Below, one piece after another: positions 1 to 64,000 of a stretch of DNA of 64,000 nucleotides (position 1 is the stretch's first letter; each line of letters opens with the position of its first letter). Under the pieces are notes generated by a model. It ran no database searches and was not told where the DNA came from. It saw only the letters and a program-made list of their open reading frames with translations. This DNA comes from Spirochaetia bacterium (lineage in GTDB: Bacteria; Spirochaetota; Spirochaetia; SZUA-6; Bin103). A program made the position numbers and the translations under genes. The stretch spans positions 320,001 through 384,000 of the forward strand of contig CBDBOV010000005.1 of the NCBI GenBank assembly GCA_965208575.1, written 5' to 3'.

Positions 1-288
1 TTGCGACGCAAGGCTGTCGGCCACGAATTGTGGCACGGTGTCTTTCGACATGCTGGCGAGACGGAACAGCACGATGCCATGCGACACCGGCATACGCGCT
101 CGGAACGCCAGGTCTCCGAAATCCTTGTCGAAGGTCACCAGGAGACGCGATTCTTCCGAGGCGCGGCTCAGTACTTCGGTGTCTGCGATACCCGGTTCCC
201 CTTCGGACACCCATGCGACGTCGTGTCCCGCGCTACGTAGTATCTTTACTGCGTCGCCTGGCACATTCTCGTCAGCGAGTATCCTCAT
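1..288 (-). CDS. DUF5615 PIN-like toxin (VapC45-like), 3' end outside the window
   Basis: Manual translation from ATG at 288: MRILADENVPGDAVKILRSAGHDVAWV...LLVTFDKDFGDL; the ADEN, GHDV and T-DKDF motifs are typical; directly follows a DUF433 gene. Confidence 0.88.
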   Translation of the reverse strand, partial: MRILADENVPGDAVKILRSAGHDVAWVSEGEPGIADTEVLSRASEESRLLVTFDKDFGDLAFRARMPVSHGIVLFRLASMSKDTVPQFVADSLASQ

Positions 289-299
289 GCCCTGAAGGG

Positions 300-533
300 C
301 TATGCAGCTCCGATCGGAAACACCCTCTCCGAACGGAGTACATCACCGGCATACTGGAGACAGGCCCTGATGTCATCGGTGCTCAGGCGCGGATAGTTCG
401 CAAGGATATCGGTTTCGCTCCATCCCTGAGCCAGCAGGTCGATGATGAACTCCACCGCCAGCCGGGTTCCTCGTACCACCGGCTTGCCCGTGAGCACGGC
501 CTCGTCAGCGACGATTCGTTCTTGCCAATCCAT
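300..533 (-). CDS. DUF433 family antitoxin
   Basis: MDWQERIVADEAVLTGKPVVRGTRLAVEFIIDLLAQGWS...YPRL; GKPxxxGTR signature; GGAGG upstream. Confidence 0.92.
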   Translation of the reverse strand: MDWQERIVADEAVLTGKPVVRGTRLAVEFIIDLLAQGWSETDILANYPRLSTDDIRACLQYAGDVLRSERVFPIGAA

Positions 534-743
534 GTTCCGGTCCTCCCGTTTCTCCTCCGGCCCCAGCATCAGATTCTCCTCGTTGGATAAAATAGCGCGA
601 GTTCGATGGAACCACAATCGCTGACACCGTGGCGGGGTCCTGATGTCCGCCGGAGTTCGCGTCCGGTCGGGCTTTCTCAACCTATCCGCAACAAAGCGCG
701 GCACCGACCGGTACGGCCACAACGACTTCCGCCGGCGATCAGC

Positions 744-1061
744 TCAAGCCACCGACCCGAGGCCGTTCTTCGCGACCAGTGTCAGGAGTTTCAGCGACGC
801 GCCGCGAGGACGCTTCTCGCCGCGCTCCCACTGGCTCACCAGACCCGCGGTCACATTGAGATAGCGGGCGAACACCGCTTGGCTCGCGTTCTCCTGCAAT
901 CGGATTGCGCGGATTCTCTCAGGCGTCATGTCCTCGACCGGCGTCAGGCACATCTCGTCGAACGCCTTCATGGTCCGCTTGCCCATCACACCCGCATCTG
1001 TCAGACCCAGCGCCGTCTCATGAGCCGCCGCGAGTGGCTCGCTCTTGTACTGCTCAGTCAT
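744..1061 (-). CDS. HigA-like XRE HTH antitoxin / transcriptional regulator
   Basis: IRAIRLQENASQAVFARYLNVTAGLVSQWERGEKRPRGASLKLL is a classic HTH_3 antitoxin. Confidence 0.9.
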   Translation of the reverse strand: MTEQYKSEPLAAAHETALGLTDAGVMGKRTMKAFDEMCLTPVEDMTPERIRAIRLQENASQAVFARYLNVTAGLVSQWERGEKRPRGASLKLLTLVAKNGLGSVA

Positions 1062-1165
1062 CGCACTCGACCTCCGAAATCGTCCCGTTCGCGAGTGCCG
1101 ATCGCATGCCGGCCTCGTCCATTCCAAGCATCTCCTCCGCGAGCAACCGGAACGCAACGCATAAA
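1054..1165 (-). pseudogene. C-terminal remnant of a RelE/HigB-type toxin
   Basis: AFRLLAEEMLGMDEAGMRSALANGTISEV overlaps the HigA start and resembles the C-terminus of such toxins; no N-terminal part present. Confidence 0.6.
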
Positions 1166-1398
1166 CGGTTTGGTCTTGAACGTACGGAGCCCGAAACTCC
1201 GTCTTGCGGGATCCCAATCGGAGACCAATATAGCACTTAGTGCTACATCGAATCAGTTCGCCGCTGAACGGCGGGCCGGGAAAGCTCGGCACGGGCTCCC
1301 CGATGTGGCCTGACTATTCACCCAGCATGCCGCGTGGCGTCACGGGTCTCCACGATGGCACGATCACGAACCGGCGCGACGGCTCGCGTCATGCGACT

Positions 1399-2985
1399 TC
1401 ACGGTGCGCCCGGGTTCTCATTCGGCACACTCGCCGGGTGGGCATGGCGCGGAGCGTGGCGCAACCTGTGGTGCGCACGGCACCGAATTCTGAGGTTCCA
1501 CAGCTCGGTAGCGCCGCCGAGCGCGAACGGCACCACGTGGTCGATCTCCAGCCGATAGCGTGAACCGCAGCGCCGGCCGCTGTGCGGGTCGACATAGCTG
1601 CAACAACCGTTGTCGCGGCGCCACACATCCCGCCTCACGGCCACCGAAATGTACCGTGACCGGGAGCCCGGCAACGCGCCGAAGCCGTTCAACGCGGCGA
1701 GGTGCCGCTCCAGGGCCGGCGACCGTTCCACCGCGCCTTGCGCGGCTGCGTACGCCAGCCGCTTCGCCGCCGAAGTGGTGTGCCCTCCGCTGCTCCACAC
1801 CGCCGCGGACGTCACGCTGCCGGGGTGGGTCCCGGTATGCCGCTTTGACGCCGAAGCGGGCCGCCCGCCGCCTGCGCTTGGCGCCGCCCGCGAAGTGCGA
1901 CCGGGTTCGACTTCCCCGTGCCGCTTCGCCGCCGAAGTGGTGTGGTCGCCGCTGTTCGGTGCCGTCGCCGGTGACGCGCTGCTGTGCTCGGGTTTCGAGG
2001 GGCGCTTCGGCACCGAAGGACCGGGCACACCATCCCGCACCGCCGCGGACGGTGCGTCACCCTGCTCGACTTCGCTCTGCCGTTCGACATCGCTCCCCTG
2101 CGCGCGCACCACGCTTTGCTGCACCGTTTCCGTATCGCGCCGCGCCGGCTTGTTCGCGGTTCGCGCGCCGTTGACCGAGCCGCGACCGCCGGTGGCCCGC
2201 GGCCGCGCCGGGTCGTAGCGGTCCAGACCGTCCCGCACCAGCCGCGCGATGAGCGCGCCTGGCGTCAGGTGCGGATTCGTGTGCGACAGCAACATCTGCA
2301 GCTTCTCCAGCCCATGCCGGCACTCCGCGTCGATCGTCGTCTTCAACTCCCAGCGCCCGCAGCCGAGCGCGCGCATGCGGTCGCTCGGCTGCGCCAGCTC
2401 CGGGTCCACCTCGGCCAGCATCTGCTGCACTTCGCGGGTGCTCTTGCCCGCCGCCTGCTTGACCAGTTCCTCCCGCGCCGCCGCGTCCAGCACCGGCCCG
2501 ACTACCGGTGCCGGGCCCGACTCGCCGGTGTGCACCGGTGGCGCCGGCGCCGGTTCCCCCGGTGCGCCGGCATTGCGCGGCGTCCGGCCCGGGCCGGCAC
2601 CGGTTCCGTCACTGCCCGGCGGACGGCCCCTGCTGCGTTCGCTGCGCTCGAACAGGTTCTGCAGTTGCGCCGCGTTGCTCAGGTTCAGGGAGCCGTCCTG
2701 CAGCAGCTCGCGCGCCCCGTTGGTTTGATCGCACAGCCGCATCGCCTTGATCCTCCGCCAGGCGGCGGCCGCGGTGTAGCCCAGTTCGTGTACCACGTAG
2801 TCAAACAAACTCCCGTAGCCGCGGGTCAGGTGGAGGCGGCGTGCCTCGATCTCGCGCAGGTGGTCGAGGACCAGGATCTGCAGCGCCTGCTCGTGGCGGG
2901 CGAGCTGCGCGGTCTGCGCCAACAGGAGGTGATCGGGCAGCGCGGCGACGGTGGACCAAGTGGCGGGAGAAGGTGATTCACTCAT
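1399..2985 (-). CDS. HNH endonuclease with helical N-terminal domain and low-complexity linker
   Basis: C-terminal VWRRDNGCCSYV...RCGSRYRLEIDHVVPFALGG...NLRIRCRAHH; N-terminal HLREIEARRLHL.GYGSLFDY; ATG at 2985 preferred. Confidence 0.88.
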   Translation of the reverse strand: MSESPSPATWSTVAALPDHLLLAQTAQLARHEQALQILVLDHLREIEARRLHLTRGYGSLFDYVVHELGYTAAAAWRRIKAMRLCDQTNGARELLQDGSLNLSNAAQLQNLFERSERSRGRPPGSDGTGAGPGRTPRNAGAPGEPAPAPPVHTGESGPAPVVGPVLDAAAREELVKQAAGKSTREVQQMLAEVDPELAQPSDRMRALGCGRWELKTTIDAECRHGLEKLQMLLSHTNPHLTPGALIARLVRDGLDRYDPARPRATGGRGSVNGARTANKPARRDTETVQQSVVRAQGSDVERQSEVEQGDAPSAAVRDGVPGPSVPKRPSKPEHSSASPATAPNSGDHTTSAAKRHGEVEPGRTSRAAPSAGGGRPASASKRHTGTHPGSVTSAAVWSSGGHTTSAAKRLAYAAAQGAVERSPALERHLAALNGFGALPGSRSRYISVAVRRDVWRRDNGCCSYVDPHSGRRCGSRYRLEIDHVVPFALGGATELWNLRIRCRAHHRLRHAPRHAHPASVPNENPGAP

Positions 2986-3328
2986 ACTCGTAAGTATACC
3001 ATGGGATTGAAGATAGCCGATTCTTTCGAGTCCTTGATGGCGGTGAAACGGCACCCGGAAGGCCGCTCAGCGGGGCGCTGCCGGGTCCACGGAGCCCGAG
3101 TGGCATTCGGACAGTCGGAGGGGCCGCCACGGGCCGTGGCGAGCGCTCAGGAGCGCGGAAAATCGTGTCAAGTGGTGCGCGCAGCTTTTTTCGCGATTTC
3201 TCTCCGTGTTTGGCGTTCGCACCCATTCGGGTTGATCAGATGCGGATGAAGCGCCAAGATGCCAGTCAGCGCAGTCACGGGTTGCCGGTGACCTTCGCTC
3301 ACCCGGTGACCGTGCCCCCCACGAATCG

Positions 3329-3357
3329 TTGACGGCGCGCCGCGCCTATGCTAGCGT
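3329..3357 (+). promoter_or_regulatory. sigma70-type promoter of SBP1 leader
   Basis: TTGACG-N17-TAGCGT with TGn extended -10. Confidence 0.7.
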
Positions 3358-3377
3358 GTCTCACTGGGGTTTGACGG

Positions 3378-3515
3378 ATGCCGATGAAGCGTCATGATAA
3401 CAGTCAGCGCAGTAGCCGGTTGGCGGTAACGCAGCCGATGTCCCCCCCCTCCCCGGGACTACCGACTACCGACTACCTAACCGCGCGGCAGCCAGTCGCT
3501 CGGCGCCAGTGCTGA
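3378..3515 (+). CDS. Putative leader peptide (uORF) of SBP1
   Basis: MPMKRHDNSQRSSRLAVTQPMSPPSPGLPTTDYLTARQPVARRQC*; contains a C8 tract and (GACTACC)x3; similar to the 37519 uORF. Confidence 0.45.
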   Translation: MPMKRHDNSQRSSRLAVTQPMSPPSPGLPTTDYLTARQPVARRQC

Positions 3516-3650
3516 CCGCGGCACCATCGATCCGCGCGGCACACAGCCGTGCGTGTGGCGGCGGACCGCGTCGGCCGCAACCTCCACCAGTCTACATCAA
3601 CCGGCGTTGCCGGCACTTCAGTAGAGAGGGGCACATCTGCGCCCGACCGA

Positions 3651-3820
3651 GGGGGTGCAAAATGATACTCAAAGAGCCGCACGCGCGCGGCGTGAGCCGG
3701 GGTGAACCCGGTGAGTCACACGCCGCGCGCTTCACAAATCTGACTCTGTCTGGCCGGCCGTCTGCGTTGCGGGCGCGAGAGTAGCCAGGGAGCGGCAATC
3801 CGCTCCGCAATACTCTCAAG
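3651..3820 (+). promoter_or_regulatory. Conserved structured leader motif A (copy 1)
   Basis: Closely similar to 16883-17045(-) and 37702-37870; stems GCGCGCGGCGTG/CACGCCGCGCGC and GAGAGTA/TACTCTC. Confidence 0.7.
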
Positions 3821-3842
3821 AACACATTTTATGGAGAAAACC

Positions 3843-5669
3843 ATGAAATATATCGTAAGCATGAGAATGACCTTCGCGGTTGCGCTGGTCATGATGCTGA
3901 CCGCGACCGGCCTCTGGGCCACCGGCGCAGACGAGGAGGAGCCGGCAGTCGCTGCCGACAGAGAGACGGTGTTCGACCCCGCCACCGGCATAACGTGGAC
4001 CGCGCCAGAGTATGGCGGAACACTCACGTGGGGCGCTAACGGTCTGCCCAAGAATACTGACCTGTGGGCGCCTGGTGGCTGGACGCCGCACCTCATCAGT
4101 GGCGTCAATGAGAAGCTAGTGCACGGCAACTGGGCAATATCCAGGGACAAGGTGGCTGAACTAGCTTGGATCTATTCGGGCCCAGAGATGTACCGAGGGG
4201 CTCTGGCTGAAAGCTGGGAAATGCCCGATGACACAACGTGGATCTGGAACATCCGCCAGGGCGTTCACTACCACGATAAGGCGCCGATGAACGGTCGGGA
4301 GTTCGATGCTTATGACGTCGAATGGAACTATCACCGCTTTTGGGGTCTGGGTGATTTCACCGAAGACGGACCTACCCCCAACCTGGCGGTAAGAGCTTTC
4401 GGTATAGAGCTCGAATCGGCAACGGCCACCGACCAATGGACGGTTGAGCTTAAGCTGACGAAGCCTTACCCCAATACGGTGTACTTGATGTCCCACAACC
4501 TGACTTGGATGTTGGCCCGCGAGGTAGTCGAGCAATACGGCGACTATGGGGATTGGAGGAACGTGGTCGGCACGGGGCCCTATCAACTGACTGACCTTGT
4601 CGAGGACACCTCGGCAACCTGGGAAAAGAATCCCAACTACTGGGGCTACGACGAAAAATTCCCGGACAACCGCCTACCCTATATTGACACGTTGAAAAAC
4701 CTCGTTATACCAGACAAGGCAGCACGTCTGGCGGCAATGCGCACCGGTAAGATTGATATGCTTAGTATGACCGGCGACGCTCGGATATTCAGCGTCGACA
4801 ATATAGAGAGCCTGCAGAAGACCAACCCTGAAATTGAGGTGTGGCCCGTTTATGCCTTTTCCAGTGGCTCTCATATTTTTAACCAGTCTCTGCCACTCAT
4901 GCAGGACGTCAATGTGCGCAAGGCACTGCAGATGGCAGTGGACCGCGAGACGATTTCCGCTACCTTCCTTAAGGGTTGGGGAGATCCAGCACCTAATGGG
5001 ATAGTAAGTCAGAGGCAGGTAGGGTGGAACTGGCCGTATGAAGAATGGCCCGAAGAGGTCAAGGCAGGCTATCGGCATGACCCGGCAGAGGCAGAAGCGT
5101 TGCTTGATGAGGCCGGATATCCACGAGGCGCCGACGGCGTTCGATTCACGCTCAAGTTTGGCCATGCCGGTTGGTCGGATCCGGCCTATCCAGAAGTCGT
5201 CATAGCGTACTTTGACGCCATTGGCGTGAAGAGCGAGCTGGTTGTGGTTCCTGGCGCTGAGATGGGACATTACATGTCTACGGAAGCGCACGATCTCCAC
5301 CTGGTTAATTGGGTGGGATATCCGATTTTCCCCCCCTCGCCCGATGTATATAGGCTCACAAGTAACCCCTGGAGTCGTACACTCGGTCGTCACTGGAGCA
5401 AAGCGAAGGACCCGGAAATGGACGCCCTGATTGCCGAAATGCAAGCTACTACCACCGCGGAGGAGTGGCAGAGCTTACATGTACGGGTCGATGAGAAAAC
5501 GGTAAGGGAGCACTGGGGCTTGGTGAAACCCATCTCCCCTCAGTTTAGCGTGACCCAGCCGTGGGTCGAGGGTTATTTCGGTGAAGCAGGTCTGGGATAC
5601 GCTGAACGTAATACCTTCAAGGCCCGCCTCTGGATTGATAGTGCGCTGAAGGCAGCAAGCGGTCGTTAG
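3843..5669 (+). CDS. ABC transporter substrate-binding protein, family 5 (SBP1)
   Basis: Signal peptide ending TGLWA; PEYGGTL, LAESWE, VGTGPY, NPNYW, VRKALQMAVD motifs. Confidence 0.95.
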   Translation: MKYIVSMRMTFAVALVMMLTATGLWATGADEEEPAVAADRETVFDPATGITWTAPEYGGTLTWGANGLPKNTDLWAPGGWTPHLISGVNEKLVHGNWAISRDKVAELAWIYSGPEMYRGALAESWEMPDDTTWIWNIRQGVHYHDKAPMNGREFDAYDVEWNYHRFWGLGDFTEDGPTPNLAVRAFGIELESATATDQWTVELKLTKPYPNTVYLMSHNLTWMLAREVVEQYGDYGDWRNVVGTGPYQLTDLVEDTSATWEKNPNYWGYDEKFPDNRLPYIDTLKNLVIPDKAARLAAMRTGKIDMLSMTGDARIFSVDNIESLQKTNPEIEVWPVYAFSSGSHIFNQSLPLMQDVNVRKALQMAVDRETISATFLKGWGDPAPNGIVSQRQVGWNWPYEEWPEEVKAGYRHDPAEAEALLDEAGYPRGADGVRFTLKFGHAGWSDPAYPEVVIAYFDAIGVKSELVVVPGAEMGHYMSTEAHDLHLVNWVGYPIFPPSPDVYRLTSNPWSRTLGRHWSKAKDPEMDALIAEMQATTTAEEWQSLHVRVDEKTVREHWGLVKPISPQFSVTQPWVEGYFGEAGLGYAERNTFKARLWIDSALKAASGR

Positions 5670-5705
5670 GGGTTTCATCTCCCTGTGGCTGACCTCGGGG
5701 AAAAA

Positions 5706-5739
5706 GGGAACTGGGGGGCTCAAGCCCCCCAGTTTTCCC
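5706..5739 (+). terminator. Intergenic stem-loop between SBP and permease
   Basis: CTGGGGGGC-TCAA-GCCCCCCAG followed by TTTT; same element at 11645-11677. Confidence 0.65.
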
Positions 5740-5752
5740 ATACTCGTGTGAC

Positions 5753-6754
5753 ATGAGAGCCTATATCATAAGGCGGTTATTGCTCATAATCCCCACCCTC
5801 TTCATTCTGAGCATCCTGATCTTTCTCTCGGTCCGCTTCATTCCCGGCGATGTAATAGACGCAATGGCGGGAACTATAGATTCGACGCAAATGGACCTGG
5901 ACCGTGAAGCTGTTGAGCGTATTCTGGGATTGGACGTGCCTGTCTACGTACAGTACGGACGCTGGATCGGAGTGTTGCCTAGCCCTGACTGGATTACCAA
6001 GGAGTCCCACTTCAACGGTATCCTCCAGGGCACCCTTGGCCAATCACTGATTGGCGGCCAACGCCCGATAGAGGAGCAGATACTAGCTAAATTGCCAGTA
6101 ACCATTGAGCTTGGCGTCCTGGCCATCGTAATCGGGCTGGTGATAGCCCTGCCCGTCGGCATCTACTCGGCGATTCGCCAGGATACGGCCACCGACTACG
6201 TGGGGCGCACCGCGGCCGTCATCGGCCTGGCAACGCCTAACTTCTGGCTGGCAATTATGGTAACGCTCTACCCGGCAATCTGGTGGGGCTGGTCGCCATC
6301 GGTAGAGTATATCCGTCTTGTCGAAGACCCGCTGCGGAACCTGGGGATGTTACTCATTCCCGCCGTGATTCTGGGCACGGCCATGTCGGCAGCCACCATG
6401 CGGCTGACACGCACCATGATGCTGGAGGTGCTCAGGCAGGACTATATCAGGACAGCCTGGTCCAAGGGTCTCAAGGAGAGGGTAGTTATTGTGAGACACG
6501 CCGTCAAGAATGCCCTTATCCCGGTGGTTACGTTGATAGGCCTGCAGTTGCCTCTGCTGGTAGGTGGCTCCGTTATCATGGAGAACATATTTAACCTGCC
6601 GGGAATAGGTCGTATGTTTCTGGATTCACTCGAAGCCAGAGACTACCCAGTGATCCAAGGAGTAAACCTTTTTTTCGCCACCGTAGTCATGCTTAGCATT
6701 CTACTCATCGACGTGATTTATCCTTATTTGGACCCCAGGGTCCGCTACAGCTAA
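5753..6754 (+). CDS. ABC peptide-type permease (DppB/OppB-like)
   Basis: MRAYIIRRLL...; EAA loop QDYIRTAWSKGL; ENIFNLPG.GR; DPRVRY. Confidence 0.95.
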   Translation: MRAYIIRRLLLIIPTLFILSILIFLSVRFIPGDVIDAMAGTIDSTQMDLDREAVERILGLDVPVYVQYGRWIGVLPSPDWITKESHFNGILQGTLGQSLIGGQRPIEEQILAKLPVTIELGVLAIVIGLVIALPVGIYSAIRQDTATDYVGRTAAVIGLATPNFWLAIMVTLYPAIWWGWSPSVEYIRLVEDPLRNLGMLLIPAVILGTAMSAATMRLTRTMMLEVLRQDYIRTAWSKGLKERVVIVRHAVKNALIPVVTLIGLQLPLLVGGSVIMENIFNLPGIGRMFLDSLEARDYPVIQGVNLFFATVVMLSILLIDVIYPYLDPRVRYS

Positions 6755-6763
6755 AGGAAGCAT

Positions 6764-7660
6764 ATGAGCGACGCCACAGGAATACCATCAGCAGAAATTG
6801 GGCCAAAGAGACGTTCCCGGCAGGCTGCGTTCGTTATCAGGCTGGTCAAGGAGAAGCCGCTCGGTACTGCCAGCGGGATTGTCATATTGATATGGATTTT
6901 GATCGCTATCTTTGCCGATGCTCTGACCCCTTATCCACCTTTCGAAATGCACTTGGCAGACCGGCTGCAGGGCGCATCCGTCCAGTATCTCCTGGGGACC
7001 GACCACATAGGGCGAGACTTCTTGAGCCGCCTGATCCTAGGGGCGCGTACTTCGATACTGATCGGTCTGGCAGCGACCGCTCTGAGTACTGTGATCGGTA
7101 CCCTGATAGGCGGCACTTCAGGATTCCTTGGTGGTAAGTTTGACATTATAGTGCAGAGGGTTGTCGATGCCTGGACGGTCTTCCCGGGACTGCTCCTGTT
7201 GCTCACCATAATGTCGATAGTGGGGCGCGGTATACCACAGATAATACTGGTCCTGGGGATATCAGGAGGCATTGGCGGCAGCAGACTGATCCGAAGCGCC
7301 GTTATCGCCATCAAGGGGAGTGACAACTTTCTGGCAGCAGAGGCGGTTGGCAACACAAAATGGCGTTCATTCATCCGCCATGTCCTGCCCAATGTTATGC
7401 CTGTCGTCATCATCATGTTCTCGATAACCGTAGGAGGCGTAATCCTGAGTATTGCTTCTCTGAGCTTCCTCGGATATGGTCTGCCCCCCACGACTCCTGA
7501 CTGGGGAGGTCTGCTCAGCCGGGAAGGGCGTCAATACATGGAGCAGGCGCCCTGGCTGGCGGTCTGGCCCGGTCTTTGCCTGACGATTGCCGTTTACTGT
7601 CTAAACATGCTCGGGGACGCCATGCGGGACCTCCTCGACCCCAGGCTCAGGGGCGGCTAG
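6764..7660 (+). CDS. ABC peptide-type permease (DppC/OppC-like)
   Basis: LGTDHIGRD, RHVLPN, SLSFLGYG, GDAMRDLLDPR. Confidence 0.95.
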   Translation: MSDATGIPSAEIGPKRRSRQAAFVIRLVKEKPLGTASGIVILIWILIAIFADALTPYPPFEMHLADRLQGASVQYLLGTDHIGRDFLSRLILGARTSILIGLAATALSTVIGTLIGGTSGFLGGKFDIIVQRVVDAWTVFPGLLLLLTIMSIVGRGIPQIILVLGISGGIGGSRLIRSAVIAIKGSDNFLAAEAVGNTKWRSFIRHVLPNVMPVVIIMFSITVGGVILSIASLSFLGYGLPPTTPDWGGLLSREGRQYMEQAPWLAVWPGLCLTIAVYCLNMLGDAMRDLLDPRLRGG

Positions 7661-7953
7661 TTCGCTGGCCACGTCTATATCCTGGTGAACAACGCGGGCA
7701 TAATCGCGCGCCTGGCTGGGAAAATCGGCCCGAGAGCAACGACAAAGATTGGGACATGATATAGAACGCGCAGGGTCCGTGCACCAAGGGCGCTCGCCCG
7801 CTGGACCAGACGAGCCCGGCTAGCCCCGCTCCCCCGACCGCGCCCGGCGGCCGCGCGCGAGGTGCTAAGCTGCGGTGGCGCTGCCGGCTTCGTCCTGGCG
7901 TTTCGCGGCTCGCCTGTGGTATCGTGGCGCAACGAGGATCCACACGCACCCAT

Positions 7954-8784
7954 ATGAGCAAGCACATGATAACCGTCGCGGTGACCGGCTCGGTGCCGAC
8001 GCGCGACCAGCATCCCGGCCTCCCCCACACCCCCGCGGAGATCGCCGACGCCACCTACGACTGCTACCGAGCCGGCGCCGCCATCGTCCATATCCATGTG
8101 CGCGATCCCGAGACCGGGGTCCCCACCTACCGCCTCGAGCTATTTCGCGAGTGCGTCGAGAGGATCCGCGACAAGTGCGACATCCTCATCAACCTGACGA
8201 CCAGCGGCAACAACATCCCCCGTAAGAACGTCATCGAGGAACGGCTGGAGCCGGTCGAGCTCGGCACCGAGCTGTGCTCCCTCGACATCGGGTCGTTCAA
8301 CCTCGGGTACCGCCCGGCGGTCTTTCAGAACCCATCCGACTGGAGTCTGGCCGCGGCGCAACGAATGCGGGAGCGAGGCGTAAAGCCGGAGATCGAGGTG
8401 TTCGACATGGGCCACGCCTGGCAGGCGCGTGCCATGATCGAGCAGGGGCTGTTCGACGATCCGCCCTATGTGCAGATCTGCATGGGAGTGAGGTGGGGCA
8501 TCGAGGGGACGCCGGAGAACCTGCTGCTGATGCGCAAGCAGCTGCCCGCCGACATCCCCTGGTCGGTGCTGGGTGTGGGGCGCGCGCAGCTGCCACTCAT
8601 CACCATGGCGGTGATCCTCGGCGGACACGTGCGCGTGGGTTTCGAAGACAACCTCTACCTGCGCAAGGGGGTGCTGCTCGAGAGCAACGCGCAGATGGTG
8701 GAGGCTGCCGCCAACATCATTCAGCAGCAGCAGCGTGAGGTGGCCACCACCACCGACGCTCGCCAGATCCTTGGCATCAACTGA
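7954..8784 (+). CDS. 3-keto-5-aminohexanoate cleavage enzyme family (BKACE/DUF849)
   Basis: ITVAVTG, AGAAIVHIHVRD, KPEIEVFD, GHVRVGFEDN. Confidence 0.93.
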   Translation: MSKHMITVAVTGSVPTRDQHPGLPHTPAEIADATYDCYRAGAAIVHIHVRDPETGVPTYRLELFRECVERIRDKCDILINLTTSGNNIPRKNVIEERLEPVELGTELCSLDIGSFNLGYRPAVFQNPSDWSLAAAQRMRERGVKPEIEVFDMGHAWQARAMIEQGLFDDPPYVQICMGVRWGIEGTPENLLLMRKQLPADIPWSVLGVGRAQLPLITMAVILGGHVRVGFEDNLYLRKGVLLESNAQMVEAAANIIQQQQREVATTTDARQILGIN

Positions 8785-9026
8785 GCGGGCGCCATCGAGG
8801 TTCAGACGAGGCTCTTCCTACACCACCTCTAACCCTGACGTTCAGGTCTTCACCCCGTGACCCCTGTGACCCCCGTGACCCGACACCGCGCGACGATGGC
8901 ACGTGCGGCCGCCTGTGCTTCGAGCGCGTCGAGGGACTCCAGAGTAGAAGGTCGCCACCGCCGCCAAGGTCGCCACCGAGGAGGAGGCGGTGCGCAACGG
9001 AGCTGGCCGGCCTTGACCGCGAGCGG

Positions 9027-9150
9027 GTGCGTGAGTGGCATAACGGCTATAGCTGGCTGGGCACGGAGAAGGTGTACAACGCGTACGACGTGCTGCTGCT
9101 GTTTCGCCGCCGTGAATTCGCCGCCCACTGGTTCGAGACCGCCACGCCGG
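9027..9150 (+). pseudogene. Internal fragment of AAA-ATPase-like/PD-(D/E)XK gene
   Basis: REWHNGYSW...VYNAYDVL...HWFETATP matches the WYNGY/VYNPxDVL/YWFETGTP blocks of this family. Confidence 0.7.
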
Positions 9151-9170
9151 AGCGGTGGTGGGTCGCGCTC

Positions 9171-9200
9171 TTGACATGGATTGGGGACGGCCTCTACACT
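9171..9200 (+). promoter_or_regulatory. sigma70-type promoter of SBP2 leader
   Basis: TTGACA-N18-TACACT. Confidence 0.65.
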
Positions 9201-9256
9201 CGTCGCGAATGGGTACCGACACCATCCGCCCCAACCGCTGCCTAGCGCTGAGCCAG

Positions 9257-9296
9257 CCGACTACCCGACTACCCGACTACCCGACTACCCGACTAC
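9257..9296 (+). repeat. Tandem 8-mer repeat (CCGACTAC)x5 in SBP2 leader
   Basis: Five perfect units seen directly, inside an ORF starting at ATG 9209. Confidence 0.95.
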
Positions 9297-9657
9297 CGCG
9301 CGCCGCTAGCCGCTCAGCCGACCGAGCCGCGGGCGACCGCCCGGTGCCGGTGCTGAGCGCGGCAGCATCGATCCGTGTGGCGCACAGCCGCCACGCATCC
9401 GTGCGTCCTAGCGGCCGACCCCGTCGGCCGCCACTTCCACCAGTCCAGACCAGCATGCGTAGCGCCGCTTGCCGGCCGCCACGCGTGGCGTGCGCAGGCA
9501 TGCCCTTTCGGCGCGGCGCACGGGCGTCAAGGAGGTACGGCCTAGAGGATTAACGTAGAGACCGGGCGGCCGCGGACGCGAAGGGTGTCGCCCTCGCTCG
9601 ACTGAGGGAGCAGGCGAGGGGCCGGCAGTGGCAACAGCGCTCTCGAAGGAGATCTCA

Positions 9658-11451
9658 ATGAGGTTTTTCAAAACAGGCCTCGCGATAGTGTGCGGTCTCA
9701 TGCTGACCGCGACCGGCCTCTGGGCCGCTGGCGCAGACGAGGAGGAGCCGGCAGTCTCTGCCGACAGAGAGACGGTGTTCGACCCCGCCACCGGCAAGAC
9801 GTGGACCGCGCCAGAGTATGGCGGGACAATCACGTGGGCACATAAGCGCTTTCCTAAGAGCGCTGACGTGTGGGAGGTTGGTGGCTGGGGGCCTCACTTC
9901 GTCAGTGGCGTTAATGAGAAGCTATCCTTCGCCGACTGGGGACTATCCAGGGAAGAGCACTTTGACCTATACATCATTGTGACCCCAGAGATGACGAGAG
10001 GGAATCTGGCTGAAAGCTGGTCGCAACCCGACGCCACAACGTTCATTTGGAACATCCGCCAGGGCGTTAACTGGGACAATAAGGCGCCGGTGAACGGTCG
10101 GGAGTTCGATGCTCATGACGTCGTATGGAACTATCACCGCTATTTTGGTCTGGGCGATTTCACCGAAGTCGGACCTAGCCCCCAGAGTCGTGGTATTGGT
10201 CAGGGTGTAGAGATCGAATCGGCAAGGGCCACCGACAAATGGACGGTTGAGATTAAACACAAGCCTGCCCCCGGTGTGCTGGGGAAGATGCTCCACAACG
10301 TGTTTTTTGTGTACGCGCCCGAGGTAGTCGAGAAAGACGGCGGCGCTGCGGATTGGCGGAACGTGGTCGGCACCGGGCCCTATCGACTGACTGAGCACGT
10401 CGAGGGCAGCTCGGCAACCTGGGAGAAGAATCCTAACTACTGGGCCTACGACGAAAAATTCCCGCAGAACCGCCTGCCCTATATTGACACGTTAAGGTCC
10501 CTGGTGATACCGGAGAGCTCAGCACGTCTGGCGGCAATGCGCACGGGAAAGATTGATATGCTGAGTAACACCGGCGACGCTTTTATAACGAGTATCGACG
10601 ATGTAGAGAGCCTCCAGAAGACCAACCCTGAAATCGAGGTGTGGCCCCGTTATAGCTGGATAACGGGCCCTTCCATTTTTAACCAGTCTCTGCCGCTCAT
10701 GCAGGACGTCAATGTGCGCAAGGCACTGCAGATGTCAGTGGACCGCGAGACAATTTCTGCTACCTTCTTTAAGGGTTGGGCAGATCCAGCACCTTATGGT
10801 TTGGTACATCAAGGTTCTAAAGGGTGGGCCTGGCCATATGAAGACTGGCCCGAAGAGGTCAGGGCAGGCTATAGGTATGACCCGGCAGGGGCAGAAGCGT
10901 TGCTTGATGCGGCTGGACATCCGCGCGGCTCCGACGGATATAGATTCACGGTCAAGCTAGGCCATTTCGACAGGTACGACCCGGCCTATGCAGAAATCGT
11001 CATCGGGTACTTCGACGCCATTGGCGTTAAAGGCGAGCTTGCTATTCTGACTGACGCTGAGGTGAGACCTCTCAACGCGGCGGACACGCACGAGTTTCAC
11101 TTAATGAATAATGCATATGGGACTTTGTCCCCCTCCTTATATGTACAGAGAATAACACGATTTGGTGATGATGACTACGCCAAAGCGAATGACCCGCGAA
11201 TGGATGCCCTGGTTGCCGCCATGCAAAATCCTACCACCCTGGAGGAGTGGCAGGGCTATTATCGACAGGCCGATGAGATCGCTATAAGGGAGCACTGGGG
11301 CCTAATTAAGTCCAACGCCCCTAAGTTTAGCTTGAGCCAGCCGTGGGTCGAGGGTTATTCCGGTGAATTTGGTATGGGATGGGGTGAACGTAATACCTTC
11401 ATGGCCCGCCTCTGGATTGATAGTGAGCTAAAGGAATCAATGGGTCATTAG
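9658..11451 (+). CDS. ABC substrate-binding protein family 5 (SBP2)
   Basis: Close paralogue of SBP1; AAGGAG RBS before ATG 9658. Confidence 0.95.
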   Translation: MRFFKTGLAIVCGLMLTATGLWAAGADEEEPAVSADRETVFDPATGKTWTAPEYGGTITWAHKRFPKSADVWEVGGWGPHFVSGVNEKLSFADWGLSREEHFDLYIIVTPEMTRGNLAESWSQPDATTFIWNIRQGVNWDNKAPVNGREFDAHDVVWNYHRYFGLGDFTEVGPSPQSRGIGQGVEIESARATDKWTVEIKHKPAPGVLGKMLHNVFFVYAPEVVEKDGGAADWRNVVGTGPYRLTEHVEGSSATWEKNPNYWAYDEKFPQNRLPYIDTLRSLVIPESSARLAAMRTGKIDMLSNTGDAFITSIDDVESLQKTNPEIEVWPRYSWITGPSIFNQSLPLMQDVNVRKALQMSVDRETISATFFKGWADPAPYGLVHQGSKGWAWPYEDWPEEVRAGYRYDPAGAEALLDAAGHPRGSDGYRFTVKLGHFDRYDPAYAEIVIGYFDAIGVKGELAILTDAEVRPLNAADTHEFHLMNNAYGTLSPSLYVQRITRFGDDDYAKANDPRMDALVAAMQNPTTLEEWQGYYRQADEIAIREHWGLIKSNAPKFSLSQPWVEGYSGEFGMGWGERNTFMARLWIDSELKESMGH

Positions 11452-11713
11452 GGGCTTTGAGCAGCCGACAAGACCGCATCCCAGCCGGGGAAGGACCGAC
11501 CTGCAGGGACGTGTCGTGTAGGGCATAAAGCTGAAGTCGTCAGGAGGGATTTGGTCTGGCGCCTGAGCCAGTGAATCTCTGCCTATGGCTTGCGCGCGCC
11601 GCGATTCTACCCGGCCACCCGTTGTGGCTGAGCTTAGGGAAAAAGGGAGCTGGGGGGCCAAGCCCCCCAGTTTTCCCATACTCCTTGAATAATGAGAGGG
11701 GCGCTTTCTCGCT

Positions 11714-11787
11714 GTCATCCCGGACTTGATCCGGGATTCAGGAGTTCTTGGGTAGGTCCCTAGATTCAGGGTGAAGCCCGGAATGAC
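11714..11787. repeat. REP-like palindromic element (GTCAT...ATGAC type)
   Basis: GTCATCCCGGACTTGATCCGGGA...AAGCCCGGAATGAC, inverted ends with internal hairpin. Confidence 0.7.
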
Positions 11788-11900
11788 AAATCAAACTGAT
11801 CACTACTCTTCGCATTAGAACCAGAAATGAAGCTGCCTTGTGTCTACATTCTTGCGAGTCCCGAAAAGTCGGGGCTCGCAATGACAAGGAGGAGTGTGCC

Positions 11901-12911
11901 ATGAGAGCCTATATAATCAGGCGGTTATTGCTGATAATCCCGACCCTGTTTCTATTGAGTATCCTAGTGTTTCTCTCGGTCCGCTTCATCCCCGGCGATG
12001 TAATAGACGTAATGGTGGCTGAGATGGACGGATGGCATGCCGCGGGTGCCGATATAGACCGCGAATCTCTTGAGCGTATGCTGGGATTAGACGTGCCTGT
12101 CTACGTACAGTACGGACGCTGGATAGGAGTGTTGCCTACCCCTGACTGGATTACCAAGGAGTCCCACTTCAACGGTATCCTCCAGGGCACCCTTGGCCAA
12201 TCACTGATTGGCGGCCAACGCCCGATAGAGGAGCAGATACTAGCTAAATTGCCAATAACCATTGAACTTGGCGTCCTGGCAATCGTAATCGGGTTGGTGA
12301 TAGCACTGCCCGTCGGCATCTACTCGGCGATTCGCCAGGATACGGCCACCGACTACGTGGGGCGCACCGCGGCGGTCATCGGCCTGGCAGCGCCTAACTT
12401 CTGGCTGGCAATTATGGTAACGCTCTACCCGGCAATCTGGTGGGGCTGGTCGCCATCGGTAGAGTATATCCCTCTTGTCGAAGACCCGCTGGGGAACCTG
12501 GGGATGTTCATCATTCCTGCTGTGATTCTGGGGACGGCCATGTCTGCCGCCACCATGAGGCTGACACGCACCATGATGCTGGAGGTGCTCAGGCAGGACT
12601 ATATCAGGACAGCCTGGTCCAAGGGTCTCAAGGAGAGGGTAGTTATTGTGAGACACGCCGTCAAGAATGCCCTTATCCCGGTGGTTACCCTGATAGGCCT
12701 GCAGCTGCCTCTGCTGGTAGGTGGCTCCGTTATCATGGAGAACATATTTAACCTGCCGGGGCTAGGTCGACTGTTTCTGGATTCACTCGAAGCCAGAGAC
12801 TACCCGGTGATCCAAGGAGTAAACCTGTTTTTCGCCACCGTAGTTATGCTTATCATTCTACTCATCGACGTGATTTATCCTCATTTAGACCCCAGGGTCC
12901 GCTACAGCTAA
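11901..12911 (+). CDS. DppB/OppB-like permease
   Basis: Near-identical to 5753-6754. Confidence 0.95.
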   Translation: MRAYIIRRLLLIIPTLFLLSILVFLSVRFIPGDVIDVMVAEMDGWHAAGADIDRESLERMLGLDVPVYVQYGRWIGVLPTPDWITKESHFNGILQGTLGQSLIGGQRPIEEQILAKLPITIELGVLAIVIGLVIALPVGIYSAIRQDTATDYVGRTAAVIGLAAPNFWLAIMVTLYPAIWWGWSPSVEYIPLVEDPLGNLGMFIIPAVILGTAMSAATMRLTRTMMLEVLRQDYIRTAWSKGLKERVVIVRHAVKNALIPVVTLIGLQLPLLVGGSVIMENIFNLPGLGRLFLDSLEARDYPVIQGVNLFFATVVMLIILLIDVIYPHLDPRVRYS

Positions 12912-12919
12912 AGGGGCAT

Positions 12920-12971
12920 ATGAGCGACGCCACAGGAATACCATCAGCACAAACTGCGCCAAAGAGACGTT
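12920..12971 (+). pseudogene. 5' stub of DppC-like permease
   Basis: ATGAGCGACGCCACAGGAATACCATCAGCA matches the start of the 6764 gene; similarity is lost after ~17 codons. Confidence 0.85.
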
Positions 12972-13125
12972 GTCCAGCCAGTGCCCGATGATGCCCATCG
13001 CGGTCTCGCCCTCCTGATTGAACACGCCCAGGTCGCGGTAGATCTCGACCAGTCGCCGCACCTCCGCCCGGTGAAGCCGGCCGGCGCGGCGTCCGGCGTG
13101 GGAGCGTCAGGTTGCCTCGACCGAC

Positions 13126-13992
13126 TCAGGCGCCGCCGGCGCCGAAACCACCTCCGCCACCCCGCAGCCGCGGGTCGAGCAGGTCGCGCACGGCATCGCC
13201 AAACATGTTCAGGCTGTAGACCACGATGGTCAGGCACAGGCCCGGCCAGAGCGCCAGCCACGGTCCCTGCTGCATGTACTGGCGGCCTTCCCGGCTCAGC
13301 ATGGCACCCCAGCTCGGAACGTCGGGCGGCAGGCCGAAGCCGAGAAAGCTCAGCGATGCCTCGCTGATGATCACCCCGCCGACGTTGATGCTGAAGACGA
13401 TGATCACCACCGGCATGATGTTGGGTAGGACATGGTGGGTGAACGTCCGCCACTTCGAGGCGCCAATGACCCTGGTCGCCTGGAAATAGGTGTTCTCCTT
13501 GATGTCGATCACGGCGCTTCTGACCAGGCGCGAGCCGCCGATGCCACCCGATATCCCCAGGACCAGTATGAGCTGCGGCACCCCCTTCCCCACGATCGAC
13601 ATGATCGTCAACAACAGCAGCAGTCCCGGGATCGCCATCCAGCCGTCGACGAATCGCTGCACGACCAGATCGAGTTTGCCGCCGAAGAATCCTGACGTGC
13701 CGCCGATCAGCACGGCGACCACGACGTTCACTGCAGTCGCCGACAGACCGACGATCAACGACAGCCGCGCCCCGAAGATGATGCGGCTGAGCACGTCTCG
13801 TCCCAGGTGGTCGGTACCGAGCGGATACGCGGCTGATGAACCGGTCAGGCGGTCTGCCAAGTGTATTTCCAGATACTCATACGGGGCCAGAACGTCGGCA
13901 AAGGCCGCCACCAGAATGAATAGCAGGATCACGATGCCGCCGGCAGCACCGAGTGACTTCTCCCGCCACAGCCTGACGAAGAAAGCAGCCAT
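13126..13992 (-). CDS. DppC/OppC-like permease
   Basis: MAAFFVRLWREK...LGTDHLGRD...GDAVRDLLDPR. Confidence 0.93.
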   Translation of the reverse strand: MAAFFVRLWREKSLGAAGGIVILLFILVAAFADVLAPYEYLEIHLADRLTGSSAAYPLGTDHLGRDVLSRIIFGARLSLIVGLSATAVNVVVAVLIGGTSGFFGGKLDLVVQRFVDGWMAIPGLLLLLTIMSIVGKGVPQLILVLGISGGIGGSRLVRSAVIDIKENTYFQATRVIGASKWRTFTHHVLPNIMPVVIIVFSINVGGVIISEASLSFLGFGLPPDVPSWGAMLSREGRQYMQQGPWLALWPGLCLTIVVYSLNMFGDAVRDLLDPRLRGGGGGFGAGGA

Positions 13993-14003
13993 TCCCGCCC
14001 GTG

Positions 14004-14960
14004 CTATTGGTAACGGACCCGCGGATCCAGGTAGCCGTACACCAGATCGATCATGAGATTGAACCCCACGACCGCCGTGCCAAAGAACAGGTTTACTCCG
14101 GAGACCACCGGGTAGTCTCTGTCGGTAAGCGCGGTCAGCATGAGACGACCCAACCCCGGCAGGTTGAAGATGTTCTCCATGATAACGGAGCCCCCTACCA
14201 GGATCGGTAGCTGCAGGCCTACCAGGGTCACGATCGGAATGAGGGCATTCTTGACGGCGTGGCGCACGACGACCACCCTCTCCTTGAGGCCCTTGGCCCA
14301 GGCCGTCCGGATGTAGTCCTGCCGCAGCACCTCGAGCATCATGGTGCGCGTTATCCGCATGGTCGCCGCGGACAGGTAGGTACCCAGAATCAGGCTGGGA
14401 ATGATGAACACTCCCAGACTCCTCAGAGGATCTTCCGTGAACCGAATCACTTCTATCGCTGGCGACCAGCCCCACCAGATCGCCGGGAAGATCATGACCA
14501 TGGTTCCCAGCCAGAAGTTCGGCGTTGCCAGGCCGATGATGGCGACCGAGCGCCCCACGTAGTCGGCGGCGGTATCCTGCCGAATCGCCGAGTAGATGCC
14601 GATCGGCAAGGCTATCAACAGCCCGATGACGATCGACATGATGCCAAGCTCAATGGTCACCGGCAATCTGCCGAGTATCTTCTCCTCTACCGCCGCCCGG
14701 CCGCCAATCAGTGAGCGGCCAAGGCTGCCGTGCAGGAAGATGTCCCCTACCCAGCGTCCATACTGTACGTAGCCGGGCACGTCCAGCCCCAGCATACGCT
14801 CGAGAGCCTCACGGTCTACGTCGACCAGGAAATCTGCCCTGCCCAACATTGCGTCTATGGCATCGCCCGGGATGAAGCGGACGGAGAAGAAGACAATGAG
14901 GCTCATTACGAACAGGGTGGGGATGACGAGCAGTAACCGCCTGATGACATAGGCCCTCAT
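14004..14960 (-). CDS. DppB/OppB-like permease
   Basis: MRAYVIRRLL...QDYIRTAWAKGL. Confidence 0.95.
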   Translation of the reverse strand: MRAYVIRRLLLVIPTLFVMSLIVFFSVRFIPGDAIDAMLGRADFLVDVDREALERMLGLDVPGYVQYGRWVGDIFLHGSLGRSLIGGRAAVEEKILGRLPVTIELGIMSIVIGLLIALPIGIYSAIRQDTAADYVGRSVAIIGLATPNFWLGTMVMIFPAIWWGWSPAIEVIRFTEDPLRSLGVFIIPSLILGTYLSAATMRITRTMMLEVLRQDYIRTAWAKGLKERVVVVRHAVKNALIPIVTLVGLQLPILVGGSVIMENIFNLPGLGRLMLTALTDRDYPVVSGVNLFFGTAVVGFNLMIDLVYGYLDPRVRYQ

Positions 14961-14991
14961 AGCACAGATGTCCGGCCTTTATTCAATGCAT

Positions 14992-15036
14992 GGAGAGCTG
15001 GGAAGCGGCGCTGTGAAGCGGGCCTCCCAGCTCTCC
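14992..15036 (-). terminator. Intergenic stem-loop
   Basis: GGAGAGCTGGG...CCCAGCTCTCC between SBP3 and permease. Confidence 0.6.
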
Positions 15037-15064
15037 TGAGGTCGGCCACAAGGGGATGAAATCC

Positions 15065-16861
15065 CTAACGACCCATTTCTTCCTTTAGCTGACTGTCAAT
15101 CCAGAGGCGGGAGAACATGGTATAAGTCTCGCCCTTCGCCAGCTCTACCTCACCGTTATAGCCTATGACCCACGGCTGGTAGGCAACAAAAAATGGAAGT
15201 TTCGGACTCCATATCAGCCAGTGATTCGCCATCGCATACATGTCCGCCTCGCTCACCAGCCTCTGCTGCTCCTCAGTGGTCGTAGCTGCCAGTGCAGCGT
15301 CAACGAGAGCGTCCAACTTAGGCCACTGGGTGCCGCCGCGGTTCCACTGGTTGTCCGAGTGATACCAGCTTACCGTCATCTCAGGATCATAGATGGTGCC
15401 GGAAATGGCACTGACCATGCCTTCATAGGTACGCGAGAATAGCCTTTCGTGATACTCGCCGTAGTCGAGTACATCGATCTCGACATCGACGCCGATCTCG
15501 GCCCAGTAGGCAACAGCTATTTCTACGTAGCCCAAATCTGCCCAAGGTCCGTAGTTCAAGACGGTCTTGAATCTGGTGCCGTCGGCGCCGCGCGGATACC
15601 CAGCGTCATCGAGGAGCTTCTCGGCACCTTCCGAGTCGTACCGATAGCCTTCCTTGACCTCTTCCGGCCACTGGTCAAATGGGATGAAATACCCCTTCAC
15701 CCCTACCAGTCCCTGAGGTGTCGGATCTGCCTGACCCTTATGGTACGTGTTGGCAACGGTCTCGAGGTCCAGCGCCATCTGCATCGCCTTGCGCACTCGG
15801 ATGTCGTCAAAGGGCGGCACGCGCACGTTAGCGGCAAAGGCGTCATTCGACCGAAACGGAACCGGGTGCTGCACGATCTCCGGGTTGGTTTGCCGTAGGC
15901 TATCCGACTGGTCGATGCTATTCATTTCACCACCCCCAAGGGGTCTCGCATCGATCTTGCCAGTGATTAATGCCGCCTGAATTGTTGCGTGATCTGCAAA
16001 ATTCAGTACCCTTATCTCGTCCACGTAGGGCAAACGGTTCTCCGGGTACTTTTCGTCATAGCCCCAGTAGTCAGGATTCTTGGTCAAAGTGAACGAGCTG
16101 TCCTCGTCAAGTGCAGTCAGCTCGAACGGTCCGGTGCCAACCAGGTTCTTCCAGTCCTTGACGTCACCGTGTTCTCTGATTACCTCAGGCGGCATGATGA
16201 ACGTGAAGTACTCTTCGAGGATAAGCCGCAGCGCAGGGAGGTGTATCTCGTTCAGCTTCATCACCACCGTCGAATCGTCGGTGGCTGTTATCGACTCGAA
16301 TGGGATGGAGGTGAGTGGGCCAGCGGCATTGAAGGCGCTCGGTCCGGCCTCGGTGAACTCGCCCATGCCCAATATGCGGTGAAAGTTGAATTCGATGTCG
16401 TGTGCAGTGAGCTCGCGACCGTTCATCGGCGCCTTATCATGCCAGCGAACGCCCTTGCGGATGTGGAAGGTATGGGTGAGGCCGTCCGGGGAAATATCCC
16501 ATCTTTCAGCCAGCCTCCCGGTAAAGACAGAAAGAGGGATCGGGCCAGATCTAAAATCCCATTCGTCTCTGTCTATTCCCCAGTCGCCGATACCTAGCTT
16601 CTCTGCGACGAGCTGAACATGGAGTCCGCCCCAGCCAAAGTAGGGGTCAGTATCCGAACCGATTCCAAGTCGTTTACCGATGGTAAGTGTCCCGCCGTAC
16701 TCCGGCGCTACTACGACCTTGCCGGTGGTGGGGTCGGTCACATATTTCTTGTCGGCAGCGGCTGCCGGCTCCTCTTCTGCGCCGGCGGCCCACAGGCCGG
16801 TTGTGGTCAGAACCAGGACCAACACAACCGCGAAGGTCCTTGTGATTCTTGCGATATTCAT
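15065..16861 (-). CDS. ABC substrate-binding protein family 5 (SBP3)
   Basis: TGLWAAGAEEE, PEYGGTL, VGTGPF, NPDYWGYDEKYP. Confidence 0.95.
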   Translation of the reverse strand: MNIARITRTFAVVLVLVLTTTGLWAAGAEEEPAAAADKKYVTDPTTGKVVVAPEYGGTLTIGKRLGIGSDTDPYFGWGGLHVQLVAEKLGIGDWGIDRDEWDFRSGPIPLSVFTGRLAERWDISPDGLTHTFHIRKGVRWHDKAPMNGRELTAHDIEFNFHRILGMGEFTEAGPSAFNAAGPLTSIPFESITATDDSTVVMKLNEIHLPALRLILEEYFTFIMPPEVIREHGDVKDWKNLVGTGPFELTALDEDSSFTLTKNPDYWGYDEKYPENRLPYVDEIRVLNFADHATIQAALITGKIDARPLGGGEMNSIDQSDSLRQTNPEIVQHPVPFRSNDAFAANVRVPPFDDIRVRKAMQMALDLETVANTYHKGQADPTPQGLVGVKGYFIPFDQWPEEVKEGYRYDSEGAEKLLDDAGYPRGADGTRFKTVLNYGPWADLGYVEIAVAYWAEIGVDVEIDVLDYGEYHERLFSRTYEGMVSAISGTIYDPEMTVSWYHSDNQWNRGGTQWPKLDALVDAALAATTTEEQQRLVSEADMYAMANHWLIWSPKLPFFVAYQPWVIGYNGEVELAKGETYTMFSRLWIDSQLKEEMGR

Positions 16862-16882
16862 ACGTAACTCCGTACGTGGATT

Positions 16883-17045
16883 ATTTGAGAGTATTGCGTA
16901 GCGGGCTTGCCGCTTCCTGGCTACTCTCGCGCCCGCAACGCGGGCGGCCAGACAGAGTCGAATTCACCAAAGCGCGCGGCGTGTGACTCAACGGGGGTCA
17001 CGCCGCGCGCGCGTGCGGCTCTTTGAGTATCATTTTGCACCTCCA
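16883..17045 (-). promoter_or_regulatory. Conserved structured leader motif A (copy 2)
   Basis: Reverse complement matches 3651-3820; shorter loop in the long hairpin. Confidence 0.7.
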
Positions 17046-17306
17046 TTTTCTGTAGACCGCTCGGCGGACGTCGGGACCTGCGTCACAACGCCACGCGGGG
17101 TCGTGGTCGGCGAAGCACCGCGTCTGAATAGCCGGCAACGCCGGCGGAGGGTCTTGCCGGGAGTCAGTCGCGGGCGGGGTTCCGGCACGGCTGCGGTCGC
17201 CGCGAAGGGCGCGAAGGGCGCGGGCGGTCCGCATGCCGGTTCGGCGGTGGTGAAGGCGACGGCGTGCGCGGGGTCGCGTACGGGGCGATCAGCCGGAGCG
17301 GTTAGT

Positions 17307-19284
17307 CCCAAGTTTGGGGGCCCGTTCTTGTAAGTACTTTATATCACAAGAATTAGCGTGTTTGTGGGTGTAAATCGTGTCCATGTAAATCGTCCTTGTT
17401 TTCAGCGGTCTTTTTCTCTCATCTAATTGACAGTCAATCATTAAATGATTTACTCTTCCTTCCCGAAGGGTGCCCATGTACATCGACACCGTCCCCAACC
17501 GCAACTCTCCCCCAGCCGTCCTCCTCCGCGAATCCTTCCGCCAGCACGGCAAGGTCCGAAAACGCACCATCGCCAACCTCTCCAAGTGGCCCGATCACCT
17601 CGTCGATGGTTTGCGCGTCCTCCTCAACGGCGGTATCGCTCTCCGCTCTCCCAACGAACTGCTCTCCATCTTGCGCAGCTATCCCCACGGCCACGTCGCC
17701 GCCGTCCTCGGTTCCCTCCGCAAGCTCTCCCTCCATTCCCTCGTCGCTCGTCCCGCCTCCCGGGAGCGCGACCTGGTCGTCGCCATGATCGTCGCTCGCG
17801 TCGTCGACGCACGCTCCAAGCTCGCCACCGCTCGCGGCCTGAACCCCGAAAGCGCCGTCTCCTCCCTCGGCCACCTGCTGCAGTTGGGAGCCGTCGACGA
17901 GAATGAGCTGTACAACGCCATGGACTGGCTACTCGCTCGCCAGCACGGCATCGAAAAGCGCTTGGCCAAGCGCCATCTGCAGGACAACACGCTCATGTTG
18001 TACGACCTGACTTCCAGTTACTTCGAGGGACACACCTGCCCGTTGGCGCGCCGCGGTCACAGCCGCGACGGCAAGCGCGGCACCTTGCAGATCGTGTTCG
18101 GCCTGCTGTGTACCGCCGCCGGCTGCCCCATCGCCGTCGAGGTCTTCGAAGGCTCCACCGGCGATCCCAAGACGGTCGCCGCTCAGGTCGACAAGATTCG
18201 CAACCGTTTCGGCTTGCAGCGCGTCGTGCTGGTCGGCGACCGCGGCATGCTCACCGGCGCGCGCATCCGCGAGGACCTGCAGGGGATCGACGGTCTGCGC
18301 TGGATCACGACCCTGCGGGCGCCCACCATCCGCAAGCTGATCAAGGCCGGTGAAGTGGCGCAGACCATGTTCGACGAGCGTGACCTGGCGGAGATCAGCT
18401 CACCCGAGTTCCCGGGCGAGCGGCTGATCGTGTGCCGCAACCCGATCCTGGCCGAGCAACGGCAGCGCAAGAGGCAGGCGTTGCTGGCCTCCACGGAGGA
18501 GGAACTGACGCCGATCGTGACGGCCACGCAGCGCGCCAAGGAGCCGCTGCGCGGCGCCGGCGCGATCGGCCTGCGGGTGGGCAAGGTGATCAACCACTAC
18601 AAGGTGGGCAAGCATTTCACCACCACCATCACCGACGACTCGTTCTCGTTCGCGCGTGATCTGGACAAGATCGCGGCCGAGGAAGAACTGGACGGGCTCT
18701 ACATCGTGCGCTCCAACGTGGAGCCGGAGCTGTTCGACGCCGAGCAGACGGTGACGGCGTACAAGGACCTGGCCAAGGTGGAACGTGCGTTCCGCAGCAT
18801 GAAGACGGTGGATCTGAAGGTGCGACCGATCTATCACCGCAGCGCAGACCGGGTGCGGGCGCACGTGTTCCTGTGCATGCTGGCCTACTACGTGGAGTGG
18901 CACATGCGCAGGAAGCTGGCGCCGGTGCTGTTCGACGACCACGATCCCGCAGCTGGCGAGCAGTTGCGCGAGTCGGTGGTGCAACCGGCGCAACGGTCAC
19001 CGGCGGCACACCGGAAGGCGGCGAGCAAGCGCACCGACGACGGTCTGCCGGTGCACAGCTTTCGCGGCCTGATGAGCGAGTTGGGGACGCTGACGGCCAA
19101 CCGCGTGCGGATGGTGGACAGCGGCGCCACGTTCACCATGCACAGCGAACCGACCGCGCTGCAGCAGCGCTGTTTCGATCTCCTGGAGGTCAGCGCCCAA
19201 GTGTAGCCAGTAACGGACATCGGCTGTTGAGCGCAATTCTCAGATCAATAACGAATTAACAAAATCCCCGCTCTGGAACTTCGG
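17307..19284 (+). mobile_element. IS1634-family insertion sequence
   Basis: Ends CCCAAGTT...AACTTCGG (7/8 inverted match); 6-bp direct repeat GTTAGT at 17301-17306 and 19285-19290. Confidence 0.9.
17476..19206 (+). CDS. IS1634-family DDE transposase
   Basis: MYIDTVPNRNSPPAVLLRES, YDLTSSYFEG, VGDRGM, YKDLAKVERAFRSMK, RPIYH. Confidence 0.95.
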   Translation: MYIDTVPNRNSPPAVLLRESFRQHGKVRKRTIANLSKWPDHLVDGLRVLLNGGIALRSPNELLSILRSYPHGHVAAVLGSLRKLSLHSLVARPASRERDLVVAMIVARVVDARSKLATARGLNPESAVSSLGHLLQLGAVDENELYNAMDWLLARQHGIEKRLAKRHLQDNTLMLYDLTSSYFEGHTCPLARRGHSRDGKRGTLQIVFGLLCTAAGCPIAVEVFEGSTGDPKTVAAQVDKIRNRFGLQRVVLVGDRGMLTGARIREDLQGIDGLRWITTLRAPTIRKLIKAGEVAQTMFDERDLAEISSPEFPGERLIVCRNPILAEQRQRKRQALLASTEEELTPIVTATQRAKEPLRGAGAIGLRVGKVINHYKVGKHFTTTITDDSFSFARDLDKIAAEEELDGLYIVRSNVEPELFDAEQTVTAYKDLAKVERAFRSMKTVDLKVRPIYHRSADRVRAHVFLCMLAYYVEWHMRRKLAPVLFDDHDPAAGEQLRESVVQPAQRSPAAHRKAASKRTDDGLPVHSFRGLMSELGTLTANRVRMVDSGATFTMHSEPTALQQRCFDLLEVSAQV

Positions 19285-19419
19285 GTTAGTTGTTTCTCGG
19301 TTCGAAAAGCTGGGGGGGGGGTAGACAGACGTATCGCCGGCCGCTTCAAGGCTAACCAGTAGCTGCGCGGGTACGTATCGTCATGCATCGTGCGCATCGG
19401 TCGCGATCCCAAGGTGGTG

Positions 19420-19448
19420 ACGTTAGCCGAATCGGCAACAGCCGTCAA
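19420..19448 (-). promoter_or_regulatory. sigma70-type promoter of SBP3 leader (separated from the gene by the IS)
   Basis: TTGACG-N17-TAACGT on the minus strand, followed by uORF MRTMH... from 19397. Confidence 0.7.
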
Positions 19449-19581
19449 GCGCGCGAGTCGCCATGGTCGCCATGCACCATTCCTATCGGTTCCTCCCCTC
19501 GGGCGCCACCCACCCGCTCGACTGATTGTGGACCGTCGCCGCAATGGGTTCCTTGTACCACCGGCCTGCCCGGCGCAGCAT

Positions 19582-19627
19582 TTGGCGCAAGATTGGCGCA
19601 AGCCGTGGCGCAAGATTGGCGCAAGCC
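19582..19627. repeat. Short tandem repeat, TGGCGCAAG core x4
   Basis: ttggcgcaagattggcgcaagccgtggcgcaagattggcgcaagcc just past the Fic stop. Confidence 0.85.
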
Positions 19628-20673
19628 TACACACCGGCAACGGATGGGCGGTACTCCAGGCGGCTTGTGTGCCCAGAGCGCAGGAGCAGGCCCTTGTCGA
19701 CCAGCGCCTTGAGGTCACGCTGCAGCGTCCTGCGCGGAGTTCCCACACACAGCCCCTCGATCTCGACGATGGTGGTCCGGCCGCCCTCGAGCACGTGCCC
19801 CAGGATGAGTGCCTGGCGAGTCGTCAGGCCGTGCCGGCTGGTGAGCAGGTCGTGCCGGATGGCCAGTTCTCCTCGTCGCTTTACCTCCGAGAGCTGGGTA
19901 GCGAGCCCCTCGGTGAAGAATTCGATCCAACCGGTCATGTCCATGTTCGCTTGACGTACGCCCTGAAGCGCCCCGTAGAAAGCCAACCGGTCTCGGTCGT
20001 AGTACTCGCTGATGGTAAAGAGTCGCTTGAAGTCGTACCCGGCGCGGTAGAGGCACAGCGTCGACAAGAGCCGGGACGTGCGTCCGTTGCCATCGAGAAA
20101 CGGATGGATGTGCACTAACTGGAACTGAGCAATAGCACTAACGATGACGGGATGGATGTCCCGATGACCGTTCAACCATGCCACCAGGGCGCGCATGAGG
20201 TCCGGCACCTCGCCGGCCGGTGGAGGCGTGTAGATCGTTTCACCGGTGGCCGAATTCACTACGTAGTTCTGCAATCGCCGGTACTCCCCCGGCGCAGCCG
20301 CCCCGCCGCGAACGCCGTCTACCAGTTGCCGGTGGATCTCGCGTATGAGTCGCTCCGTGATCGGTGTTCCTTCATTGAAATAAGTGCTCACAAACTCGAA
20401 TGCACGGCGATAGTTCAACAACTCGCGTGCGTCGTCCGGATCGGCACCGGGAACTTCTTCTCCTCCCAGTACCCGTGCAGCTTCGTCGAGCGTGAGTCGA
20501 GTGCCCTCGATGTGTGTCGTGTGGTGCGCTTCGAGCAGGAAGGCTCGCGAGCGCATCGCGGCGACCCAATCCTCCGAGAGCGTGGCCGCTTCCAGGAATC
20601 CGCGAGCCCGCTCGACCTGCGTGAGAGCTGAGGCAACGGCGTTGGTTATGGAGAATCGCGGAGTGAATGTCAC
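19627..20673 (-). CDS. Fic family protein with C-terminal HTH
   Basis: [12 protein letters not shown] Fic motif; [12 protein letters not shown] DeoR-like HTH. Confidence 0.95.
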
Positions 20674-20693
20674 GTCATCCTACTTCGACAGGG

Positions 20694-21605
20694 TCAGTCG
20701 AAGCGCCCGGCGCCGCCGCGCAGGCGGGGGTCGAGCAGGTCGCGCAGGGCGTCGCCGAAGATGTTGATCGCGAACACCACGAACGCCAGGCACAGTCCCG
20801 GCCACAGCGCCAGCGCCGGCGCGATCTCCATGTACTTGCGGCCCTCCGCGCTCAGCATGCCGCCCCAGGTCGGCTGCGGCGGCGGAATCCCGAACCCCAG
20901 GAAGCTCACCGTCGCCTCGCCGATGATCGCCGAGCCGAGCGTGACGGTGAACAGGATGATGTTGGGGGCGATGGTCTGCGGCAGCACGTGCTGCGCGAGG
21001 ATGCGTAGCGGCCGGGCGCCGGTGGCGCGCGCCGCCTCCACGTAGGCGTGTTCCCGGACGCTCAGCACCACGCTGCGGATGGTGCGCACGTTGGCGATGC
21101 CCCACGGCACGCCGATCACCACCGCGATCGACAGGATGCTCGGACCCAGCAGCAGCATCGCGGTCAGCACCAGGAACAGCCACGGGAAGCTCATCACCGC
21201 GTCCACGAAACGCTGCAGCACGAGGTCGAACGTGCCGCCCCAGTAGCCGGAGACCACGCCGAGCAGGGTGGCGGTGAGGACCGTGAACGCGCTCGCCAGC
21301 AGGCCGACGACCATCGAAATGCGGGCGCCGTGGATGATGCGGCTCAGCGAGTCGCGCCCGAACTGGTCGGTGCCGAGCCAGAACTCGGCGGACGGCCCCT
21401 CCAGGCGGCGCGGGACGTCCTGGTCGGCGTAGTCGTACGGGGCCAACTGGTCGGCGAACACCCCGACGAGGAAGAACACCAGCACCACGATCATGCCGGC
21501 GGCGCCGTGCGGTTTCTCCTTGAACAATCTCCGGAACAGGACGGCTATTCCCCGTCGCGCCGCGGCCGCCGTGACCGCCTGTTCGGGCTCGTAGGTTGAA
21601 GCCAT
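20694..21605 (-). CDS. DppC/OppC-like permease
   Basis: MASTYEPEQ...LGTDQFGRD...GDALRDLLDPR; start overlaps the DppB stop. Confidence 0.93.
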   Translation of the reverse strand: MASTYEPEQAVTAAAARRGIAVLFRRLFKEKPHGAAGMIVVLVFFLVGVFADQLAPYDYADQDVPRRLEGPSAEFWLGTDQFGRDSLSRIIHGARISMVVGLLASAFTVLTATLLGVVSGYWGGTFDLVLQRFVDAVMSFPWLFLVLTAMLLLGPSILSIAVVIGVPWGIANVRTIRSVVLSVREHAYVEAARATGARPLRILAQHVLPQTIAPNIILFTVTLGSAIIGEATVSFLGFGIPPPQPTWGGMLSAEGRKYMEIAPALALWPGLCLAFVVFAINIFGDALRDLLDPRLRGGAGRFD

Positions 21606-22561
21606 TACTGGTAGCGGATGCGCGGGTCGAGCCACGCGTAGCTGATGTCGATGACGAGGTTCACGAACAGTACGAAGGTGGCGGCGATCAGGTTCAGGCC
21701 CGACACGATCGCGTAGTCGCGCTTCTCCATGGCCTGCACCATGATGCCGCCGACGCCCGGCAGGTTGAAGATCGACTCCACCACCACCGCGCCGCCCACC
21801 AGCACGGGAAGCTGCAGGCCGACCATGGTGAGCACCGGAATGAGCGCGTTCTTGAGCGCGTGGCGCACGATCACCAGCCGCTCGCGCAGCCCCTTCGCCC
21901 AGGCGGTCCTGATGTAGTCCTGGCGCAGCACCTCCAGCATCATGTTGCGGGTCAGCCGCATGGTGATTCCGGACAGCCACATGCCCAGGATGAACGCCGG
22001 GATCACCACCATGATGGTGTGCGCGACCGGATTGGCGTAGAACGGGATCCAACTCAGGCGCGGCGCCCATCCCCACCAGATCGGCGGATAGATCAGCACC
22101 ATGGTGCCGATCCAGAAGCTCGGCACGCAGATGAAGGCTATGGCGATGGCGCGCAGCACGTGGTCGGCGGCGCTTTCCGGCCGGATGCCGGAATAGATCG
22201 CCACCGGCAGCGCGATCAGCAGCGAAAACACCAGGGCCAGCGAGCCCACCTCCAGGGACACCGGCAGCCCGATCACGATCTGCTCCGTGACCGGCAGCTT
22301 GGACCAGAACGACGTGCCCAGGTCGCCGCGCAGCACGCCGGACATCCAGCGCGCGTACTGGACGTGGATCGGCAGATCCAGCCCGAGTTCGCGGCGCAGC
22401 ACGATGCGCGGATCCTCGTCGCCGGTCTTGTATGGGGTGAGCGTCACCATGATGTCCACCGCGTCGCCGGGAACGAAGCGCAGCCCGGCGAACACGATCA
22501 GGGTGATGATCAGCAGGGTGGGGATGATCAGCAGCAACCGCCGCAGGATGTACGCGTGCAT
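21605..22561 (-). CDS. DppB/OppB-like permease
   Basis: MHAYILRRLL...QDYIRTAWAKGL. Confidence 0.95.
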   Translation of the reverse strand: MHAYILRRLLLIIPTLLIITLIVFAGLRFVPGDAVDIMVTLTPYKTGDEDPRIVLRRELGLDLPIHVQYARWMSGVLRGDLGTSFWSKLPVTEQIVIGLPVSLEVGSLALVFSLLIALPVAIYSGIRPESAADHVLRAIAIAFICVPSFWIGTMVLIYPPIWWGWAPRLSWIPFYANPVAHTIMVVIPAFILGMWLSGITMRLTRNMMLEVLRQDYIRTAWAKGLRERLVIVRHALKNALIPVLTMVGLQLPVLVGGAVVVESIFNLPGVGGIMVQAMEKRDYAIVSGLNLIAATFVLFVNLVIDISYAWLDPRIRYQ

Positions 22562-22625
22562 GACTACCAGACACAAGAGGCCGGGCCGAATCGGCCCAGC
22601 CTCTTGTTATTCGCACAAACGGGTG

Positions 22626-24452
22626 TCAGTCGTTGCAGGCGCGTCCGGTGCTCGACAGCTTGGCGCCGCAGTCCACCCACCACCACTTGCTGATGTTGGC
22701 CTGCGAGATCAGGTCGCCGACGGCGCCGCCGAAGCCCTTCACCCACGGCTGCCAGTAGATGTGCTGTTCCACCGTGACGCCCGCGATGTGCCACGCTTCC
22801 TCCAGGGTATGCAGGTACAGCTCGGTCCACAACTCGCGGTAGGTCGCGGGGTCTGCCGCTGTCTTGGCGGCATCGATCAGCTCCATCTGCCGCTCCGCCG
22901 CCGCCCGGTTCTCCGGCGTGACGTTGTCACCGAGCGGGTTGCCGTACCACACCAGCGACGCGCGCGGGTCGTGGTGGAAGTTCATCGTGCCCATCAGGCC
23001 GATCTGCGGCGCTCCGGCGTCGATGAAGGTGAGCCCGGTGAAGCGCGGGTCGGGGTCGGGCCCGAGCGAGGCGGAGTAGTAGGCCGCCGACTCCATCAGG
23101 TCGAGCTCCGCGTTGATGCCCACTTCGCGCAGGTAGCCGGCGAACAGCTCCACGTCCTCCGACACCGAGTGCATCGCCAGGATGGTGGTGTCGAAGCCGT
23201 CCGGGTAGCCGGCCTCGGCCAGCAGTGCGCGCGCCTTGTCCGGGTGGTACTCGTACAGCTCCGCCAGGTCGTCGCGGCCCATCGCCTTCAGTTCGTCGGG
23301 GCCGATGTAGTTGTCGCCGTGCAGCGACTGCGCGGGGTAACCGCCGGGATAGGCGAGCCCGTAGTAGAACGAGTCCACCATCTCCTGGTGGTTGACCGCC
23401 AGCATCGCCGCGTGGCGCACGCGCTTGTCGGCCCACGGCGAATCGGCGATGTTGAGATTCACGTTGAAGCCGCGCAGCAGCGCCCCCTGCGGGACGTGTC
23501 CCAACTCGGGGTTGGTGCGCTCCAACGACGACACGTCCTCCGGCTGCAGGCCGTGAAACCCGAACACGTCGAGCTGGCCGCTGCGCAGCGCCGCAATGGT
23601 GATCGCCGGGTCGTCAGCGGTCGGAGTCATCGTCTTGGTGTCCAGGTAGGGCACGCTGTTTTCCGGAACGAATGGGTCGACGTCCCAATAGGTGGGGTTC
23701 TTCTTCAGCTTGGTGGTCACGCCGGGCACGTGGTCGGTCGGGATCCACGGACCGGTGCCGAGCGCATCCTGCCAGTCGCTGGGATTGACGCCCTCGGTGT
23801 TGTGCATCGCCGGATGCGACCAGCTTATGCGGCTCAGGGTGACGACGAACCAACTGGTGGCGTCCGGCTCCGGGAACTTGACGTCGATCACCCAGGGATC
23901 GTCCGCACGCACGCTCCACTGCCAATCCCGGTCGGCCGCGGCGGCGCCCACGACCGCCGCGTCGGCGTTCCAGCGGTCCACCAGGTCCTGAGCGGTCACC
24001 TCCTTGCCGTAGTATTCGGCCAGCGCCGGGTTGGGGCGTGCCACGTCCTCGGCCCGCCACCAGTGCACACCCTGGCGGACGCGGAACACGGCGCTCTCGA
24101 TATCCGGGAACTCCCACGATGCGAGCAACTGCGGCATCTGCTTCTTGATGTCGATGAACCAGAAGTTGGGGTAGGCTTCCTCGCCGGTGCCGCGCGGGCC
24201 CTTCAGATAGTCGACCACGTAGGCAAGGTCGTAGAACGAGCCGAATGCCACGCTGTCGCGGGCGCCGTCGATCGGATCGAGCGGCGAGGCGCCCTGGCGC
24301 TGCGCCATGTTCAGGTTGCCGCCGTACACCGGTACGGTGTCGATGTCCGACGCGGCGGCGGCCTCCGCTTCGCCCGTTGCCCACAGCGTGCCCGCTGCCA
24401 ACGGAATGACGAGCAGCGCAAGGAACGCCGCTCTGATCGAGCAGTGACTCAT
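22626..24452 (-). CDS. ABC substrate-binding protein family 5 (SBP4, divergent, high GC)
   Basis: TLWATGEAE signal, PVYGG, LGTGPW, NPTYW, DKRVRHA; AAGGAGGT RBS. Confidence 0.93.
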   Translation of the reverse strand: MSHCSIRAAFLALLVIPLAAGTLWATGEAEAAAASDIDTVPVYGGNLNMAQRQGASPLDPIDGARDSVAFGSFYDLAYVVDYLKGPRGTGEEAYPNFWFIDIKKQMPQLLASWEFPDIESAVFRVRQGVHWWRAEDVARPNPALAEYYGKEVTAQDLVDRWNADAAVVGAAAADRDWQWSVRADDPWVIDVKFPEPDATSWFVVTLSRISWSHPAMHNTEGVNPSDWQDALGTGPWIPTDHVPGVTTKLKKNPTYWDVDPFVPENSVPYLDTKTMTPTADDPAITIAALRSGQLDVFGFHGLQPEDVSSLERTNPELGHVPQGALLRGFNVNLNIADSPWADKRVRHAAMLAVNHQEMVDSFYYGLAYPGGYPAQSLHGDNYIGPDELKAMGRDDLAELYEYHPDKARALLAEAGYPDGFDTTILAMHSVSEDVELFAGYLREVGINAELDLMESAAYYSASLGPDPDPRFTGLTFIDAGAPQIGLMGTMNFHHDPRASLVWYGNPLGDNVTPENRAAAERQMELIDAAKTAADPATYRELWTELYLHTLEEAWHIAGVTVEQHIYWQPWVKGFGGAVGDLISQANISKWWWVDCGAKLSSTGRACND

Positions 24453-24592
24453 GTTCACTACCTCCTTGAGTCGATGAATGGACCGCGCGAACTCGCGCGG
24501 CATGAGCCCATCTTACTGCTCCGGCGCCTCCTGTCAACGAACGAGCCCGCAATCGCCGCCTACACCAGAAGCCTGTCGAACCCGGCAGACTC

Positions 24593-25615
24593 CTAGTGCG
24601 GGGTGACGGCGACGCTGCGGATCTGGCCGAACTCCTTGTCCAGCTTGCGCCAGGAGTCGCCGTTGTCGTCGCTCGCGTATACCTGGCCGAGGAGGCTGAA
24701 GCCCACCACCACGCCGGGCAGGTCGCGGTGCATCGCCAGCCAGTACATCACCGAGTTGGGCTGCTCAGGCATCGACAGCGTCTCCCAGCTAGCGCCGCCG
24801 TCGCGGGTGCGGCGCACCGCGCCGGTGGTGCCGGGGATGCTGTTGCCGGTGCCCACGAACATCATGTCCGGATCGTTCGGGTTGATGATCATGCAGCGGC
24901 AGTAGGAGTGCCCGGACTGGTCGTCGAGCGGCGCGAACTGGTGCACGCGCCAACTGCCGCCGTCGTCGGTGCTGGTGGCGAATCCCATCGGGCTGGTGGT
25001 GTGGACGATGGCGCGGGCGCCGTTGCGGATGCCCATGCCGTGCACGTCGTTGTAGAACAGTTCCGGTCCCACCGCCGCGCGGCGCCCCCAGGTGTCGCCG
25101 CCGTCCTGGCTGCGGTGCACGCCGTCCACCTCCACGCCCGCCCACACGGTACGGTGGTCGCGCGGGTCCACCACGATGACGGTGGTGCGCGGCGGCCACA
25201 GCGGCGCATCGCGGTCGGTAAAGGTCAGCCTGTCCCACGTGGCGCCGCCGTCGCGGGTGCGGAACCCGTCCGGCCGCGTGCCGACGTAGATGGTTTCGGT
25301 ATCCTCCGGGTCGATCGCCAGCGACCAGATCTCCACTGGGGCGCGCGCGCTCTCGAACCCCTCGGCCGCCGACGGTACCGGCTGCCAGATCTGGCCGTTG
25401 TCGTCGCTGCGGTACAGACCCCAGACGTCGGTGCCGGCCAGCAGCCGGTGCGGATTGTCCGGGTAAACGGCGAGCGCGCGCACGTTGCCCTCCAGGCCGC
25501 CCACCGCGCTCGGCGGCGGCTCGCTGCTCGCCGCCCCCGCCCAACTGCCGCCGCCGTCGCGGCTGATGTGCAGCCCGAAGCCCACCGTGCCGATGAAGAT
25601 CGAATAGTCTCCCAC
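24593..25615 (-). CDS. BNR/Asp-box beta-propeller protein
   Basis: Repeated S-x-D-x-G-x-(S/T)-W boxes. Confidence 0.85.
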   Translation of the reverse strand: MGDYSIFIGTVGFGLHISRDGGGSWAGAASSEPPPSAVGGLEGNVRALAVYPDNPHRLLAGTDVWGLYRSDDNGQIWQPVPSAAEGFESARAPVEIWSLAIDPEDTETIYVGTRPDGFRTRDGGATWDRLTFTDRDAPLWPPRTTVIVVDPRDHRTVWAGVEVDGVHRSQDGGDTWGRRAAVGPELFYNDVHGMGIRNGARAIVHTTSPMGFATSTDDGGSWRVHQFAPLDDQSGHSYCRCMIINPNDPDMMFVGTGNSIPGTTGAVRRTRDGGASWETLSMPEQPNSVMYWLAMHRDLPGVVVGFSLLGQVYASDDNGDSWRKLDKEFGQIRSVAVTPH

Positions 25616-25757
25616 CTGTTCCTCCTGGCGCGCAGTATCGCACCGTGCGACCGCGCGTCACAAGCCGCCCGCCCGCGCACCGCTCGCTGCCGCCCGCCCG
25701 TCACAAGCTGCCCACCGCCCGTTCATGCTCGCCCGGCCCGGCTCGGGCCCGCTCGGC

Positions 25758-26687
25758 TCAGCCGGATGCAGAGACTTCCGTGATCAGGTGCTTGATCCGC
25801 TTCAGGCTGCGCGCGTCGTCGGTGAGCTGGTCGCCGGCGATCATGCCCTCCACCCCGAAGCAGCCGTCGTAGCCGGCGGCGAGCATGGCGGCGACCGCGA
25901 ACCGGTAGTTGATCTCGCCGTCCGGAATCGGGCGGCGCAGGTAGAAGGCGCGCTGCATGCCGGCCAGGGGCACCCGCACCAGGTTCTTCATGTGCCAGTA
26001 ATTGGCGTGCGGCGCCAGGGCCAGGATGGCGTCCTCGCAGCTCTCCTCCGGGGTCTCGTAGGTCCAGTAGACGTTGCCCAGGTCGGGGTTGGCGCCGACG
26101 TTAGGCCGGTCGATCAGCTCCAGCAGGTGAATCATCGACCAACTGTTGTCGCACAGCGTGTTCTGGTGCAGCTCGATGCTGATCGACACGCCCAGTCCGG
26201 CGGCGCGGTCCGCGGCCGCGGCGATCCCCTCCGCGTTGATGCGGTAGTCCGATTCGCTCGCGTCGCGGCTGGAGTTCTGCGACACCAGTTCGCCAACGCC
26301 GCTGACTGCCCCGGGCAACTCGGGCACCATCGGCGCGTTGATCAGCGTGTTGAGGACCCCGGCGCCGATGCGCGCCGCCAGGTCGACGCCGCGCTCCAGG
26401 CGGGCACGGTTGTGCGCGCCGACCCGCGGATTGTGCAGGCCGCCGCCGCCGCGGATGCCGAGGCACGGCAGGCCGGCGTCGCGCAGCTCCCGGCCCAGGT
26501 CGTCCACCTCGGCGTCGCCGCGGTCGGCCAGGTCTTCGAGGCCCAGTTCCAGCCCCTCGAAGCCGATCTCCCGGACCTTGCGCAGCCACCCGGCGCGCAC
26601 CTCCGGCGGCGGCAAATGGACCGGAAACGCCTTCTCCTGGTGGAACGGATAGAACGTGCGCCCGCGAAACGCATAGATCAGTTTCAT
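25758..26687 (-). CDS. Sugar phosphate isomerase/epimerase family (xylose isomerase-like TIM barrel)
   Basis: GFEGLEL, IELH, NPDLGN, HMKN, GYDG motifs. Confidence 0.88.
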   Translation of the reverse strand: MKLIYAFRGRTFYPFHQEKAFPVHLPPPEVRAGWLRKVREIGFEGLELGLEDLADRGDAEVDDLGRELRDAGLPCLGIRGGGGLHNPRVGAHNRARLERGVDLAARIGAGVLNTLINAPMVPELPGAVSGVGELVSQNSSRDASESDYRINAEGIAAAADRAAGLGVSISIELHQNTLCDNSWSMIHLLELIDRPNVGANPDLGNVYWTYETPEESCEDAILALAPHANYWHMKNLVRVPLAGMQRAFYLRRPIPDGEINYRFAVAAMLAAGYDGCFGVEGMIAGDQLTDDARSLKRIKHLITEVSASG

Positions 26688-27100
26688 GGCCCCATCATGG
26701 CAGATATGGCGGCTCGTGTGCGCAACCCCGGCTGCACTTGAGGTGCGACGCGGGTTCCGGCGCGGGCTGCTGGCGCCAACCACGGAACGGGTTGCCCGGT
26801 TCGGTTACCGGGAACGGGACGCGCGCGCCGCGGATACGCGCCAGCCGGGCGCGATCGCCATCTCCACCGGCACGCGGACCGCCTTGCCCATGCATGGCTC
26901 TCACTCCGGTTCCCTGCCGGCGGGCAGGTCGAGCGGCGAGCGCGCCATGCGGTGCCGGGCGTTCGCAGCGAGCAGCAGCGAGCAAGTCCCCGGTTGCCAA
27001 GTTCCGCCGTTTCGGAACAGGATGCGTGCACCTCCAGGCCCGACCGCGAAATGATTCAGCAGCCAACCAGGAAACAGACCGGCGCACCGCGAGGTACGCG

Positions 27101-27958
27101 ATGAAGGGTCGCCGTGTGCTGATCGCCGCGCTGGCCGCCGTCGTGGTGTCGGCGGTGGCGGCGGCGGTGTACGTGGCGGGCAACCCGGCGGATACCACCT
27201 ACGAGTTCGTGGTGCGCGACGCGGTGAGCGGGAACTGGGTGTGGGACGCCACCTTCCGGCTGCAGGGGCGGGTAATCCGGTCGCACTTCCAGAGCGACCG
27301 CGGCCCGCGGCCGCAGGTATTCACCCGGCTGCAGCCGGGTGAGGCGACGCTGAGGATTTCCGCCCCCTCCTACCAGGAGCAGACCATTCCGGTGACTCTG
27401 AAGCGCGGGGAGAACCGGCGCGCGGAGCCGGTGGAGCTGGTCGGCCGCGAGATCCCCGACCTGGCGAGCTGGATCATCTTCGAAGGATGGGAGGGCGGCG
27501 ACCTGGTCCAGGAGTTGCGCCCGGTCAGCTCGGCCGGTCCGGCGGTGATCAATCACCCGGTTCTGGACCTGTGGATCGGCGCGCGCGTCACGGTGCAGGT
27601 GAAAGACGGCGTGCCGGTGCGCGAGGAGACCGACACCGGCGCGGCCCGCGGCGAGGAGCTGTACCGCGGCAAGCTGCAGTGGACGTGGGACGCGGCTCCG
27701 GAGACCACCTTCCGCTACGGCGCCGCCATCCCCGGTGCCGAGATCAAGGCCAGTTCCGCCCCCTACTGGGTGATCGACTACCTGGTCGTGGTCCCCGACC
27801 CCGCGGCGGCCGATGCCGGCGACATCGACCGCCTCATGGAACAGGCGTGGCAGTTGCCGCCGGAGGAGATCGCCGCCCGGCTGGAGCAGCACCAGCAGGC
27901 GGGCACGCTGGCCGCCTACCAGTTCACCTCCTGGAACGTCGCGGGAGGGCGGCGATGA
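27101..27958 (+). CDS. Hypothetical membrane-anchored/exported protein
   Basis: N-terminal hydrophobic helix; VRDAVSG...ISAPSYQ prealbumin-like fold hint; overlaps the ATPase start. Confidence 0.7.
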   Translation: MKGRRVLIAALAAVVVSAVAAAVYVAGNPADTTYEFVVRDAVSGNWVWDATFRLQGRVIRSHFQSDRGPRPQVFTRLQPGEATLRISAPSYQEQTIPVTLKRGENRRAEPVELVGREIPDLASWIIFEGWEGGDLVQELRPVSSAGPAVINHPVLDLWIGARVTVQVKDGVPVREETDTGAARGEELYRGKLQWTWDAAPETTFRYGAAIPGAEIKASSAPYWVIDYLVVVPDPAAADAGDIDRLMEQAWQLPPEEIAARLEQHQQAGTLAAYQFTSWNVAGGRR

Positions 27959-28929
27959 TCCGCACCGAGCGTCTCGCCAAGCGCTACGGCTCGTTCACGG
28001 CGGTGGCGGGCATCGACCTGAACATCCCGGCCGGCGAGATCTACGGCTTCCTGGGGCCCAACGGCGCCGGCAAGACCTCCACCATCCTGATGCTGCTCGG
28101 CGTGGTGAAACCGACCGGCGGCGAGATCCGGCTGTTCGGCGAGCCCTACAGCGCGGCCCGGCTCGACCTCAGGCGGCGCATCGGCGTGGTGCCGGAGAAG
28201 CACCCGGCCGGCATGTGGAGCTGGATGACCGCCGGCGAGTACCTGCAGATGTTCGCCGAGTTGTTTCGCGTGCCGGCGGCCGGCCGCCGCATCGACCATC
28301 TCCTGGAGCGGGTCGGACTGGCGCAGGTGAAGCACAAGAAATTCGCCCAGTTCTCGCGCGGCATGCTGCAGAAGCTGTCGATCGTGCGCGCGCTGCTGCA
28401 CGACCCCGACATCCTGTTCCTGGACGAGCCGATCTCCGGGCTCGACCCATTCGGCGTCAAGCAGATCCGCGACCTGATCCTGGAGGAGCGCCGCGAGGGG
28501 CGCACCATATTCGTGTCGTCCCACCTGCTGTCGGAGATGGAGAAGGTGTGCGAGCGGGTGGCGATCATCTACCGCGGCCGGCTGCTGGCCGAGGACCGCA
28601 TGGAGCACCTGCTGTCGGCGCTGGCCAAGGACCGCGAGATCCACGTCGACCTGGAGCAGGTGCCGGCCGATCTGCCGGACCGGGTGGCGGCGCTCGACTT
28701 CGCGCGCGGGGCGCAGCGGCGCGGCAACACCCTGGTGGTCAAGGTCGCCAAGACCGGCGACAGCCGGCGCGCGCTCAGCCAGTACCTGATCGACCAGGGC
28801 CTGGTGCCGCTGGGCATCCGGGAGCAGAGCCTGAGCCTGGAGGAGGCGTTCGTGACCATCACCAGCGAGAACGTCGACCTGTTCGCCGGCATGGGCGGCG
28901 TGGCGCGGCCTCCCGAAGGCGAATCGTGA
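27955..28929 (+). CDS. ABC exporter ATP-binding protein
   Basis: GPNGAGKT, FSRGM, LFLDEP, SSH. Confidence 0.95.
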   Translation: MIRTERLAKRYGSFTAVAGIDLNIPAGEIYGFLGPNGAGKTSTILMLLGVVKPTGGEIRLFGEPYSAARLDLRRRIGVVPEKHPAGMWSWMTAGEYLQMFAELFRVPAAGRRIDHLLERVGLAQVKHKKFAQFSRGMLQKLSIVRALLHDPDILFLDEPISGLDPFGVKQIRDLILEERREGRTIFVSSHLLSEMEKVCERVAIIYRGRLLAEDRMEHLLSALAKDREIHVDLEQVPADLPDRVAALDFARGAQRRGNTLVVKVAKTGDSRRALSQYLIDQGLVPLGIREQSLSLEEAFVTITSENVDLFAGMGGVARPPEGES

Positions 28930-29795
28930 ACCAGCGCCCGCACGCCACCGCCGTGATCGCGCGGCGGCGCATCCTGGAGACCGTCATCTCGCCCGGCTAC
29001 TACGTCGCCCTGACCATCGGCCTGGTGCTGGCCCACCTGCTGGTCGCCGGCTTCGTGCGCACGGTCGATTCGAGCGGCGTCAACCTGACGCTGGTGCCCG
29101 CCTACGACCTGGTCGGCAGGGGCCTCGGCGGGGCGTTTGGAACCACCTTCACGGCCAAGCTGTTTGCCGAGGGGCCGTTCCTGTTCACGCTCTATGCCGC
29201 CTTCCTGCCGGTCCTGCTCTACCTGGCCGTGAGCTCGGTATTCCGCTTCGGCCTGGAGAAGAAGGTCGGCGCCCTGGAACTGCTCACCTACGGGCCGGCG
29301 GACGCCACCGCCTACTTCCTGGCGGCGCTGATCAAGGATCTGCTGATGACCGCCGTGTCGCTGGCGGTGCTGACCGGCTTCCTGCTGGCCGCCGCGGGAC
29401 TCAACAACCTGGTGCTCGGGGCCTCGTTCCTCCAACACCTGGCGATCCTGCTGTTCGTGGCCGGCGCATTCTACGGCTACGGCATCCTGGCCGCCTGCCT
29501 TACCGACAATTCCGCCTCCGCCGTCGCCCTGTTCCTGGGCGTGATCCTGGTGTTCGGGGCGGTGACGATCGGCTCGTTCGCCGTCATCGAGGGCTACGTG
29601 CGCAACCTGGCGAGCGTGTTCGCCTGGGCCGTCAAGTGGATCTCGCCGCTGTTCTACTGGGACCTGGCGCTGCGCTTCGCGGAGGTGGACAACTGGGGCA
29701 TGTACCTGGCCTGCGCCCTGCTGCTGGCGGTACTGGCGGCGGCGGTGCTGGTGGTCAGCCACCTGACCATGAAGGTGCGCGGGGTGCGTCCGTGA
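28926..29795 (+). CDS. ABC-2-type permease
   Basis: About six hydrophobic segments; EKKVGALELL motif; GTG overlapping the ATPase stop. Confidence 0.8.
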   Translation: MNQRPHATAVIARRRILETVISPGYYVALTIGLVLAHLLVAGFVRTVDSSGVNLTLVPAYDLVGRGLGGAFGTTFTAKLFAEGPFLFTLYAAFLPVLLYLAVSSVFRFGLEKKVGALELLTYGPADATAYFLAALIKDLLMTAVSLAVLTGFLLAAAGLNNLVLGASFLQHLAILLFVAGAFYGYGILAACLTDNSASAVALFLGVILVFGAVTIGSFAVIEGYVRNLASVFAWAVKWISPLFYWDLALRFAEVDNWGMYLACALLLAVLAAAVLVVSHLTMKVRGVRP

Positions 29796-29821
29796 CGCGC
29801 CGGCGGGAGGGAGCAAGCCGG

Positions 29822-31168
29822 ATGCCGTGCCGCGCCGCGGCCGCCCTGGCGTTGCTGCTGGCGGCGACCGGGCTGGCTGCGCAGGCGCCGCTGCGCGAGG
29901 AACAGTTCGTGTACTCGGTGGTGGCGTTCAGCGGCCGCGACTACGCCGGCACCTTCGCGCGCCGCGGCGCGGGCACCATCTACCTGATGGCGGACGTGGA
30001 CAACTTCATCACCGTGCGCAACGCGCTGGTCTACTTCTGGCCGATCACCGGCGAGTGGAAGCTCGACCTGAAGGGGCTCGACGTGCCGTTCGAGGGCACG
30101 CTGGAGCTGAATGGGCGCGGGCGGCAGCCGGAGCGCATCGGCATGACCCCCTACACCTACTACAACGTGCGCGGCGAGTACGAGCTGAACTGGGAAGTGG
30201 CCGTCGAGGCGGAGGCGGAGGCGGTGGTGCAGCACTCGCGCGAGCTGATCGCGGCCTATTACGCCGCGGTGCAGACCCACCAGCAGGAGCGCGCCCTGTA
30301 CGAAGAACTGCTCAATGAGCTGGCGAGCGTCATCACCGCGCTGCGCCGGGAGGGCAAGGACGTGACCGAGCTGGTCGCCGAGTTGGAGAAGCTGGAGGCC
30401 CCCGCGCCGCCGGAGCCCCCCGACCACTACGTGGTGCCTCCTTCCACGGTTCAGCAGGCGTTCATTCTCAACCTGCCGGTAGGGGAGTACGACATTCGCT
30501 TCCTGACCGCCGGCGGGGAAGTGATGGAGGGATCGGAGCGGCGCATCGTGACGTTCGCGCGCCGCCGCGCCGAGGCGGTGGGCATGGAGGTGATCCCCGG
30601 CGACAAGTGGACGCGGCCGGTGGAGTCCACCAGCCCGTCGTCGGTGCTGTACGTGGACGGCTCCACCGACCTGTACCTGCGCCCGTTCTACCAGCAGGAG
30701 TACAACGACCTGTTCTACGAGAAGCTGCGCCGCAACGACGCCAGGGGCAATCCGGGGCTGATGAAGTGGGTGCGTATTCAGCAGGTGCCGGGCGCCGCGC
30801 TGTCGGTAAGCGCCGGCGCCGCGCCGTCACGGGCGGCGGAGCCGCGGACGGTGCCGGAGGAGCCGTTCTTCGTCGAGCAGATCCCCGGCGGGGCGCTCGG
30901 CTACCGCATCGTGCCGTACGATCCCGACGGCGCGCACCTGGGCCGCGAACCGTCGCTGCGCGCGTTCCACCTCCCGGTGTCGGCCTGGCAGCCGATCCTG
31001 CACCTGCGCGTCCTCGATCGCGCCGGCGAAGTGCTGCCCTCCAGCGGCCGCCAGGTACGCATCGTCGCCCCGTCCGCCAACGGCTGGCTCACCCTCCTGC
31101 TGGCCGCCATCCCGCTGCTGACCCTGGCAGTCGCCCTCGCCCTCCGCTCCCGCCGCGTGAGCCGGTAG
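29822..31168 (+). CDS. Hypothetical protein with signal peptide and C-terminal TM anchor
   Basis: ALALLLAATGLAA signal; central coiled-coil-like segment; C-terminal LLLAAIPLLTLAVAL-RSRR; start could be GTG 29792. Confidence 0.72.
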   Translation: MPCRAAAALALLLAATGLAAQAPLREEQFVYSVVAFSGRDYAGTFARRGAGTIYLMADVDNFITVRNALVYFWPITGEWKLDLKGLDVPFEGTLELNGRGRQPERIGMTPYTYYNVRGEYELNWEVAVEAEAEAVVQHSRELIAAYYAAVQTHQQERALYEELLNELASVITALRREGKDVTELVAELEKLEAPAPPEPPDHYVVPPSTVQQAFILNLPVGEYDIRFLTAGGEVMEGSERRIVTFARRRAEAVGMEVIPGDKWTRPVESTSPSSVLYVDGSTDLYLRPFYQQEYNDLFYEKLRRNDARGNPGLMKWVRIQQVPGAALSVSAGAAPSRAAEPRTVPEEPFFVEQIPGGALGYRIVPYDPDGAHLGREPSLRAFHLPVSAWQPILHLRVLDRAGEVLPSSGRQVRIVAPSANGWLTLLLAAIPLLTLAVALALRSRRVSR

Positions 31169-31179
31169 CTCTCCTCACC

Positions 31180-33345
31180 GTGATCGAACCTCAGGACAAC
31201 AGCGCGATTCGCTGTGCTGATGCCGGTGACGGCACTGTCGAACTGGTATTCGATCCGCCGGGCGCCCGGCTGGTGGTGTTCAACGGCGCGCTACTGGCGG
31301 AGTTGGAGCGGGTGGTGAGCGCGCTGGAGGCCGACATTGCCGGCGGACGGGAGGTGCGGCTGGTGCTGGTGCGCAGCGCGACGCCGGACTGCTTCATTGC
31401 CGGCGCCGACATCGGTGAGCTGCTGGCGCTGCCGGACGCGGACGCTGCCACGCGCCTGAACGTGTCCGTGCATGCGCTGTTCGGCCGCATCGAGGCGCTG
31501 CCGGTGCCCACCGTGGCGGTGATCGACGGCGCCTGCCTCGGCGGCGGTACCGAGTGTGCGCTTGCCTGCGGCTACCGGATCGCGACCGACCACCCCAAGA
31601 CCCGTATCGGGTTGCCGGAGGCGACGCTGGGCATCATTCCGGGCTGGGGCGGCACCCAGCGGCTGCCGCGCCTGGTCGGGCCGCGGGCCGCCTTGCCGCT
31701 GTTGGTCAGCGGGCGGCCGCTGAGCGGACCCGAGGCCGCGGAGGCGGGGCTGGTGGACCGCTGCGTGGCGAGGGACGGCCTGGAGGCGGCCATTGCCGAG
31801 TTGCGCGCCGATCCGCCCGCACCCGCGGCGGCGCCCGACGTGATGCCGCCGGTCAGCGATGCGCTGGCCACCGAGGTGGCGGCGGCCATCCGCCGCGGCC
31901 GGCTGCACCCGGCCGCCCCGCTGGCGGCCCTGCGGGTGGTCCGCGCCGCCGCCGGCAAGCCGCTGGCCGACGGCCTGGCGCTGGAGCGGGGGGCGTTCGC
32001 CGAGTGCCTGGCGAGCGACGCGGGGCGCAACCTGATGACCCTGTTCTTCAGCCGCAACGTGCTGCGGCGCGAGCGGTTCGGGCTGGACGACGCGCAGCCG
32101 AGGCCGCTGGCGCGGGCGGCGGTGCTGGGCGCCGGCGTGATGGGCGGCGGCATCGCCTGGGCGCTGAGCAACGCCGGCCTGCCGGTGGCGATGAAGGACG
32201 TGGCCGCGGAACCGCTGCAGCACGGCACCGAGGCGGCGGCCCGCGTCTACCGCCGCCTGGTGGCGCGCGGCCGGCTGGCCGAGGCCGAGGCCGCGGACCG
32301 GCAGCGTCTGATCACGCCCACCACCGCGTTCGGTGCGGAGTTCGCTTCGGTGGACCTCGTGGTGGAGGCGGTCAGCGAGGACGCGGAACTCAAGAAGCGC
32401 GTGCTGGCGGAACTGGAGGAGCGGGTCGGGCCGGACACGGTGATCGCCACCAACACCTCGTCGCTGCCGCTGGAGCGGTTGGCGGCGGCGCTGCGGCGGC
32501 CGGAGCGGTTTCTGGCCATGCACTTCTTCAACCCGGTCGACCGCATGCCGCTGGTCGAGATCGCCGCCGTCCCCGCGACCAGCGGCGTTGCGCTGGCCGG
32601 CGCGGTGGAGCTGGCGCGGCGCCTGCGCAAGACCCCGGTCGTGGTGCGCAACCGGCCCGGATTCCTGGTCAACCGCATCCTCTTTCCCTACCTCATGGAG
32701 GCGGCGCGTGTCTTGGAGGTTGGCGGCGACTGGCAGGCGCTGGATCGTGATCTGGTGGCGTGGGGGATGCCGATGGGGCCGTTCCGGCTGATGGATGAGA
32801 TCGGCCTCGACGTGACGGTGAACATCGCCCGCTCGCTGGCCGCCTCCTTCGACGAGCGCATGGCTCCGCCGCCGTTCCTGCACCGGCTCGTGAAGCGGGG
32901 AGCCGTGGGCCGCAAGGGGGGTGCGGGAACCGGTTTCTACCGCTACGCCGGCCGCGAAGCGGTACCCGACCAGGACTCCGTCACGGCCGCCGTGGCGCAG
33001 GCTGTCCCGCCGGCGGGGATGGCCGGCGCCGGTCAACCCGCCGAACGGCCCGACGGCGCAGACCGAGTAGCGCGCTGCCTCGTCATGCTGGTCAACGAGG
33101 CGGCACGCTGCCTGGAGGAACGGATCGTGGACCGTCCTCTGTACCTCGACTTGGCGCTGCTGCTCGGCATCGGCTTTCCCGATCACCGCGGCGGCGTGTT
33201 GCGCTACGCCGACCAGTACGGCTTGCCGCGGATGGTGGAACGGATGGAGGAGTTGCGCGAGCGGTACGGCGAGCGGTTCCGGCCCTGCACCGGGCTGAGC
33301 GAACGCGCCGCCGCGGGAACCACGTTCTACGGACCCGGCCGGTGA
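31180..33345 (+). CDS. Multifunctional enoyl-CoA hydratase / 3-hydroxyacyl-CoA dehydrogenase (FadJ/FadB-like)
   Basis: FIAGAD, LGGGTE, PGWGGTQRL, GAGVMG, ATNTSSL, HFFNP, PGFLVNR. Confidence 0.93.
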   Translation: MIEPQDNSAIRCADAGDGTVELVFDPPGARLVVFNGALLAELERVVSALEADIAGGREVRLVLVRSATPDCFIAGADIGELLALPDADAATRLNVSVHALFGRIEALPVPTVAVIDGACLGGGTECALACGYRIATDHPKTRIGLPEATLGIIPGWGGTQRLPRLVGPRAALPLLVSGRPLSGPEAAEAGLVDRCVARDGLEAAIAELRADPPAPAAAPDVMPPVSDALATEVAAAIRRGRLHPAAPLAALRVVRAAAGKPLADGLALERGAFAECLASDAGRNLMTLFFSRNVLRRERFGLDDAQPRPLARAAVLGAGVMGGGIAWALSNAGLPVAMKDVAAEPLQHGTEAAARVYRRLVARGRLAEAEAADRQRLITPTTAFGAEFASVDLVVEAVSEDAELKKRVLAELEERVGPDTVIATNTSSLPLERLAAALRRPERFLAMHFFNPVDRMPLVEIAAVPATSGVALAGAVELARRLRKTPVVVRNRPGFLVNRILFPYLMEAARVLEVGGDWQALDRDLVAWGMPMGPFRLMDEIGLDVTVNIARSLAASFDERMAPPPFLHRLVKRGAVGRKGGAGTGFYRYAGREAVPDQDSVTAAVAQAVPPAGMAGAGQPAERPDGADRVARCLVMLVNEAARCLEERIVDRPLYLDLALLLGIGFPDHRGGVLRYADQYGLPRMVERMEELRERYGERFRPCTGLSERAAAGTTFYGPGR

Positions 33346-33682
33346 CCGCACCCGGCAACGTGCACCGCAACGCGAAAGAAGGCGCCCCGAGCATGATCGA
33401 GGTCCGCGGCATGGAGCATTCGCCTGCGTGCCGCGAACCGGGGCGTGGCCAAGGCCCTCACGTCGGTCCTCCCGGCCACTACCCAGCGGCTCGACGGCCC
33501 CTGAACGGACCCGCGTGTGCCTTCAGCCATGCAGCCTCGCCATGGCGCCTGCCGGATCGCTACCGGCGCCTGTCAATCCAACGCAATGCCCGCTGGAATC
33601 CGCAACCGCCCGTGCTGCTCTTGGAACAAATTGCAAGTAGTGGTTTCAATATGTACGCCACGGCAGGGGAGGCGCAGCGAGC

Positions 33683-34129
33683 ATGATCGAGATCCGCGGC
33701 ACGGAGCAATTCGCCTGTGACCGCGATCGGGTGCGCGCCGCTCTGGGCGACCTGGAACAGGTGGCGGCGGCGCTGCCCGGACTGTCCCGCATCGAACGCA
33801 GCGGCGGCGATTCCCTGGTGTGCCGGGTGCGGCCCGGTCTGACATTTCTCAGCGGCTCCCTGCGCACCACGATCACGCGCCGGGAGGAGGCGCACAAGGA
33901 GGCGCTGGGCTACCGGATCGACAGCAGGGGCATTGGCGCCGGCGCGGTCGCGAATGCGCACATCCGCTGCCTGCCTGACGGCGAGCGCCGCAGCCGGGTG
34001 GAATGGCAGGTGCAGGTGGAGGAGCTGAGCGGCCTGCTGAAGCCGGTCGGCGCAAGCCTGGTCGAGGCGGCGATGGGGAGGGTGGCCGCGGCTACCTGGG
34101 AGGGGCTGCACGCCCGGCTCGGCGCCTGA
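33683..34129 (+). CDS. SRPBCC/CoxG-like protein
   Basis: 148 aa; V..AL.D...VAAALPG pattern; GGAGG RBS. Confidence 0.75.
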   Translation: MIEIRGTEQFACDRDRVRAALGDLEQVAAALPGLSRIERSGGDSLVCRVRPGLTFLSGSLRTTITRREEAHKEALGYRIDSRGIGAGAVANAHIRCLPDGERRSRVEWQVQVEELSGLLKPVGASLVEAAMGRVAAATWEGLHARLGA

Positions 34130-34182
34130 CGCTGGCGCTTGCGAGCCACCACAGCCGAGGAACAGCAATCAGGAGTGAACCA

Positions 34183-34587
34183 ATGCCATCGAAAGAAGAA
34201 ATCCGATTGGCCAGGGAGCGGGCGATCCCCGTGCTCGACGCATGGATGGTCGCGTTCAACGCGCTCGACCTGGAGGCCTGGAAGGCCACCATGCAATATC
34301 CGCACTACCGTCTTGCGTCCGGTGCGATGCACACATGGGAAGATGCGGACATGGACGGCGCCTACCTGGCGCGCGTGCGGGCAGGACTGGGTGCAATCAA
34401 GTGGCATCACAGCGTTTGGACGCGGCGTGAGATCGTGCACTGCTCCGACCGGAAGATCCACCTCGACACCCAGTTCACCAGGTATCGGGAAGATGGATCG
34501 GTCATCGCGGTGCACGACTCGCTCTATGTCCTCACCTGGGAAAACGACAAGTGGGGCGTCAAGCTGCGCTCCAGCTTCGCCAGATAG
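34183..34587 (+). CDS. NTF2-like small protein
   Basis: AFNALD...WHHSVW...KIHLDTQFTRYREDGS...WGVKLRSS; AGGAG RBS. Confidence 0.75.
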   Translation: MPSKEEIRLARERAIPVLDAWMVAFNALDLEAWKATMQYPHYRLASGAMHTWEDADMDGAYLARVRAGLGAIKWHHSVWTRREIVHCSDRKIHLDTQFTRYREDGSVIAVHDSLYVLTWENDKWGVKLRSSFAR

Positions 34588-34715
34588 ATTCGCCGGGCGA
34601 GGCAACCGCGCGGCAACGACGTCGTCGAGCGCGGATCGCTCCCGGATCGCCGCGTCCGGTTGACCGGCGGCCGCGACGGCGGTCAGAATGGCACTCAGGG
34701 GGTGAGGCTGCTACC

Positions 34716-35723
34716 ATGCGCTACCGTCTTGAGGACCTAGGCAAGGGCGTGACCGTGCCTTGCATCGACCTGGACCTGACCGGCTCTCCGGATGCGCCGG
34801 CGCGGCGCGAATTGGCGGCCGACATCTACGAGGTGGTGGACCGGGAGGGCGGGCTGCTGATCCGCGAGACCGGCATCGGCAATACCGGCGGGTACGGTGC
34901 GTTCCTGGCCTCCATCGACTTCCACCACCACTCCTACGTCGGCGGCACCACTCCCAGGAGCGAGCGCGGCAACGGCGTGTATACCGCCACCGAGCTGCCG
35001 CCGGCGGTCACGCTGCACAGCCACCAGGAGATGTCCTACCTCGACTCGGTGCCCGACTACGTCTCCTTCTACTGCGAGCGCCCGCCGGACCGCGGGCAGA
35101 AGACCAACCTGTTCGTCGACATGCGCGCCTTTGACGCGCACCTGCCGGAGGAGTTCAAGGCGCGCTACCGCGGCCGCCGGGCACGCCTGCAGCGCACGCT
35201 GGCCAGCAACGATCCCGGTCCAACGGTACCCGGCAGGAAGTACTGGCAGGAATCACTCGGCACCACCGACCGCGGCGAGGCGCAGGCAATCGCGGACGAA
35301 CACGGCTGGCACCTCACCTGGAAGGCTGACGGGTCGCTGGTAATCCGGCAGGAGCCGGCCCGGTTCTTTCGTCCGCATCCCATTCACGGCGAGTTGTGGT
35401 GCACCCAGGCGATGCTCATCAATCCGGTCACCCGCTTGCGCGACGCGCAGCGGGATGGCCGCCACGAGGACGCGGCCGGGGTCGAACGGCAGCGCGCCGC
35501 CGACCCGGACAGCCTCGACCAGATGTTCCTGGAGGACGGCAGCCGCATCCCGGACGCCGACGTGCACCTGTGGTTCGACCTGATGATGGAACACGAGACC
35601 CGATTCGCGCTGCAGCGCGGCGACGTGCTGGTCCTGGACAACATGCTCATCGGCCACGGGCGCAGCTCCTTCGAGGGACCGCGCCGGATGTTCGCCGCGC
35701 TCGGCAGCCGCCGGGCCGCCTGA
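34716..35723 (+). CDS. TauD/TfdA-family Fe(II)/2-oxoglutarate dioxygenase
   Basis: HQEMSY, FYCERPP, GDVLVLDN...HGR..F.G.R. Confidence 0.9.
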   Translation: MRYRLEDLGKGVTVPCIDLDLTGSPDAPARRELAADIYEVVDREGGLLIRETGIGNTGGYGAFLASIDFHHHSYVGGTTPRSERGNGVYTATELPPAVTLHSHQEMSYLDSVPDYVSFYCERPPDRGQKTNLFVDMRAFDAHLPEEFKARYRGRRARLQRTLASNDPGPTVPGRKYWQESLGTTDRGEAQAIADEHGWHLTWKADGSLVIRQEPARFFRPHPIHGELWCTQAMLINPVTRLRDAQRDGRHEDAAGVERQRAADPDSLDQMFLEDGSRIPDADVHLWFDLMMEHETRFALQRGDVLVLDNMLIGHGRSSFEGPRRMFAALGSRRAA

Positions 35724-35753
35724 CCCCTGGGCGCTACGCTCGCGGCGACACGG

Positions 35754-37166
35754 TCAAGTTACGCCGGCTGGAGCGTTGTGCGGCTGGGCGAGCAGGTCTT
35801 CGAGGAAGCACATGGTCTTCAGGACGCCAACGTCGTCGCGCTGGTTGCCGATGATCTGCAGGCCGACCGGCAGGCCGAGTCCGGTCTTGCCGACGCACAC
35901 GGTACCCGCCGGGTTGCGCGTCATGTTGATGCCGTACGTGAAAGCAACCCAGCCGTCGGTCTGTGTGCCGTTGATCGTGCCGGAGGCGGAACCGGCCTTG
36001 GGAGTCTGGCCGCACGTGGTCGGCGTGAGGATGAAGTCTCCCGCCTGGAACGCGTCGACCAGCCCGGCGTTCAGATAGTGGCAGGCATCGACCGCGCGGG
36101 CGTAGTCGACTCCGCTGACGTTGTCCATGCCGTGCTCGATCTGCGGCCTGAGCCCCTCGTCGATCTGCTCCCATTGCGGTGTGCCGCGCAGGTCACCCTG
36201 AGCCCGCGCCCGCGATGCGGACCAGAACTGGTACCATGGTCCGCGCGGGTCCTCTTCCCAGATCGTCTCCCGCAAGACTACGTCGACACCTGCACCGCGG
36301 AGGGCCGCGATGGCCGCTTCGCAATGTTGCATGATCTCCGAGTCGACCGTGGCGAATCCCATCGTCGGCGACCAGACGACGCGCCGCGGCCTGTTGTGCC
36401 GGTTCAATGCGGCACGCCAGGACTCGGCCGGCCGGGGCATCGAAAAGATGTCGGTCGGTTCATGCTCCAGGACGGCATCCAGCGCATAGGCGACGTCGCG
36501 AACGCGAAGCGCCATCGGACCCTTCAAGCTCAGGATGCCCGATCCGGGTGGGGAGGTGCCACCGGCCGGCACCCGCCCCTGGCTTGCCTTGATGCCGCTG
36601 AATCCGCACACCGACGCAGGAATGCGAATGGAACCTCCGCCATCCGATCCGGTGCCGAGCGGAATCATGCCCGAAGCGAGCGCCGCCGCCGTGCCACCGG
36701 ATGACCCTCCCGGGCTGTAATCCAGGTTCCAGGGATTGCGCGTCGCCCCGAATGGCCGGTTGTCGGTCACTCCCTTGTAACCGAACTCGGGCGTGTTCGT
36801 CTTGCCCAGGATCACGCAACCAGCCTTGCGCAGCAACGCGACCAGCACCGAGTCGTGTTGTGCGGGTGCATCGCCGGCGTGCAGTTCGGAGCCGTAGGTC
36901 GTGACGAATCCACGCGCATCCTCGAGATCCTTGACGCCTATCGGAATGCCGGCCAGCGGCCCTACCGGATCGCCTTGCCTCAGGCGCGCATCGATGGCGT
37001 CGGCCTGCGCCAGGGCATCCTCGAAGTTCACCGCGCAAAACGCGTTCAGCCGCGGGTTCAACGACTCGATGTTGTCGATCGCCGCTTGCGTCAGGTCACG
37101 TGCTGACACCCGCCGCGCAAACACGGCCCCGACCAGCTCCTCAACCGTCGTTTCACGAAAGTCCAT
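35754..37166 (-). CDS. Amidase signature family protein
   Basis: GKTNTPEFG, PGGSSGG, GSDGGGSIRIP. Confidence 0.95.
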   Translation of the reverse strand: MDFRETTVEELVGAVFARRVSARDLTQAAIDNIESLNPRLNAFCAVNFEDALAQADAIDARLRQGDPVGPLAGIPIGVKDLEDARGFVTTYGSELHAGDAPAQHDSVLVALLRKAGCVILGKTNTPEFGYKGVTDNRPFGATRNPWNLDYSPGGSSGGTAAALASGMIPLGTGSDGGGSIRIPASVCGFSGIKASQGRVPAGGTSPPGSGILSLKGPMALRVRDVAYALDAVLEHEPTDIFSMPRPAESWRAALNRHNRPRRVVWSPTMGFATVDSEIMQHCEAAIAALRGAGVDVVLRETIWEEDPRGPWYQFWSASRARAQGDLRGTPQWEQIDEGLRPQIEHGMDNVSGVDYARAVDACHYLNAGLVDAFQAGDFILTPTTCGQTPKAGSASGTINGTQTDGWVAFTYGINMTRNPAGTVCVGKTGLGLPVGLQIIGNQRDDVGVLKTMCFLEDLLAQPHNAPAGVT

Positions 37167-37465
37167 GCCGAAGCAGCCTCCGGCTTCCGCGCGGACCTGT
37201 CAACACACGCGGCGGTTACTTCGAGACGGAGAATGCGCACGGCAATACCACCGTGGTGGTGCTCGCGGTTTCGTTCGCCTACATGAGGCAGCGGGCGAGG
37301 TCAGCCGCCGTGACCGTGCGATCGGCGCAGCGCGGCAAGGAAATCGGCCTCGTCCGCGCAGCCGAGCGCCGCCGCCAGCAGCGCTTGGCGTAGCCCATCT
37401 CGCGCGGACATGCAAACCGGACGTTCCAGATCCACAGAGCCGGGAACGATCGCATAAGCGTGAGA

Positions 37466-37494
37466 TTGACAGTGTGCGGCGGGCATTGCAAAGT
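37466..37494 (+). promoter_or_regulatory. Probable sigma70 promoter of SBP5 leader
   Basis: TTGACA-N17-CAAAGT (weaker -10), same position relative to the uORF as the other copies. Confidence 0.5.
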
Positions 37495-37518
37495 AATGTG
37501 ATCAGGGATTCTTGCCGC

Positions 37519-37611
37519 ATGCCGACCACCCTCGACCATAGCATTCAGCGCAGGCACCGGTTGACGCAGATGTCCCCCCCCCCGGCAACTCTTTATATGA
37601 CAAACCATTAA
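37519..37611 (+). CDS. Putative leader peptide (uORF) of SBP5
   Basis: MPTTLDHSIQRRHRLTQMSPPPATLYMTNH*; C10 tract. Confidence 0.5.
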   Translation: MPTTLDHSIQRRHRLTQMSPPPATLYMTNH

Positions 37612-37701
37612 CCGCTTCCGCTGATCGCCGCGTACGCGACCCCGAGCACGCCGTCGCCTTCACCACCGCCGTACCTGTCGGTGGCGCCGGCTACGGAATA
37701 C

Positions 37702-37870
37702 GGCGGTGCAAGGTGGTACTCAAAGAACCGCACGCGCGCGCGGCGTGAGCCCGGGTGAACCCGGTGAGTCACACGCCGCGCGCTTGCAGAGACTTGACTC
37801 AGACTGGCGGCCCGCGTTGCGGGTGCGAGAGTAGCCAGGGTAGCGGTAAGTCGCTCCGCAATACTCCAAG
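37702..37870 (+). promoter_or_regulatory. Conserved structured leader motif A (copy 3)
   Basis: Matches 3651-3820. Confidence 0.7.
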
Positions 37871-37892
37871 AGATCTACATACGGAGCAGCGT

Positions 37893-39689
37893 ATGAATAT
37901 TGCACAAATCACCAGGGCCTTCGCGGTTGCGCTGGTCGTGGTCCTGACCGCAACCGGCCTGTGGGCCACTGGCACGGAAGAGGCACCGGCAGCGGCCGCC
38001 GACAAGGAGTATGTGACCGATCCCACCACCGGCAAGGTGGTGGTGGCGCCACAGTACGGCGGGACAATTACCTTCGTCGACAACGGTTCCGCGGGTACGG
38101 TCACCGACTACTACGTGAGTGGGGCTGGCCCAAAGAACGTCCAGCTCTTCATGGAGAAGCTGGGTATTGCGAACTGGGCGATAGATCGGGACGTATGGCC
38201 CTATAACACACAGCACATCCCGGACTTTGCCTTGTCAGGGCGGCTGGCCGAAAGCTGGGAGCAACCCGACCTGGACACCATTATCTTCAAAATCCGGCAG
38301 GGCGTGCACTGGCATGACAAGCCACCGATGAACGGTCGGGAGTTGACCGCCGCGGACGTCGAATGGAGCTTTCATCGCCTGCTGGGACTGGGCAGCGGCT
38401 TCACCGAGCCCGCCCCAACGGTCTGGGCTCTGCCCCAATTCAGAACCAAGTCGGTAACCGCCACCGACCAGTATACGGTTGTCTTTGAGCTGGAGCCACC
38501 AGCCCCCTGGGCACTGAATCGGATCCTCCGTGGAGATAACACCGCCATACTGCCGCGCGAGGTAATCGAGCAATACGGCGACTATAATGATTGGCGGAAC
38601 GTGGTCGGCACCGGGCCCTTCATGTTGACTGACCACGTCGAGGGCACCTCCTGGACCTACGTCAAGAATCCCGACTACTGGGGATATGACGAAAAATACC
38701 CGGAGAACCGGCTGCCCTATGTTGACGAGATACAACGCCTGATATCGAAGGAACAAGCCACCATTCTGGCGATGATGAGAACGGGAAAGGCTGATTACAT
38801 CGGTTACGGCGGCGACACGCAGATTACTTCAATCGATGCGGCAACGAGCCTGCAGGAGACCAACCCGGACCTGAACCTGTGGCCATACTCATACCGTGCG
38901 GAGACGGCTATGGCCTTCAACACGCAGATATCGCCCTGGAACGACATCAGGGTACGCCGCGCAATACAGATGGCAATCGACCTTGAGACGATTAACCGGA
39001 CCTATCACCAGGGTTGGGCAAATCCGGCCGCTGCAGCGGCTCTAGGGGACGCCATGGTCGGGTATGTCACCCCATTTGAAGAGTGGCCCGACGATCTCAA
39101 GGGATACTATACCTATGACCCGGAACGGGCAGAAGCTTTGCTTGACGAGGCTGGATATCCGCGCGGCGCCGACGGCATTCGATTCGAAACAGTCTACGGT
39201 CACTTGGATCGCGGCGACTTCGATCTGGACTATTTCCAGATCGTCATGGAATACTTGCGTGCCATTGGTATTGATATAGAGGTGGAGAAACTTCCGGTAG
39301 CGCAGTGGGGGTCTTATATTAATAACCATCTGGGGGAAGGTCTGTTTCTTGCCGTACACAACGCCGACTACATAACCGCAATAGACGTTTTTTACTCGAC
39401 CAATGGATGGAACCCATCCAACGTCAACGACCCGGTTTTTGACGCCACAATGGACGCCTTCCGAGCCGCTACTGCAACCGAGGAGCAGCAGAGGCTGGTG
39501 CGGGAAGCAGTTATGCGCATAGCGGAGCAGCACTGGACCATAGCGGGACCGAGAGTTCCAAGTTTCATCGTCACCCAACCCTGGCTGGTGGGTTACAGCG
39601 GTGAAGTCGAGCTGGGGGAAATGGACCGTGCGATCATACTTTCCCGCCTCTGGATCGACCAGGACCTGAAGGCGGAAATGGGCTCGTGA
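37893..39689 (+). CDS. ABC substrate-binding protein family 5 (SBP5)
   Basis: MNIAQITR...TGLWATG; PQYGG, LAESWE, VGTGPF. Confidence 0.95.
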   Translation: MNIAQITRAFAVALVVVLTATGLWATGTEEAPAAAADKEYVTDPTTGKVVVAPQYGGTITFVDNGSAGTVTDYYVSGAGPKNVQLFMEKLGIANWAIDRDVWPYNTQHIPDFALSGRLAESWEQPDLDTIIFKIRQGVHWHDKPPMNGRELTAADVEWSFHRLLGLGSGFTEPAPTVWALPQFRTKSVTATDQYTVVFELEPPAPWALNRILRGDNTAILPREVIEQYGDYNDWRNVVGTGPFMLTDHVEGTSWTYVKNPDYWGYDEKYPENRLPYVDEIQRLISKEQATILAMMRTGKADYIGYGGDTQITSIDAATSLQETNPDLNLWPYSYRAETAMAFNTQISPWNDIRVRRAIQMAIDLETINRTYHQGWANPAAAAALGDAMVGYVTPFEEWPDDLKGYYTYDPERAEALLDEAGYPRGADGIRFETVYGHLDRGDFDLDYFQIVMEYLRAIGIDIEVEKLPVAQWGSYINNHLGEGLFLAVHNADYITAIDVFYSTNGWNPSNVNDPVFDATMDAFRAATATEEQQRLVREAVMRIAEQHWTIAGPRVPSFIVTQPWLVGYSGEVELGEMDRAIILSRLWIDQDLKAEMGS

Positions 39690-39810
39690 GGAACTCGTTG
39701 TAGACGATCCGCAGTGGACTCCGCCTTTTTGGGCGGGGTCCACGAATCCCACGAGACTCACGGAGGGGCCGGGAGCGTTGCGCTCTCCGGCTCCCATTTA
39801 GTACGAGGAT

Positions 39811-40767
39811 ATGAGAGCCTACATCATCCGACGGCTGCTGCTGGTCATCCCCACGCTACTCATATTGAGCATCCTGGTCTTTCTCTCGGTCCGCTTCATC
39901 CCCGGCGATGTAATAGATGCGATGTTTGGTGACCTGCAATACATGAGTGTGGGTATCGACCGTGCAGCGTTCGAGCGCCGGCTGGGACTGGACGTGCCGG
40001 TCTACGTGCAGTACGGACGCTGGATAGGGGGTGTTTTCCTGCACGGCACGCTTGGCGAATCGATGATGTACGGTTGGCCGGTAGAGGAGAAGTTGCTCGG
40101 CAGATTGCCGTTGACCATGCAGCTTGGCGTCATGGCAATCGTAGTGGGGCTGTTGATCGCCCTCCCCGTCGGCATCTACTCGGCGATTCGCCAGGATACC
40201 GCCGCCGACTACCTGGGGCGCTCCATCGCCATCGTTGGCCTGGCTACGCCGAACTTCTGGCTGGGACTCATGGTCATGCTGTTCCCGGCACTCTGGTGGG
40301 GCTGGTCGCCACCGGTACAGTGGGTTCCGTTCGCCGAAGACCCGCTGGGGAACCTGGGGGTGCTCCTCATTCCCAGCCTGATTCTGGGAACGGCATCGGC
40401 TGCAGCCACCATGCGGATGACGCGCACCATGATGCTGGAGGTGCTGCGGCAGGACTACATACGGACGGCCTGGTCCAAGGGTCTGAGGGAGCGGGTCGTC
40501 GTCATGCGGCACGCCATCAAGAATGCCCTCATCCCGGTTGTCACGCTGATCGGTCTGCAGTTGCCGATCCTGGTGGGGGGCGCGGTTATCATGGAGAACA
40601 TATTCAACCTGCCGGGGCTCGGTCGTCTCATGGTGCTTGCACTCGAGCAGAGAGACTACCCGGTGGTGTCCGGAGTAAACCTGTTATTCGGCACCGCGGT
40701 GGTGCTGTTCAATCTCCTGATCGACCTGTTCTACCCTTTCCTGGATCCAAGAGTCCGCTATCAATGA
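39811..40767 (+). CDS. DppB/OppB-like permease
   Basis: MRAYIIRRLL...QDYIRTAWSKGL. Confidence 0.95.
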   Translation: MRAYIIRRLLLVIPTLLILSILVFLSVRFIPGDVIDAMFGDLQYMSVGIDRAAFERRLGLDVPVYVQYGRWIGGVFLHGTLGESMMYGWPVEEKLLGRLPLTMQLGVMAIVVGLLIALPVGIYSAIRQDTAADYLGRSIAIVGLATPNFWLGLMVMLFPALWWGWSPPVQWVPFAEDPLGNLGVLLIPSLILGTASAAATMRMTRTMMLEVLRQDYIRTAWSKGLRERVVVMRHAIKNALIPVVTLIGLQLPILVGGAVIMENIFNLPGLGRLMVLALEQRDYPVVSGVNLLFGTAVVLFNLLIDLFYPFLDPRVRYQ

Positions 40768-40783
40768 GAGACAAGGAGCGATC

Positions 40784-41716
40784 ATGAGTAACGCTTCCGG
40801 TACGCGGACAACGGCACGCGCGCCGAGGAGACATACCGGTCTGGGCGATTTCTTCATCAGGCTGTGGACAGAGAAGCCGCTCGGCAGTGCGTGCGGGATT
40901 ATCGTATTGCTGTTGATTGTGGTGGCCGTCTTCGCCGATGTTCTGGCCCCCTATGGCTATACGGAAATACACCTGGCGGACAGGCTGCAGGGCGCATCGG
41001 CACGGTATCTGCTGGGTACCGACCAGTTGGGGCGAGACTACCTGAGCCGCCTCATCTACGGGGCTCGTCTTTCGATGCTCGTCGGGCTGTCCGCGACCAC
41101 GCTCAATGTCGTCGTCGCGGTCCTCGTCGGCGGCATTTCCGGATTCCTCGGTGGTAAGCTGGACCTGGGTGTGCAGAGATTCGTCGATGCCTGGATGGCT
41201 TTTCCGGGCCTGCTCCTGCTGCTGACCATCATGTCCATATTGGGGCAGGGTGTGCCCCAGATGATCCTGGTCCTGGGAATATCAGGAGGCATCGGTGGCT
41301 CGAGAGTAGTCAGAGGCGCCGTCATCACCGTAAAGGAGAATGACTATTTTCAGGCGGCGGCGTCGATTGGCTCGGCAAAATGGAGAGCATTTGCGCGCCA
41401 CGTTCTGCCCAATATCGGGGCGCCGCTGATCATCATCTTCAGCATCAACATCGGCGGGGCGATCATGAGTGAGGCTTCGCTGAGCTTCCTCGGATTCGGT
41501 CTGCCTCCCGAGTTTCCCAGTTGGGGTACTCTGCTCAGTTGGGAAGGCCGGCGCTACATGGAGCAGGCGCCATGGCTCGCCCTGTGGCCGGGTCTCTGCC
41601 TGACCCTCGTGGTGTACAGTCTGAACATGTTCGGCGATGCCATGCGCGACCTGCTCGACCCGCGGCTCAGGGGCGGCGGCGGGCGGCTGGGCGCCAACGC
41701 CGCCACGCCGGTTTAG
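40784..41716 (+). CDS. DppC/OppC-like permease
   Basis: LGTDQLGRD...GDAMRDLLDPR. Confidence 0.95.
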   Translation: MSNASGTRTTARAPRRHTGLGDFFIRLWTEKPLGSACGIIVLLLIVVAVFADVLAPYGYTEIHLADRLQGASARYLLGTDQLGRDYLSRLIYGARLSMLVGLSATTLNVVVAVLVGGISGFLGGKLDLGVQRFVDAWMAFPGLLLLLTIMSILGQGVPQMILVLGISGGIGGSRVVRGAVITVKENDYFQAAASIGSAKWRAFARHVLPNIGAPLIIIFSINIGGAIMSEASLSFLGFGLPPEFPSWGTLLSWEGRRYMEQAPWLALWPGLCLTLVVYSLNMFGDAMRDLLDPRLRGGGGRLGANAATPV

Positions 41717-41887
41717 ACCCGCCGGACCGCGGGCAGAAGACCAACCTGTTCGTCGACGGCCGAAGTGCAGGAACTTCTCGGCTTGGTGCGCGCCCAAGTC
41801 GCAGATGATCCCGCCTTACCGCTTCCTTGCGAAGGGCCCACCTACAGGTTTCCGTCTGCGCGCCGGCGTCGCGATCAATCAAGTGGG

Positions 41888-42568
41888 TCAGGCGGTTCGT
41901 CTCTCAAGCCGCGAGACCCAGCAATCGAAGTGGGGACACTCGGCGCGCATGGTCTCCAAGCCAATCGCGCGTGCGGCGAGAGCACCCAACCGCGGCTTCT
42001 CATAGCCAGGGACGAGCGCCTCGATTCGCTTGGACGGGGCGGTAACGGGTGAATCGTCGATCGCTTCAGGGGTTGGAAAAGCAGCCCGGATCTCCTGAAA
42101 GGAGCTCGCCAATTCGGGCCGATCAATCCCTATGGCGAACCGCTCGCAATCGCTGAACAGCAGGGCCTCGAACTCGTGCATCATCACGAACGGAATGAAC
42201 CGACGTTCGTCAAACCTGGATCCCATGGCAAGATGGATGTCAGCGGCGAGCGCGTCTTCGACAGCCTTCGCTCTCTGTGGATACGGGAGATTGGCTGCCG
42301 TAGCGCGCCCCGGCCACGCCTTGGAACCGCTTTGTGGCATACCATAGTAGTCCGCCATGGTGGTGGCGATGATCGTCTTGTCTTCCTTCAAGTGCCGCAC
42401 GATTTCACGACAGACCGCCGGCCAGGCCGTGCCTCTGCCGCGTCTCCGAGCCTTTCCGTACAGGCGGGCCCACACTTGCGAGAAGCCTTGTCCGTAGAGG
42501 TGAGAGGCGAGCAGTTCGTTGACAAATAGCTCTTCTGTTTGACCTTCCACATGAACACCCAGGCGCAT
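41888..42568 (-). CDS. DUF4276 family protein (TOPRIM-like)
   Basis: MRLGVHVEGQTEE, ADYYG, HEFEALLFSD, APSKRI, CPHF. Confidence 0.88.
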   Translation of the reverse strand: MRLGVHVEGQTEELFVNELLASHLYGQGFSQVWARLYGKARRRGRGTAWPAVCREIVRHLKEDKTIIATTMADYYGMPQSGSKAWPGRATAANLPYPQRAKAVEDALAADIHLAMGSRFDERRFIPFVMMHEFEALLFSDCERFAIGIDRPELASSFQEIRAAFPTPEAIDDSPVTAPSKRIEALVPGYEKPRLGALAARAIGLETMRAECPHFDCWVSRLERRTA

Positions 42569-43668
42569 CACTCCGAAAATCTCCGATCCGTGCGCTCCGG
42601 GACAGGCCGCCCGCCGAATTCGTTCTTTTCCCAAAGTTCCCCCAGGCTGTAGTCTTCAAGCCACGATCGGAGCTTGTCATCATCCAGCCGGTTGAGCTTC
42701 GTCGCTCCGTTCACGCGGTCAGCCACTATCACATCTTCCGGATCGAAATGATCCAGCAGCACCGGCGACTGCGTTGCGACGATGATCTGAGACTCCACAG
42801 CCGCGTGCTTGAGCATGGAGGCCAGCAGGGTGATAGCGAAGGGATGCAGACCAAGCTCCGGCTCGTCAAGGAGCACGACCGGCGGGCGGAGCGACGCCGG
42901 CTGGAGCAGAAGCGTGGCAAGGGTAATGAATCGGAGCGAACCATCGGACAGGGACGACGCGTCGAAGTAAGCGTCCGACCCGACGTGCCGCCACTCAAGC
43001 CGGATCTTGTCTTCGTTCAGCTCCAACGGCTCCATGGAGAAGTCTTCGAAGAAAGGGGCGGTCAGTCGGATCGTGTTGCGAATCTGCGTGTAAGCTCCCT
43101 CGTGTTTCTTGCGCAGCAAGTATAGGAATGCCGCAAGGTTGGACCCATCGGGTCGCAACCGGCGGTTGTCGTGTAAGTCGGCTGTTTTTTTTATTGGGGA
43201 GGAGGGGCTGGTGTCGTGAAAGTGGTAGAGATGCCAGTGCTCGATCCGGTAACGAAGAAACTCAAGAAGAGGAGCGACTCCAGGCCGTGGCACAAGATGC
43301 TCCATGAAGTCCGCAGGCAACTCGGTCTCGGCAACCCAAATCCTAGGAAACAATCGATCATCAGACCCATGGCGCATGTCGACACAGAAGTCAGTCAGTT
43401 CGTCCGTGAATTTCACTCTGAACCTCATCGTGGGCGTCGTCTTGGATCCAAAGTGGAGTAGACGGTCGGCACCGCCCGCGCGTAGAACGTGATCCGACAT
43501 CTGATTCATGCTCAAGACAGCAGTGCGCAGGAGCCCGAGCGCGCCGAGGAAGTTCGACTTGCCTGATCCGTTGGCGCCGATCAGGACGTTAAGAGAGCGC
43601 AGTTGTAGCCCCGGCAACTCGGCAATGCTCCTGAAGCCTTCAATCGTGATCGTGCGGATCAAGGACAT
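42568..43668 (-). CDS. AAA_21/AbiEii-like ABC ATPase
   Basis: GFRSI, GANGSGKS, LSDG, LDEPELGLHP, ATQSP; C-terminal YSLGELWEKN. Confidence 0.92.
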   Translation of the reverse strand: MSLIRTITIEGFRSIAELPGLQLRSLNVLIGANGSGKSNFLGALGLLRTAVLSMNQMSDHVLRAGGADRLLHFGSKTTPTMRFRVKFTDELTDFCVDMRHGSDDRLFPRIWVAETELPADFMEHLVPRPGVAPLLEFLRYRIEHWHLYHFHDTSPSSPIKKTADLHDNRRLRPDGSNLAAFLYLLRKKHEGAYTQIRNTIRLTAPFFEDFSMEPLELNEDKIRLEWRHVGSDAYFDASSLSDGSLRFITLATLLLQPASLRPPVVLLDEPELGLHPFAITLLASMLKHAAVESQIIVATQSPVLLDHFDPEDVIVADRVNGATKLNRLDDDKLRSWLEDYSLGELWEKNEFGGRPVPERTDRRFSE

Positions 43669-43711
43669 GTTCACCAATACCTCAATTGGCTCGGGCAGGA
43701 CGTAGTCTTCA

Positions 43712-44929
43712 CTACCGGAACGCGGCGTAGTCGCGGCCGAGGACGCCGGCGGCGATCTTGAGCTTCAGGACTTCGTCGGTGCCCTCGTAGATGCGGCACA
43801 CGCGCACGTCCTTGAGGTGGCGGCCGGGCCGGTACAGGTCGGACCAGCCGCGCCCGCCGTGCACCTGCAGCGCCCGGTCGGCCGCGTCGAAGGCGGCGTT
43901 GCTGGCCGCGAACTTGGCCCCCGCGATGAGCTGGTCCACGCGGGCGCCGAGGGCGGCGTCGCCGGGGCGGTCGTCGCTGGCCGCCTTCCAGCGCGCGGCG
44001 TCGGCGACAATGCTGGTGCTGGTCTGCCGGGCTACCTCGATCTGCGCGATGTGCTCCTGCACGAGCTGGTGGCGGGCGATCGCCTTGCCGTGCTGGCTGC
44101 GCTCCTTGGCGTACTCCACGGCGGCGTCGAGGCAGTCCTCGATCACGCCCACGCAGCCCGCCGCCACGCTGAGGCGGCCGCTGCGCAGCGTCTGCATCGC
44201 CACCGCGAAGCCGTCGCCCTCCGCGCCGAGCATGTTCTCGACCGGCACCCGGTACTCGGTAACTTCGAACATGCCGGTGTCGCTGGTGGGCATGCCGAGC
44301 TTGGCGGTCAGCGCCTCGCGCTCGATGCCGTCGCCGTCGGTGTCCATGATGAACGCGCTGATGCGCCGCTTGCCGCCGCCGGGATCCTCAGGGTAGGCGA
44401 ACATGATGATGGCGCCGGCGATGGTGGCGTTGGAGATCAGGTACTTGACGCCGTTGAGCACGTAGAAATCGCCCTCGCGCCGGTAGGTGCTTTGCATCTC
44501 CAGCGGATTGGAACCCGCCTCCGGCTCGGTGAGGCCGAACGCCAGGATGCGCTCGCCGGTCGCCGTGCCCGGCAGGTAGCGCCGCTTCTGCTCCTCGGTG
44601 CCCCACTCCACGATCGGGGTCTGGCCGATCGAGCAATGCCCCGAGAACAGGGTGCGCACGCTGGTGCCCTCGCGTCCGATGCGCGCGATCGCCGCCGCGT
44701 AGGTGGCGGTATCGGCGCCGCGACCGCCGTACTGCTTCGGCACCGTCATGGCGAGGATGTCGTGCTTGTGCGCCAGCGACACCACCGCCTCGTTGTAGCG
44801 GTGCTCCAGGTAGCACAGGTCCTCGATCGGCCGCACTTCCCGGCAGTAGGCGTCGACGTCGGCCAGCAGCGCCTCCCGTTCCGCCTCCGGCATCGCGGTG
44901 TAGGTTGGGGTGTCCAGAATCGAATTCAT
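43712..44929 (-). CDS. Acyl-CoA dehydrogenase
   Basis: FGLTEPEAGS, LNGVKYLISN, QVHGGRG, IYEGT. Confidence 0.95.
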   Translation of the reverse strand: MNSILDTPTYTAMPEAEREALLADVDAYCREVRPIEDLCYLEHRYNEAVVSLAHKHDILAMTVPKQYGGRGADTATYAAAIARIGREGTSVRTLFSGHCSIGQTPIVEWGTEEQKRRYLPGTATGERILAFGLTEPEAGSNPLEMQSTYRREGDFYVLNGVKYLISNATIAGAIIMFAYPEDPGGGKRRISAFIMDTDGDGIEREALTAKLGMPTSDTGMFEVTEYRVPVENMLGAEGDGFAVAMQTLRSGRLSVAAGCVGVIEDCLDAAVEYAKERSQHGKAIARHQLVQEHIAQIEVARQTSTSIVADAARWKAASDDRPGDAALGARVDQLIAGAKFAASNAAFDAADRALQVHGGRGWSDLYRPGRHLKDVRVCRIYEGTDEVLKLKIAAGVLGRDYAAFR

Positions 44930-46155
44930 GCCGTTGCAATTGCCCCCTCTCGTTCCAGCTCGGCCAGGTGCGGCGCCGCCAGGCCTAGCAGTTCCGCCAG
45001 CACCTCGTGCGTGTGCTGCCCAAGCAGCGGCGCACCGCACGGGTCGCCGCGCAGCCCCGGCATCTCCACCACCGGCCCGACGGAAAGATAGCGCCTGTCG
45101 TCCGCCGCCGCCAGTTTCAGCAGGTTGACCCCGGGCGGCGCGGCCGGCGGCGCGCCGAATACCCCCGGCAGGTCGGCCACCGCACCGGCCGGTACCCCGG
45201 CCGCCGTCAGCTCGGCAACCAGCTCCGCCACGGCGCGCCGCGCGATCAGCGGGGTCAGGACGGCGTTCAGGGCGGCCCGGTTCGCCACCCGCGCCGAGTT
45301 GTCGCCGAAGCGCGCATCGCGCAGGAGTTCGGGGCAGCCGAGCACCGTGCACAGCCCGGTGAACAGCTTGTCGTTGCCGGCGCCGATGGTCAGGTAGCCG
45401 TCGCCGGCCGCGTACACCTCGTACGGCACGATCTGCGGATGGGCGTTGCCGAACCGGCGCGGCGGGCGCGCGTTGAGCAGGAACGCCTGCGCCACGTTGA
45501 CCAGCGCGGCCACCGTGGAGCCCATCAGGTTGACCTCCAGGTGCTGTCCCCGGCCGGTGCGCTGCCGGCTGACCACCGCGGCCAGGATGGCGCTGGCGGC
45601 GTGCAGGCCGGCGATCACGTCGGTAAGCGCCACGCCCACCTTCATGGGCGACCCCTCCGGCTCGCCGGTCAGCGACATCAGCCCGCTCAGCCCCTGGATC
45701 ACCAGGTCGTAACCCGGCCCCGGCTTGCGCCCGAACGCCGTGATCGAACAGTGCACGAGGTCGGGCCGGGCCGCGCACAGGGCCGCGTGATCCAGCCCCA
45801 GCCGCTGCGCCACGCCGGGCGCGAAGTTCTCGACCACCACGTCGCTCTTGCCCGCCAAGTCCAGGAACAGGCGCCGGCCGCGCTCGCTGCGCAGGTCGAT
45901 CGCCACGCTGCGCTTGCTGCGGTTCACCGCCAGGAAGTAGGCGCTGAGCCCGTCCGCCGGGTCGCCCAGGTAGGGCGGCCCCCAGGCGCGCGTGTCGTCG
46001 CCGCCGGCCGGGCGCTCCACCTTGACCACGTCGGCGCCCATGTCCGCCAGCACCATGGTGCAGTAGGGGCCGGCCAGCACGCGCGAGGCATCAAGCACCC
46101 GGACCCCCGCCAGCGCCGCACCGCCGCCGCAGCCGTCGTCCTGCTGTCCCGTCAT
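44926..46155 (-). CDS. CaiB/BaiF family III CoA-transferase
   Basis: SRVLAGP, GDDTR, NRSKRS, ENFAPG, APLLGQHT. Confidence 0.95.
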   Translation of the reverse strand: MTGQQDDGCGGGAALAGVRVLDASRVLAGPYCTMVLADMGADVVKVERPAGGDDTRAWGPPYLGDPADGLSAYFLAVNRSKRSVAIDLRSERGRRLFLDLAGKSDVVVENFAPGVAQRLGLDHAALCAARPDLVHCSITAFGRKPGPGYDLVIQGLSGLMSLTGEPEGSPMKVGVALTDVIAGLHAASAILAAVVSRQRTGRGQHLEVNLMGSTVAALVNVAQAFLLNARPPRRFGNAHPQIVPYEVYAAGDGYLTIGAGNDKLFTGLCTVLGCPELLRDARFGDNSARVANRAALNAVLTPLIARRAVAELVAELTAAGVPAGAVADLPGVFGAPPAAPPGVNLLKLAAADDRRYLSVGPVVEMPGLRGDPCGAPLLGQHTHEVLAELLGLAAPHLAELEREGAIATA

Positions 46156-46492
46156 GGCGGTACTATGCCCGACTCAGCGCCGCTCGCCGGCTGCGTCCCG
46201 CGGCGCAAGAAAGTTGAGCCGCGGCCCCACGGTGGTTCTGGAGTGACAGCAGCCCGTGACGAACCCCGGGCTGCATCGAATTGGGCGATGCAGCCCGGCG
46301 GCTGCGTTGCTGCTCGCCCAAATGTGCCGGCCAAGCTCGTCCGTCGTGCCCTGCCAGCCGGGCGCCTCGCCGCCCTCGGTGCGTCGCCGTGCGCCGCCAC
46401 GGGCTGCCGGCGTGCGCCGGAGTGGCCGCTTACGGCTTCGCTTGCGGCCCAACCGGCATACGTCTTTGAGCCCCCGGCAATCCCGCGGGCCG

Positions 46493-48271
46493 TCAGGAAG
46501 ACCGGTGCGGTCGGCGCACCAGGCGGCCCGGAAGCGCGCCGGTCAGCTCGTCGTTCTCCAGCACCACCTCGCCGTTGCAGACGGTGAGGTCGTAGCCCAC
46601 GGTGCGCTGCATGAACCGCTTGGCCTTCTCCGGCAGGTCGTAGACGATGTGCGGCGGCGGCCATGACAGGCGCTCGAAGTCGATCACGTTGACGTCGGCG
46701 CGCATGCCGGGCTGCAGCAGGCCGCGGTCGAGCAGCCCATACACCTCCGCCGGGCCGCGCGTCTGCTTGTTTACGATCGTCTCCAGCGGCACCTTGCCGC
46801 CGCGGGTGCGGTCGCGGCCCCAGAACGCCAAGTTCCAGCTCGGCATGTGGGCGTCGCAGATGGCGCCGACGTGGGCGCCGGCATCGCTGAGCCCGTTGCG
46901 GGTAATCGGATGGCGCATCATGTCGGCCATGTACTCCAGGTTGCCCTGTGAGTAGCCCTCCAGGTAGTGGATCAGCATGGTCTGGCCGCGGTCGGCGGTG
47001 AGCAGGTCGTAGAACGCCTGGGCGTCCGAGATGCCGTGCTTCCTGGCGTAGGCGGCGACGCTCGCCGACTCGTCCGGCTCGTAGTTGGGCGGATCGCCGA
47101 GCACGTACACCTTCTCGGCGCTGCCGGTGATCCGCTCCAGCAGCCAGGGCAGCCGGCTGCCCGGCGTGGTGTCGTCCACGAACGTGTTGTCGTCGGGGCC
47201 CACCTTGCCATATTTGTTGCCGGGCTTCAGGCGCACGTCGTTGGTCAGATCCCAGTCGCTGGCCAGGATCTTCGCGCGCACCTCGGGGTCGCGCATCTTG
47301 CGAATCCGCTCCGCCATCGGCAACGAGCCCACCAGGTCACGGTAGGCGTAGTTGATCATGTACGGATGCAGCGACGCCTCCAGGTTCATGATGATCATGG
47401 TGCCGCGCCCGCGCACCTGCGGATACACCCGCCAGCCGTTGGCGTACGCCTTCTCCTCCAGCGGATCCAGCGTCTCCCGTCCACCTTCGCCCATCAGGTA
47501 GGTCACGCTGATGCCGTCCATCTGCGCCAGCGAGTACAGCCACTCGCGCTCGAACGGCCCGACAAACTGCAGCACGCCGCCGCCGGCCTCCTCCGCGCCC
47601 TTGGCGATCGCCTCAATCTCCGGGTAGCGGGCCAGGGTGCCGGGAATCAGCTCGCCCGCCTTGGTGCGGTGCGCCAGCAGCCGGTTGCTCGATACGCCGA
47701 ACGCGCCCGCTTCGATGCCCTGGCGCACGATGCGGGTCATCTCGGCCAGCTCGGCGTCGGTCGGCTGGATGTCCTCGGCGCCGCGCTCGCCCATCACGTA
47801 GCAGCGCAGCGCGCAGTGTGGGAGCTGGGTCAGGACGTCCATCACGCGCGGCTTGTGGTCGATGGCGTCCAGGTATTGCGGGAACGTCTCCCAGGCCCAT
47901 TCCATGCCGGCCGACATGGCGATCGCCGGAATGTCCTCGACCGCGTCCATCAGGTCCATCAACCAGTCGCGGTCCTTGACGTGCACCGGTGCGAAACCGA
48001 CCCCGCAGTTGCCCATCACGATGGTGGTCACGCCGTTCCAGCACGACGGGGTGAGGTAGGGGTCCCACGACACCTGCGCGTCGAAGTGGGTGTGCATGTC
48101 GATCCAGCCCGGCGTCACCAGCTTGCCGGCGGCGTCGATCTCGCGCCGCGCCGGTCCCACGTCCGTGCCGACGGCCGCGATGTTGCCGCCGTCGATACCG
48201 ACGTCGCCCTGAAACTCCGGTCCGCCGCTGCCGTCGATGACGCGGCCATTGCGAATCGCTATGTCGTGCAT
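46493..48271 (-). CDS. N-acyl-D-amino-acid deacylase family amidohydrolase
   Basis: PGWIDMHTHFD, GNCG, SDAGAH. Confidence 0.93.
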   Translation of the reverse strand: MHDIAIRNGRVIDGSGGPEFQGDVGIDGGNIAAVGTDVGPARREIDAAGKLVTPGWIDMHTHFDAQVSWDPYLTPSCWNGVTTIVMGNCGVGFAPVHVKDRDWLMDLMDAVEDIPAIAMSAGMEWAWETFPQYLDAIDHKPRVMDVLTQLPHCALRCYVMGERGAEDIQPTDAELAEMTRIVRQGIEAGAFGVSSNRLLAHRTKAGELIPGTLARYPEIEAIAKGAEEAGGGVLQFVGPFEREWLYSLAQMDGISVTYLMGEGGRETLDPLEEKAYANGWRVYPQVRGRGTMIIMNLEASLHPYMINYAYRDLVGSLPMAERIRKMRDPEVRAKILASDWDLTNDVRLKPGNKYGKVGPDDNTFVDDTTPGSRLPWLLERITGSAEKVYVLGDPPNYEPDESASVAAYARKHGISDAQAFYDLLTADRGQTMLIHYLEGYSQGNLEYMADMMRHPITRNGLSDAGAHVGAICDAHMPSWNLAFWGRDRTRGGKVPLETIVNKQTRGPAEVYGLLDRGLLQPGMRADVNVIDFERLSWPPPHIVYDLPEKAKRFMQRTVGYDLTVCNGEVVLENDELTGALPGRLVRRPHRSS

Positions 48272-48368
48272 GATTGCTCCCTCGCGCGCGCCGAGTTAAG
48301 TGCCTTGAGGCCAGTGCCGGCGCCGCGCAGCCAAGTTGGGGCGACGTTAGCCAAGTGAGCCGCGCGCG

Positions 48369-49694
48369 TCAAGGATCGTCGGCGAACCGCAGCGCGTCGG
48401 GCAGCGCGTACAAGGGTATGTTGAGCACCCGAGCGTCGTGCTTCAGGTTCAACAGGGTGCTGCGCACCAGCAGCGGCGGGGCGAACTGGGAGTCGAACGA
48501 CCGCAGGCTCTTGCTGCGCGGGTTGACGCCGGACTTCACCTCCAGCGGCACAACCTCGCCGCTTCGCTCCAGCAGGAAGTCGACTTCCGCCTTGCCCCCG
48601 GAACTGCGCCAATAGTGCAAGTCGCCGGCCGCCGCCGCGGCCAGTTGCTGCGCAACGTAGTTCTCGACCAGCGCTCCCCGGTACTCGGCGAACAGGCGGT
48701 CGCCGTGCACCAGCAGCTCGGGCGCGGCCCCGGCGAGCGCGCCGAGCAGGCCGACGTCCAGCGCGTACACCTTGAACGATCTCCGGTCCGCGTAGCCGCG
48801 CAACGGCAGCCGGGCCGTCTCGACGCCGAACGCCCGCAGGATCAGCCCGGCGCCCTCCAGCCACACGACGGCATCTTCGTAATCGCGCGCCCGCGCGCTC
48901 GGACGGATAGCCGAAAACATGAACTTCTTGTTCTCGCGCGCCAGGTGTCCCGGCAGCGAATCCCAGACCGCGATGATGCGCGCCACCTCGCGCGCGGGGG
49001 CATGCTTGGCGAAGTCGAGCACGTAGGCATCGAGGATCGCCTGCTGCACGGTTCGCACCTCCGCAGGGTTCTGGTTGTCCCGGTTGGCGGCGTAGCGGGC
49101 GACCGCCTCGGGCATGCCGCCGACGAAATAGTAGGCGCGCAACAGGTCGACCAGGACGGTGTGGAACGCTTCGGGGAACGGCTCGGGCAGCGCGTGTTCC
49201 TCGATCAGTTTCCGGTAGCGCCCCGCGCCGACCGCATCGAGGAACTCGAGGAAGGTCATCGGATGCAGGTCCACGAAGTCCACCTTGCCCACCGGGAACG
49301 AACGCGGTGTCGAGAGGGCGACACCGAGCAGCGAGCCGGCGGCGGCGACATGGTACTGGGGCGCGTCCTCGGCGAAGTACTTCAGCGAGTTCAGCGCCGC
49401 GTTGCACGCCTGGATTTCGTCGAGGATGAGCAGCGAGCCGCCGGGCACAATCCGTTCTCCCGCGAACACCGAAAGGTCGCGGACGATGCGCATGGGATCG
49501 AGGTCGCGCTCGAACAGGCTGGCGAGAGCGGGCGTCTGCTCGAAGTTGAAGTAGTGACTGGCCGCGTACCGCTCCCGGCCGAAGGCGCGCAGCAGATAGG
49601 TCTTGCCGGTCTGGCGCGCACCGCGCATCAGCAGCGGCTTGCGCCCCGGCGCGTCGCTCCAGGTCAGCAACTCCTCGTACGCATCACGCTTCAT
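48369..49694 (-). CDS. AAA_14 ATPase with DUF4143 domain
   Basis: GARQTGKT, LDEIQ, VGGMP, DVGLL, EVDFL, PLEVKSG. Confidence 0.93.
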   Translation of the reverse strand: MKRDAYEELLTWSDAPGRKPLLMRGARQTGKTYLLRAFGRERYAASHYFNFEQTPALASLFERDLDPMRIVRDLSVFAGERIVPGGSLLILDEIQACNAALNSLKYFAEDAPQYHVAAAGSLLGVALSTPRSFPVGKVDFVDLHPMTFLEFLDAVGAGRYRKLIEEHALPEPFPEAFHTVLVDLLRAYYFVGGMPEAVARYAANRDNQNPAEVRTVQQAILDAYVLDFAKHAPAREVARIIAVWDSLPGHLARENKKFMFSAIRPSARARDYEDAVVWLEGAGLILRAFGVETARLPLRGYADRRSFKVYALDVGLLGALAGAAPELLVHGDRLFAEYRGALVENYVAQQLAAAAAGDLHYWRSSGGKAEVDFLLERSGEVVPLEVKSGVNPRSKSLRSFDSQFAPPLLVRSTLLNLKHDARVLNIPLYALPDALRFADDP

Positions 49695-49866
49695 GGACGC
49701 CCACAATAGAACGAAAACGGCGATTATGTCACATAATACAGACGTATTTCTGGCAATTGAGGCCGTTATACGTCCTAATAACGTGTAAACACATAGTAAC
49801 GCCGACCGTCCGTTCCGGTAAAGCCGCCGGAACAATCAACAGCAATCAAATCGAGAGCTGATGCCG

Positions 49867-50811
49867 CTACTTCCGGGCGGCGCCGTAGCGGCCGAGGCGG
49901 CCGCGCAGCCGCGGGTCCAGCAGATCGCGCACCGCGTCGCCGAACATGTTGAGGCTGTACACGACCACGGTCAGGCACAGTCCCGGCCACAGCGCCAGGT
50001 GCGGCGCCATCTCCATGTACTGCCGCCCCTCGCGGCTCAGCATGCCGCCCCAGCTCGGAATGTCCGGCGGCAGTCCGAAGCCCAGGAAGCTCAGCGCCGC
50101 CTCCGACATGATCACCCCGCCCACGTTGATGCTGAAGATGATGATGATGGGCGCGGCGATGTTGGGCAGCACGTGGCGCAGCAGCGAGCGCCGGCGCGAG
50201 CTGCCGATCGCCTGCGCCGCCTGGAAGTAGACGTTCTCCTTCACCCCCAGCACCGCTCCGCGCACCACCCGCGAGGCCGGGATGCCGCCCGACACCCCCA
50301 GCACGATGATGATCTGCGGCATGCCGCGGCCGGCAATCGACATGATGGTGAGCAGCAACAGCAGCCCCGGGAACGCCATCCAGGCGTCGACGAAGCGCTG
50401 CGTCACCAGGTCCAGCCGCCCGCCGATGAAGCCGGTGGTGCCGCCGATCAGCACCGCCACCACGACGTTGAGGGCCGTGGCGGCCAGCCCCACCGTCAAC
50501 GACAGCCGCGCCCCGTGGATGAGGCGGCTCAGCAGGTCACGCCCCACGTGGTCGGTGCCCAGCAGGTACTGGGCCGAGGGGGCCTGCAGACGGTCGCGCA
50601 GGTGGATCTCCTCGTAGCGATAGGGCGCCAGCCCATCGGCGAAGATGCTGACCAGCACCAGGAGCAGGATGACGATGCCGCCGGCGGTGCCCAACGGCTG
50701 CTCACGGACCAGCCGGCCGAAAAACCGCCGCGCTCCAGCCTGCCCAGCCGCAGCCGCGCCGCCCGCGGCCGGCTCGGCGCCGGCCGGCGTCAGCTGTGAT
50801 ACATCACCCAC
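49867..50811 (-). CDS. DppC/OppC-like permease
   Basis: LGTDHVGRD...GDAVRDLLDPR. Confidence 0.95.
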   Translation of the reverse strand: MGDVSQLTPAGAEPAAGGAAAAGQAGARRFFGRLVREQPLGTAGGIVILLLVLVSIFADGLAPYRYEEIHLRDRLQAPSAQYLLGTDHVGRDLLSRLIHGARLSLTVGLAATALNVVVAVLIGGTTGFIGGRLDLVTQRFVDAWMAFPGLLLLLTIMSIAGRGMPQIIIVLGVSGGIPASRVVRGAVLGVKENVYFQAAQAIGSSRRRSLLRHVLPNIAAPIIIIFSINVGGVIMSEAALSFLGFGLPPDIPSWGGMLSREGRQYMEMAPHLALWPGLCLTVVVYSLNMFGDAVRDLLDPRLRGRLGRYGAARK

Positions 50812-50820
50812 GCGCGTGCC

Positions 50821-51777
50821 TCATTCGTAGCGAATCCGCGGGTCCAGCGACGCGTACAGCAGGTCGGTCAGCAGGTTGACAAGCACCACCACCGTGGCGA
50901 AGAACAGATTCACCGCCGACACTACCGGGTAGTCGCGGTCGTTGAGGGCGTCCAGCATCAGCCTCCCCAGCCCCGGCAGGTTGAAGATGTTCTCGATGAT
51001 CACCGAGCCGCCCACCAGGATCGGCAACTGCATGCCCACCAGCGTCACCACCGGGATGATCGCGTTCTTGACGGCGTGGCGCAGGATCACCGACCGCTCC
51101 AGCAGACCCTTGGCCCAGGCGGTCCTGACGTAGTCCTGCCGCAGCACCTCCAGCATCATGGTGCGCGTCATGCGCATGGTGCTGGCCGCCAGGTAGGTGC
51201 CGAGGATCAGGCTCGGGATCAGGAACATGCCGAGGTTGCCCAATGGGTCTTCGGAGAACGGAATCAATTCCATCGGCGGCGACCACGTCCACCAGATGGC
51301 CGGGTAGATCATCACCATCGTGCCCAGCCAGAAGTTGGGCGTCGCCAGCCCCATGATGGCGGCCGACCGCCCCAGGTAGTCGGCGGCGGTGTACTGGCGC
51401 ACCGCCGAGTAGATGCCCACCGGCAGGGCGATGACCAGGCCGATGAGGATGGCCATAACACCGAGTTCGAACGTGACCGGCAGTCGTCCCAGCATGCGCT
51501 CCTCGATGCGCCAACCGCCCAGAAGCGACTCGCCGAGCGTGCCGCGCAGGACGATGCCGCCGATCCAGCGGCCGTACTGCACGTGGATCGGGAGGTTCAG
51601 GCCGAGCCGCTGTTCGATGGTCGCGCGGTCGACCTGGCCGCCGACGAATGCCGTGCGACCGGCCATGATGTCGATGACGTCGCCGGGGATGAAGCGGACG
51701 GACAGGAACACCAGCACGCTCAGGATGAACAGGGTGGGGACGACCAGTAGCAGCCGGCGAATGATGTACGCTCTCAT
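50821..51777 (-). CDS. DppB/OppB-like permease
   Basis: MRAYIIRRLL... Confidence 0.95.
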   Translation of the reverse strand: MRAYIIRRLLLVVPTLFILSVLVFLSVRFIPGDVIDIMAGRTAFVGGQVDRATIEQRLGLNLPIHVQYGRWIGGIVLRGTLGESLLGGWRIEERMLGRLPVTFELGVMAILIGLVIALPVGIYSAVRQYTAADYLGRSAAIMGLATPNFWLGTMVMIYPAIWWTWSPPMELIPFSEDPLGNLGMFLIPSLILGTYLAASTMRMTRTMMLEVLRQDYVRTAWAKGLLERSVILRHAVKNAIIPVVTLVGMQLPILVGGSVIIENIFNLPGLGRLMLDALNDRDYPVVSAVNLFFATVVVLVNLLTDLLYASLDPRIRYE

Positions 51778-51941
51778 ATCTTCGTGGCACTAATCAGCCC
51801 GTGGCGAACTCCAGGCTGCATTCGAGCGCCGCGCTCGGTGCGACGCCGGGTTCCACCACGGGCTGCTCTGGCGCCGGGAAGCTCGGGCCTCCCGGCGCCC
51901 TGCTGTGCAAGCAGAACGAGCGCGCCCCAGGGGCGATCGAT

Positions 51942-53771
51942 TCAGAATCCCATTTCTCGCTTCAGATCCTGGTCGATCCAGAGGCGGGCGAGGATGGGAT
52001 GATACGTCAGGTCTCCTAGCGAGTATTCACCGTTATAGCCCTTGACCCACGGATTGTTCGCCTGAAACTGTGGCGCCAGAGGACCCCAAATCTGCATGTG
52101 TTGCTCGAGCACGAACATATTGTACGCTTTCGCTGCCTCGAACTGCTCCTCTTTGGTCGTAGCAGCGTAATAGGCATCGGAGGCCGCGTCCAGCACGGAG
52201 GTGTCGATTGCGCATGGGTCGCTACAGGCCAAGTATTCGCGGGGGAACAGATTGCTATCGCGATGAGTCTGCATGGCCCAGACAGCAGCCGGATGGCCCA
52301 TGTCGCCAGTGGCCATTTCATACGCGGTTTCTGCCTTGGCAGCCACCCAAGTCCCCGTGTCGGCAATACGGGTCGTTATATCAACGCCAATATCAGCCCA
52401 GTACCCGGCGGCGACTTCCGTATAGCCCAAGTCTATGACGTCTCGGTGCAAATACTCTGCCGTGAATCGAATTCCGTCCGCGCCGCGCGGATAGCCTGCC
52501 TCATCCAGGAGCTTCTCGGCACCCTCCGGGTCATACCTGTAGTATTGCTGGAGCTCTTCTGGCCACTCTTCAAATGGGGTGTAGTGCCCCTTGGCGCTAA
52601 TCCACGCAGGGTCTTCCCAGTCTGAAAAACCGCCAAAGTAGGTATCGTCAATCGTCTCCAGATCGAGTGCCATCTGCAGTGCGTGGCGCACCCTGACGTC
52701 GTCAAATGGCGCGTTGCGAATGTTCAGAGTAAAGACCTGAAACGCCCGCTGGTAGTAACTGTACACCTCGATTTCCGGGTTGGTCCTCTGGATGCTCCTT
52801 ATCACGTCCATGTTTCCTATGTCAGCGACCCCTGCGTGTTGTATGATATCAATCTTACCCGTACGCAGTGCCGAGATACGGGTTGCTTCTTCTGCCATGA
52901 GGGGGGCCCTTATCTCGTCAACATAGGGCAAGCGGTTCTCCGGGTATTTCTCGTCGTAGTCCCAGAAGTCAGGATTCCTGGTAAAGGTCTTGGAGACGCC
53001 CTCGACATACTCGGTCAGGATAAGAGGCCCGGTGCCGACCACGTTCTTCCAGTCCTCATAGTTGCCGTAATGCTCGATTACGTCGCGGGGTAGTATCCAA
53101 CTCTGGCTTTCACCGAGGATCGGTTGTAGCGCATCGAGGTATGGCTCAGTGAGCTTCATAACAACCGTATATCTGTCGGTGGCCTCTATCGATTCCCATG
53201 GCAGGTTGAACGTGGGGCCGGCCTGAGCGGGAGGTTCGGTGAAGTCCCCCTGAGCGGTCTGGCGCTGATAGGAATAGACGACATCATCGGCGGTCAGCTC
53301 CCGACCGTTTACCAACCGACTGGCCTCACTGTCCGGATCAAGAGCGTAGTGAACGCCCTGGCGGATGTGAAAGACGTAGGTCACCGGGTCGGGCGTCTCC
53401 CAGCTTTCCGCCAGATTCCCGGTCAGGACGTGGGTAGGAACGAAATTGTCCGTCCAGTCGAATACTTCCCTATCCAGTGCCCAGTCCCCGATGGCGAGCT
53501 TCTCATTGACACCGTCTATGAGCCAGCCCGCTTCGAAGCCAACAGCAAAGGGGTCTACATTGTCGCTTACCCTACCACCCCAGCCGTAGGTCAGTGTCCC
53601 GCCGTACTCCGGCGCGGTCACCATCTTTCCGGTGGCGGGGTCCATCACCATTTCCTTCTCCATGGCGGCTGCCGGCTCCTGTTCGGCGGCCGGGCTTGCC
53701 CACAGGCCGGTCGCGGCCACACCGAAACCGATCAGTACCGCCAGGGTCTTTCGCAAGACTGCGTATTGCAT
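51942..53771 (-). CDS. ABC substrate-binding protein family 5 (SBP6)
   Basis: MQYAVLRK...TGLWASP; AGGAGG RBS; family motifs. Confidence 0.95.
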   Translation of the reverse strand: MQYAVLRKTLAVLIGFGVAATGLWASPAAEQEPAAAMEKEMVMDPATGKMVTAPEYGGTLTYGWGGRVSDNVDPFAVGFEAGWLIDGVNEKLAIGDWALDREVFDWTDNFVPTHVLTGNLAESWETPDPVTYVFHIRQGVHYALDPDSEASRLVNGRELTADDVVYSYQRQTAQGDFTEPPAQAGPTFNLPWESIEATDRYTVVMKLTEPYLDALQPILGESQSWILPRDVIEHYGNYEDWKNVVGTGPLILTEYVEGVSKTFTRNPDFWDYDEKYPENRLPYVDEIRAPLMAEEATRISALRTGKIDIIQHAGVADIGNMDVIRSIQRTNPEIEVYSYYQRAFQVFTLNIRNAPFDDVRVRHALQMALDLETIDDTYFGGFSDWEDPAWISAKGHYTPFEEWPEELQQYYRYDPEGAEKLLDEAGYPRGADGIRFTAEYLHRDVIDLGYTEVAAGYWADIGVDITTRIADTGTWVAAKAETAYEMATGDMGHPAAVWAMQTHRDSNLFPREYLACSDPCAIDTSVLDAASDAYYAATTKEEQFEAAKAYNMFVLEQHMQIWGPLAPQFQANNPWVKGYNGEYSLGDLTYHPILARLWIDQDLKREMGF

Positions 53772-54263
53772 CTTTGCCTCCTGCAATTCGAGAGTGCCGG
53801 TCTCACTGTGCATCCGTCGCCCACTCTCGACGCGCACCGGCAATCTCCGGTGCCCGGAAAGCGACGGCGACAGCCCCGAGCTACATCGACATCCGGCACC
53901 TCCTTGAACGCGCGCGCGGACCTGAGCCCGGAGCACCGCGTGAGGCGGTGTGCTGCGGCGTAGCGAAAGTCAGGGACCGGCAACGTCGGCGGTGCGGTGT
54001 GCAGGCGGTCGGAGGAGCGGCGGTGCGGCCGAAGCGGCGCGCGGGGCGATCAGCCGGAGCGACTATTGCTTGTGATTCAGGTATTTGCCGGGGGGGGGTA
54101 GGACACACCGGGTCCCGTTAACCGGTGGCGTCCTCAAGTGCCTGTGGTATTGCATCGTCCACATAAGCCTGTTCTCCGACAGAGGGGCATCATAAGCCAC
54201 GCGCAACGGGCTGTCAAATCGCGCGGAGCACGACCCTGCGGCACTGCTCAATCCGCGAAGATC
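53772..54263 (-). promoter_or_regulatory. Conserved leader type B (copy 1): promoter, uORF, structured RNA
   Basis: TTGACA(54217-54212)-N17-TATGAT(54194-54189); highly similar to 58843-59343 and 62764-63222. Confidence 0.8.
54063..54164 (-). CDS. Putative leader peptide of SBP6
   Basis: MWTMQYHRHLRTPPVNGTRCVLPPPGKYLNHKQ*; frame conserved in three copies. Confidence 0.55.
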   Translation of the reverse strand: MWTMQYHRHLRTPPVNGTRCVLPPPGKYLNHKQ

Positions 54264-54510
54264 TCGTGAAACGGAGTTTGGTACGGGAGGAGTATTCCGG
54301 TGGTAACGCTCGTCGTGCAAGGACACTACTCGGTCGTCCGATCCGTTCGCGTCCGTCTGCCCGTTGCCAACTCGCGACCCGTTCGAGTCCCAACCTCGAT
54401 GCCCGTGCACACGCGCGGCGGGCGGTCAAGCGCCTTCAGCACGCGTTCTCTCTTGACCTCTTGACCGCGCCATCTGCCCTCTGTTCGATGCAACATGCTA
54501 CACTGCAGCC

Positions 54511-54765
54511 ATGATCAGCCGTGGCATTCGCGCCTATATGGCTCGCGAGTGGCGAACGGCGCGTGCTGCCAAGGACGCGTATTGGGCCGAGCGCATCGCC
54601 CGTTGCGGACCGCTGGAAGGACTGCGCATCGCCGACGAGTTGCGCAGGCAAGCACTGCTGCACAACCCGGAATGGCCGGATGCCGCCGCCCGGAAGCAGG
54701 ACCTCCTCGCTCACATACGCTTGGCCGAGTTGTTCACCCGTGCCGATTCCACCCGCCGCAGTTGA
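54511..54765 (+). CDS. Small hypothetical protein, probable antitoxin-like partner
   Basis: 84 aa, overlaps the downstream nucleotidyltransferase. Confidence 0.65.
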   Translation: MISRGIRAYMAREWRTARAAKDAYWAERIARCGPLEGLRIADELRRQALLHNPEWPDAAARKQDLLAHIRLAELFTRADSTRRS

Positions 54766-55330
54766 ACTGCTGACCGCACTGGCAAAGGTGCTCGCTGGCC
54801 GCGGGAGCTGGTACGTGTTCGGCGCCCAGGCAGTGATCGCGTACGGCGTGCCCCGTTTGAGCGCCGACGTCGACGTCACCGTCAGGCTGGAACCTGACGA
54901 TCCACAGCGGTTCGCATCCGCGATGCAGGCGGCGGGGTTCGTCTTGCGTGTCGAGGATCCGGAGTTCATCCGCCGGACTCGGGTGATGCCGTTCGTGCAC
55001 GCCGCCACCGGCATGCCGCTGGACATCGTGCTGGCAGGATCCGGACTGGAGGACGAATTCCTCCAGCGCACCCGGACGGTGGACCTCGGCGGCACGGCTG
55101 TCCCGTTGATCGCTCTCCAGGACCTCATCATTGCCAAGCTTCTCGCCAGCCGCCCCCAGGATCTCGCCGACGCGCAGAGCCTGTGGCGCATCCACGGGCA
55201 CAGCCTCGACGTACACTCGATTCGTCGGACACTGCGCTTGCTCGAAGAGGCGCTGGATCAAAGCGACCTGCTGCCGAGCTTCGACTCGATTCGCAGGACG
55301 GCCCGTGACGGGGAGCAATCGCCCCTGTAG
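54740..55330 (+). CDS. Nucleotidyltransferase (DUF6036-like)
   Basis: WYVFGAQAV..YG.PR.SADVD, DLIIAK...RPQDLAD. Confidence 0.82.
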   Translation: MPIPPAAVELLTALAKVLAGRGSWYVFGAQAVIAYGVPRLSADVDVTVRLEPDDPQRFASAMQAAGFVLRVEDPEFIRRTRVMPFVHAATGMPLDIVLAGSGLEDEFLQRTRTVDLGGTAVPLIALQDLIIAKLLASRPQDLADAQSLWRIHGHSLDVHSIRRTLRLLEEALDQSDLLPSFDSIRRTARDGEQSPL

Positions 55331-55384
55331 TGAGCAGCAACAGCAGCCCCGGGAACGCCATCAAGGCGTCCACGAAGCGCTGCG

Positions 55385-55669
55385 TCACCGGATCCAGCCG
55401 GCGAGGTCGCCTTCCACCAGCGACTCGATCAGCTTGCCCCACTGCCCGTTGAACAGCTCGTCCAGCTTGTACATGCGCCGGTCGGCTGCGCGTGTCTGCC
55501 GCGTGATCAGTTCATCGGTCGCCTGCAACCGCCGGTCGGTCTCCTGCATTTGGCGGTCGGTCGCCTGCATGCGCCGCTCAGCCTCCTGCTGCGCTGCGGA
55601 GATCTCCCGGAGAATCTCCCAGATCTCCTGCGGGGTCGCGGGTTCGCTGTGTCCGTTGCGGTCGGTCAT
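55385..55669 (-). pseudogene. Truncated coiled-coil protein (DUF3782/PD-(D/E)XK-associated N-terminus)
   Basis: ETDRR-type heptads then GQWGKLIESLVEGDL, after which it runs into permease-derived sequence. Confidence 0.65.
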
Positions 55670-55759
55670 CGGTACGCTCGCTCATCCCATTGTGGAGCAG
55701 ACCGACCGTTCCGGTAAAGCCGCCGGAGCAATCAAGCAATCAATCGAGAGTCGACTCCT

Positions 55760-55865
55760 CTACTTCTCGGCCGGCGCCTGCGCGGCCGAGGCGGCCGCGC
55801 AGGCGGGCGTCCAGCAGGTCGCGCACCGCGTCGCCGACCGGCGTCCGCGGTGATACGTCACCCAC
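55760..55865 (-). pseudogene. Internally deleted DppC-like permease
   Basis: 5' start (GTGGGTGACGTATCA) fused at ~55837 to the 3' end GDAVRDLLDARLRGRLGR; compare 49867-50811. Confidence 0.85.
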
Positions 55866-55874
55866 GAGCGCACC

Positions 55875-56831
55875 TCATTCGTAGCGGATGCGCGGGTCCA
55901 GCGACGCGTACAGCAGGTCGGTCAGCAGGTTGACCAACACCACCACCATGGCGAAGAACAGATTCACCGCCGATACCACCGGGTAGTCGCGGTCGCCCAG
56001 CGCGTCCAGCATCAGCCGCCCCAGCCCCGGCAGGTTGAAGATGTTCTCGATGATCACCGAGCCGCCCACCAGGATCGGCAGCTGCATGCCCACCAGCGTC
56101 ACCACCGGGATGATGGCGTTCTTCACCGCGTGGCGCAGGATCACCGACCGCTCCAGCAGACCCTTGGCCCAGGCCGTGCGAATGTAGTCCTGGCGCAGCA
56201 CCTCCAGCATCATGGTGCGCGTCATGCGCATGGTGCTGGCCGACAGGTAGGTCCCGAGGATCAGGCTGGGGATGAGGAACATGCGGAGATTGCCCAGTGG
56301 GTCCTGGGCGAACGGCACCAGTTCCATCGGTGGCGACCAGGTCCACCAGATGGCGGGGTAGATCATCACCATGGTTCCCAGCCAGAAGTTGGGCGTCGCC
56401 AGCCCCATGATGGCCACCGACCGTCCCACGTAGTCGGCGACGGTGTACTGGCGCACCGCCGAGTAGATGCCTACCGGCAGGGCGATGACCAGGCCGATGA
56501 GAATGGCCAGCAGCCCGAGCTCGGCGGTGACCGGCAGTCGTACCAGCATGCGCTCCTCGATGCGCCAACCGCCAAGCAGCGACTCGCCGAGGGTGCCGCG
56601 CAGCAAAATATCTCCGATCCAGCGTCCATACTGCACGTAGACAGGCACGTCTAATCCCAGCATGCGCTCAAGAGCTTCACGGTCAACTTCGCCGCCGACA
56701 GATAACATACGACCGGCCATGATGCCGATGACGTCGCCTGGGAGGAAGCGGACCGACAGGAACACCAACACGCTCAGAATGAACAACGTGGGGATGACCA
56801 GCAGCAGCCGCCGGATGATGTAGGCTCTCAT
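55875..56831 (-). CDS. DppB/OppB-like permease
   Basis: Close paralogue of 50821-51777. Confidence 0.95.
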   Translation of the reverse strand: MRAYIIRRLLLVIPTLFILSVLVFLSVRFLPGDVIGIMAGRMLSVGGEVDREALERMLGLDVPVYVQYGRWIGDILLRGTLGESLLGGWRIEERMLVRLPVTAELGLLAILIGLVIALPVGIYSAVRQYTVADYVGRSVAIMGLATPNFWLGTMVMIYPAIWWTWSPPMELVPFAQDPLGNLRMFLIPSLILGTYLSASTMRMTRTMMLEVLRQDYIRTAWAKGLLERSVILRHAVKNAIIPVVTLVGMQLPILVGGSVIIENIFNLPGLGRLMLDALGDRDYPVVSAVNLFFAMVVVLVNLLTDLLYASLDPRIRYE

Positions 56832-57003
56832 ATCCTCGTGGCAAACAAAATGGGCGCCGGGAAGCTCAAGGCTCCCGGCGCCATTCTCTGCAGGTAGAAC
56901 AAGTGCGAAACGCTCGCGGACCCCGCTGACAGCTAGGCGTGGTCCCGGCTCGTGGAATCGCGCAGCGACTCCCGTTTCACTCGCCCAAGGGCGATTGACT
57001 TGC

Positions 57004-58842
57004 TCAGAATCCCATTTCTTCCTTTAGATCTTGGTCAATCCAAAGGTGGATGAGGACGCTCTTTGTTCCCGCATCCAGCACGTCCATTTCGCCGTTCCAG
57101 CCTTTCACCCACGGCTGGGCCAGCTGATAAAACGGAGCCATGGGAGGCCAAATCTGATTGTGCTGCTTTATCCCGAGCATATCAAACTCTTTGAATGCCC
57201 TCTGCTGCTCCTCAAGGGTGGTAGCGGCGAAAAAGGCTTCATAGGCGGCGGTCATCTCAGCGGTCTCGACATACCCGCCGATGTAATCGCGGCTAAATGG
57301 GCTCTCATCGCGATACCAGGCCATCAACTTTGAAGGGGCGAGATTAAAGCCCATGTCGCCAGTGGACATCTCATAGACAAGCTCTCCTGTATCACTGAAC
57401 GCCGAATGGCCCCTCCGACCGGCCCACGTAGCCGTGTCAACTATATTGATCGTTACATCAACGCCAATCGCAGCCCAGTAGCTTATGGCCACCTCTGGCC
57501 AGCCAATATCCCAGACATCGCGGTGGTCATAGGTGACCTTGAATCGAACGCCTTCCGCGCCGCGCGGATATCCAGCCTCATCGAGGAGCTTCTCGGCACC
57601 TTCCGGGTCATAGCGCCAGTATTGCTTGACCTCCTCGGGCCACTCTTCAAATGGGCTTCTATACTCCGGGAAGGCAAACCCTATCATCCCCATGGGTTCA
57701 GGCCTTGCGAAACCGCCAAAGAAGGTATCGTTAATCGTCTCGAGGTCCAGTGCCATCTGCATAGCGTGGCGTACCCTGACGTCGTCAAAAGGCGGCTTGT
57801 ACATGTTCAGTATGAAAGCACCACTCCCCCGCAGAAAATAGGGGCCCACCTGGATGTCGGGGTTGGTATTCTGGAGGCTCCTCAAAACGTCGCGGGATGT
57901 TATGGCAGCGCCGCCGCCGCCGGCGAAATGTATCATATCAACCTTACCCGTGCGTAGCGCCGCGATACGTGTTGCTTCTTCTTCCATATGCAGGCCCCGC
58001 AGCTTGTCAATATAGGGCAAGCGGTTCTCCGGGTATTTTGGGTCGTGGCCCCAGTAGTCAGGATTCTTGTCCCAGGTAGTCGAGACGCCTTCGACATAGT
58101 CAGTCAGCATAATGGGTCCGGTGCCGACCACGTTTCTCCAGTCCTTATAGTGGCCGTATTGCTCAATTACCTCGGGGGGCAGTATCCAACCCTGTTGGTC
58201 GGCGTGGATCGCCGTCAGCGCAGTGAGGTATGGTTCGGTCAGCTTGAATACAACCGTATATTTGTCGCTGGCCTCTATCGATTGCCATGGCAGGTTGATC
58301 AACTCGTAAGTCTGGAGGGGACGTTCGGTGAAGTCGCCTAGAACTACATTACGCTGAAAGGTATACACGACATCATCGGCAGTTAGCTCTCGACCATTCA
58401 TCGGTGGCTTATCATGCCAGTGAACGCCCTGGCGGATTTTGAAGATAATAGTTAGTGGGTCGGGCTGCTCCCAGCTTTCCGCCAGCCACCCTCTAGTTGC
58501 AGCTTCAATAAAGGTGAATGAGGTGGAAAAGTCCCATACGTCCCTATCTATTGCCCAGTCCCCCCAGGCGAGCTTCTCATTAACGGTACCGATCAGGTAT
58601 TCAACAGGGTGGCCAGTAATAAAGGGGTCACTAGTGTCGCTCACTGCTTTGTAGGGATAGGTTAGTGTTCCGCCATACTCCGGCGCGGTCACCACCTTGC
58701 CGGTGGCAGGGTCCATCACCATTTCCTTGTCCATGGCGGCGGCGGGCTCCTCTTCCCCGGCCGGGCTTGCCCACAGGCCGGTCGCGGCCAGACCGAGACC
58801 GATCAGTACCGCCAGTATCCTTCGCAAGATTGCATATTGCAT
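57004..58842 (-). CDS. ABC substrate-binding protein family 5 (SBP7)
   Basis: MQYAILRR...TGLWASP; family motifs. Confidence 0.95.
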   Translation of the reverse strand: MQYAILRRILAVLIGLGLAATGLWASPAGEEEPAAAMDKEMVMDPATGKVVTAPEYGGTLTYPYKAVSDTSDPFITGHPVEYLIGTVNEKLAWGDWAIDRDVWDFSTSFTFIEAATRGWLAESWEQPDPLTIIFKIRQGVHWHDKPPMNGRELTADDVVYTFQRNVVLGDFTERPLQTYELINLPWQSIEASDKYTVVFKLTEPYLTALTAIHADQQGWILPPEVIEQYGHYKDWRNVVGTGPIMLTDYVEGVSTTWDKNPDYWGHDPKYPENRLPYIDKLRGLHMEEEATRIAALRTGKVDMIHFAGGGGAAITSRDVLRSLQNTNPDIQVGPYFLRGSGAFILNMYKPPFDDVRVRHAMQMALDLETINDTFFGGFARPEPMGMIGFAFPEYRSPFEEWPEEVKQYWRYDPEGAEKLLDEAGYPRGAEGVRFKVTYDHRDVWDIGWPEVAISYWAAIGVDVTINIVDTATWAGRRGHSAFSDTGELVYEMSTGDMGFNLAPSKLMAWYRDESPFSRDYIGGYVETAEMTAAYEAFFAATTLEEQQRAFKEFDMLGIKQHNQIWPPMAPFYQLAQPWVKGWNGEMDVLDAGTKSVLIHLWIDQDLKEEMGF

Positions 58843-59343
58843 CTTTGCCTCCTGCAATCCGAGAGTGCTGGTCTCACTGTGCATCCGTCGCCCACTCTCG
58901 AGGCGCACCGGCAATCTCCGGTGCCCGGAAAGCGACGGCGACAGCCCCGAGCTACATCGAAATCCGGCACCTCCTTGATCGCGCGCGCGGACCTGAGCCC
59001 GGAGCACCGCATGAGGCGGTGTGCTGCGGCGTAGCGAAAGTCAGGGACCGGCAACGCCGGCGGTGCGGTGTGCAGGTGGTAAGAGGAACGGTGCAGGCGA
59101 AGCGGCGCGCGGGGCTATCGGCCGGAGCGATTATTGCTTGTGATTCAAGTATTTGCCGGAGGGGGGGTAGGACACACCAATCCCGTCAACCGGTGGCGTC
59201 CTCAAGTGCTTCTGGTAGTGCATCGTCCACATAAGCCTTTTCGCCGACAGGAGGGCCAAGTCTATTCCACGCGCAACGAGCTGTCAAATCGCGCGGAGCA
59301 CGACGAGCACGACCCTGCCGCGCTGCTCAATCCGCGAAGATCT
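58843..59343 (-). promoter_or_regulatory. Conserved leader type B (copy 2)
   Basis: TTGACA(59287-59282)-N17-TAGACT(59264-59259). Confidence 0.8.
59131..59232 (-). CDS. Putative leader peptide of SBP7
   Basis: MWTMHYQKHLRTPPVDGIGVSYPPSGKYLNHKQ*. Confidence 0.55.
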   Translation of the reverse strand: MWTMHYQKHLRTPPVDGIGVSYPPSGKYLNHKQ

Positions 59344-59495
59344 TGTTGGTGTCGAGGTTCAGTCCCGCCAACAGCGGCGATGTCGGGCGCTGCCCTTCCG
59401 GGTAGCGCTGCACCGGCTCGAAGTCATGCTGGGCGAGCGCCAGCACCTCGATGGTGCGAGCTTCGGCTACCACCCAGTACTCGGCCACGCCGTCT
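59327..59495 (-). pseudogene. C-terminal fragment of Uma2 (DUF820) endonuclease
   Basis: GVAEYWVV...RTIEVLAL...SPLLAGLNLD..KIF. Confidence 0.8.
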
Positions 59496-59514
59496 TGCTT
59501 TCCCGGTGCAATCA

Positions 59515-59557
59515 GACATATTGTTACCACTTATAAATCAAGTGGAGACAATTTGTC
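59515..59557. promoter_or_regulatory. Inverted-repeat operator upstream of AbiEi
   Basis: GACATATTGTTACCACTT-N7-AAGTGGAGACAATTTGTC (15/18 match). Confidence 0.7.
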
Positions 59558-59568
59558 TGAGCCGGACC

Positions 59569-60162
59569 ATGCAAGAACGACCTGAAGAGATCTTCCGCCG
59601 GCACGGCGGCCAGCTCCGCATGAGCGAAGCCCTGGCGCACGGGATGACGCGCTACACCCTCTATGCGCTGAGGGACCGGGGCGTTGTCGAGCTGGTGAGC
59701 CGGGGCATCTACCGGCTGGTGGAACTGCCTCCCATTGGCAACCCGGACCTGGTCACGGTGAGCCTACGCTTCCCGAACGCCGTGATCTGTCTCGTCTCCG
59801 CGCTGGCCTTTCACGACATCACGACCCAGATCCCCCATGAGGTCTCCGTGGCGGTGCCACGGGCATCGCGTGTGCCGTCGCTGGACTATCCGCCCGTCCG
59901 GGCGTACCGATTCTCCGCGGAAACCTACCGACCCGGCATCGAAGCCCATCGCATCGATGGCGCGACGGTAAAGGTCTACAACAGCGGGAAGACCCTGGTC
60001 GACTGCTTCAAGTTCCGCAACAAGATCGGCATGGACGTGGTGCTGGAGGCGCTCAAACTCCACAAGGAACGAAACGGCTTCGATGTTCGGGTACTGCTTG
60101 GCTACGCCAAGGTCTGCCGGATGGAGAAGGTGATGCGGCCCTATCTGGAGGCCACCGTATGA
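59569..60162 (+). CDS. Type IV TA antitoxin AbiEi family
   Basis: RGIYRL, ICLVSALAFHDITTQIP, KTLVDCFKFRNKIG. Confidence 0.92.
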   Translation: MQERPEEIFRRHGGQLRMSEALAHGMTRYTLYALRDRGVVELVSRGIYRLVELPPIGNPDLVTVSLRFPNAVICLVSALAFHDITTQIPHEVSVAVPRASRVPSLDYPPVRAYRFSAETYRPGIEAHRIDGATVKVYNSGKTLVDCFKFRNKIGMDVVLEALKLHKERNGFDVRVLLGYAKVCRMEKVMRPYLEATV

Positions 60163-60678
60163 CGGCACTCCGCAACGTACCCGCGTCGGTGCGGCAACGA
60201 CGTCGGGTACGGCGACGTGGTATATCCCGCACCCGAGGCGGCGGACCTTCCGACCATGCTGGACTTCCCGGCGCCGCGGCTGCTCTGCTACAGCCGCGAA
60301 TCCTGCATTGCGGAAAAGCTCGAAGCCGCGGTCAAGCTCGGCATGCTGAACAGCCGGATGAAGGACTTCTACGACATCTGGCTGCTGTCCCGTCAGTTCG
60401 ACTTCGATGGGTCCGAGTTGGCCGCGGGCATTCGGCGCACTTTCGAGCGTCGGGGAACGGCGCTTCCCGTGGCAATCGAGGCATTCACCCAGCCCTTCAT
60501 CGATTCCAAGCAGATTCGATGGATGGCGTTCCGGAACAGGCTCCAGTAGGATCATGTCCCCGCCTCGTTCACCGACATTGTGGCCGCGATGGCCGGCTTC
60601 CTGTCGCCCATCGTCGCGGCCGTTTCCTCCCGCCAACCCGTTCCGAACCACTGGACCGCACCCGGCCCGTGGACCTGA
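60159..60678 (+). pseudogene. AbiEii nucleotidyltransferase toxin, deleted and interrupted
   Basis: Start NVPASVRQR jumps out of frame to DVGYGDVV..AEKLEA..NSRMKDFYD; premature TAG at 60547; residual frame ends at 60678. Confidence 0.85.
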
Positions 60679-60974
60679 GTGTCCGGTGTCTGCGCGCCCT
60701 CCTGGCGGGCGGTGAGGCGTACCCGGATGCGACCCGCTGGCTCGTCACGCTTGACTTCCGCGCCGCGGCGCCTGCCGGACACCGTGAAACTGGGCGGCCG
60801 CGCCCAGTTGGCTGCTCGAAGACTGGTGATCCTGACCCGGGCGGCGCCGTAGCGGCCGAGGCGGCCGCGCAGGCGCCGCAGGCGGGGGTCCACCAAGCCG
60901 AGCGCCGCTGCAATGCAAGTCGGCGCAGGCGCGCCAGGCGCGCCTGCAATGGAACCCGCCCCTGGGCGGTTTCC

Positions 60975-62763
60975 TCAGAATCCCATTTCTCGCTTCAGAT
61001 CCTGGTCAATCCAGAGGCGGGCGAGGATGGTATGAAACAGAAAGTTTCCCATCCTGGTTTCACCGTTAAAACCTTTCACCCACGGTTGGCTGGCCTGATA
61101 ACTTGGAGCCAGAGGAAGCCCTATGTTATTGTGCTGCGTCATTAACGCCATACCAAACTGTTTTGCCGCCATTATCTGATCATCGATGCTGGTGGCGGCG
61201 AAAAAGGCAGCTTGGGCGGCGGCCAGATCAGGGTTCTCGACTCCGCCCATCCATTCACTTTGGTAAGGGACCTCGGAGCCATACGCCGACATGCTCGGGG
61301 TCGGGATCTCCCTGGCCATGGCGCCATAAATCGACTCATAGTTTTGTTCTGACCAATAACCGGTCAAAGTCCCCCAGTCGGCCGTACCAATCGTTACATC
61401 AACGCCAATATCATCCCAGTAGCCGGCGGCTATTTCTATAATGCCCAGATCTGCGATGTCGCGGTGCAGATGTTCGAACTTGAAGCGGACGCCGTCGGCG
61501 CCGCGCGGATATCCTGCCTCATCAAGGAGCCTCTCCGCACCTTCCGGGTCGTAGGTGTAGTATTGCTTGAGTTCTTCGGGCCACTCTTCCCATTCGGTGT
61601 AATACCCCTTGGCGCCAAGGTAGCGAGGTGGGTGCCACTGGGCGAAACCGCCATAGTAGGTATCGTTGATCGTCTCCAGGTCCAATGCCATCTGCAGTGC
61701 GTGGCGTACTCTGATGTCGTCAAAGGGGGCGTTGCGTATGTTCAGACTGAAAGCATCCGCCCGTTGGAAAAATGGCCATATCGCGATCTCGGGGTCGGTC
61801 CGCTGCAGGCTCCTTACCACGTCGATGGACTTTATCTCATTACCAGCGAGGCGTATCATATCAATCTTACCCGAGCGCAGTGCCGATAAGCGGGTCGCTT
61901 CTTCCGCTATATGCAGGGCCATCAGCTCGTCGACATAGGGCAGGCGGTTGTCCGGGTATTTTGGGTCGTAGCCCCAGTAGTCAGGATTCTTGGCATAGGT
62001 CTTGGAGACGCCTTCGACATAGTCAGTCAGAATGAGGGGCCCGGTGCCGACCACGTTCTGCCAATCCTTGTAGTCGCCGTATTGCTCGATTACCTCGGGG
62101 GGGTAATATCCAGAACAAGTGTTCGGCGATGATAGCCTCTAGCGCACCGAGGGAGGGCTCCATCAACTTCATGACAACCGTGTATTCGTCGGTGTCCTCG
62201 ATCGATTCCCATGGCAGATCGACAGCGGCAGTGGTACGTACAGGACGTTCGGTAAAGTCACCCTGAGCGGTAATGCGCTGATAGGTATAGACGACATCAT
62301 CGGCAGTGAGCTCGCGCCCGTTCACCGGTGCCTTGTTATGCCAGTGAACGCCCTGACGGATGTGAAAGACGTACGTTAGTGGGTCGGGCGTTTCCCAGCT
62401 TTCCGCCAGCTCCCCGGTGTAAGTAAACAGAGGAACGTAAGGCCCATCAAAGCCGAATTCTTTCCTATCCAGACCCCAGTCCCCGACGGCGAGTCTCTCA
62501 TTGACACCGTCTATGAGAAAGCCCGCATAGGCGCCGGCACTAAAGGGGTCGGCAGTTTCGCCAATCAAGACATACGAAACGATCAACGTCCCGCCGTACT
62601 CTGGCGCGGTCACCATCTTGCCGGTGGCGGGGTCCCTCACCATCTCCTTCTCCGTGGCGGCGGCCGGCTCCTCTTCGCTGGCCGGGCTTGCCCACAGGCC
62701 GGTGGCGGCCAGACCGAAACCGATCAGTACCGCCAGGATGTTTCGCAAGACTGCGTATTGCAT
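60975..62763 (-). pseudogene. ABC substrate-binding protein family 5 (SBP8), frameshifted in a homopolymer
   Basis: Two ORFs joined at G7 62097-62103; the paralogue SBP7 has G6 at the same WILPPEV position. Confidence 0.88.
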
Positions 62764-63222
62764 CTTTGTCTCCAAAAAATTCGAGAGTGCTGGTCTCGCT
62801 GTGCATCCGTCGCCCACTCTCGATGCGCACCGGACATCTCCGGTGCCCGGAAAGCGACGGCGCCAGCCCCGAGCTACATCGACATCCGGCACCTCCTTGA
62901 ACGCGCGCGCGGACCTGAGCCCGGAGCACCGCATGAGGCGGTGTGGCGAAAGTGAGGGACCGGCAACGCCGACGGTGCGGTGTGCAGGTGGTAAGAGGAG
63001 CGGTGCAGGCGAAGCGGCGCGCGGGGCGATCAGCCGGAGCGATTATTGCTTGTGATTCAAGTATATACCGGGGGGGGGGGGGTAGGACACACCTATCCCG
63101 TCAACCGGTGGCGTCCTCAAGTGCTTCTGGTATTGCACCGTGAACATAAGCCTTTTCGCCGACAGAGAACGAGTCTATTCCACGCGCAACGAGCTGTCAA
63201 GTCGCGCGGAGCACGACGAGCA
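62764..63222 (-). promoter_or_regulatory. Conserved leader type B (copy 3)
   Basis: TTGACA(63200-63195)-N17-TAGACT(63177-63172). Confidence 0.8.
63043..63147 (-). CDS. Putative leader peptide of SBP8
   Basis: MFTVQYQKHLRTPPVDGIGVSYPPPPGIYLNHKQ*; C13 tract. Confidence 0.55.
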   Translation of the reverse strand: MFTVQYQKHLRTPPVDGIGVSYPPPPGIYLNHKQ

Positions 63223-63306
63223 CGACGCGTCGCCGCCGGGTATTGGGCTGATATTGGCGTTGTGTGCCCGGTAAACCTCGGCGGTAGAGGCGTTGATCCA
63301 CCTGGG

Positions 63307-63708
63307 ATGACAACCAGAATCGCGGTAGAATATGTCAAGAAGTATGAGGTGCCAGAAATGAGGTTTCAGGAATTCGTCCGGGACCAAGTGTTCTCTCCGT
63401 CGCTCATCGCCGACGAGCTGCGTACCACCAAGTCCGAGATCGCCGGCACGCTGGGCCTCGGCAAGGATGCGTTCACCCGCGCGTCGCGGGTCCGGGCGCG
63501 CAAGACGCAGGTCCGGTTGCGCCAGATGCTGGAGATTCTCAATCGCGTGGAAACGGCAACCGGATCGCCGCTCGCGGCTTACGCCTGGTTCCGGGCCGAG
63601 CCGCTGCCGGGGTTCGGCGGCGCTACCCCCGATCTTCTGGTGCGCGAAGGCAGGGCCGACCAGGTGCATGCCTATCTGGACCGCATCATGGCCGGCGGCT
63701 ATGCCTGA
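63307..63708 (+). CDS. Xre/MbcA-like antitoxin (DUF2384)
   Basis: AYAWFRAEPLPGFGGATPDLLV..GR...V..YL; start may be ATG 63358. Confidence 0.85.
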   Translation: MTTRIAVEYVKKYEVPEMRFQEFVRDQVFSPSLIADELRTTKSEIAGTLGLGKDAFTRASRVRARKTQVRLRQMLEILNRVETATGSPLAAYAWFRAEPLPGFGGATPDLLVREGRADQVHAYLDRIMAGGYA

Positions 63709-63723
63709 GTCTGCATTGTCCTG

Positions 63724-64000
63724 ATGCGGTTCCGGGCGCTGGTGTACCGGGCTCACAATCCACAGTGGTCCTGGACGCCGATATCCGGCGAGGGTGCCCG
63801 CCGTCACGGCGGACGATTCAACCGCCGCGGGGTGCCGGCGCTCTACACCTCGCTCGCCCCGCTCGTCGCCATCCGCGAAGCGCAGCCGTTTGGCCGGCCG
63901 ATGCAGCCGCTCACCCTGTGCGCGTACGAGGTCGATGCACAGCCGGTGTTCGATGCACTGGACCAGGAGCGGCGCCGGGCGTTGGGGGTGACGGAGTCCG
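63724..64000 (+). CDS. RES domain toxin, partial
   Basis: MRFRALVYRAHNPQW...SGEGARRHGGRFNRRGVPALYTSL. Confidence 0.9.
   Translation, partial: MRFRALVYRAHNPQWSWTPISGEGARRHGGRFNRRGVPALYTSLAPLVAIREAQPFGRPMQPLTLCAYEVDAQPVFDALDQERRRALGVTES

Follow-up and report, generated by a model that had tools for sequence, protein, structure and literature searches.

An H-type pseudoknot in the 5′ leaders of SBP_bac_5 genes of a Spirochaetia bacterium

Motif B and its Relatives in the Window

The window, a stretch of 64,000 nucleotides from a Spirochaetia bacterium, harbors three copies of a leader element, motif B, all on the minus strand. In copy 1, the whole pseudoknot domain, from the 5′ strand of P1a to the 3′ strand of P3, spans 53786..53875, inside a covariance model (CM) match at 53765-53908 (159.3 bits), and precedes the SBP_bac_5 gene 51942-53771. 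The leader carries a strong upstream SD, AAGGAGGUG (53905-53897), and a mini-ORF, AUG UCG AUG UAG (53892-53881), whose stop lies 7 nt from P1a. The domain itself consists of the P1a 5′ strand CUGU (53870..53873), the P1b 5′ strand CCGUCGC (DNA CCGTCGC, 53867-53861), the joining segment J1/2, UUUCCGG (53854..53860), the P2 hairpin GCACCGG-AGAUUG-CCGGUGC (53834..53853; arms GCACCGG 53853-53847 and CCGGTGC 53840-53834), the P3 5′ strand UCGAGAGUG (53830-53822), separated by a single G from the P1b 3′ strand GCGACGG (53820-53814), the P1a 3′ strand ACAG (53806..53809) and the P3 3′ strand CACUCUCGA (53796-53788). The main SD, AGGAGG (53782-53777), and the start codon ATG (53771-53769) follow.

In copies 2 and 3 these elements occur at positions matching copy 1. 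The domain of copy 2 (58857..58946, 154.8 bits) comprises P1b (58938-58932/58891-58885), P2 (58924-58905) and P3 (58901-58893/58867-58859), with the SD at 58853-58848 and the ATG at 58842; in its upstream SD and mini-ORF region (58952..58976) the first AUG has become AUU, leaving the ORF AUG UAG. Copy 3 (62779..62868, 152.7 bits) comprises P1b (62860-62854/62813-62807), P2 (62846-62827) and P3 (62823-62815/62789-62781), followed by the SD UGGAGA (62774-62769) and the ATG at 62763; the upstream SD and the mini-ORF AUG UCG AUG UAG lie at 62874..62898, and the downstream gene is split into 62023-62763 and 60975-62054. All three copies have the CCGTCGC/GCGACGG stem around the GCACCGG/CCGGTGC hairpin that a sequence-only reading had described, and in all three the in-domain strand TCGAGAGTG (P3 5′ strand as DNA) is complementary to the strand CACTCTCGA (P3 3′ strand as DNA), which ends 5 nt before the SD. 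The spaced pattern GAGAGT-N10-40-ACTCTC occurs five times in the window against 0.05 expected, a count reached in none of 100 shuffles; the 8-mer CACTCTCG alone is not significant there (6 observed, 3.4 expected).

Motif A, which had been said to carry the same GAGAGU/ACUCUC helix adjoining the RBS, does so at both of its sites in the window. It consists of a P3-type helix, GAGAGUA/UACUCUC, around an inner hairpin, and sits directly ahead of the RBS at 3777..3817 (plus strand, before the SBP_bac_5 gene 3831-5669) and at 16887..16928 (minus strand, before the SBP_bac_5 gene 15065-16861). A divergent fourth member, a variant without P2, lies at 9526..9667 (plus strand; CM 34.8 bits, E 7e-7) and precedes an SBP_bac_5 gene (Pfam) ending at 11451. 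The earlier proposal of a common platform on different upstream domains stands as far as the shared helix is concerned; the domains themselves are related, since motif A shares both P3 and the topology of B, and this comparison indicates one pseudoknot scaffold that exists in two versions, A and B.

Fold and Covariation

Covariation across 97 distinct copies indicates that motif B is an H-type pseudoknot in SBP_bac_5 leaders. P1 is a 13-bp helix in two parts, P1a and P1b, with a 2-nt bulge between them, and closes a domain containing the P2 hairpin and the 5′ strand of P3. The CCGTCGC/GCGACGG stem, although present, is not the whole closing stem but only the inner half of P1. A single conserved G joins the 5′ strand of P3 to the 3′ strand of P1, and with this one-nucleotide link stacking of both helices would be possible.

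Compensatory double changes occur in seven of the nine pairs of P3 (UCGAGAGUG/CACUCUCGA), in four of seven in P2 and in one of seven in P1b, where 23 of 96 cells at the covarying pair are unpaired. P1 was left out of the model that built the alignment. P1a, the newly seen extension of P1, has double changes in 4/6 pairs and is paired in 80.8% of cells, against 18-64% when the partners are slid; in most family members its strands are CUGYCG (5′) and CGGCAG (3′). Overall, pairing is found in 88.5% of cells compared with 34-48% for slid partners, and the covariation score was reached by none of 500 shuffles. Every helix named in the sequence-only reading is kept by compensatory or wobble changes, and its pseudoknot-like pairing is borne out: the GAGAGTG helix has its 5′ strand inside the CCGTCGC/GCGACGG helix and its 3′ strand outside, so that P1 and P3 interleave, both with covariation support. 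Among the three window copies, the 86-nt domain varies at seven columns, five among the 32 unpaired positions and two among the 54 paired (Fisher p = 0.10, a small sample); one of the two paired columns retains pairing through a change from U-A to U-G.

Were the conservation not at the RNA level, the region could be an operator composed of inverted repeats in the DNA, or it could encode extra N-terminal residues of the binding protein. P3 is indeed palindromic as DNA, and in each of the three window copies the reading frame continues without a stop for about 55 codons ahead of the ATG. However, 34 of 92 unique leaders have an in-frame stop no more than 30 codons ahead of the start, and the SD, the ATG and the signal peptide all come after the fold. 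In addition, 159 of 2,716 cells are G-U and would be mismatched in DNA (86.9% of cells pair on the gene strand vs 81.0% on the opposite strand), and three interleaved repeats 25-110 nt apart are unlike operator half-sites. An explanation outside RNA is thus hardly credible.

Distribution and Selection

Among 92 genomes of the order, the covariance model finds about 120 copies in seven, which belong to a single genus and have 2-41 copies each; the hosts are uncultured bacteria, probably associated with sponges. The downstream ORF encodes, on the same strand as the copy, an SBP_bac_5 (PF00496) protein in 96 of 97 cases. SBP_bac_5 proteins are the binding proteins of peptide/nickel/opine-type ABC transporters. 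This genome has at least 125 such genes in 6.5 Mb, 45 of the 125 carrying the P3 helix, and of its approximately 56 GAGAGY-N20-35-RCTCTC sites, 44 are followed within 60 nt by the start of an SBP gene. Copies of a dispersed repeat of the REP or MITE type would be strewn through intergenic DNA irrespective of which gene adjoins them and how it is oriented; this does not fit the 44 sites just named or the 96 of 97 copies that precede same-strand PF00496 genes.

The binding proteins behind these leaders diverge to 36-66% identity. In 86% of 4,558 pairwise comparisons the domain shows greater similarity than the mature coding sequence does, and it keeps about 70% identity even where the proteins share 36-47%. 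The copies could also resemble one another only because a 5′ cassette comprising promoter, leader and signal peptide was recently duplicated or underwent gene conversion, the helices being accidental. In the window, high similarity extends over about 470 nt of upstream sequence and about 170 nt of coding sequence and stops abruptly, as in a conversion tract, and the first 45 codons likewise show higher conservation than later parts of the gene. Against this, the copies in six other genomes of the genus, which are 66-84% identical, keep the helices through compensatory changes, and five of the seven variable columns among the window copies are unpaired. Such a passenger origin is already disfavoured and appears very improbable; very recent duplication as the sole cause of the similarity, part of the outcome that would have overturned the earlier proposal, does not fit some 120 copies over seven genomes with helices maintained in this way. 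Taken as comparative evidence, these observations indicate that selection maintains motif B as an RNA fold acting in cis from the 5′ leaders of SBP_bac_5 genes. The fold most likely sets the translation level of those genes.

The Pseudoknot and the Ribosome-Binding Site

The main SD and the start codon lie outside every conserved helix; no conserved helix covers the main SD, and masking of it was not seen. The 3′ strand of P3 as an anti-SD was rejected, being the best SD partner in just 11 of 89 unique leaders and ranking tenth or worse in 42. Of the earlier suggestion of an expression platform, the shared RBS-adjacent helix stands, whereas its simplest logic, the 3′ strand of P3 as anti-SD, failed. 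The distance from the 3′ end of P3 to the SD core is 4-6 nt in 61 of 96 leaders; it is longer in 31, and 11-20 nt in 29.

These features would suit a constitutive structural element without switching, which shields the 5′ part of the mRNA after leader processing or insulates the A/U-rich RBS from the G+C-rich leader. By folding energies the knot is very stable, the SD and start are outside all conserved helices, and the leader would be about 400 nt long if a promoter-like site at 54217-54189 is used. Such an element would give each paralogue a dependable RBS. It leaves unexplained the conserved strong-SD mini-ORF just ahead of P1, the ability of the conserved J1/2 to pair with the 5′ strand of P3, and the tight 4-6 nt spacing between P3 and SD; we regard it as rather unlikely.

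Strong conservation extends to several unpaired positions: the linking G (98%), two U (92% and 87%) and a G (94%) in J1/2, and a C (91%) in J2/3. The 3′ half, GGCGAGGGGCCGGCAG, is retained even in variants with a differing 5′ half or P2. Both features would suit an aptamer or protein operator, in which a small molecule (riboswitch) or a protein bound beside the RBS sets translation, rather than a ribosome on the mini-ORF. Some riboswitch classes are likewise present in many copies per genome, as motif B is with up to 41. SAM-II (RF00521) and preQ1-II (RF01054) are H-type pseudoknot riboswitches beside the SD, and motif B resembles them in its compact knot within a 5′ leader, its place at the RBS of genes for transport or metabolism, and its near-coaxial stems with a 0-1 nt joint. 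Unlike in these two classes, the SD of motif B is outside the knot, stem 1 has 13 bp and loop 1 holds the P2 hairpin; motif B is also preceded by a strong-SD mini-ORF, is confined to one genus and lacks an Rfam match. At gathering scores, Rfam 15 gave no match in the whole window; with permissive filters over 53650-54300, the sole match was c-di-GMP-II-GAG at 15.3 bits (gathering 40; E 5.7). Moreover, most of the former "conserved loop" is a strand of P1a, so few residues are left as a candidate pocket. Because the main SD is outside P3, the SD is not drawn into a helix that a ligand could stabilise, and a single common transported ligand is unlikely given binding proteins only 36-66% identical. 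On balance, control by a bound ligand or protein is a minority possibility. Dozens of uptake operons would then answer to one signal.

The Mini-ORF and a Possible Refolding

In most leaders of the motif B type, a GGAGG SD is followed at 5-7 nt by AUG, GUG or UUG and a mini-ORF of at most three codons (M*, MSM*, MSK*, MQK*, MQN*, MEN* or MRN*), whose stop lies 7-14 nt ahead of P1a. Window copies 1 and 3 have a three-codon mini-ORF. In about 20 of the 100 listed leaders, and in window copy 2, the ORF nearest the SD is a start-stop (AUG/UUG/GUG-UAG). Other subfamilies have leader ORFs of 6-8 codons, with the stop 33-82 nt from P1a in some; in some others the leader ORF scan did not find an SD-led ORF. 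Across the variants, leader peptides include the start-stop, MQN*, MxPKTGYD*, MKSPYD* and MILKEPHAR...

Further upstream lie a C-rich segment and a C run (9, 7, and 13 C in the three window copies), and no intrinsic terminator was found. A long untranslated leader of this kind might permit transcriptional control similar to that of tna, mgtA and corA, with Rho loading on the C-rich, G-poor stretch and the C run, and the mini-ORF ribosome, the knot or both deciding read-through. The knot, however, is at the extreme 3′ end of the leader and touches the RBS, which points to initiation. Rho-dependent control is improbable.

An alternative helix, aP3, could form in copy 1, as J1/2 with the preceding CGC is complementary to the 5′ strand of P3. 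When the RNA ends before the 3′ strand of P3, the 5′ strand is predicted to pair mainly with J1/2 in 47 of 85 unique domains; it is left unpaired in 34, so this rod is not universal. For copy 1 the predicted energies are close (-43.2 kcal/mol for the rod vs -29.5 for P1 and P2 plus about -13 for P3).

Tentatively, motif B could act on translation initiation as the output stage of a switch that the mini-ORF upstream controls. With the knot folded, the standby site for the 30S subunit would be only about 5 single-stranded nt 5′ of the SD. A ribosome initiating and terminating at the strong-SD mini-ORF would sit beside or on the 5′ strand of P1, and P1 would open. The opened domain might then refold into the rod; pairing of J1/2 (CGCUUUC) with the P3 5′ strand would free the 3′ strand and thus offer a longer single-stranded landing site. 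In this case, ribosome loading upstream would enhance binding-protein translation, though the sign of this effect is a guess. In the subfamilies with leader-ORF stops 33-82 nt from P1a, the ribosome would be too far away for direct contact with P1. Sensing by a nascent peptide is impossible for a start-stop, which is a point against the mini-ORF switch. Alternatively, though with less probability, the fold itself would be the sensor: a new class of riboswitch or ribosome-responsive RNA confined to one genus, with various leader peptides plugged into a common pseudoknot output.

Comparison With Known Leaders

In the translational attenuation of ermC, cat-86 and cmlA, a hairpin masks the SD, and the nascent peptide together with the drug stalls the ribosome. 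Motif B likewise has a short SD-led leader ORF upstream of a structure ending at the regulated SD, with alternative pairings possible, but its main SD is unmasked and its leader ORF can be as small as AUG-stop. The pseudoknot operators of Escherichia coli rpsO (S15) and the alpha operon (S4) include both SD and AUG, and their ligand is the protein that the mRNA encodes. Motif B shares with them a pseudoknot bordering the ribosome-binding site on its 5′ side, which in those operons controls 30S initiation; as the motif B gene product is a periplasmic binding protein, autoregulation is unlikely.

The tnaC, mgtL/mgtA and corL/corA leaders are controlled by uORFs together with Rho. Motif B shares a leader ORF with them and with the Sinorhizobium uRBS cases; there, translation of the leader ORF reshapes the leader and sets downstream expression. 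The Sinorhizobium cases act by overlap coupling or direct occlusion of a nearby RBS (PMC13285730), whereas about 100 nt and the knot separate the motif B mini-ORF from the main RBS. The E. coli start-stops yecJ and hslR are an SD-led AUG followed by an immediate stop that bind ribosomes and modestly modulate a neighbouring ORF; they sit inside genes, out of frame (Meydan et al., preprint 10.1101/520783). Part of the motif B leaders have the same SD-led AUG with a stop directly after it; in contrast to yecJ and hslR, this element is in a leader, conserved across paralogues and situated 7-9 nt ahead of a pseudoknot. Structured leaders adjacent to the SD are a known type of control, but the motif B leader matches no described RNA family.

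Implications

What is notable about motif B is its tie to a single, hugely expanded gene family and the combination of a minimal start-stop ORF with a pseudoknot. The natural variants (motif A, motif B and the forms without P2) already constitute a mutational series. If the fold is itself the sensor, a third of about 125 peptide-type uptake operons would be under a single RNA-level signal, forming a modular regulon with exchangeable uORF sensors and one expression platform. If the element is regulatory, it would provide a natural test bed for the function of bacterial start-stop elements, and the symbiont would coordinate a very large nutrient-uptake set at the RNA level.

Structure and conservation of the leader

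Three nearly identical motif-B leaders precede the start codons of SBP_bac_5 (PF00496) genes at 53771, 58842 and 62763 on the minus strand (copies 1, 2 and 3). The stem CCGUCGC/GCGACGG (P1), the hairpin GCACCGG...CCGGUGC that it surrounds (P2) and the complementary strands (P3) named in the sequence-only reading are all found in each copy (53772-53960, 58843-59030 and 62764-62945). P1 also encloses the UCGAGAGUG strand, and the partner of this strand, CACUCUCGA, lies outside P1 with its 3′ end 5 nt ahead of the SD, so that the pairing described as pseudoknot-like has the topology of an H-type pseudoknot.

The covariation analysis proposed in that reading bears the fold out. In an alignment of 100 copies (97 distinct rows), 88.5% of the cells in the three helices are paired, compared with 34-48% when the partners are slid, and the covariation score was reached by none of 500 shuffles. 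Compensatory double changes occur in 7 of the 9 pairs of P3 (e.g., GAGAGUG/CACUCUC, GAGAGUA/UACUCUC, GGGAGU/ACUCCC, GAAAGC/GCUUUC) and in 4 of the 7 pairs of P2. The alignment was not fitted to P1, because this helix is absent from the covariance model, which was built on 34 copies with P2 and P3 only. In the P1b part of P1, 89% of cells are paired and double changes affect 1 of 7 pairs (C-G 60, G-C 5, U-A 4, U-G 4, unpaired 23). Reading of the alignment showed an apparent conserved loop, GGCAG, to be the 3′ strand of an additional helix, P1a (CUGYCG/CGGCAG), with a 2-nt bulge between it and P1b; 80.8% of its cells are paired (18-64% when slid) and 4 of its 6 pairs carry double changes, and P1 therefore comprises 13 bp. 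The single G between the P3 5′ strand and the P1 3′ strand is 98% conserved. Because 159 of 2,716 cells are G-U, the gene's strand pairs better (86.9%) than the opposite one (81.0%). The observation is confirmed as real, and the pseudoknot structure is well supported.

The window copies are 88-98% identical from ~470 nt upstream to ~170 nt into the coding sequence, and 40-88% identical over the remaining gene. Of the 7 columns that vary among them, five are at unpaired positions (32 in the domain; p = 0.10), and one of the two changes at paired positions preserves pairing. That the knot is a mere passenger of gene conversion is highly improbable, given the covarying helices in copies from other genomes of the same genus (66-84% identity); the same covariation across genomes goes against recent duplication with stems and loops changed equally, which the sequence-only reading had named as part of the outcome that would count against it. 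In 86% of 4,558 copy pairs, the domain shows higher similarity than does the mature coding sequence, and ~70% identity is maintained in the domain even at protein identities of 36-47%. A coding extension of the binding protein was ruled out, an in-frame stop lying at most 30 codons 5′ of the start in 34 of 92 unique leaders.

Distribution and gene linkage

BLAST with the leader gave 13 matches in the window's genome and matches of 66-84% identity in 6 of the 10 other genomes of the genus. Family-wide (24 genomes), the covariance model found ~120 matches in 8 genomes, with 16 in the window's genome and 41 and 32 in those of two relatives (G001 and G005). Order-wide (92 genomes, E <= 1e-4), 7 genomes match, every one in the window's genus: its own and 6 of the 10 others. 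None of the 13 sister-genus genomes matches at this threshold, nor does any of the 68 from other families. A single weak match in the sister genus was treated as false, because no SBP gene lies downstream. Of 100 aligned matches, 97 are followed by a long ORF starting at the model end, and 96 of these 97 ORFs are PF00496. No match to the leader was obtained in a plasmid collection by megablast and blastn. A pattern with 15 specified bases recovered at least 118 stretches of genome contigs from unrelated phyla, as chance would predict. In metagenome contigs, the first pattern returned 0 stretches and the second 4, of which one (L281) is a full model match (109 bits); sponge metagenome runs contain small shares of the window stretch.

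The window's genome (6.5 Mb) carries at least 125-133 SBP_bac_5 genes, none of which reaches an NCBIfam equivalog cut-off; eight are in the window (starts or ORFs at 3831, 9628, 16861, 24503, 37755, 53771, 58842 and 62763). Two ORFs make up the split gene behind copy 3, no permease genes follow it, and this paralogue therefore looks to be decaying while its leader is retained. Copies 2 and 3 flank two overlapping plus-strand ORFs (59134-61145): the first (59134-60162) has an AbiEi antitoxin-type domain, and the second, of 328 aa, has no family match. In the first operon, the permease genes and the amidohydrolase gene are separated by an ORF for an AAA_14 + DUF4143 ATPase (488 aa; 48369-49835, minus strand), and no ABC ATPase gene was seen in that stretch.

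Motif A and the shared scaffold

The pattern GAGAGT-N10-40-ACTCTC occurs five times in the window (0.05 expected), namely in copies 1-3 and in two copies of motif A (3777-3817, plus strand, and 16887-16928, gene on the minus strand), which agrees with the helix assigned to motif A in the sequence-only reading. Across the genome, an NCUCYC 6-mer lies 8-45 nt ahead of the start codon in 45 of 125 SBP_bac_5 genes and is matched by its exact complement a further 25-30 nt upstream. GAGAGY-N20-35-RCTCTC gives 112 hits over both strands, corresponding to ~56 sites because the pattern is its own reverse complement; of these sites, 44 are no more than 60 nt 5′ of an SBP start, and by interior type ~21 sites belong to motif B and 23 to motif A (AGCCAGGGAGCGGCAAUCCGCUCCGCAAU). 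The motif A interior AGCCAGGGAGCGGCAAUCCGCUCCGCAAU can be aligned by eye with the family core GGCGAGGGGCCGGCAGU. Directly after the P3 5′ strand, motif A has GCCAGG. In 11 of 23 copies, these six bases find a 6-bp partner 18-45 nt upstream (0-3 when slid), and a GUU-loop hairpin lies between the two. The layout is thus interleaved as in motif B. The shared helix of the proposed common platform stands, and the separate upstream domains do not: judged from sequence, the two motifs represent variants of a single scaffold. Forms of the family lacking P2 also exist, including one at 9526-9667 in the window. The motif A leaders at 3640-3770 (plus strand) and 16940-17060 (minus strand) have another upstream ORF (MILKEPHAR...), which extends into a long GCGCGCGGCGUG.../...CACGCCGCGCGC hairpin and is of unequal length in the two copies.

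Surroundings of the leader

A near-consensus sigma-70-like promoter (TTGACA-17-TATGAT, 11 of 12) is predicted at 54217-54189 on the minus strand and, if used, would give a leader of ~400 nt; at the corresponding site, copy 2 keeps TTGACA and has AATAGA instead of the -10 hexamer. About 90 nt downstream lies a C run on the minus strand, with 9 C in copy 1 (54090-54098), 7 C followed by T and CC in copy 2 (near 59163-59175) and 13 C in copy 3 (near 63068-63080). Because such runs slip easily, it could be a phase-variable element. The leader also contains a C-rich stretch and a CCGGCGUUGCCGG hairpin, and no intrinsic terminator was found in it. The C run and the C-rich stretch would suit Rho-linked control, which we nevertheless consider quite improbable. 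In four sponge metatranscriptome runs, contigs at 90% likeness leave most of the leader uncovered. Short RNA contigs touching 53840-53950 (90-95% likeness) derive from relatives or paralogues, possibly with DNA carry-over, and their strand and ends are unreadable; a loose end of one such contig, subject to the same provisos, resembles the mini-ORF region of a relative.

Upstream mini-ORFs and alternative pairings

A strong SD (AAGGAGGUG) and a mini-ORF lie ~100 nt ahead of the main start, encoding MSM* in copies 1 and 3 and consisting of AUG-UAG in copy 2. Mini-ORFs of the motif-B type read M*, MSK*, MQK*, MQN*, MEN* or MRN*, with the stop mostly 7-14 nt 5′ of P1a. Other subfamilies have ORFs of 6-8 codons with conserved ends (MxPKTGYD*, MKSPYD*, MQILTVYG*) 33-82 nt before P1a (loci L215-L226, L228, L234, L238, L242, L244, L261 and L266); these C-terminal ends look like peptide-level constraint, which hints at an arrest or sensor peptide. 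At four loci (L206, G005:C3:886219-887851; L191; L203; L174), the mini-ORF region holds 2-4 tandem GUAGGAYG-like units, giving several successive start-stops or mini-ORFs whose unit number varies among copies. A candidate helix around the mini-ORF was noticed by eye.

The distance from the end of P3 to the SD core (96 leaders) is 4-6 nt in 61, 0-3 nt in 4, 7 nt in 2 and 11-20 nt in 29, so that in most leaders the single-stranded landing site of the 30S subunit is very short when the knot is folded. The P3 5′ strand can also pair with the conserved junction J1/2 (CGCUUUC), which becomes its main partner in 47 of the 85 unique domains when the RNA is cut before the P3 3′ strand. In copy 1, the rod that results (-43.2 kcal/mol) comes close in stability to the sum of P1+P2 (-29.5) and P3 (about -13) with any knot penalty left out. 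Given the short landing site, this alternative pairing and the mini-ORF position, we propose a translation gate coupled to the mini-ORF, a tentative reading that is quite possible if short of probable. A ribosome at the mini-ORF stop would sit on or beside the P1 5′ strand; ribosome loading upstream would open P1 and favour the rod, and the rod would free the P3 3′ strand, giving a longer landing site. Against the gate, the rod is not universal (the P3 5′ strand is free in 34 of the 85 truncated domains), in many subfamilies the ORF is too distant or none was found, and the main SD was never seen masked. If the knot were instead a constitutive stabiliser or insulator, the strong-SD mini-ORF and the conservation of J1/2 would be left unexplained, and we regard this as unlikely.

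The P3 3′ strand was ruled out as an anti-SD, a further result against the gate; among 89 leaders, it is the SD's best partner in only 11. GGAGGUG in the upstream SD has complements in J1/2 and in UACCUC (J2/3 and the first bases of P3), and the UCACUC that immediately follows the CCGGCGUUGCCGG hairpin has one in GAGUGG, within the 5′ strand of P3. Each may reflect an additional alternative pairing or only a G+C-rich background. An unbiased helix scan of 40 motif-B leaders listed the two pairings formed by the upstream SD, one with J1/2 and one with J2/3, but did not separate them from such background.

Relation to known systems

In the location of the knot, the leader resembles H-type pseudoknot riboswitches and r-protein operators, and an aptamer or operator for a trans factor is a somewhat unlikely alternative to the gate. 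The leader differs from these riboswitches in that its SD lies outside the knot and Rfam gives no match at gathering scores (permissive filters yield one chance-level match). With erm/cat leaders it shares a leader ORF, but it has no SD-masking hairpin. The pseudoknot riboswitch, r-protein operator and erm/cat classes each have defining features that this leader lacks. Start-stop ORFs bind ribosomes in E. coli, according to the available text of one study (10.1101/520783). The uRBS effects of a Sinorhizobium leader are ascribed, in the available text, to overlap coupling or direct occlusion (PMC13285730), neither of which fits the 100-nt gap and the knot seen here. No account of this element turned up in a full-text search of a limited set of papers. 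The pseudoknot leader, tied to SBP_bac_5 genes, is new, multi-copy and restricted to one lineage, with a function that we infer only.
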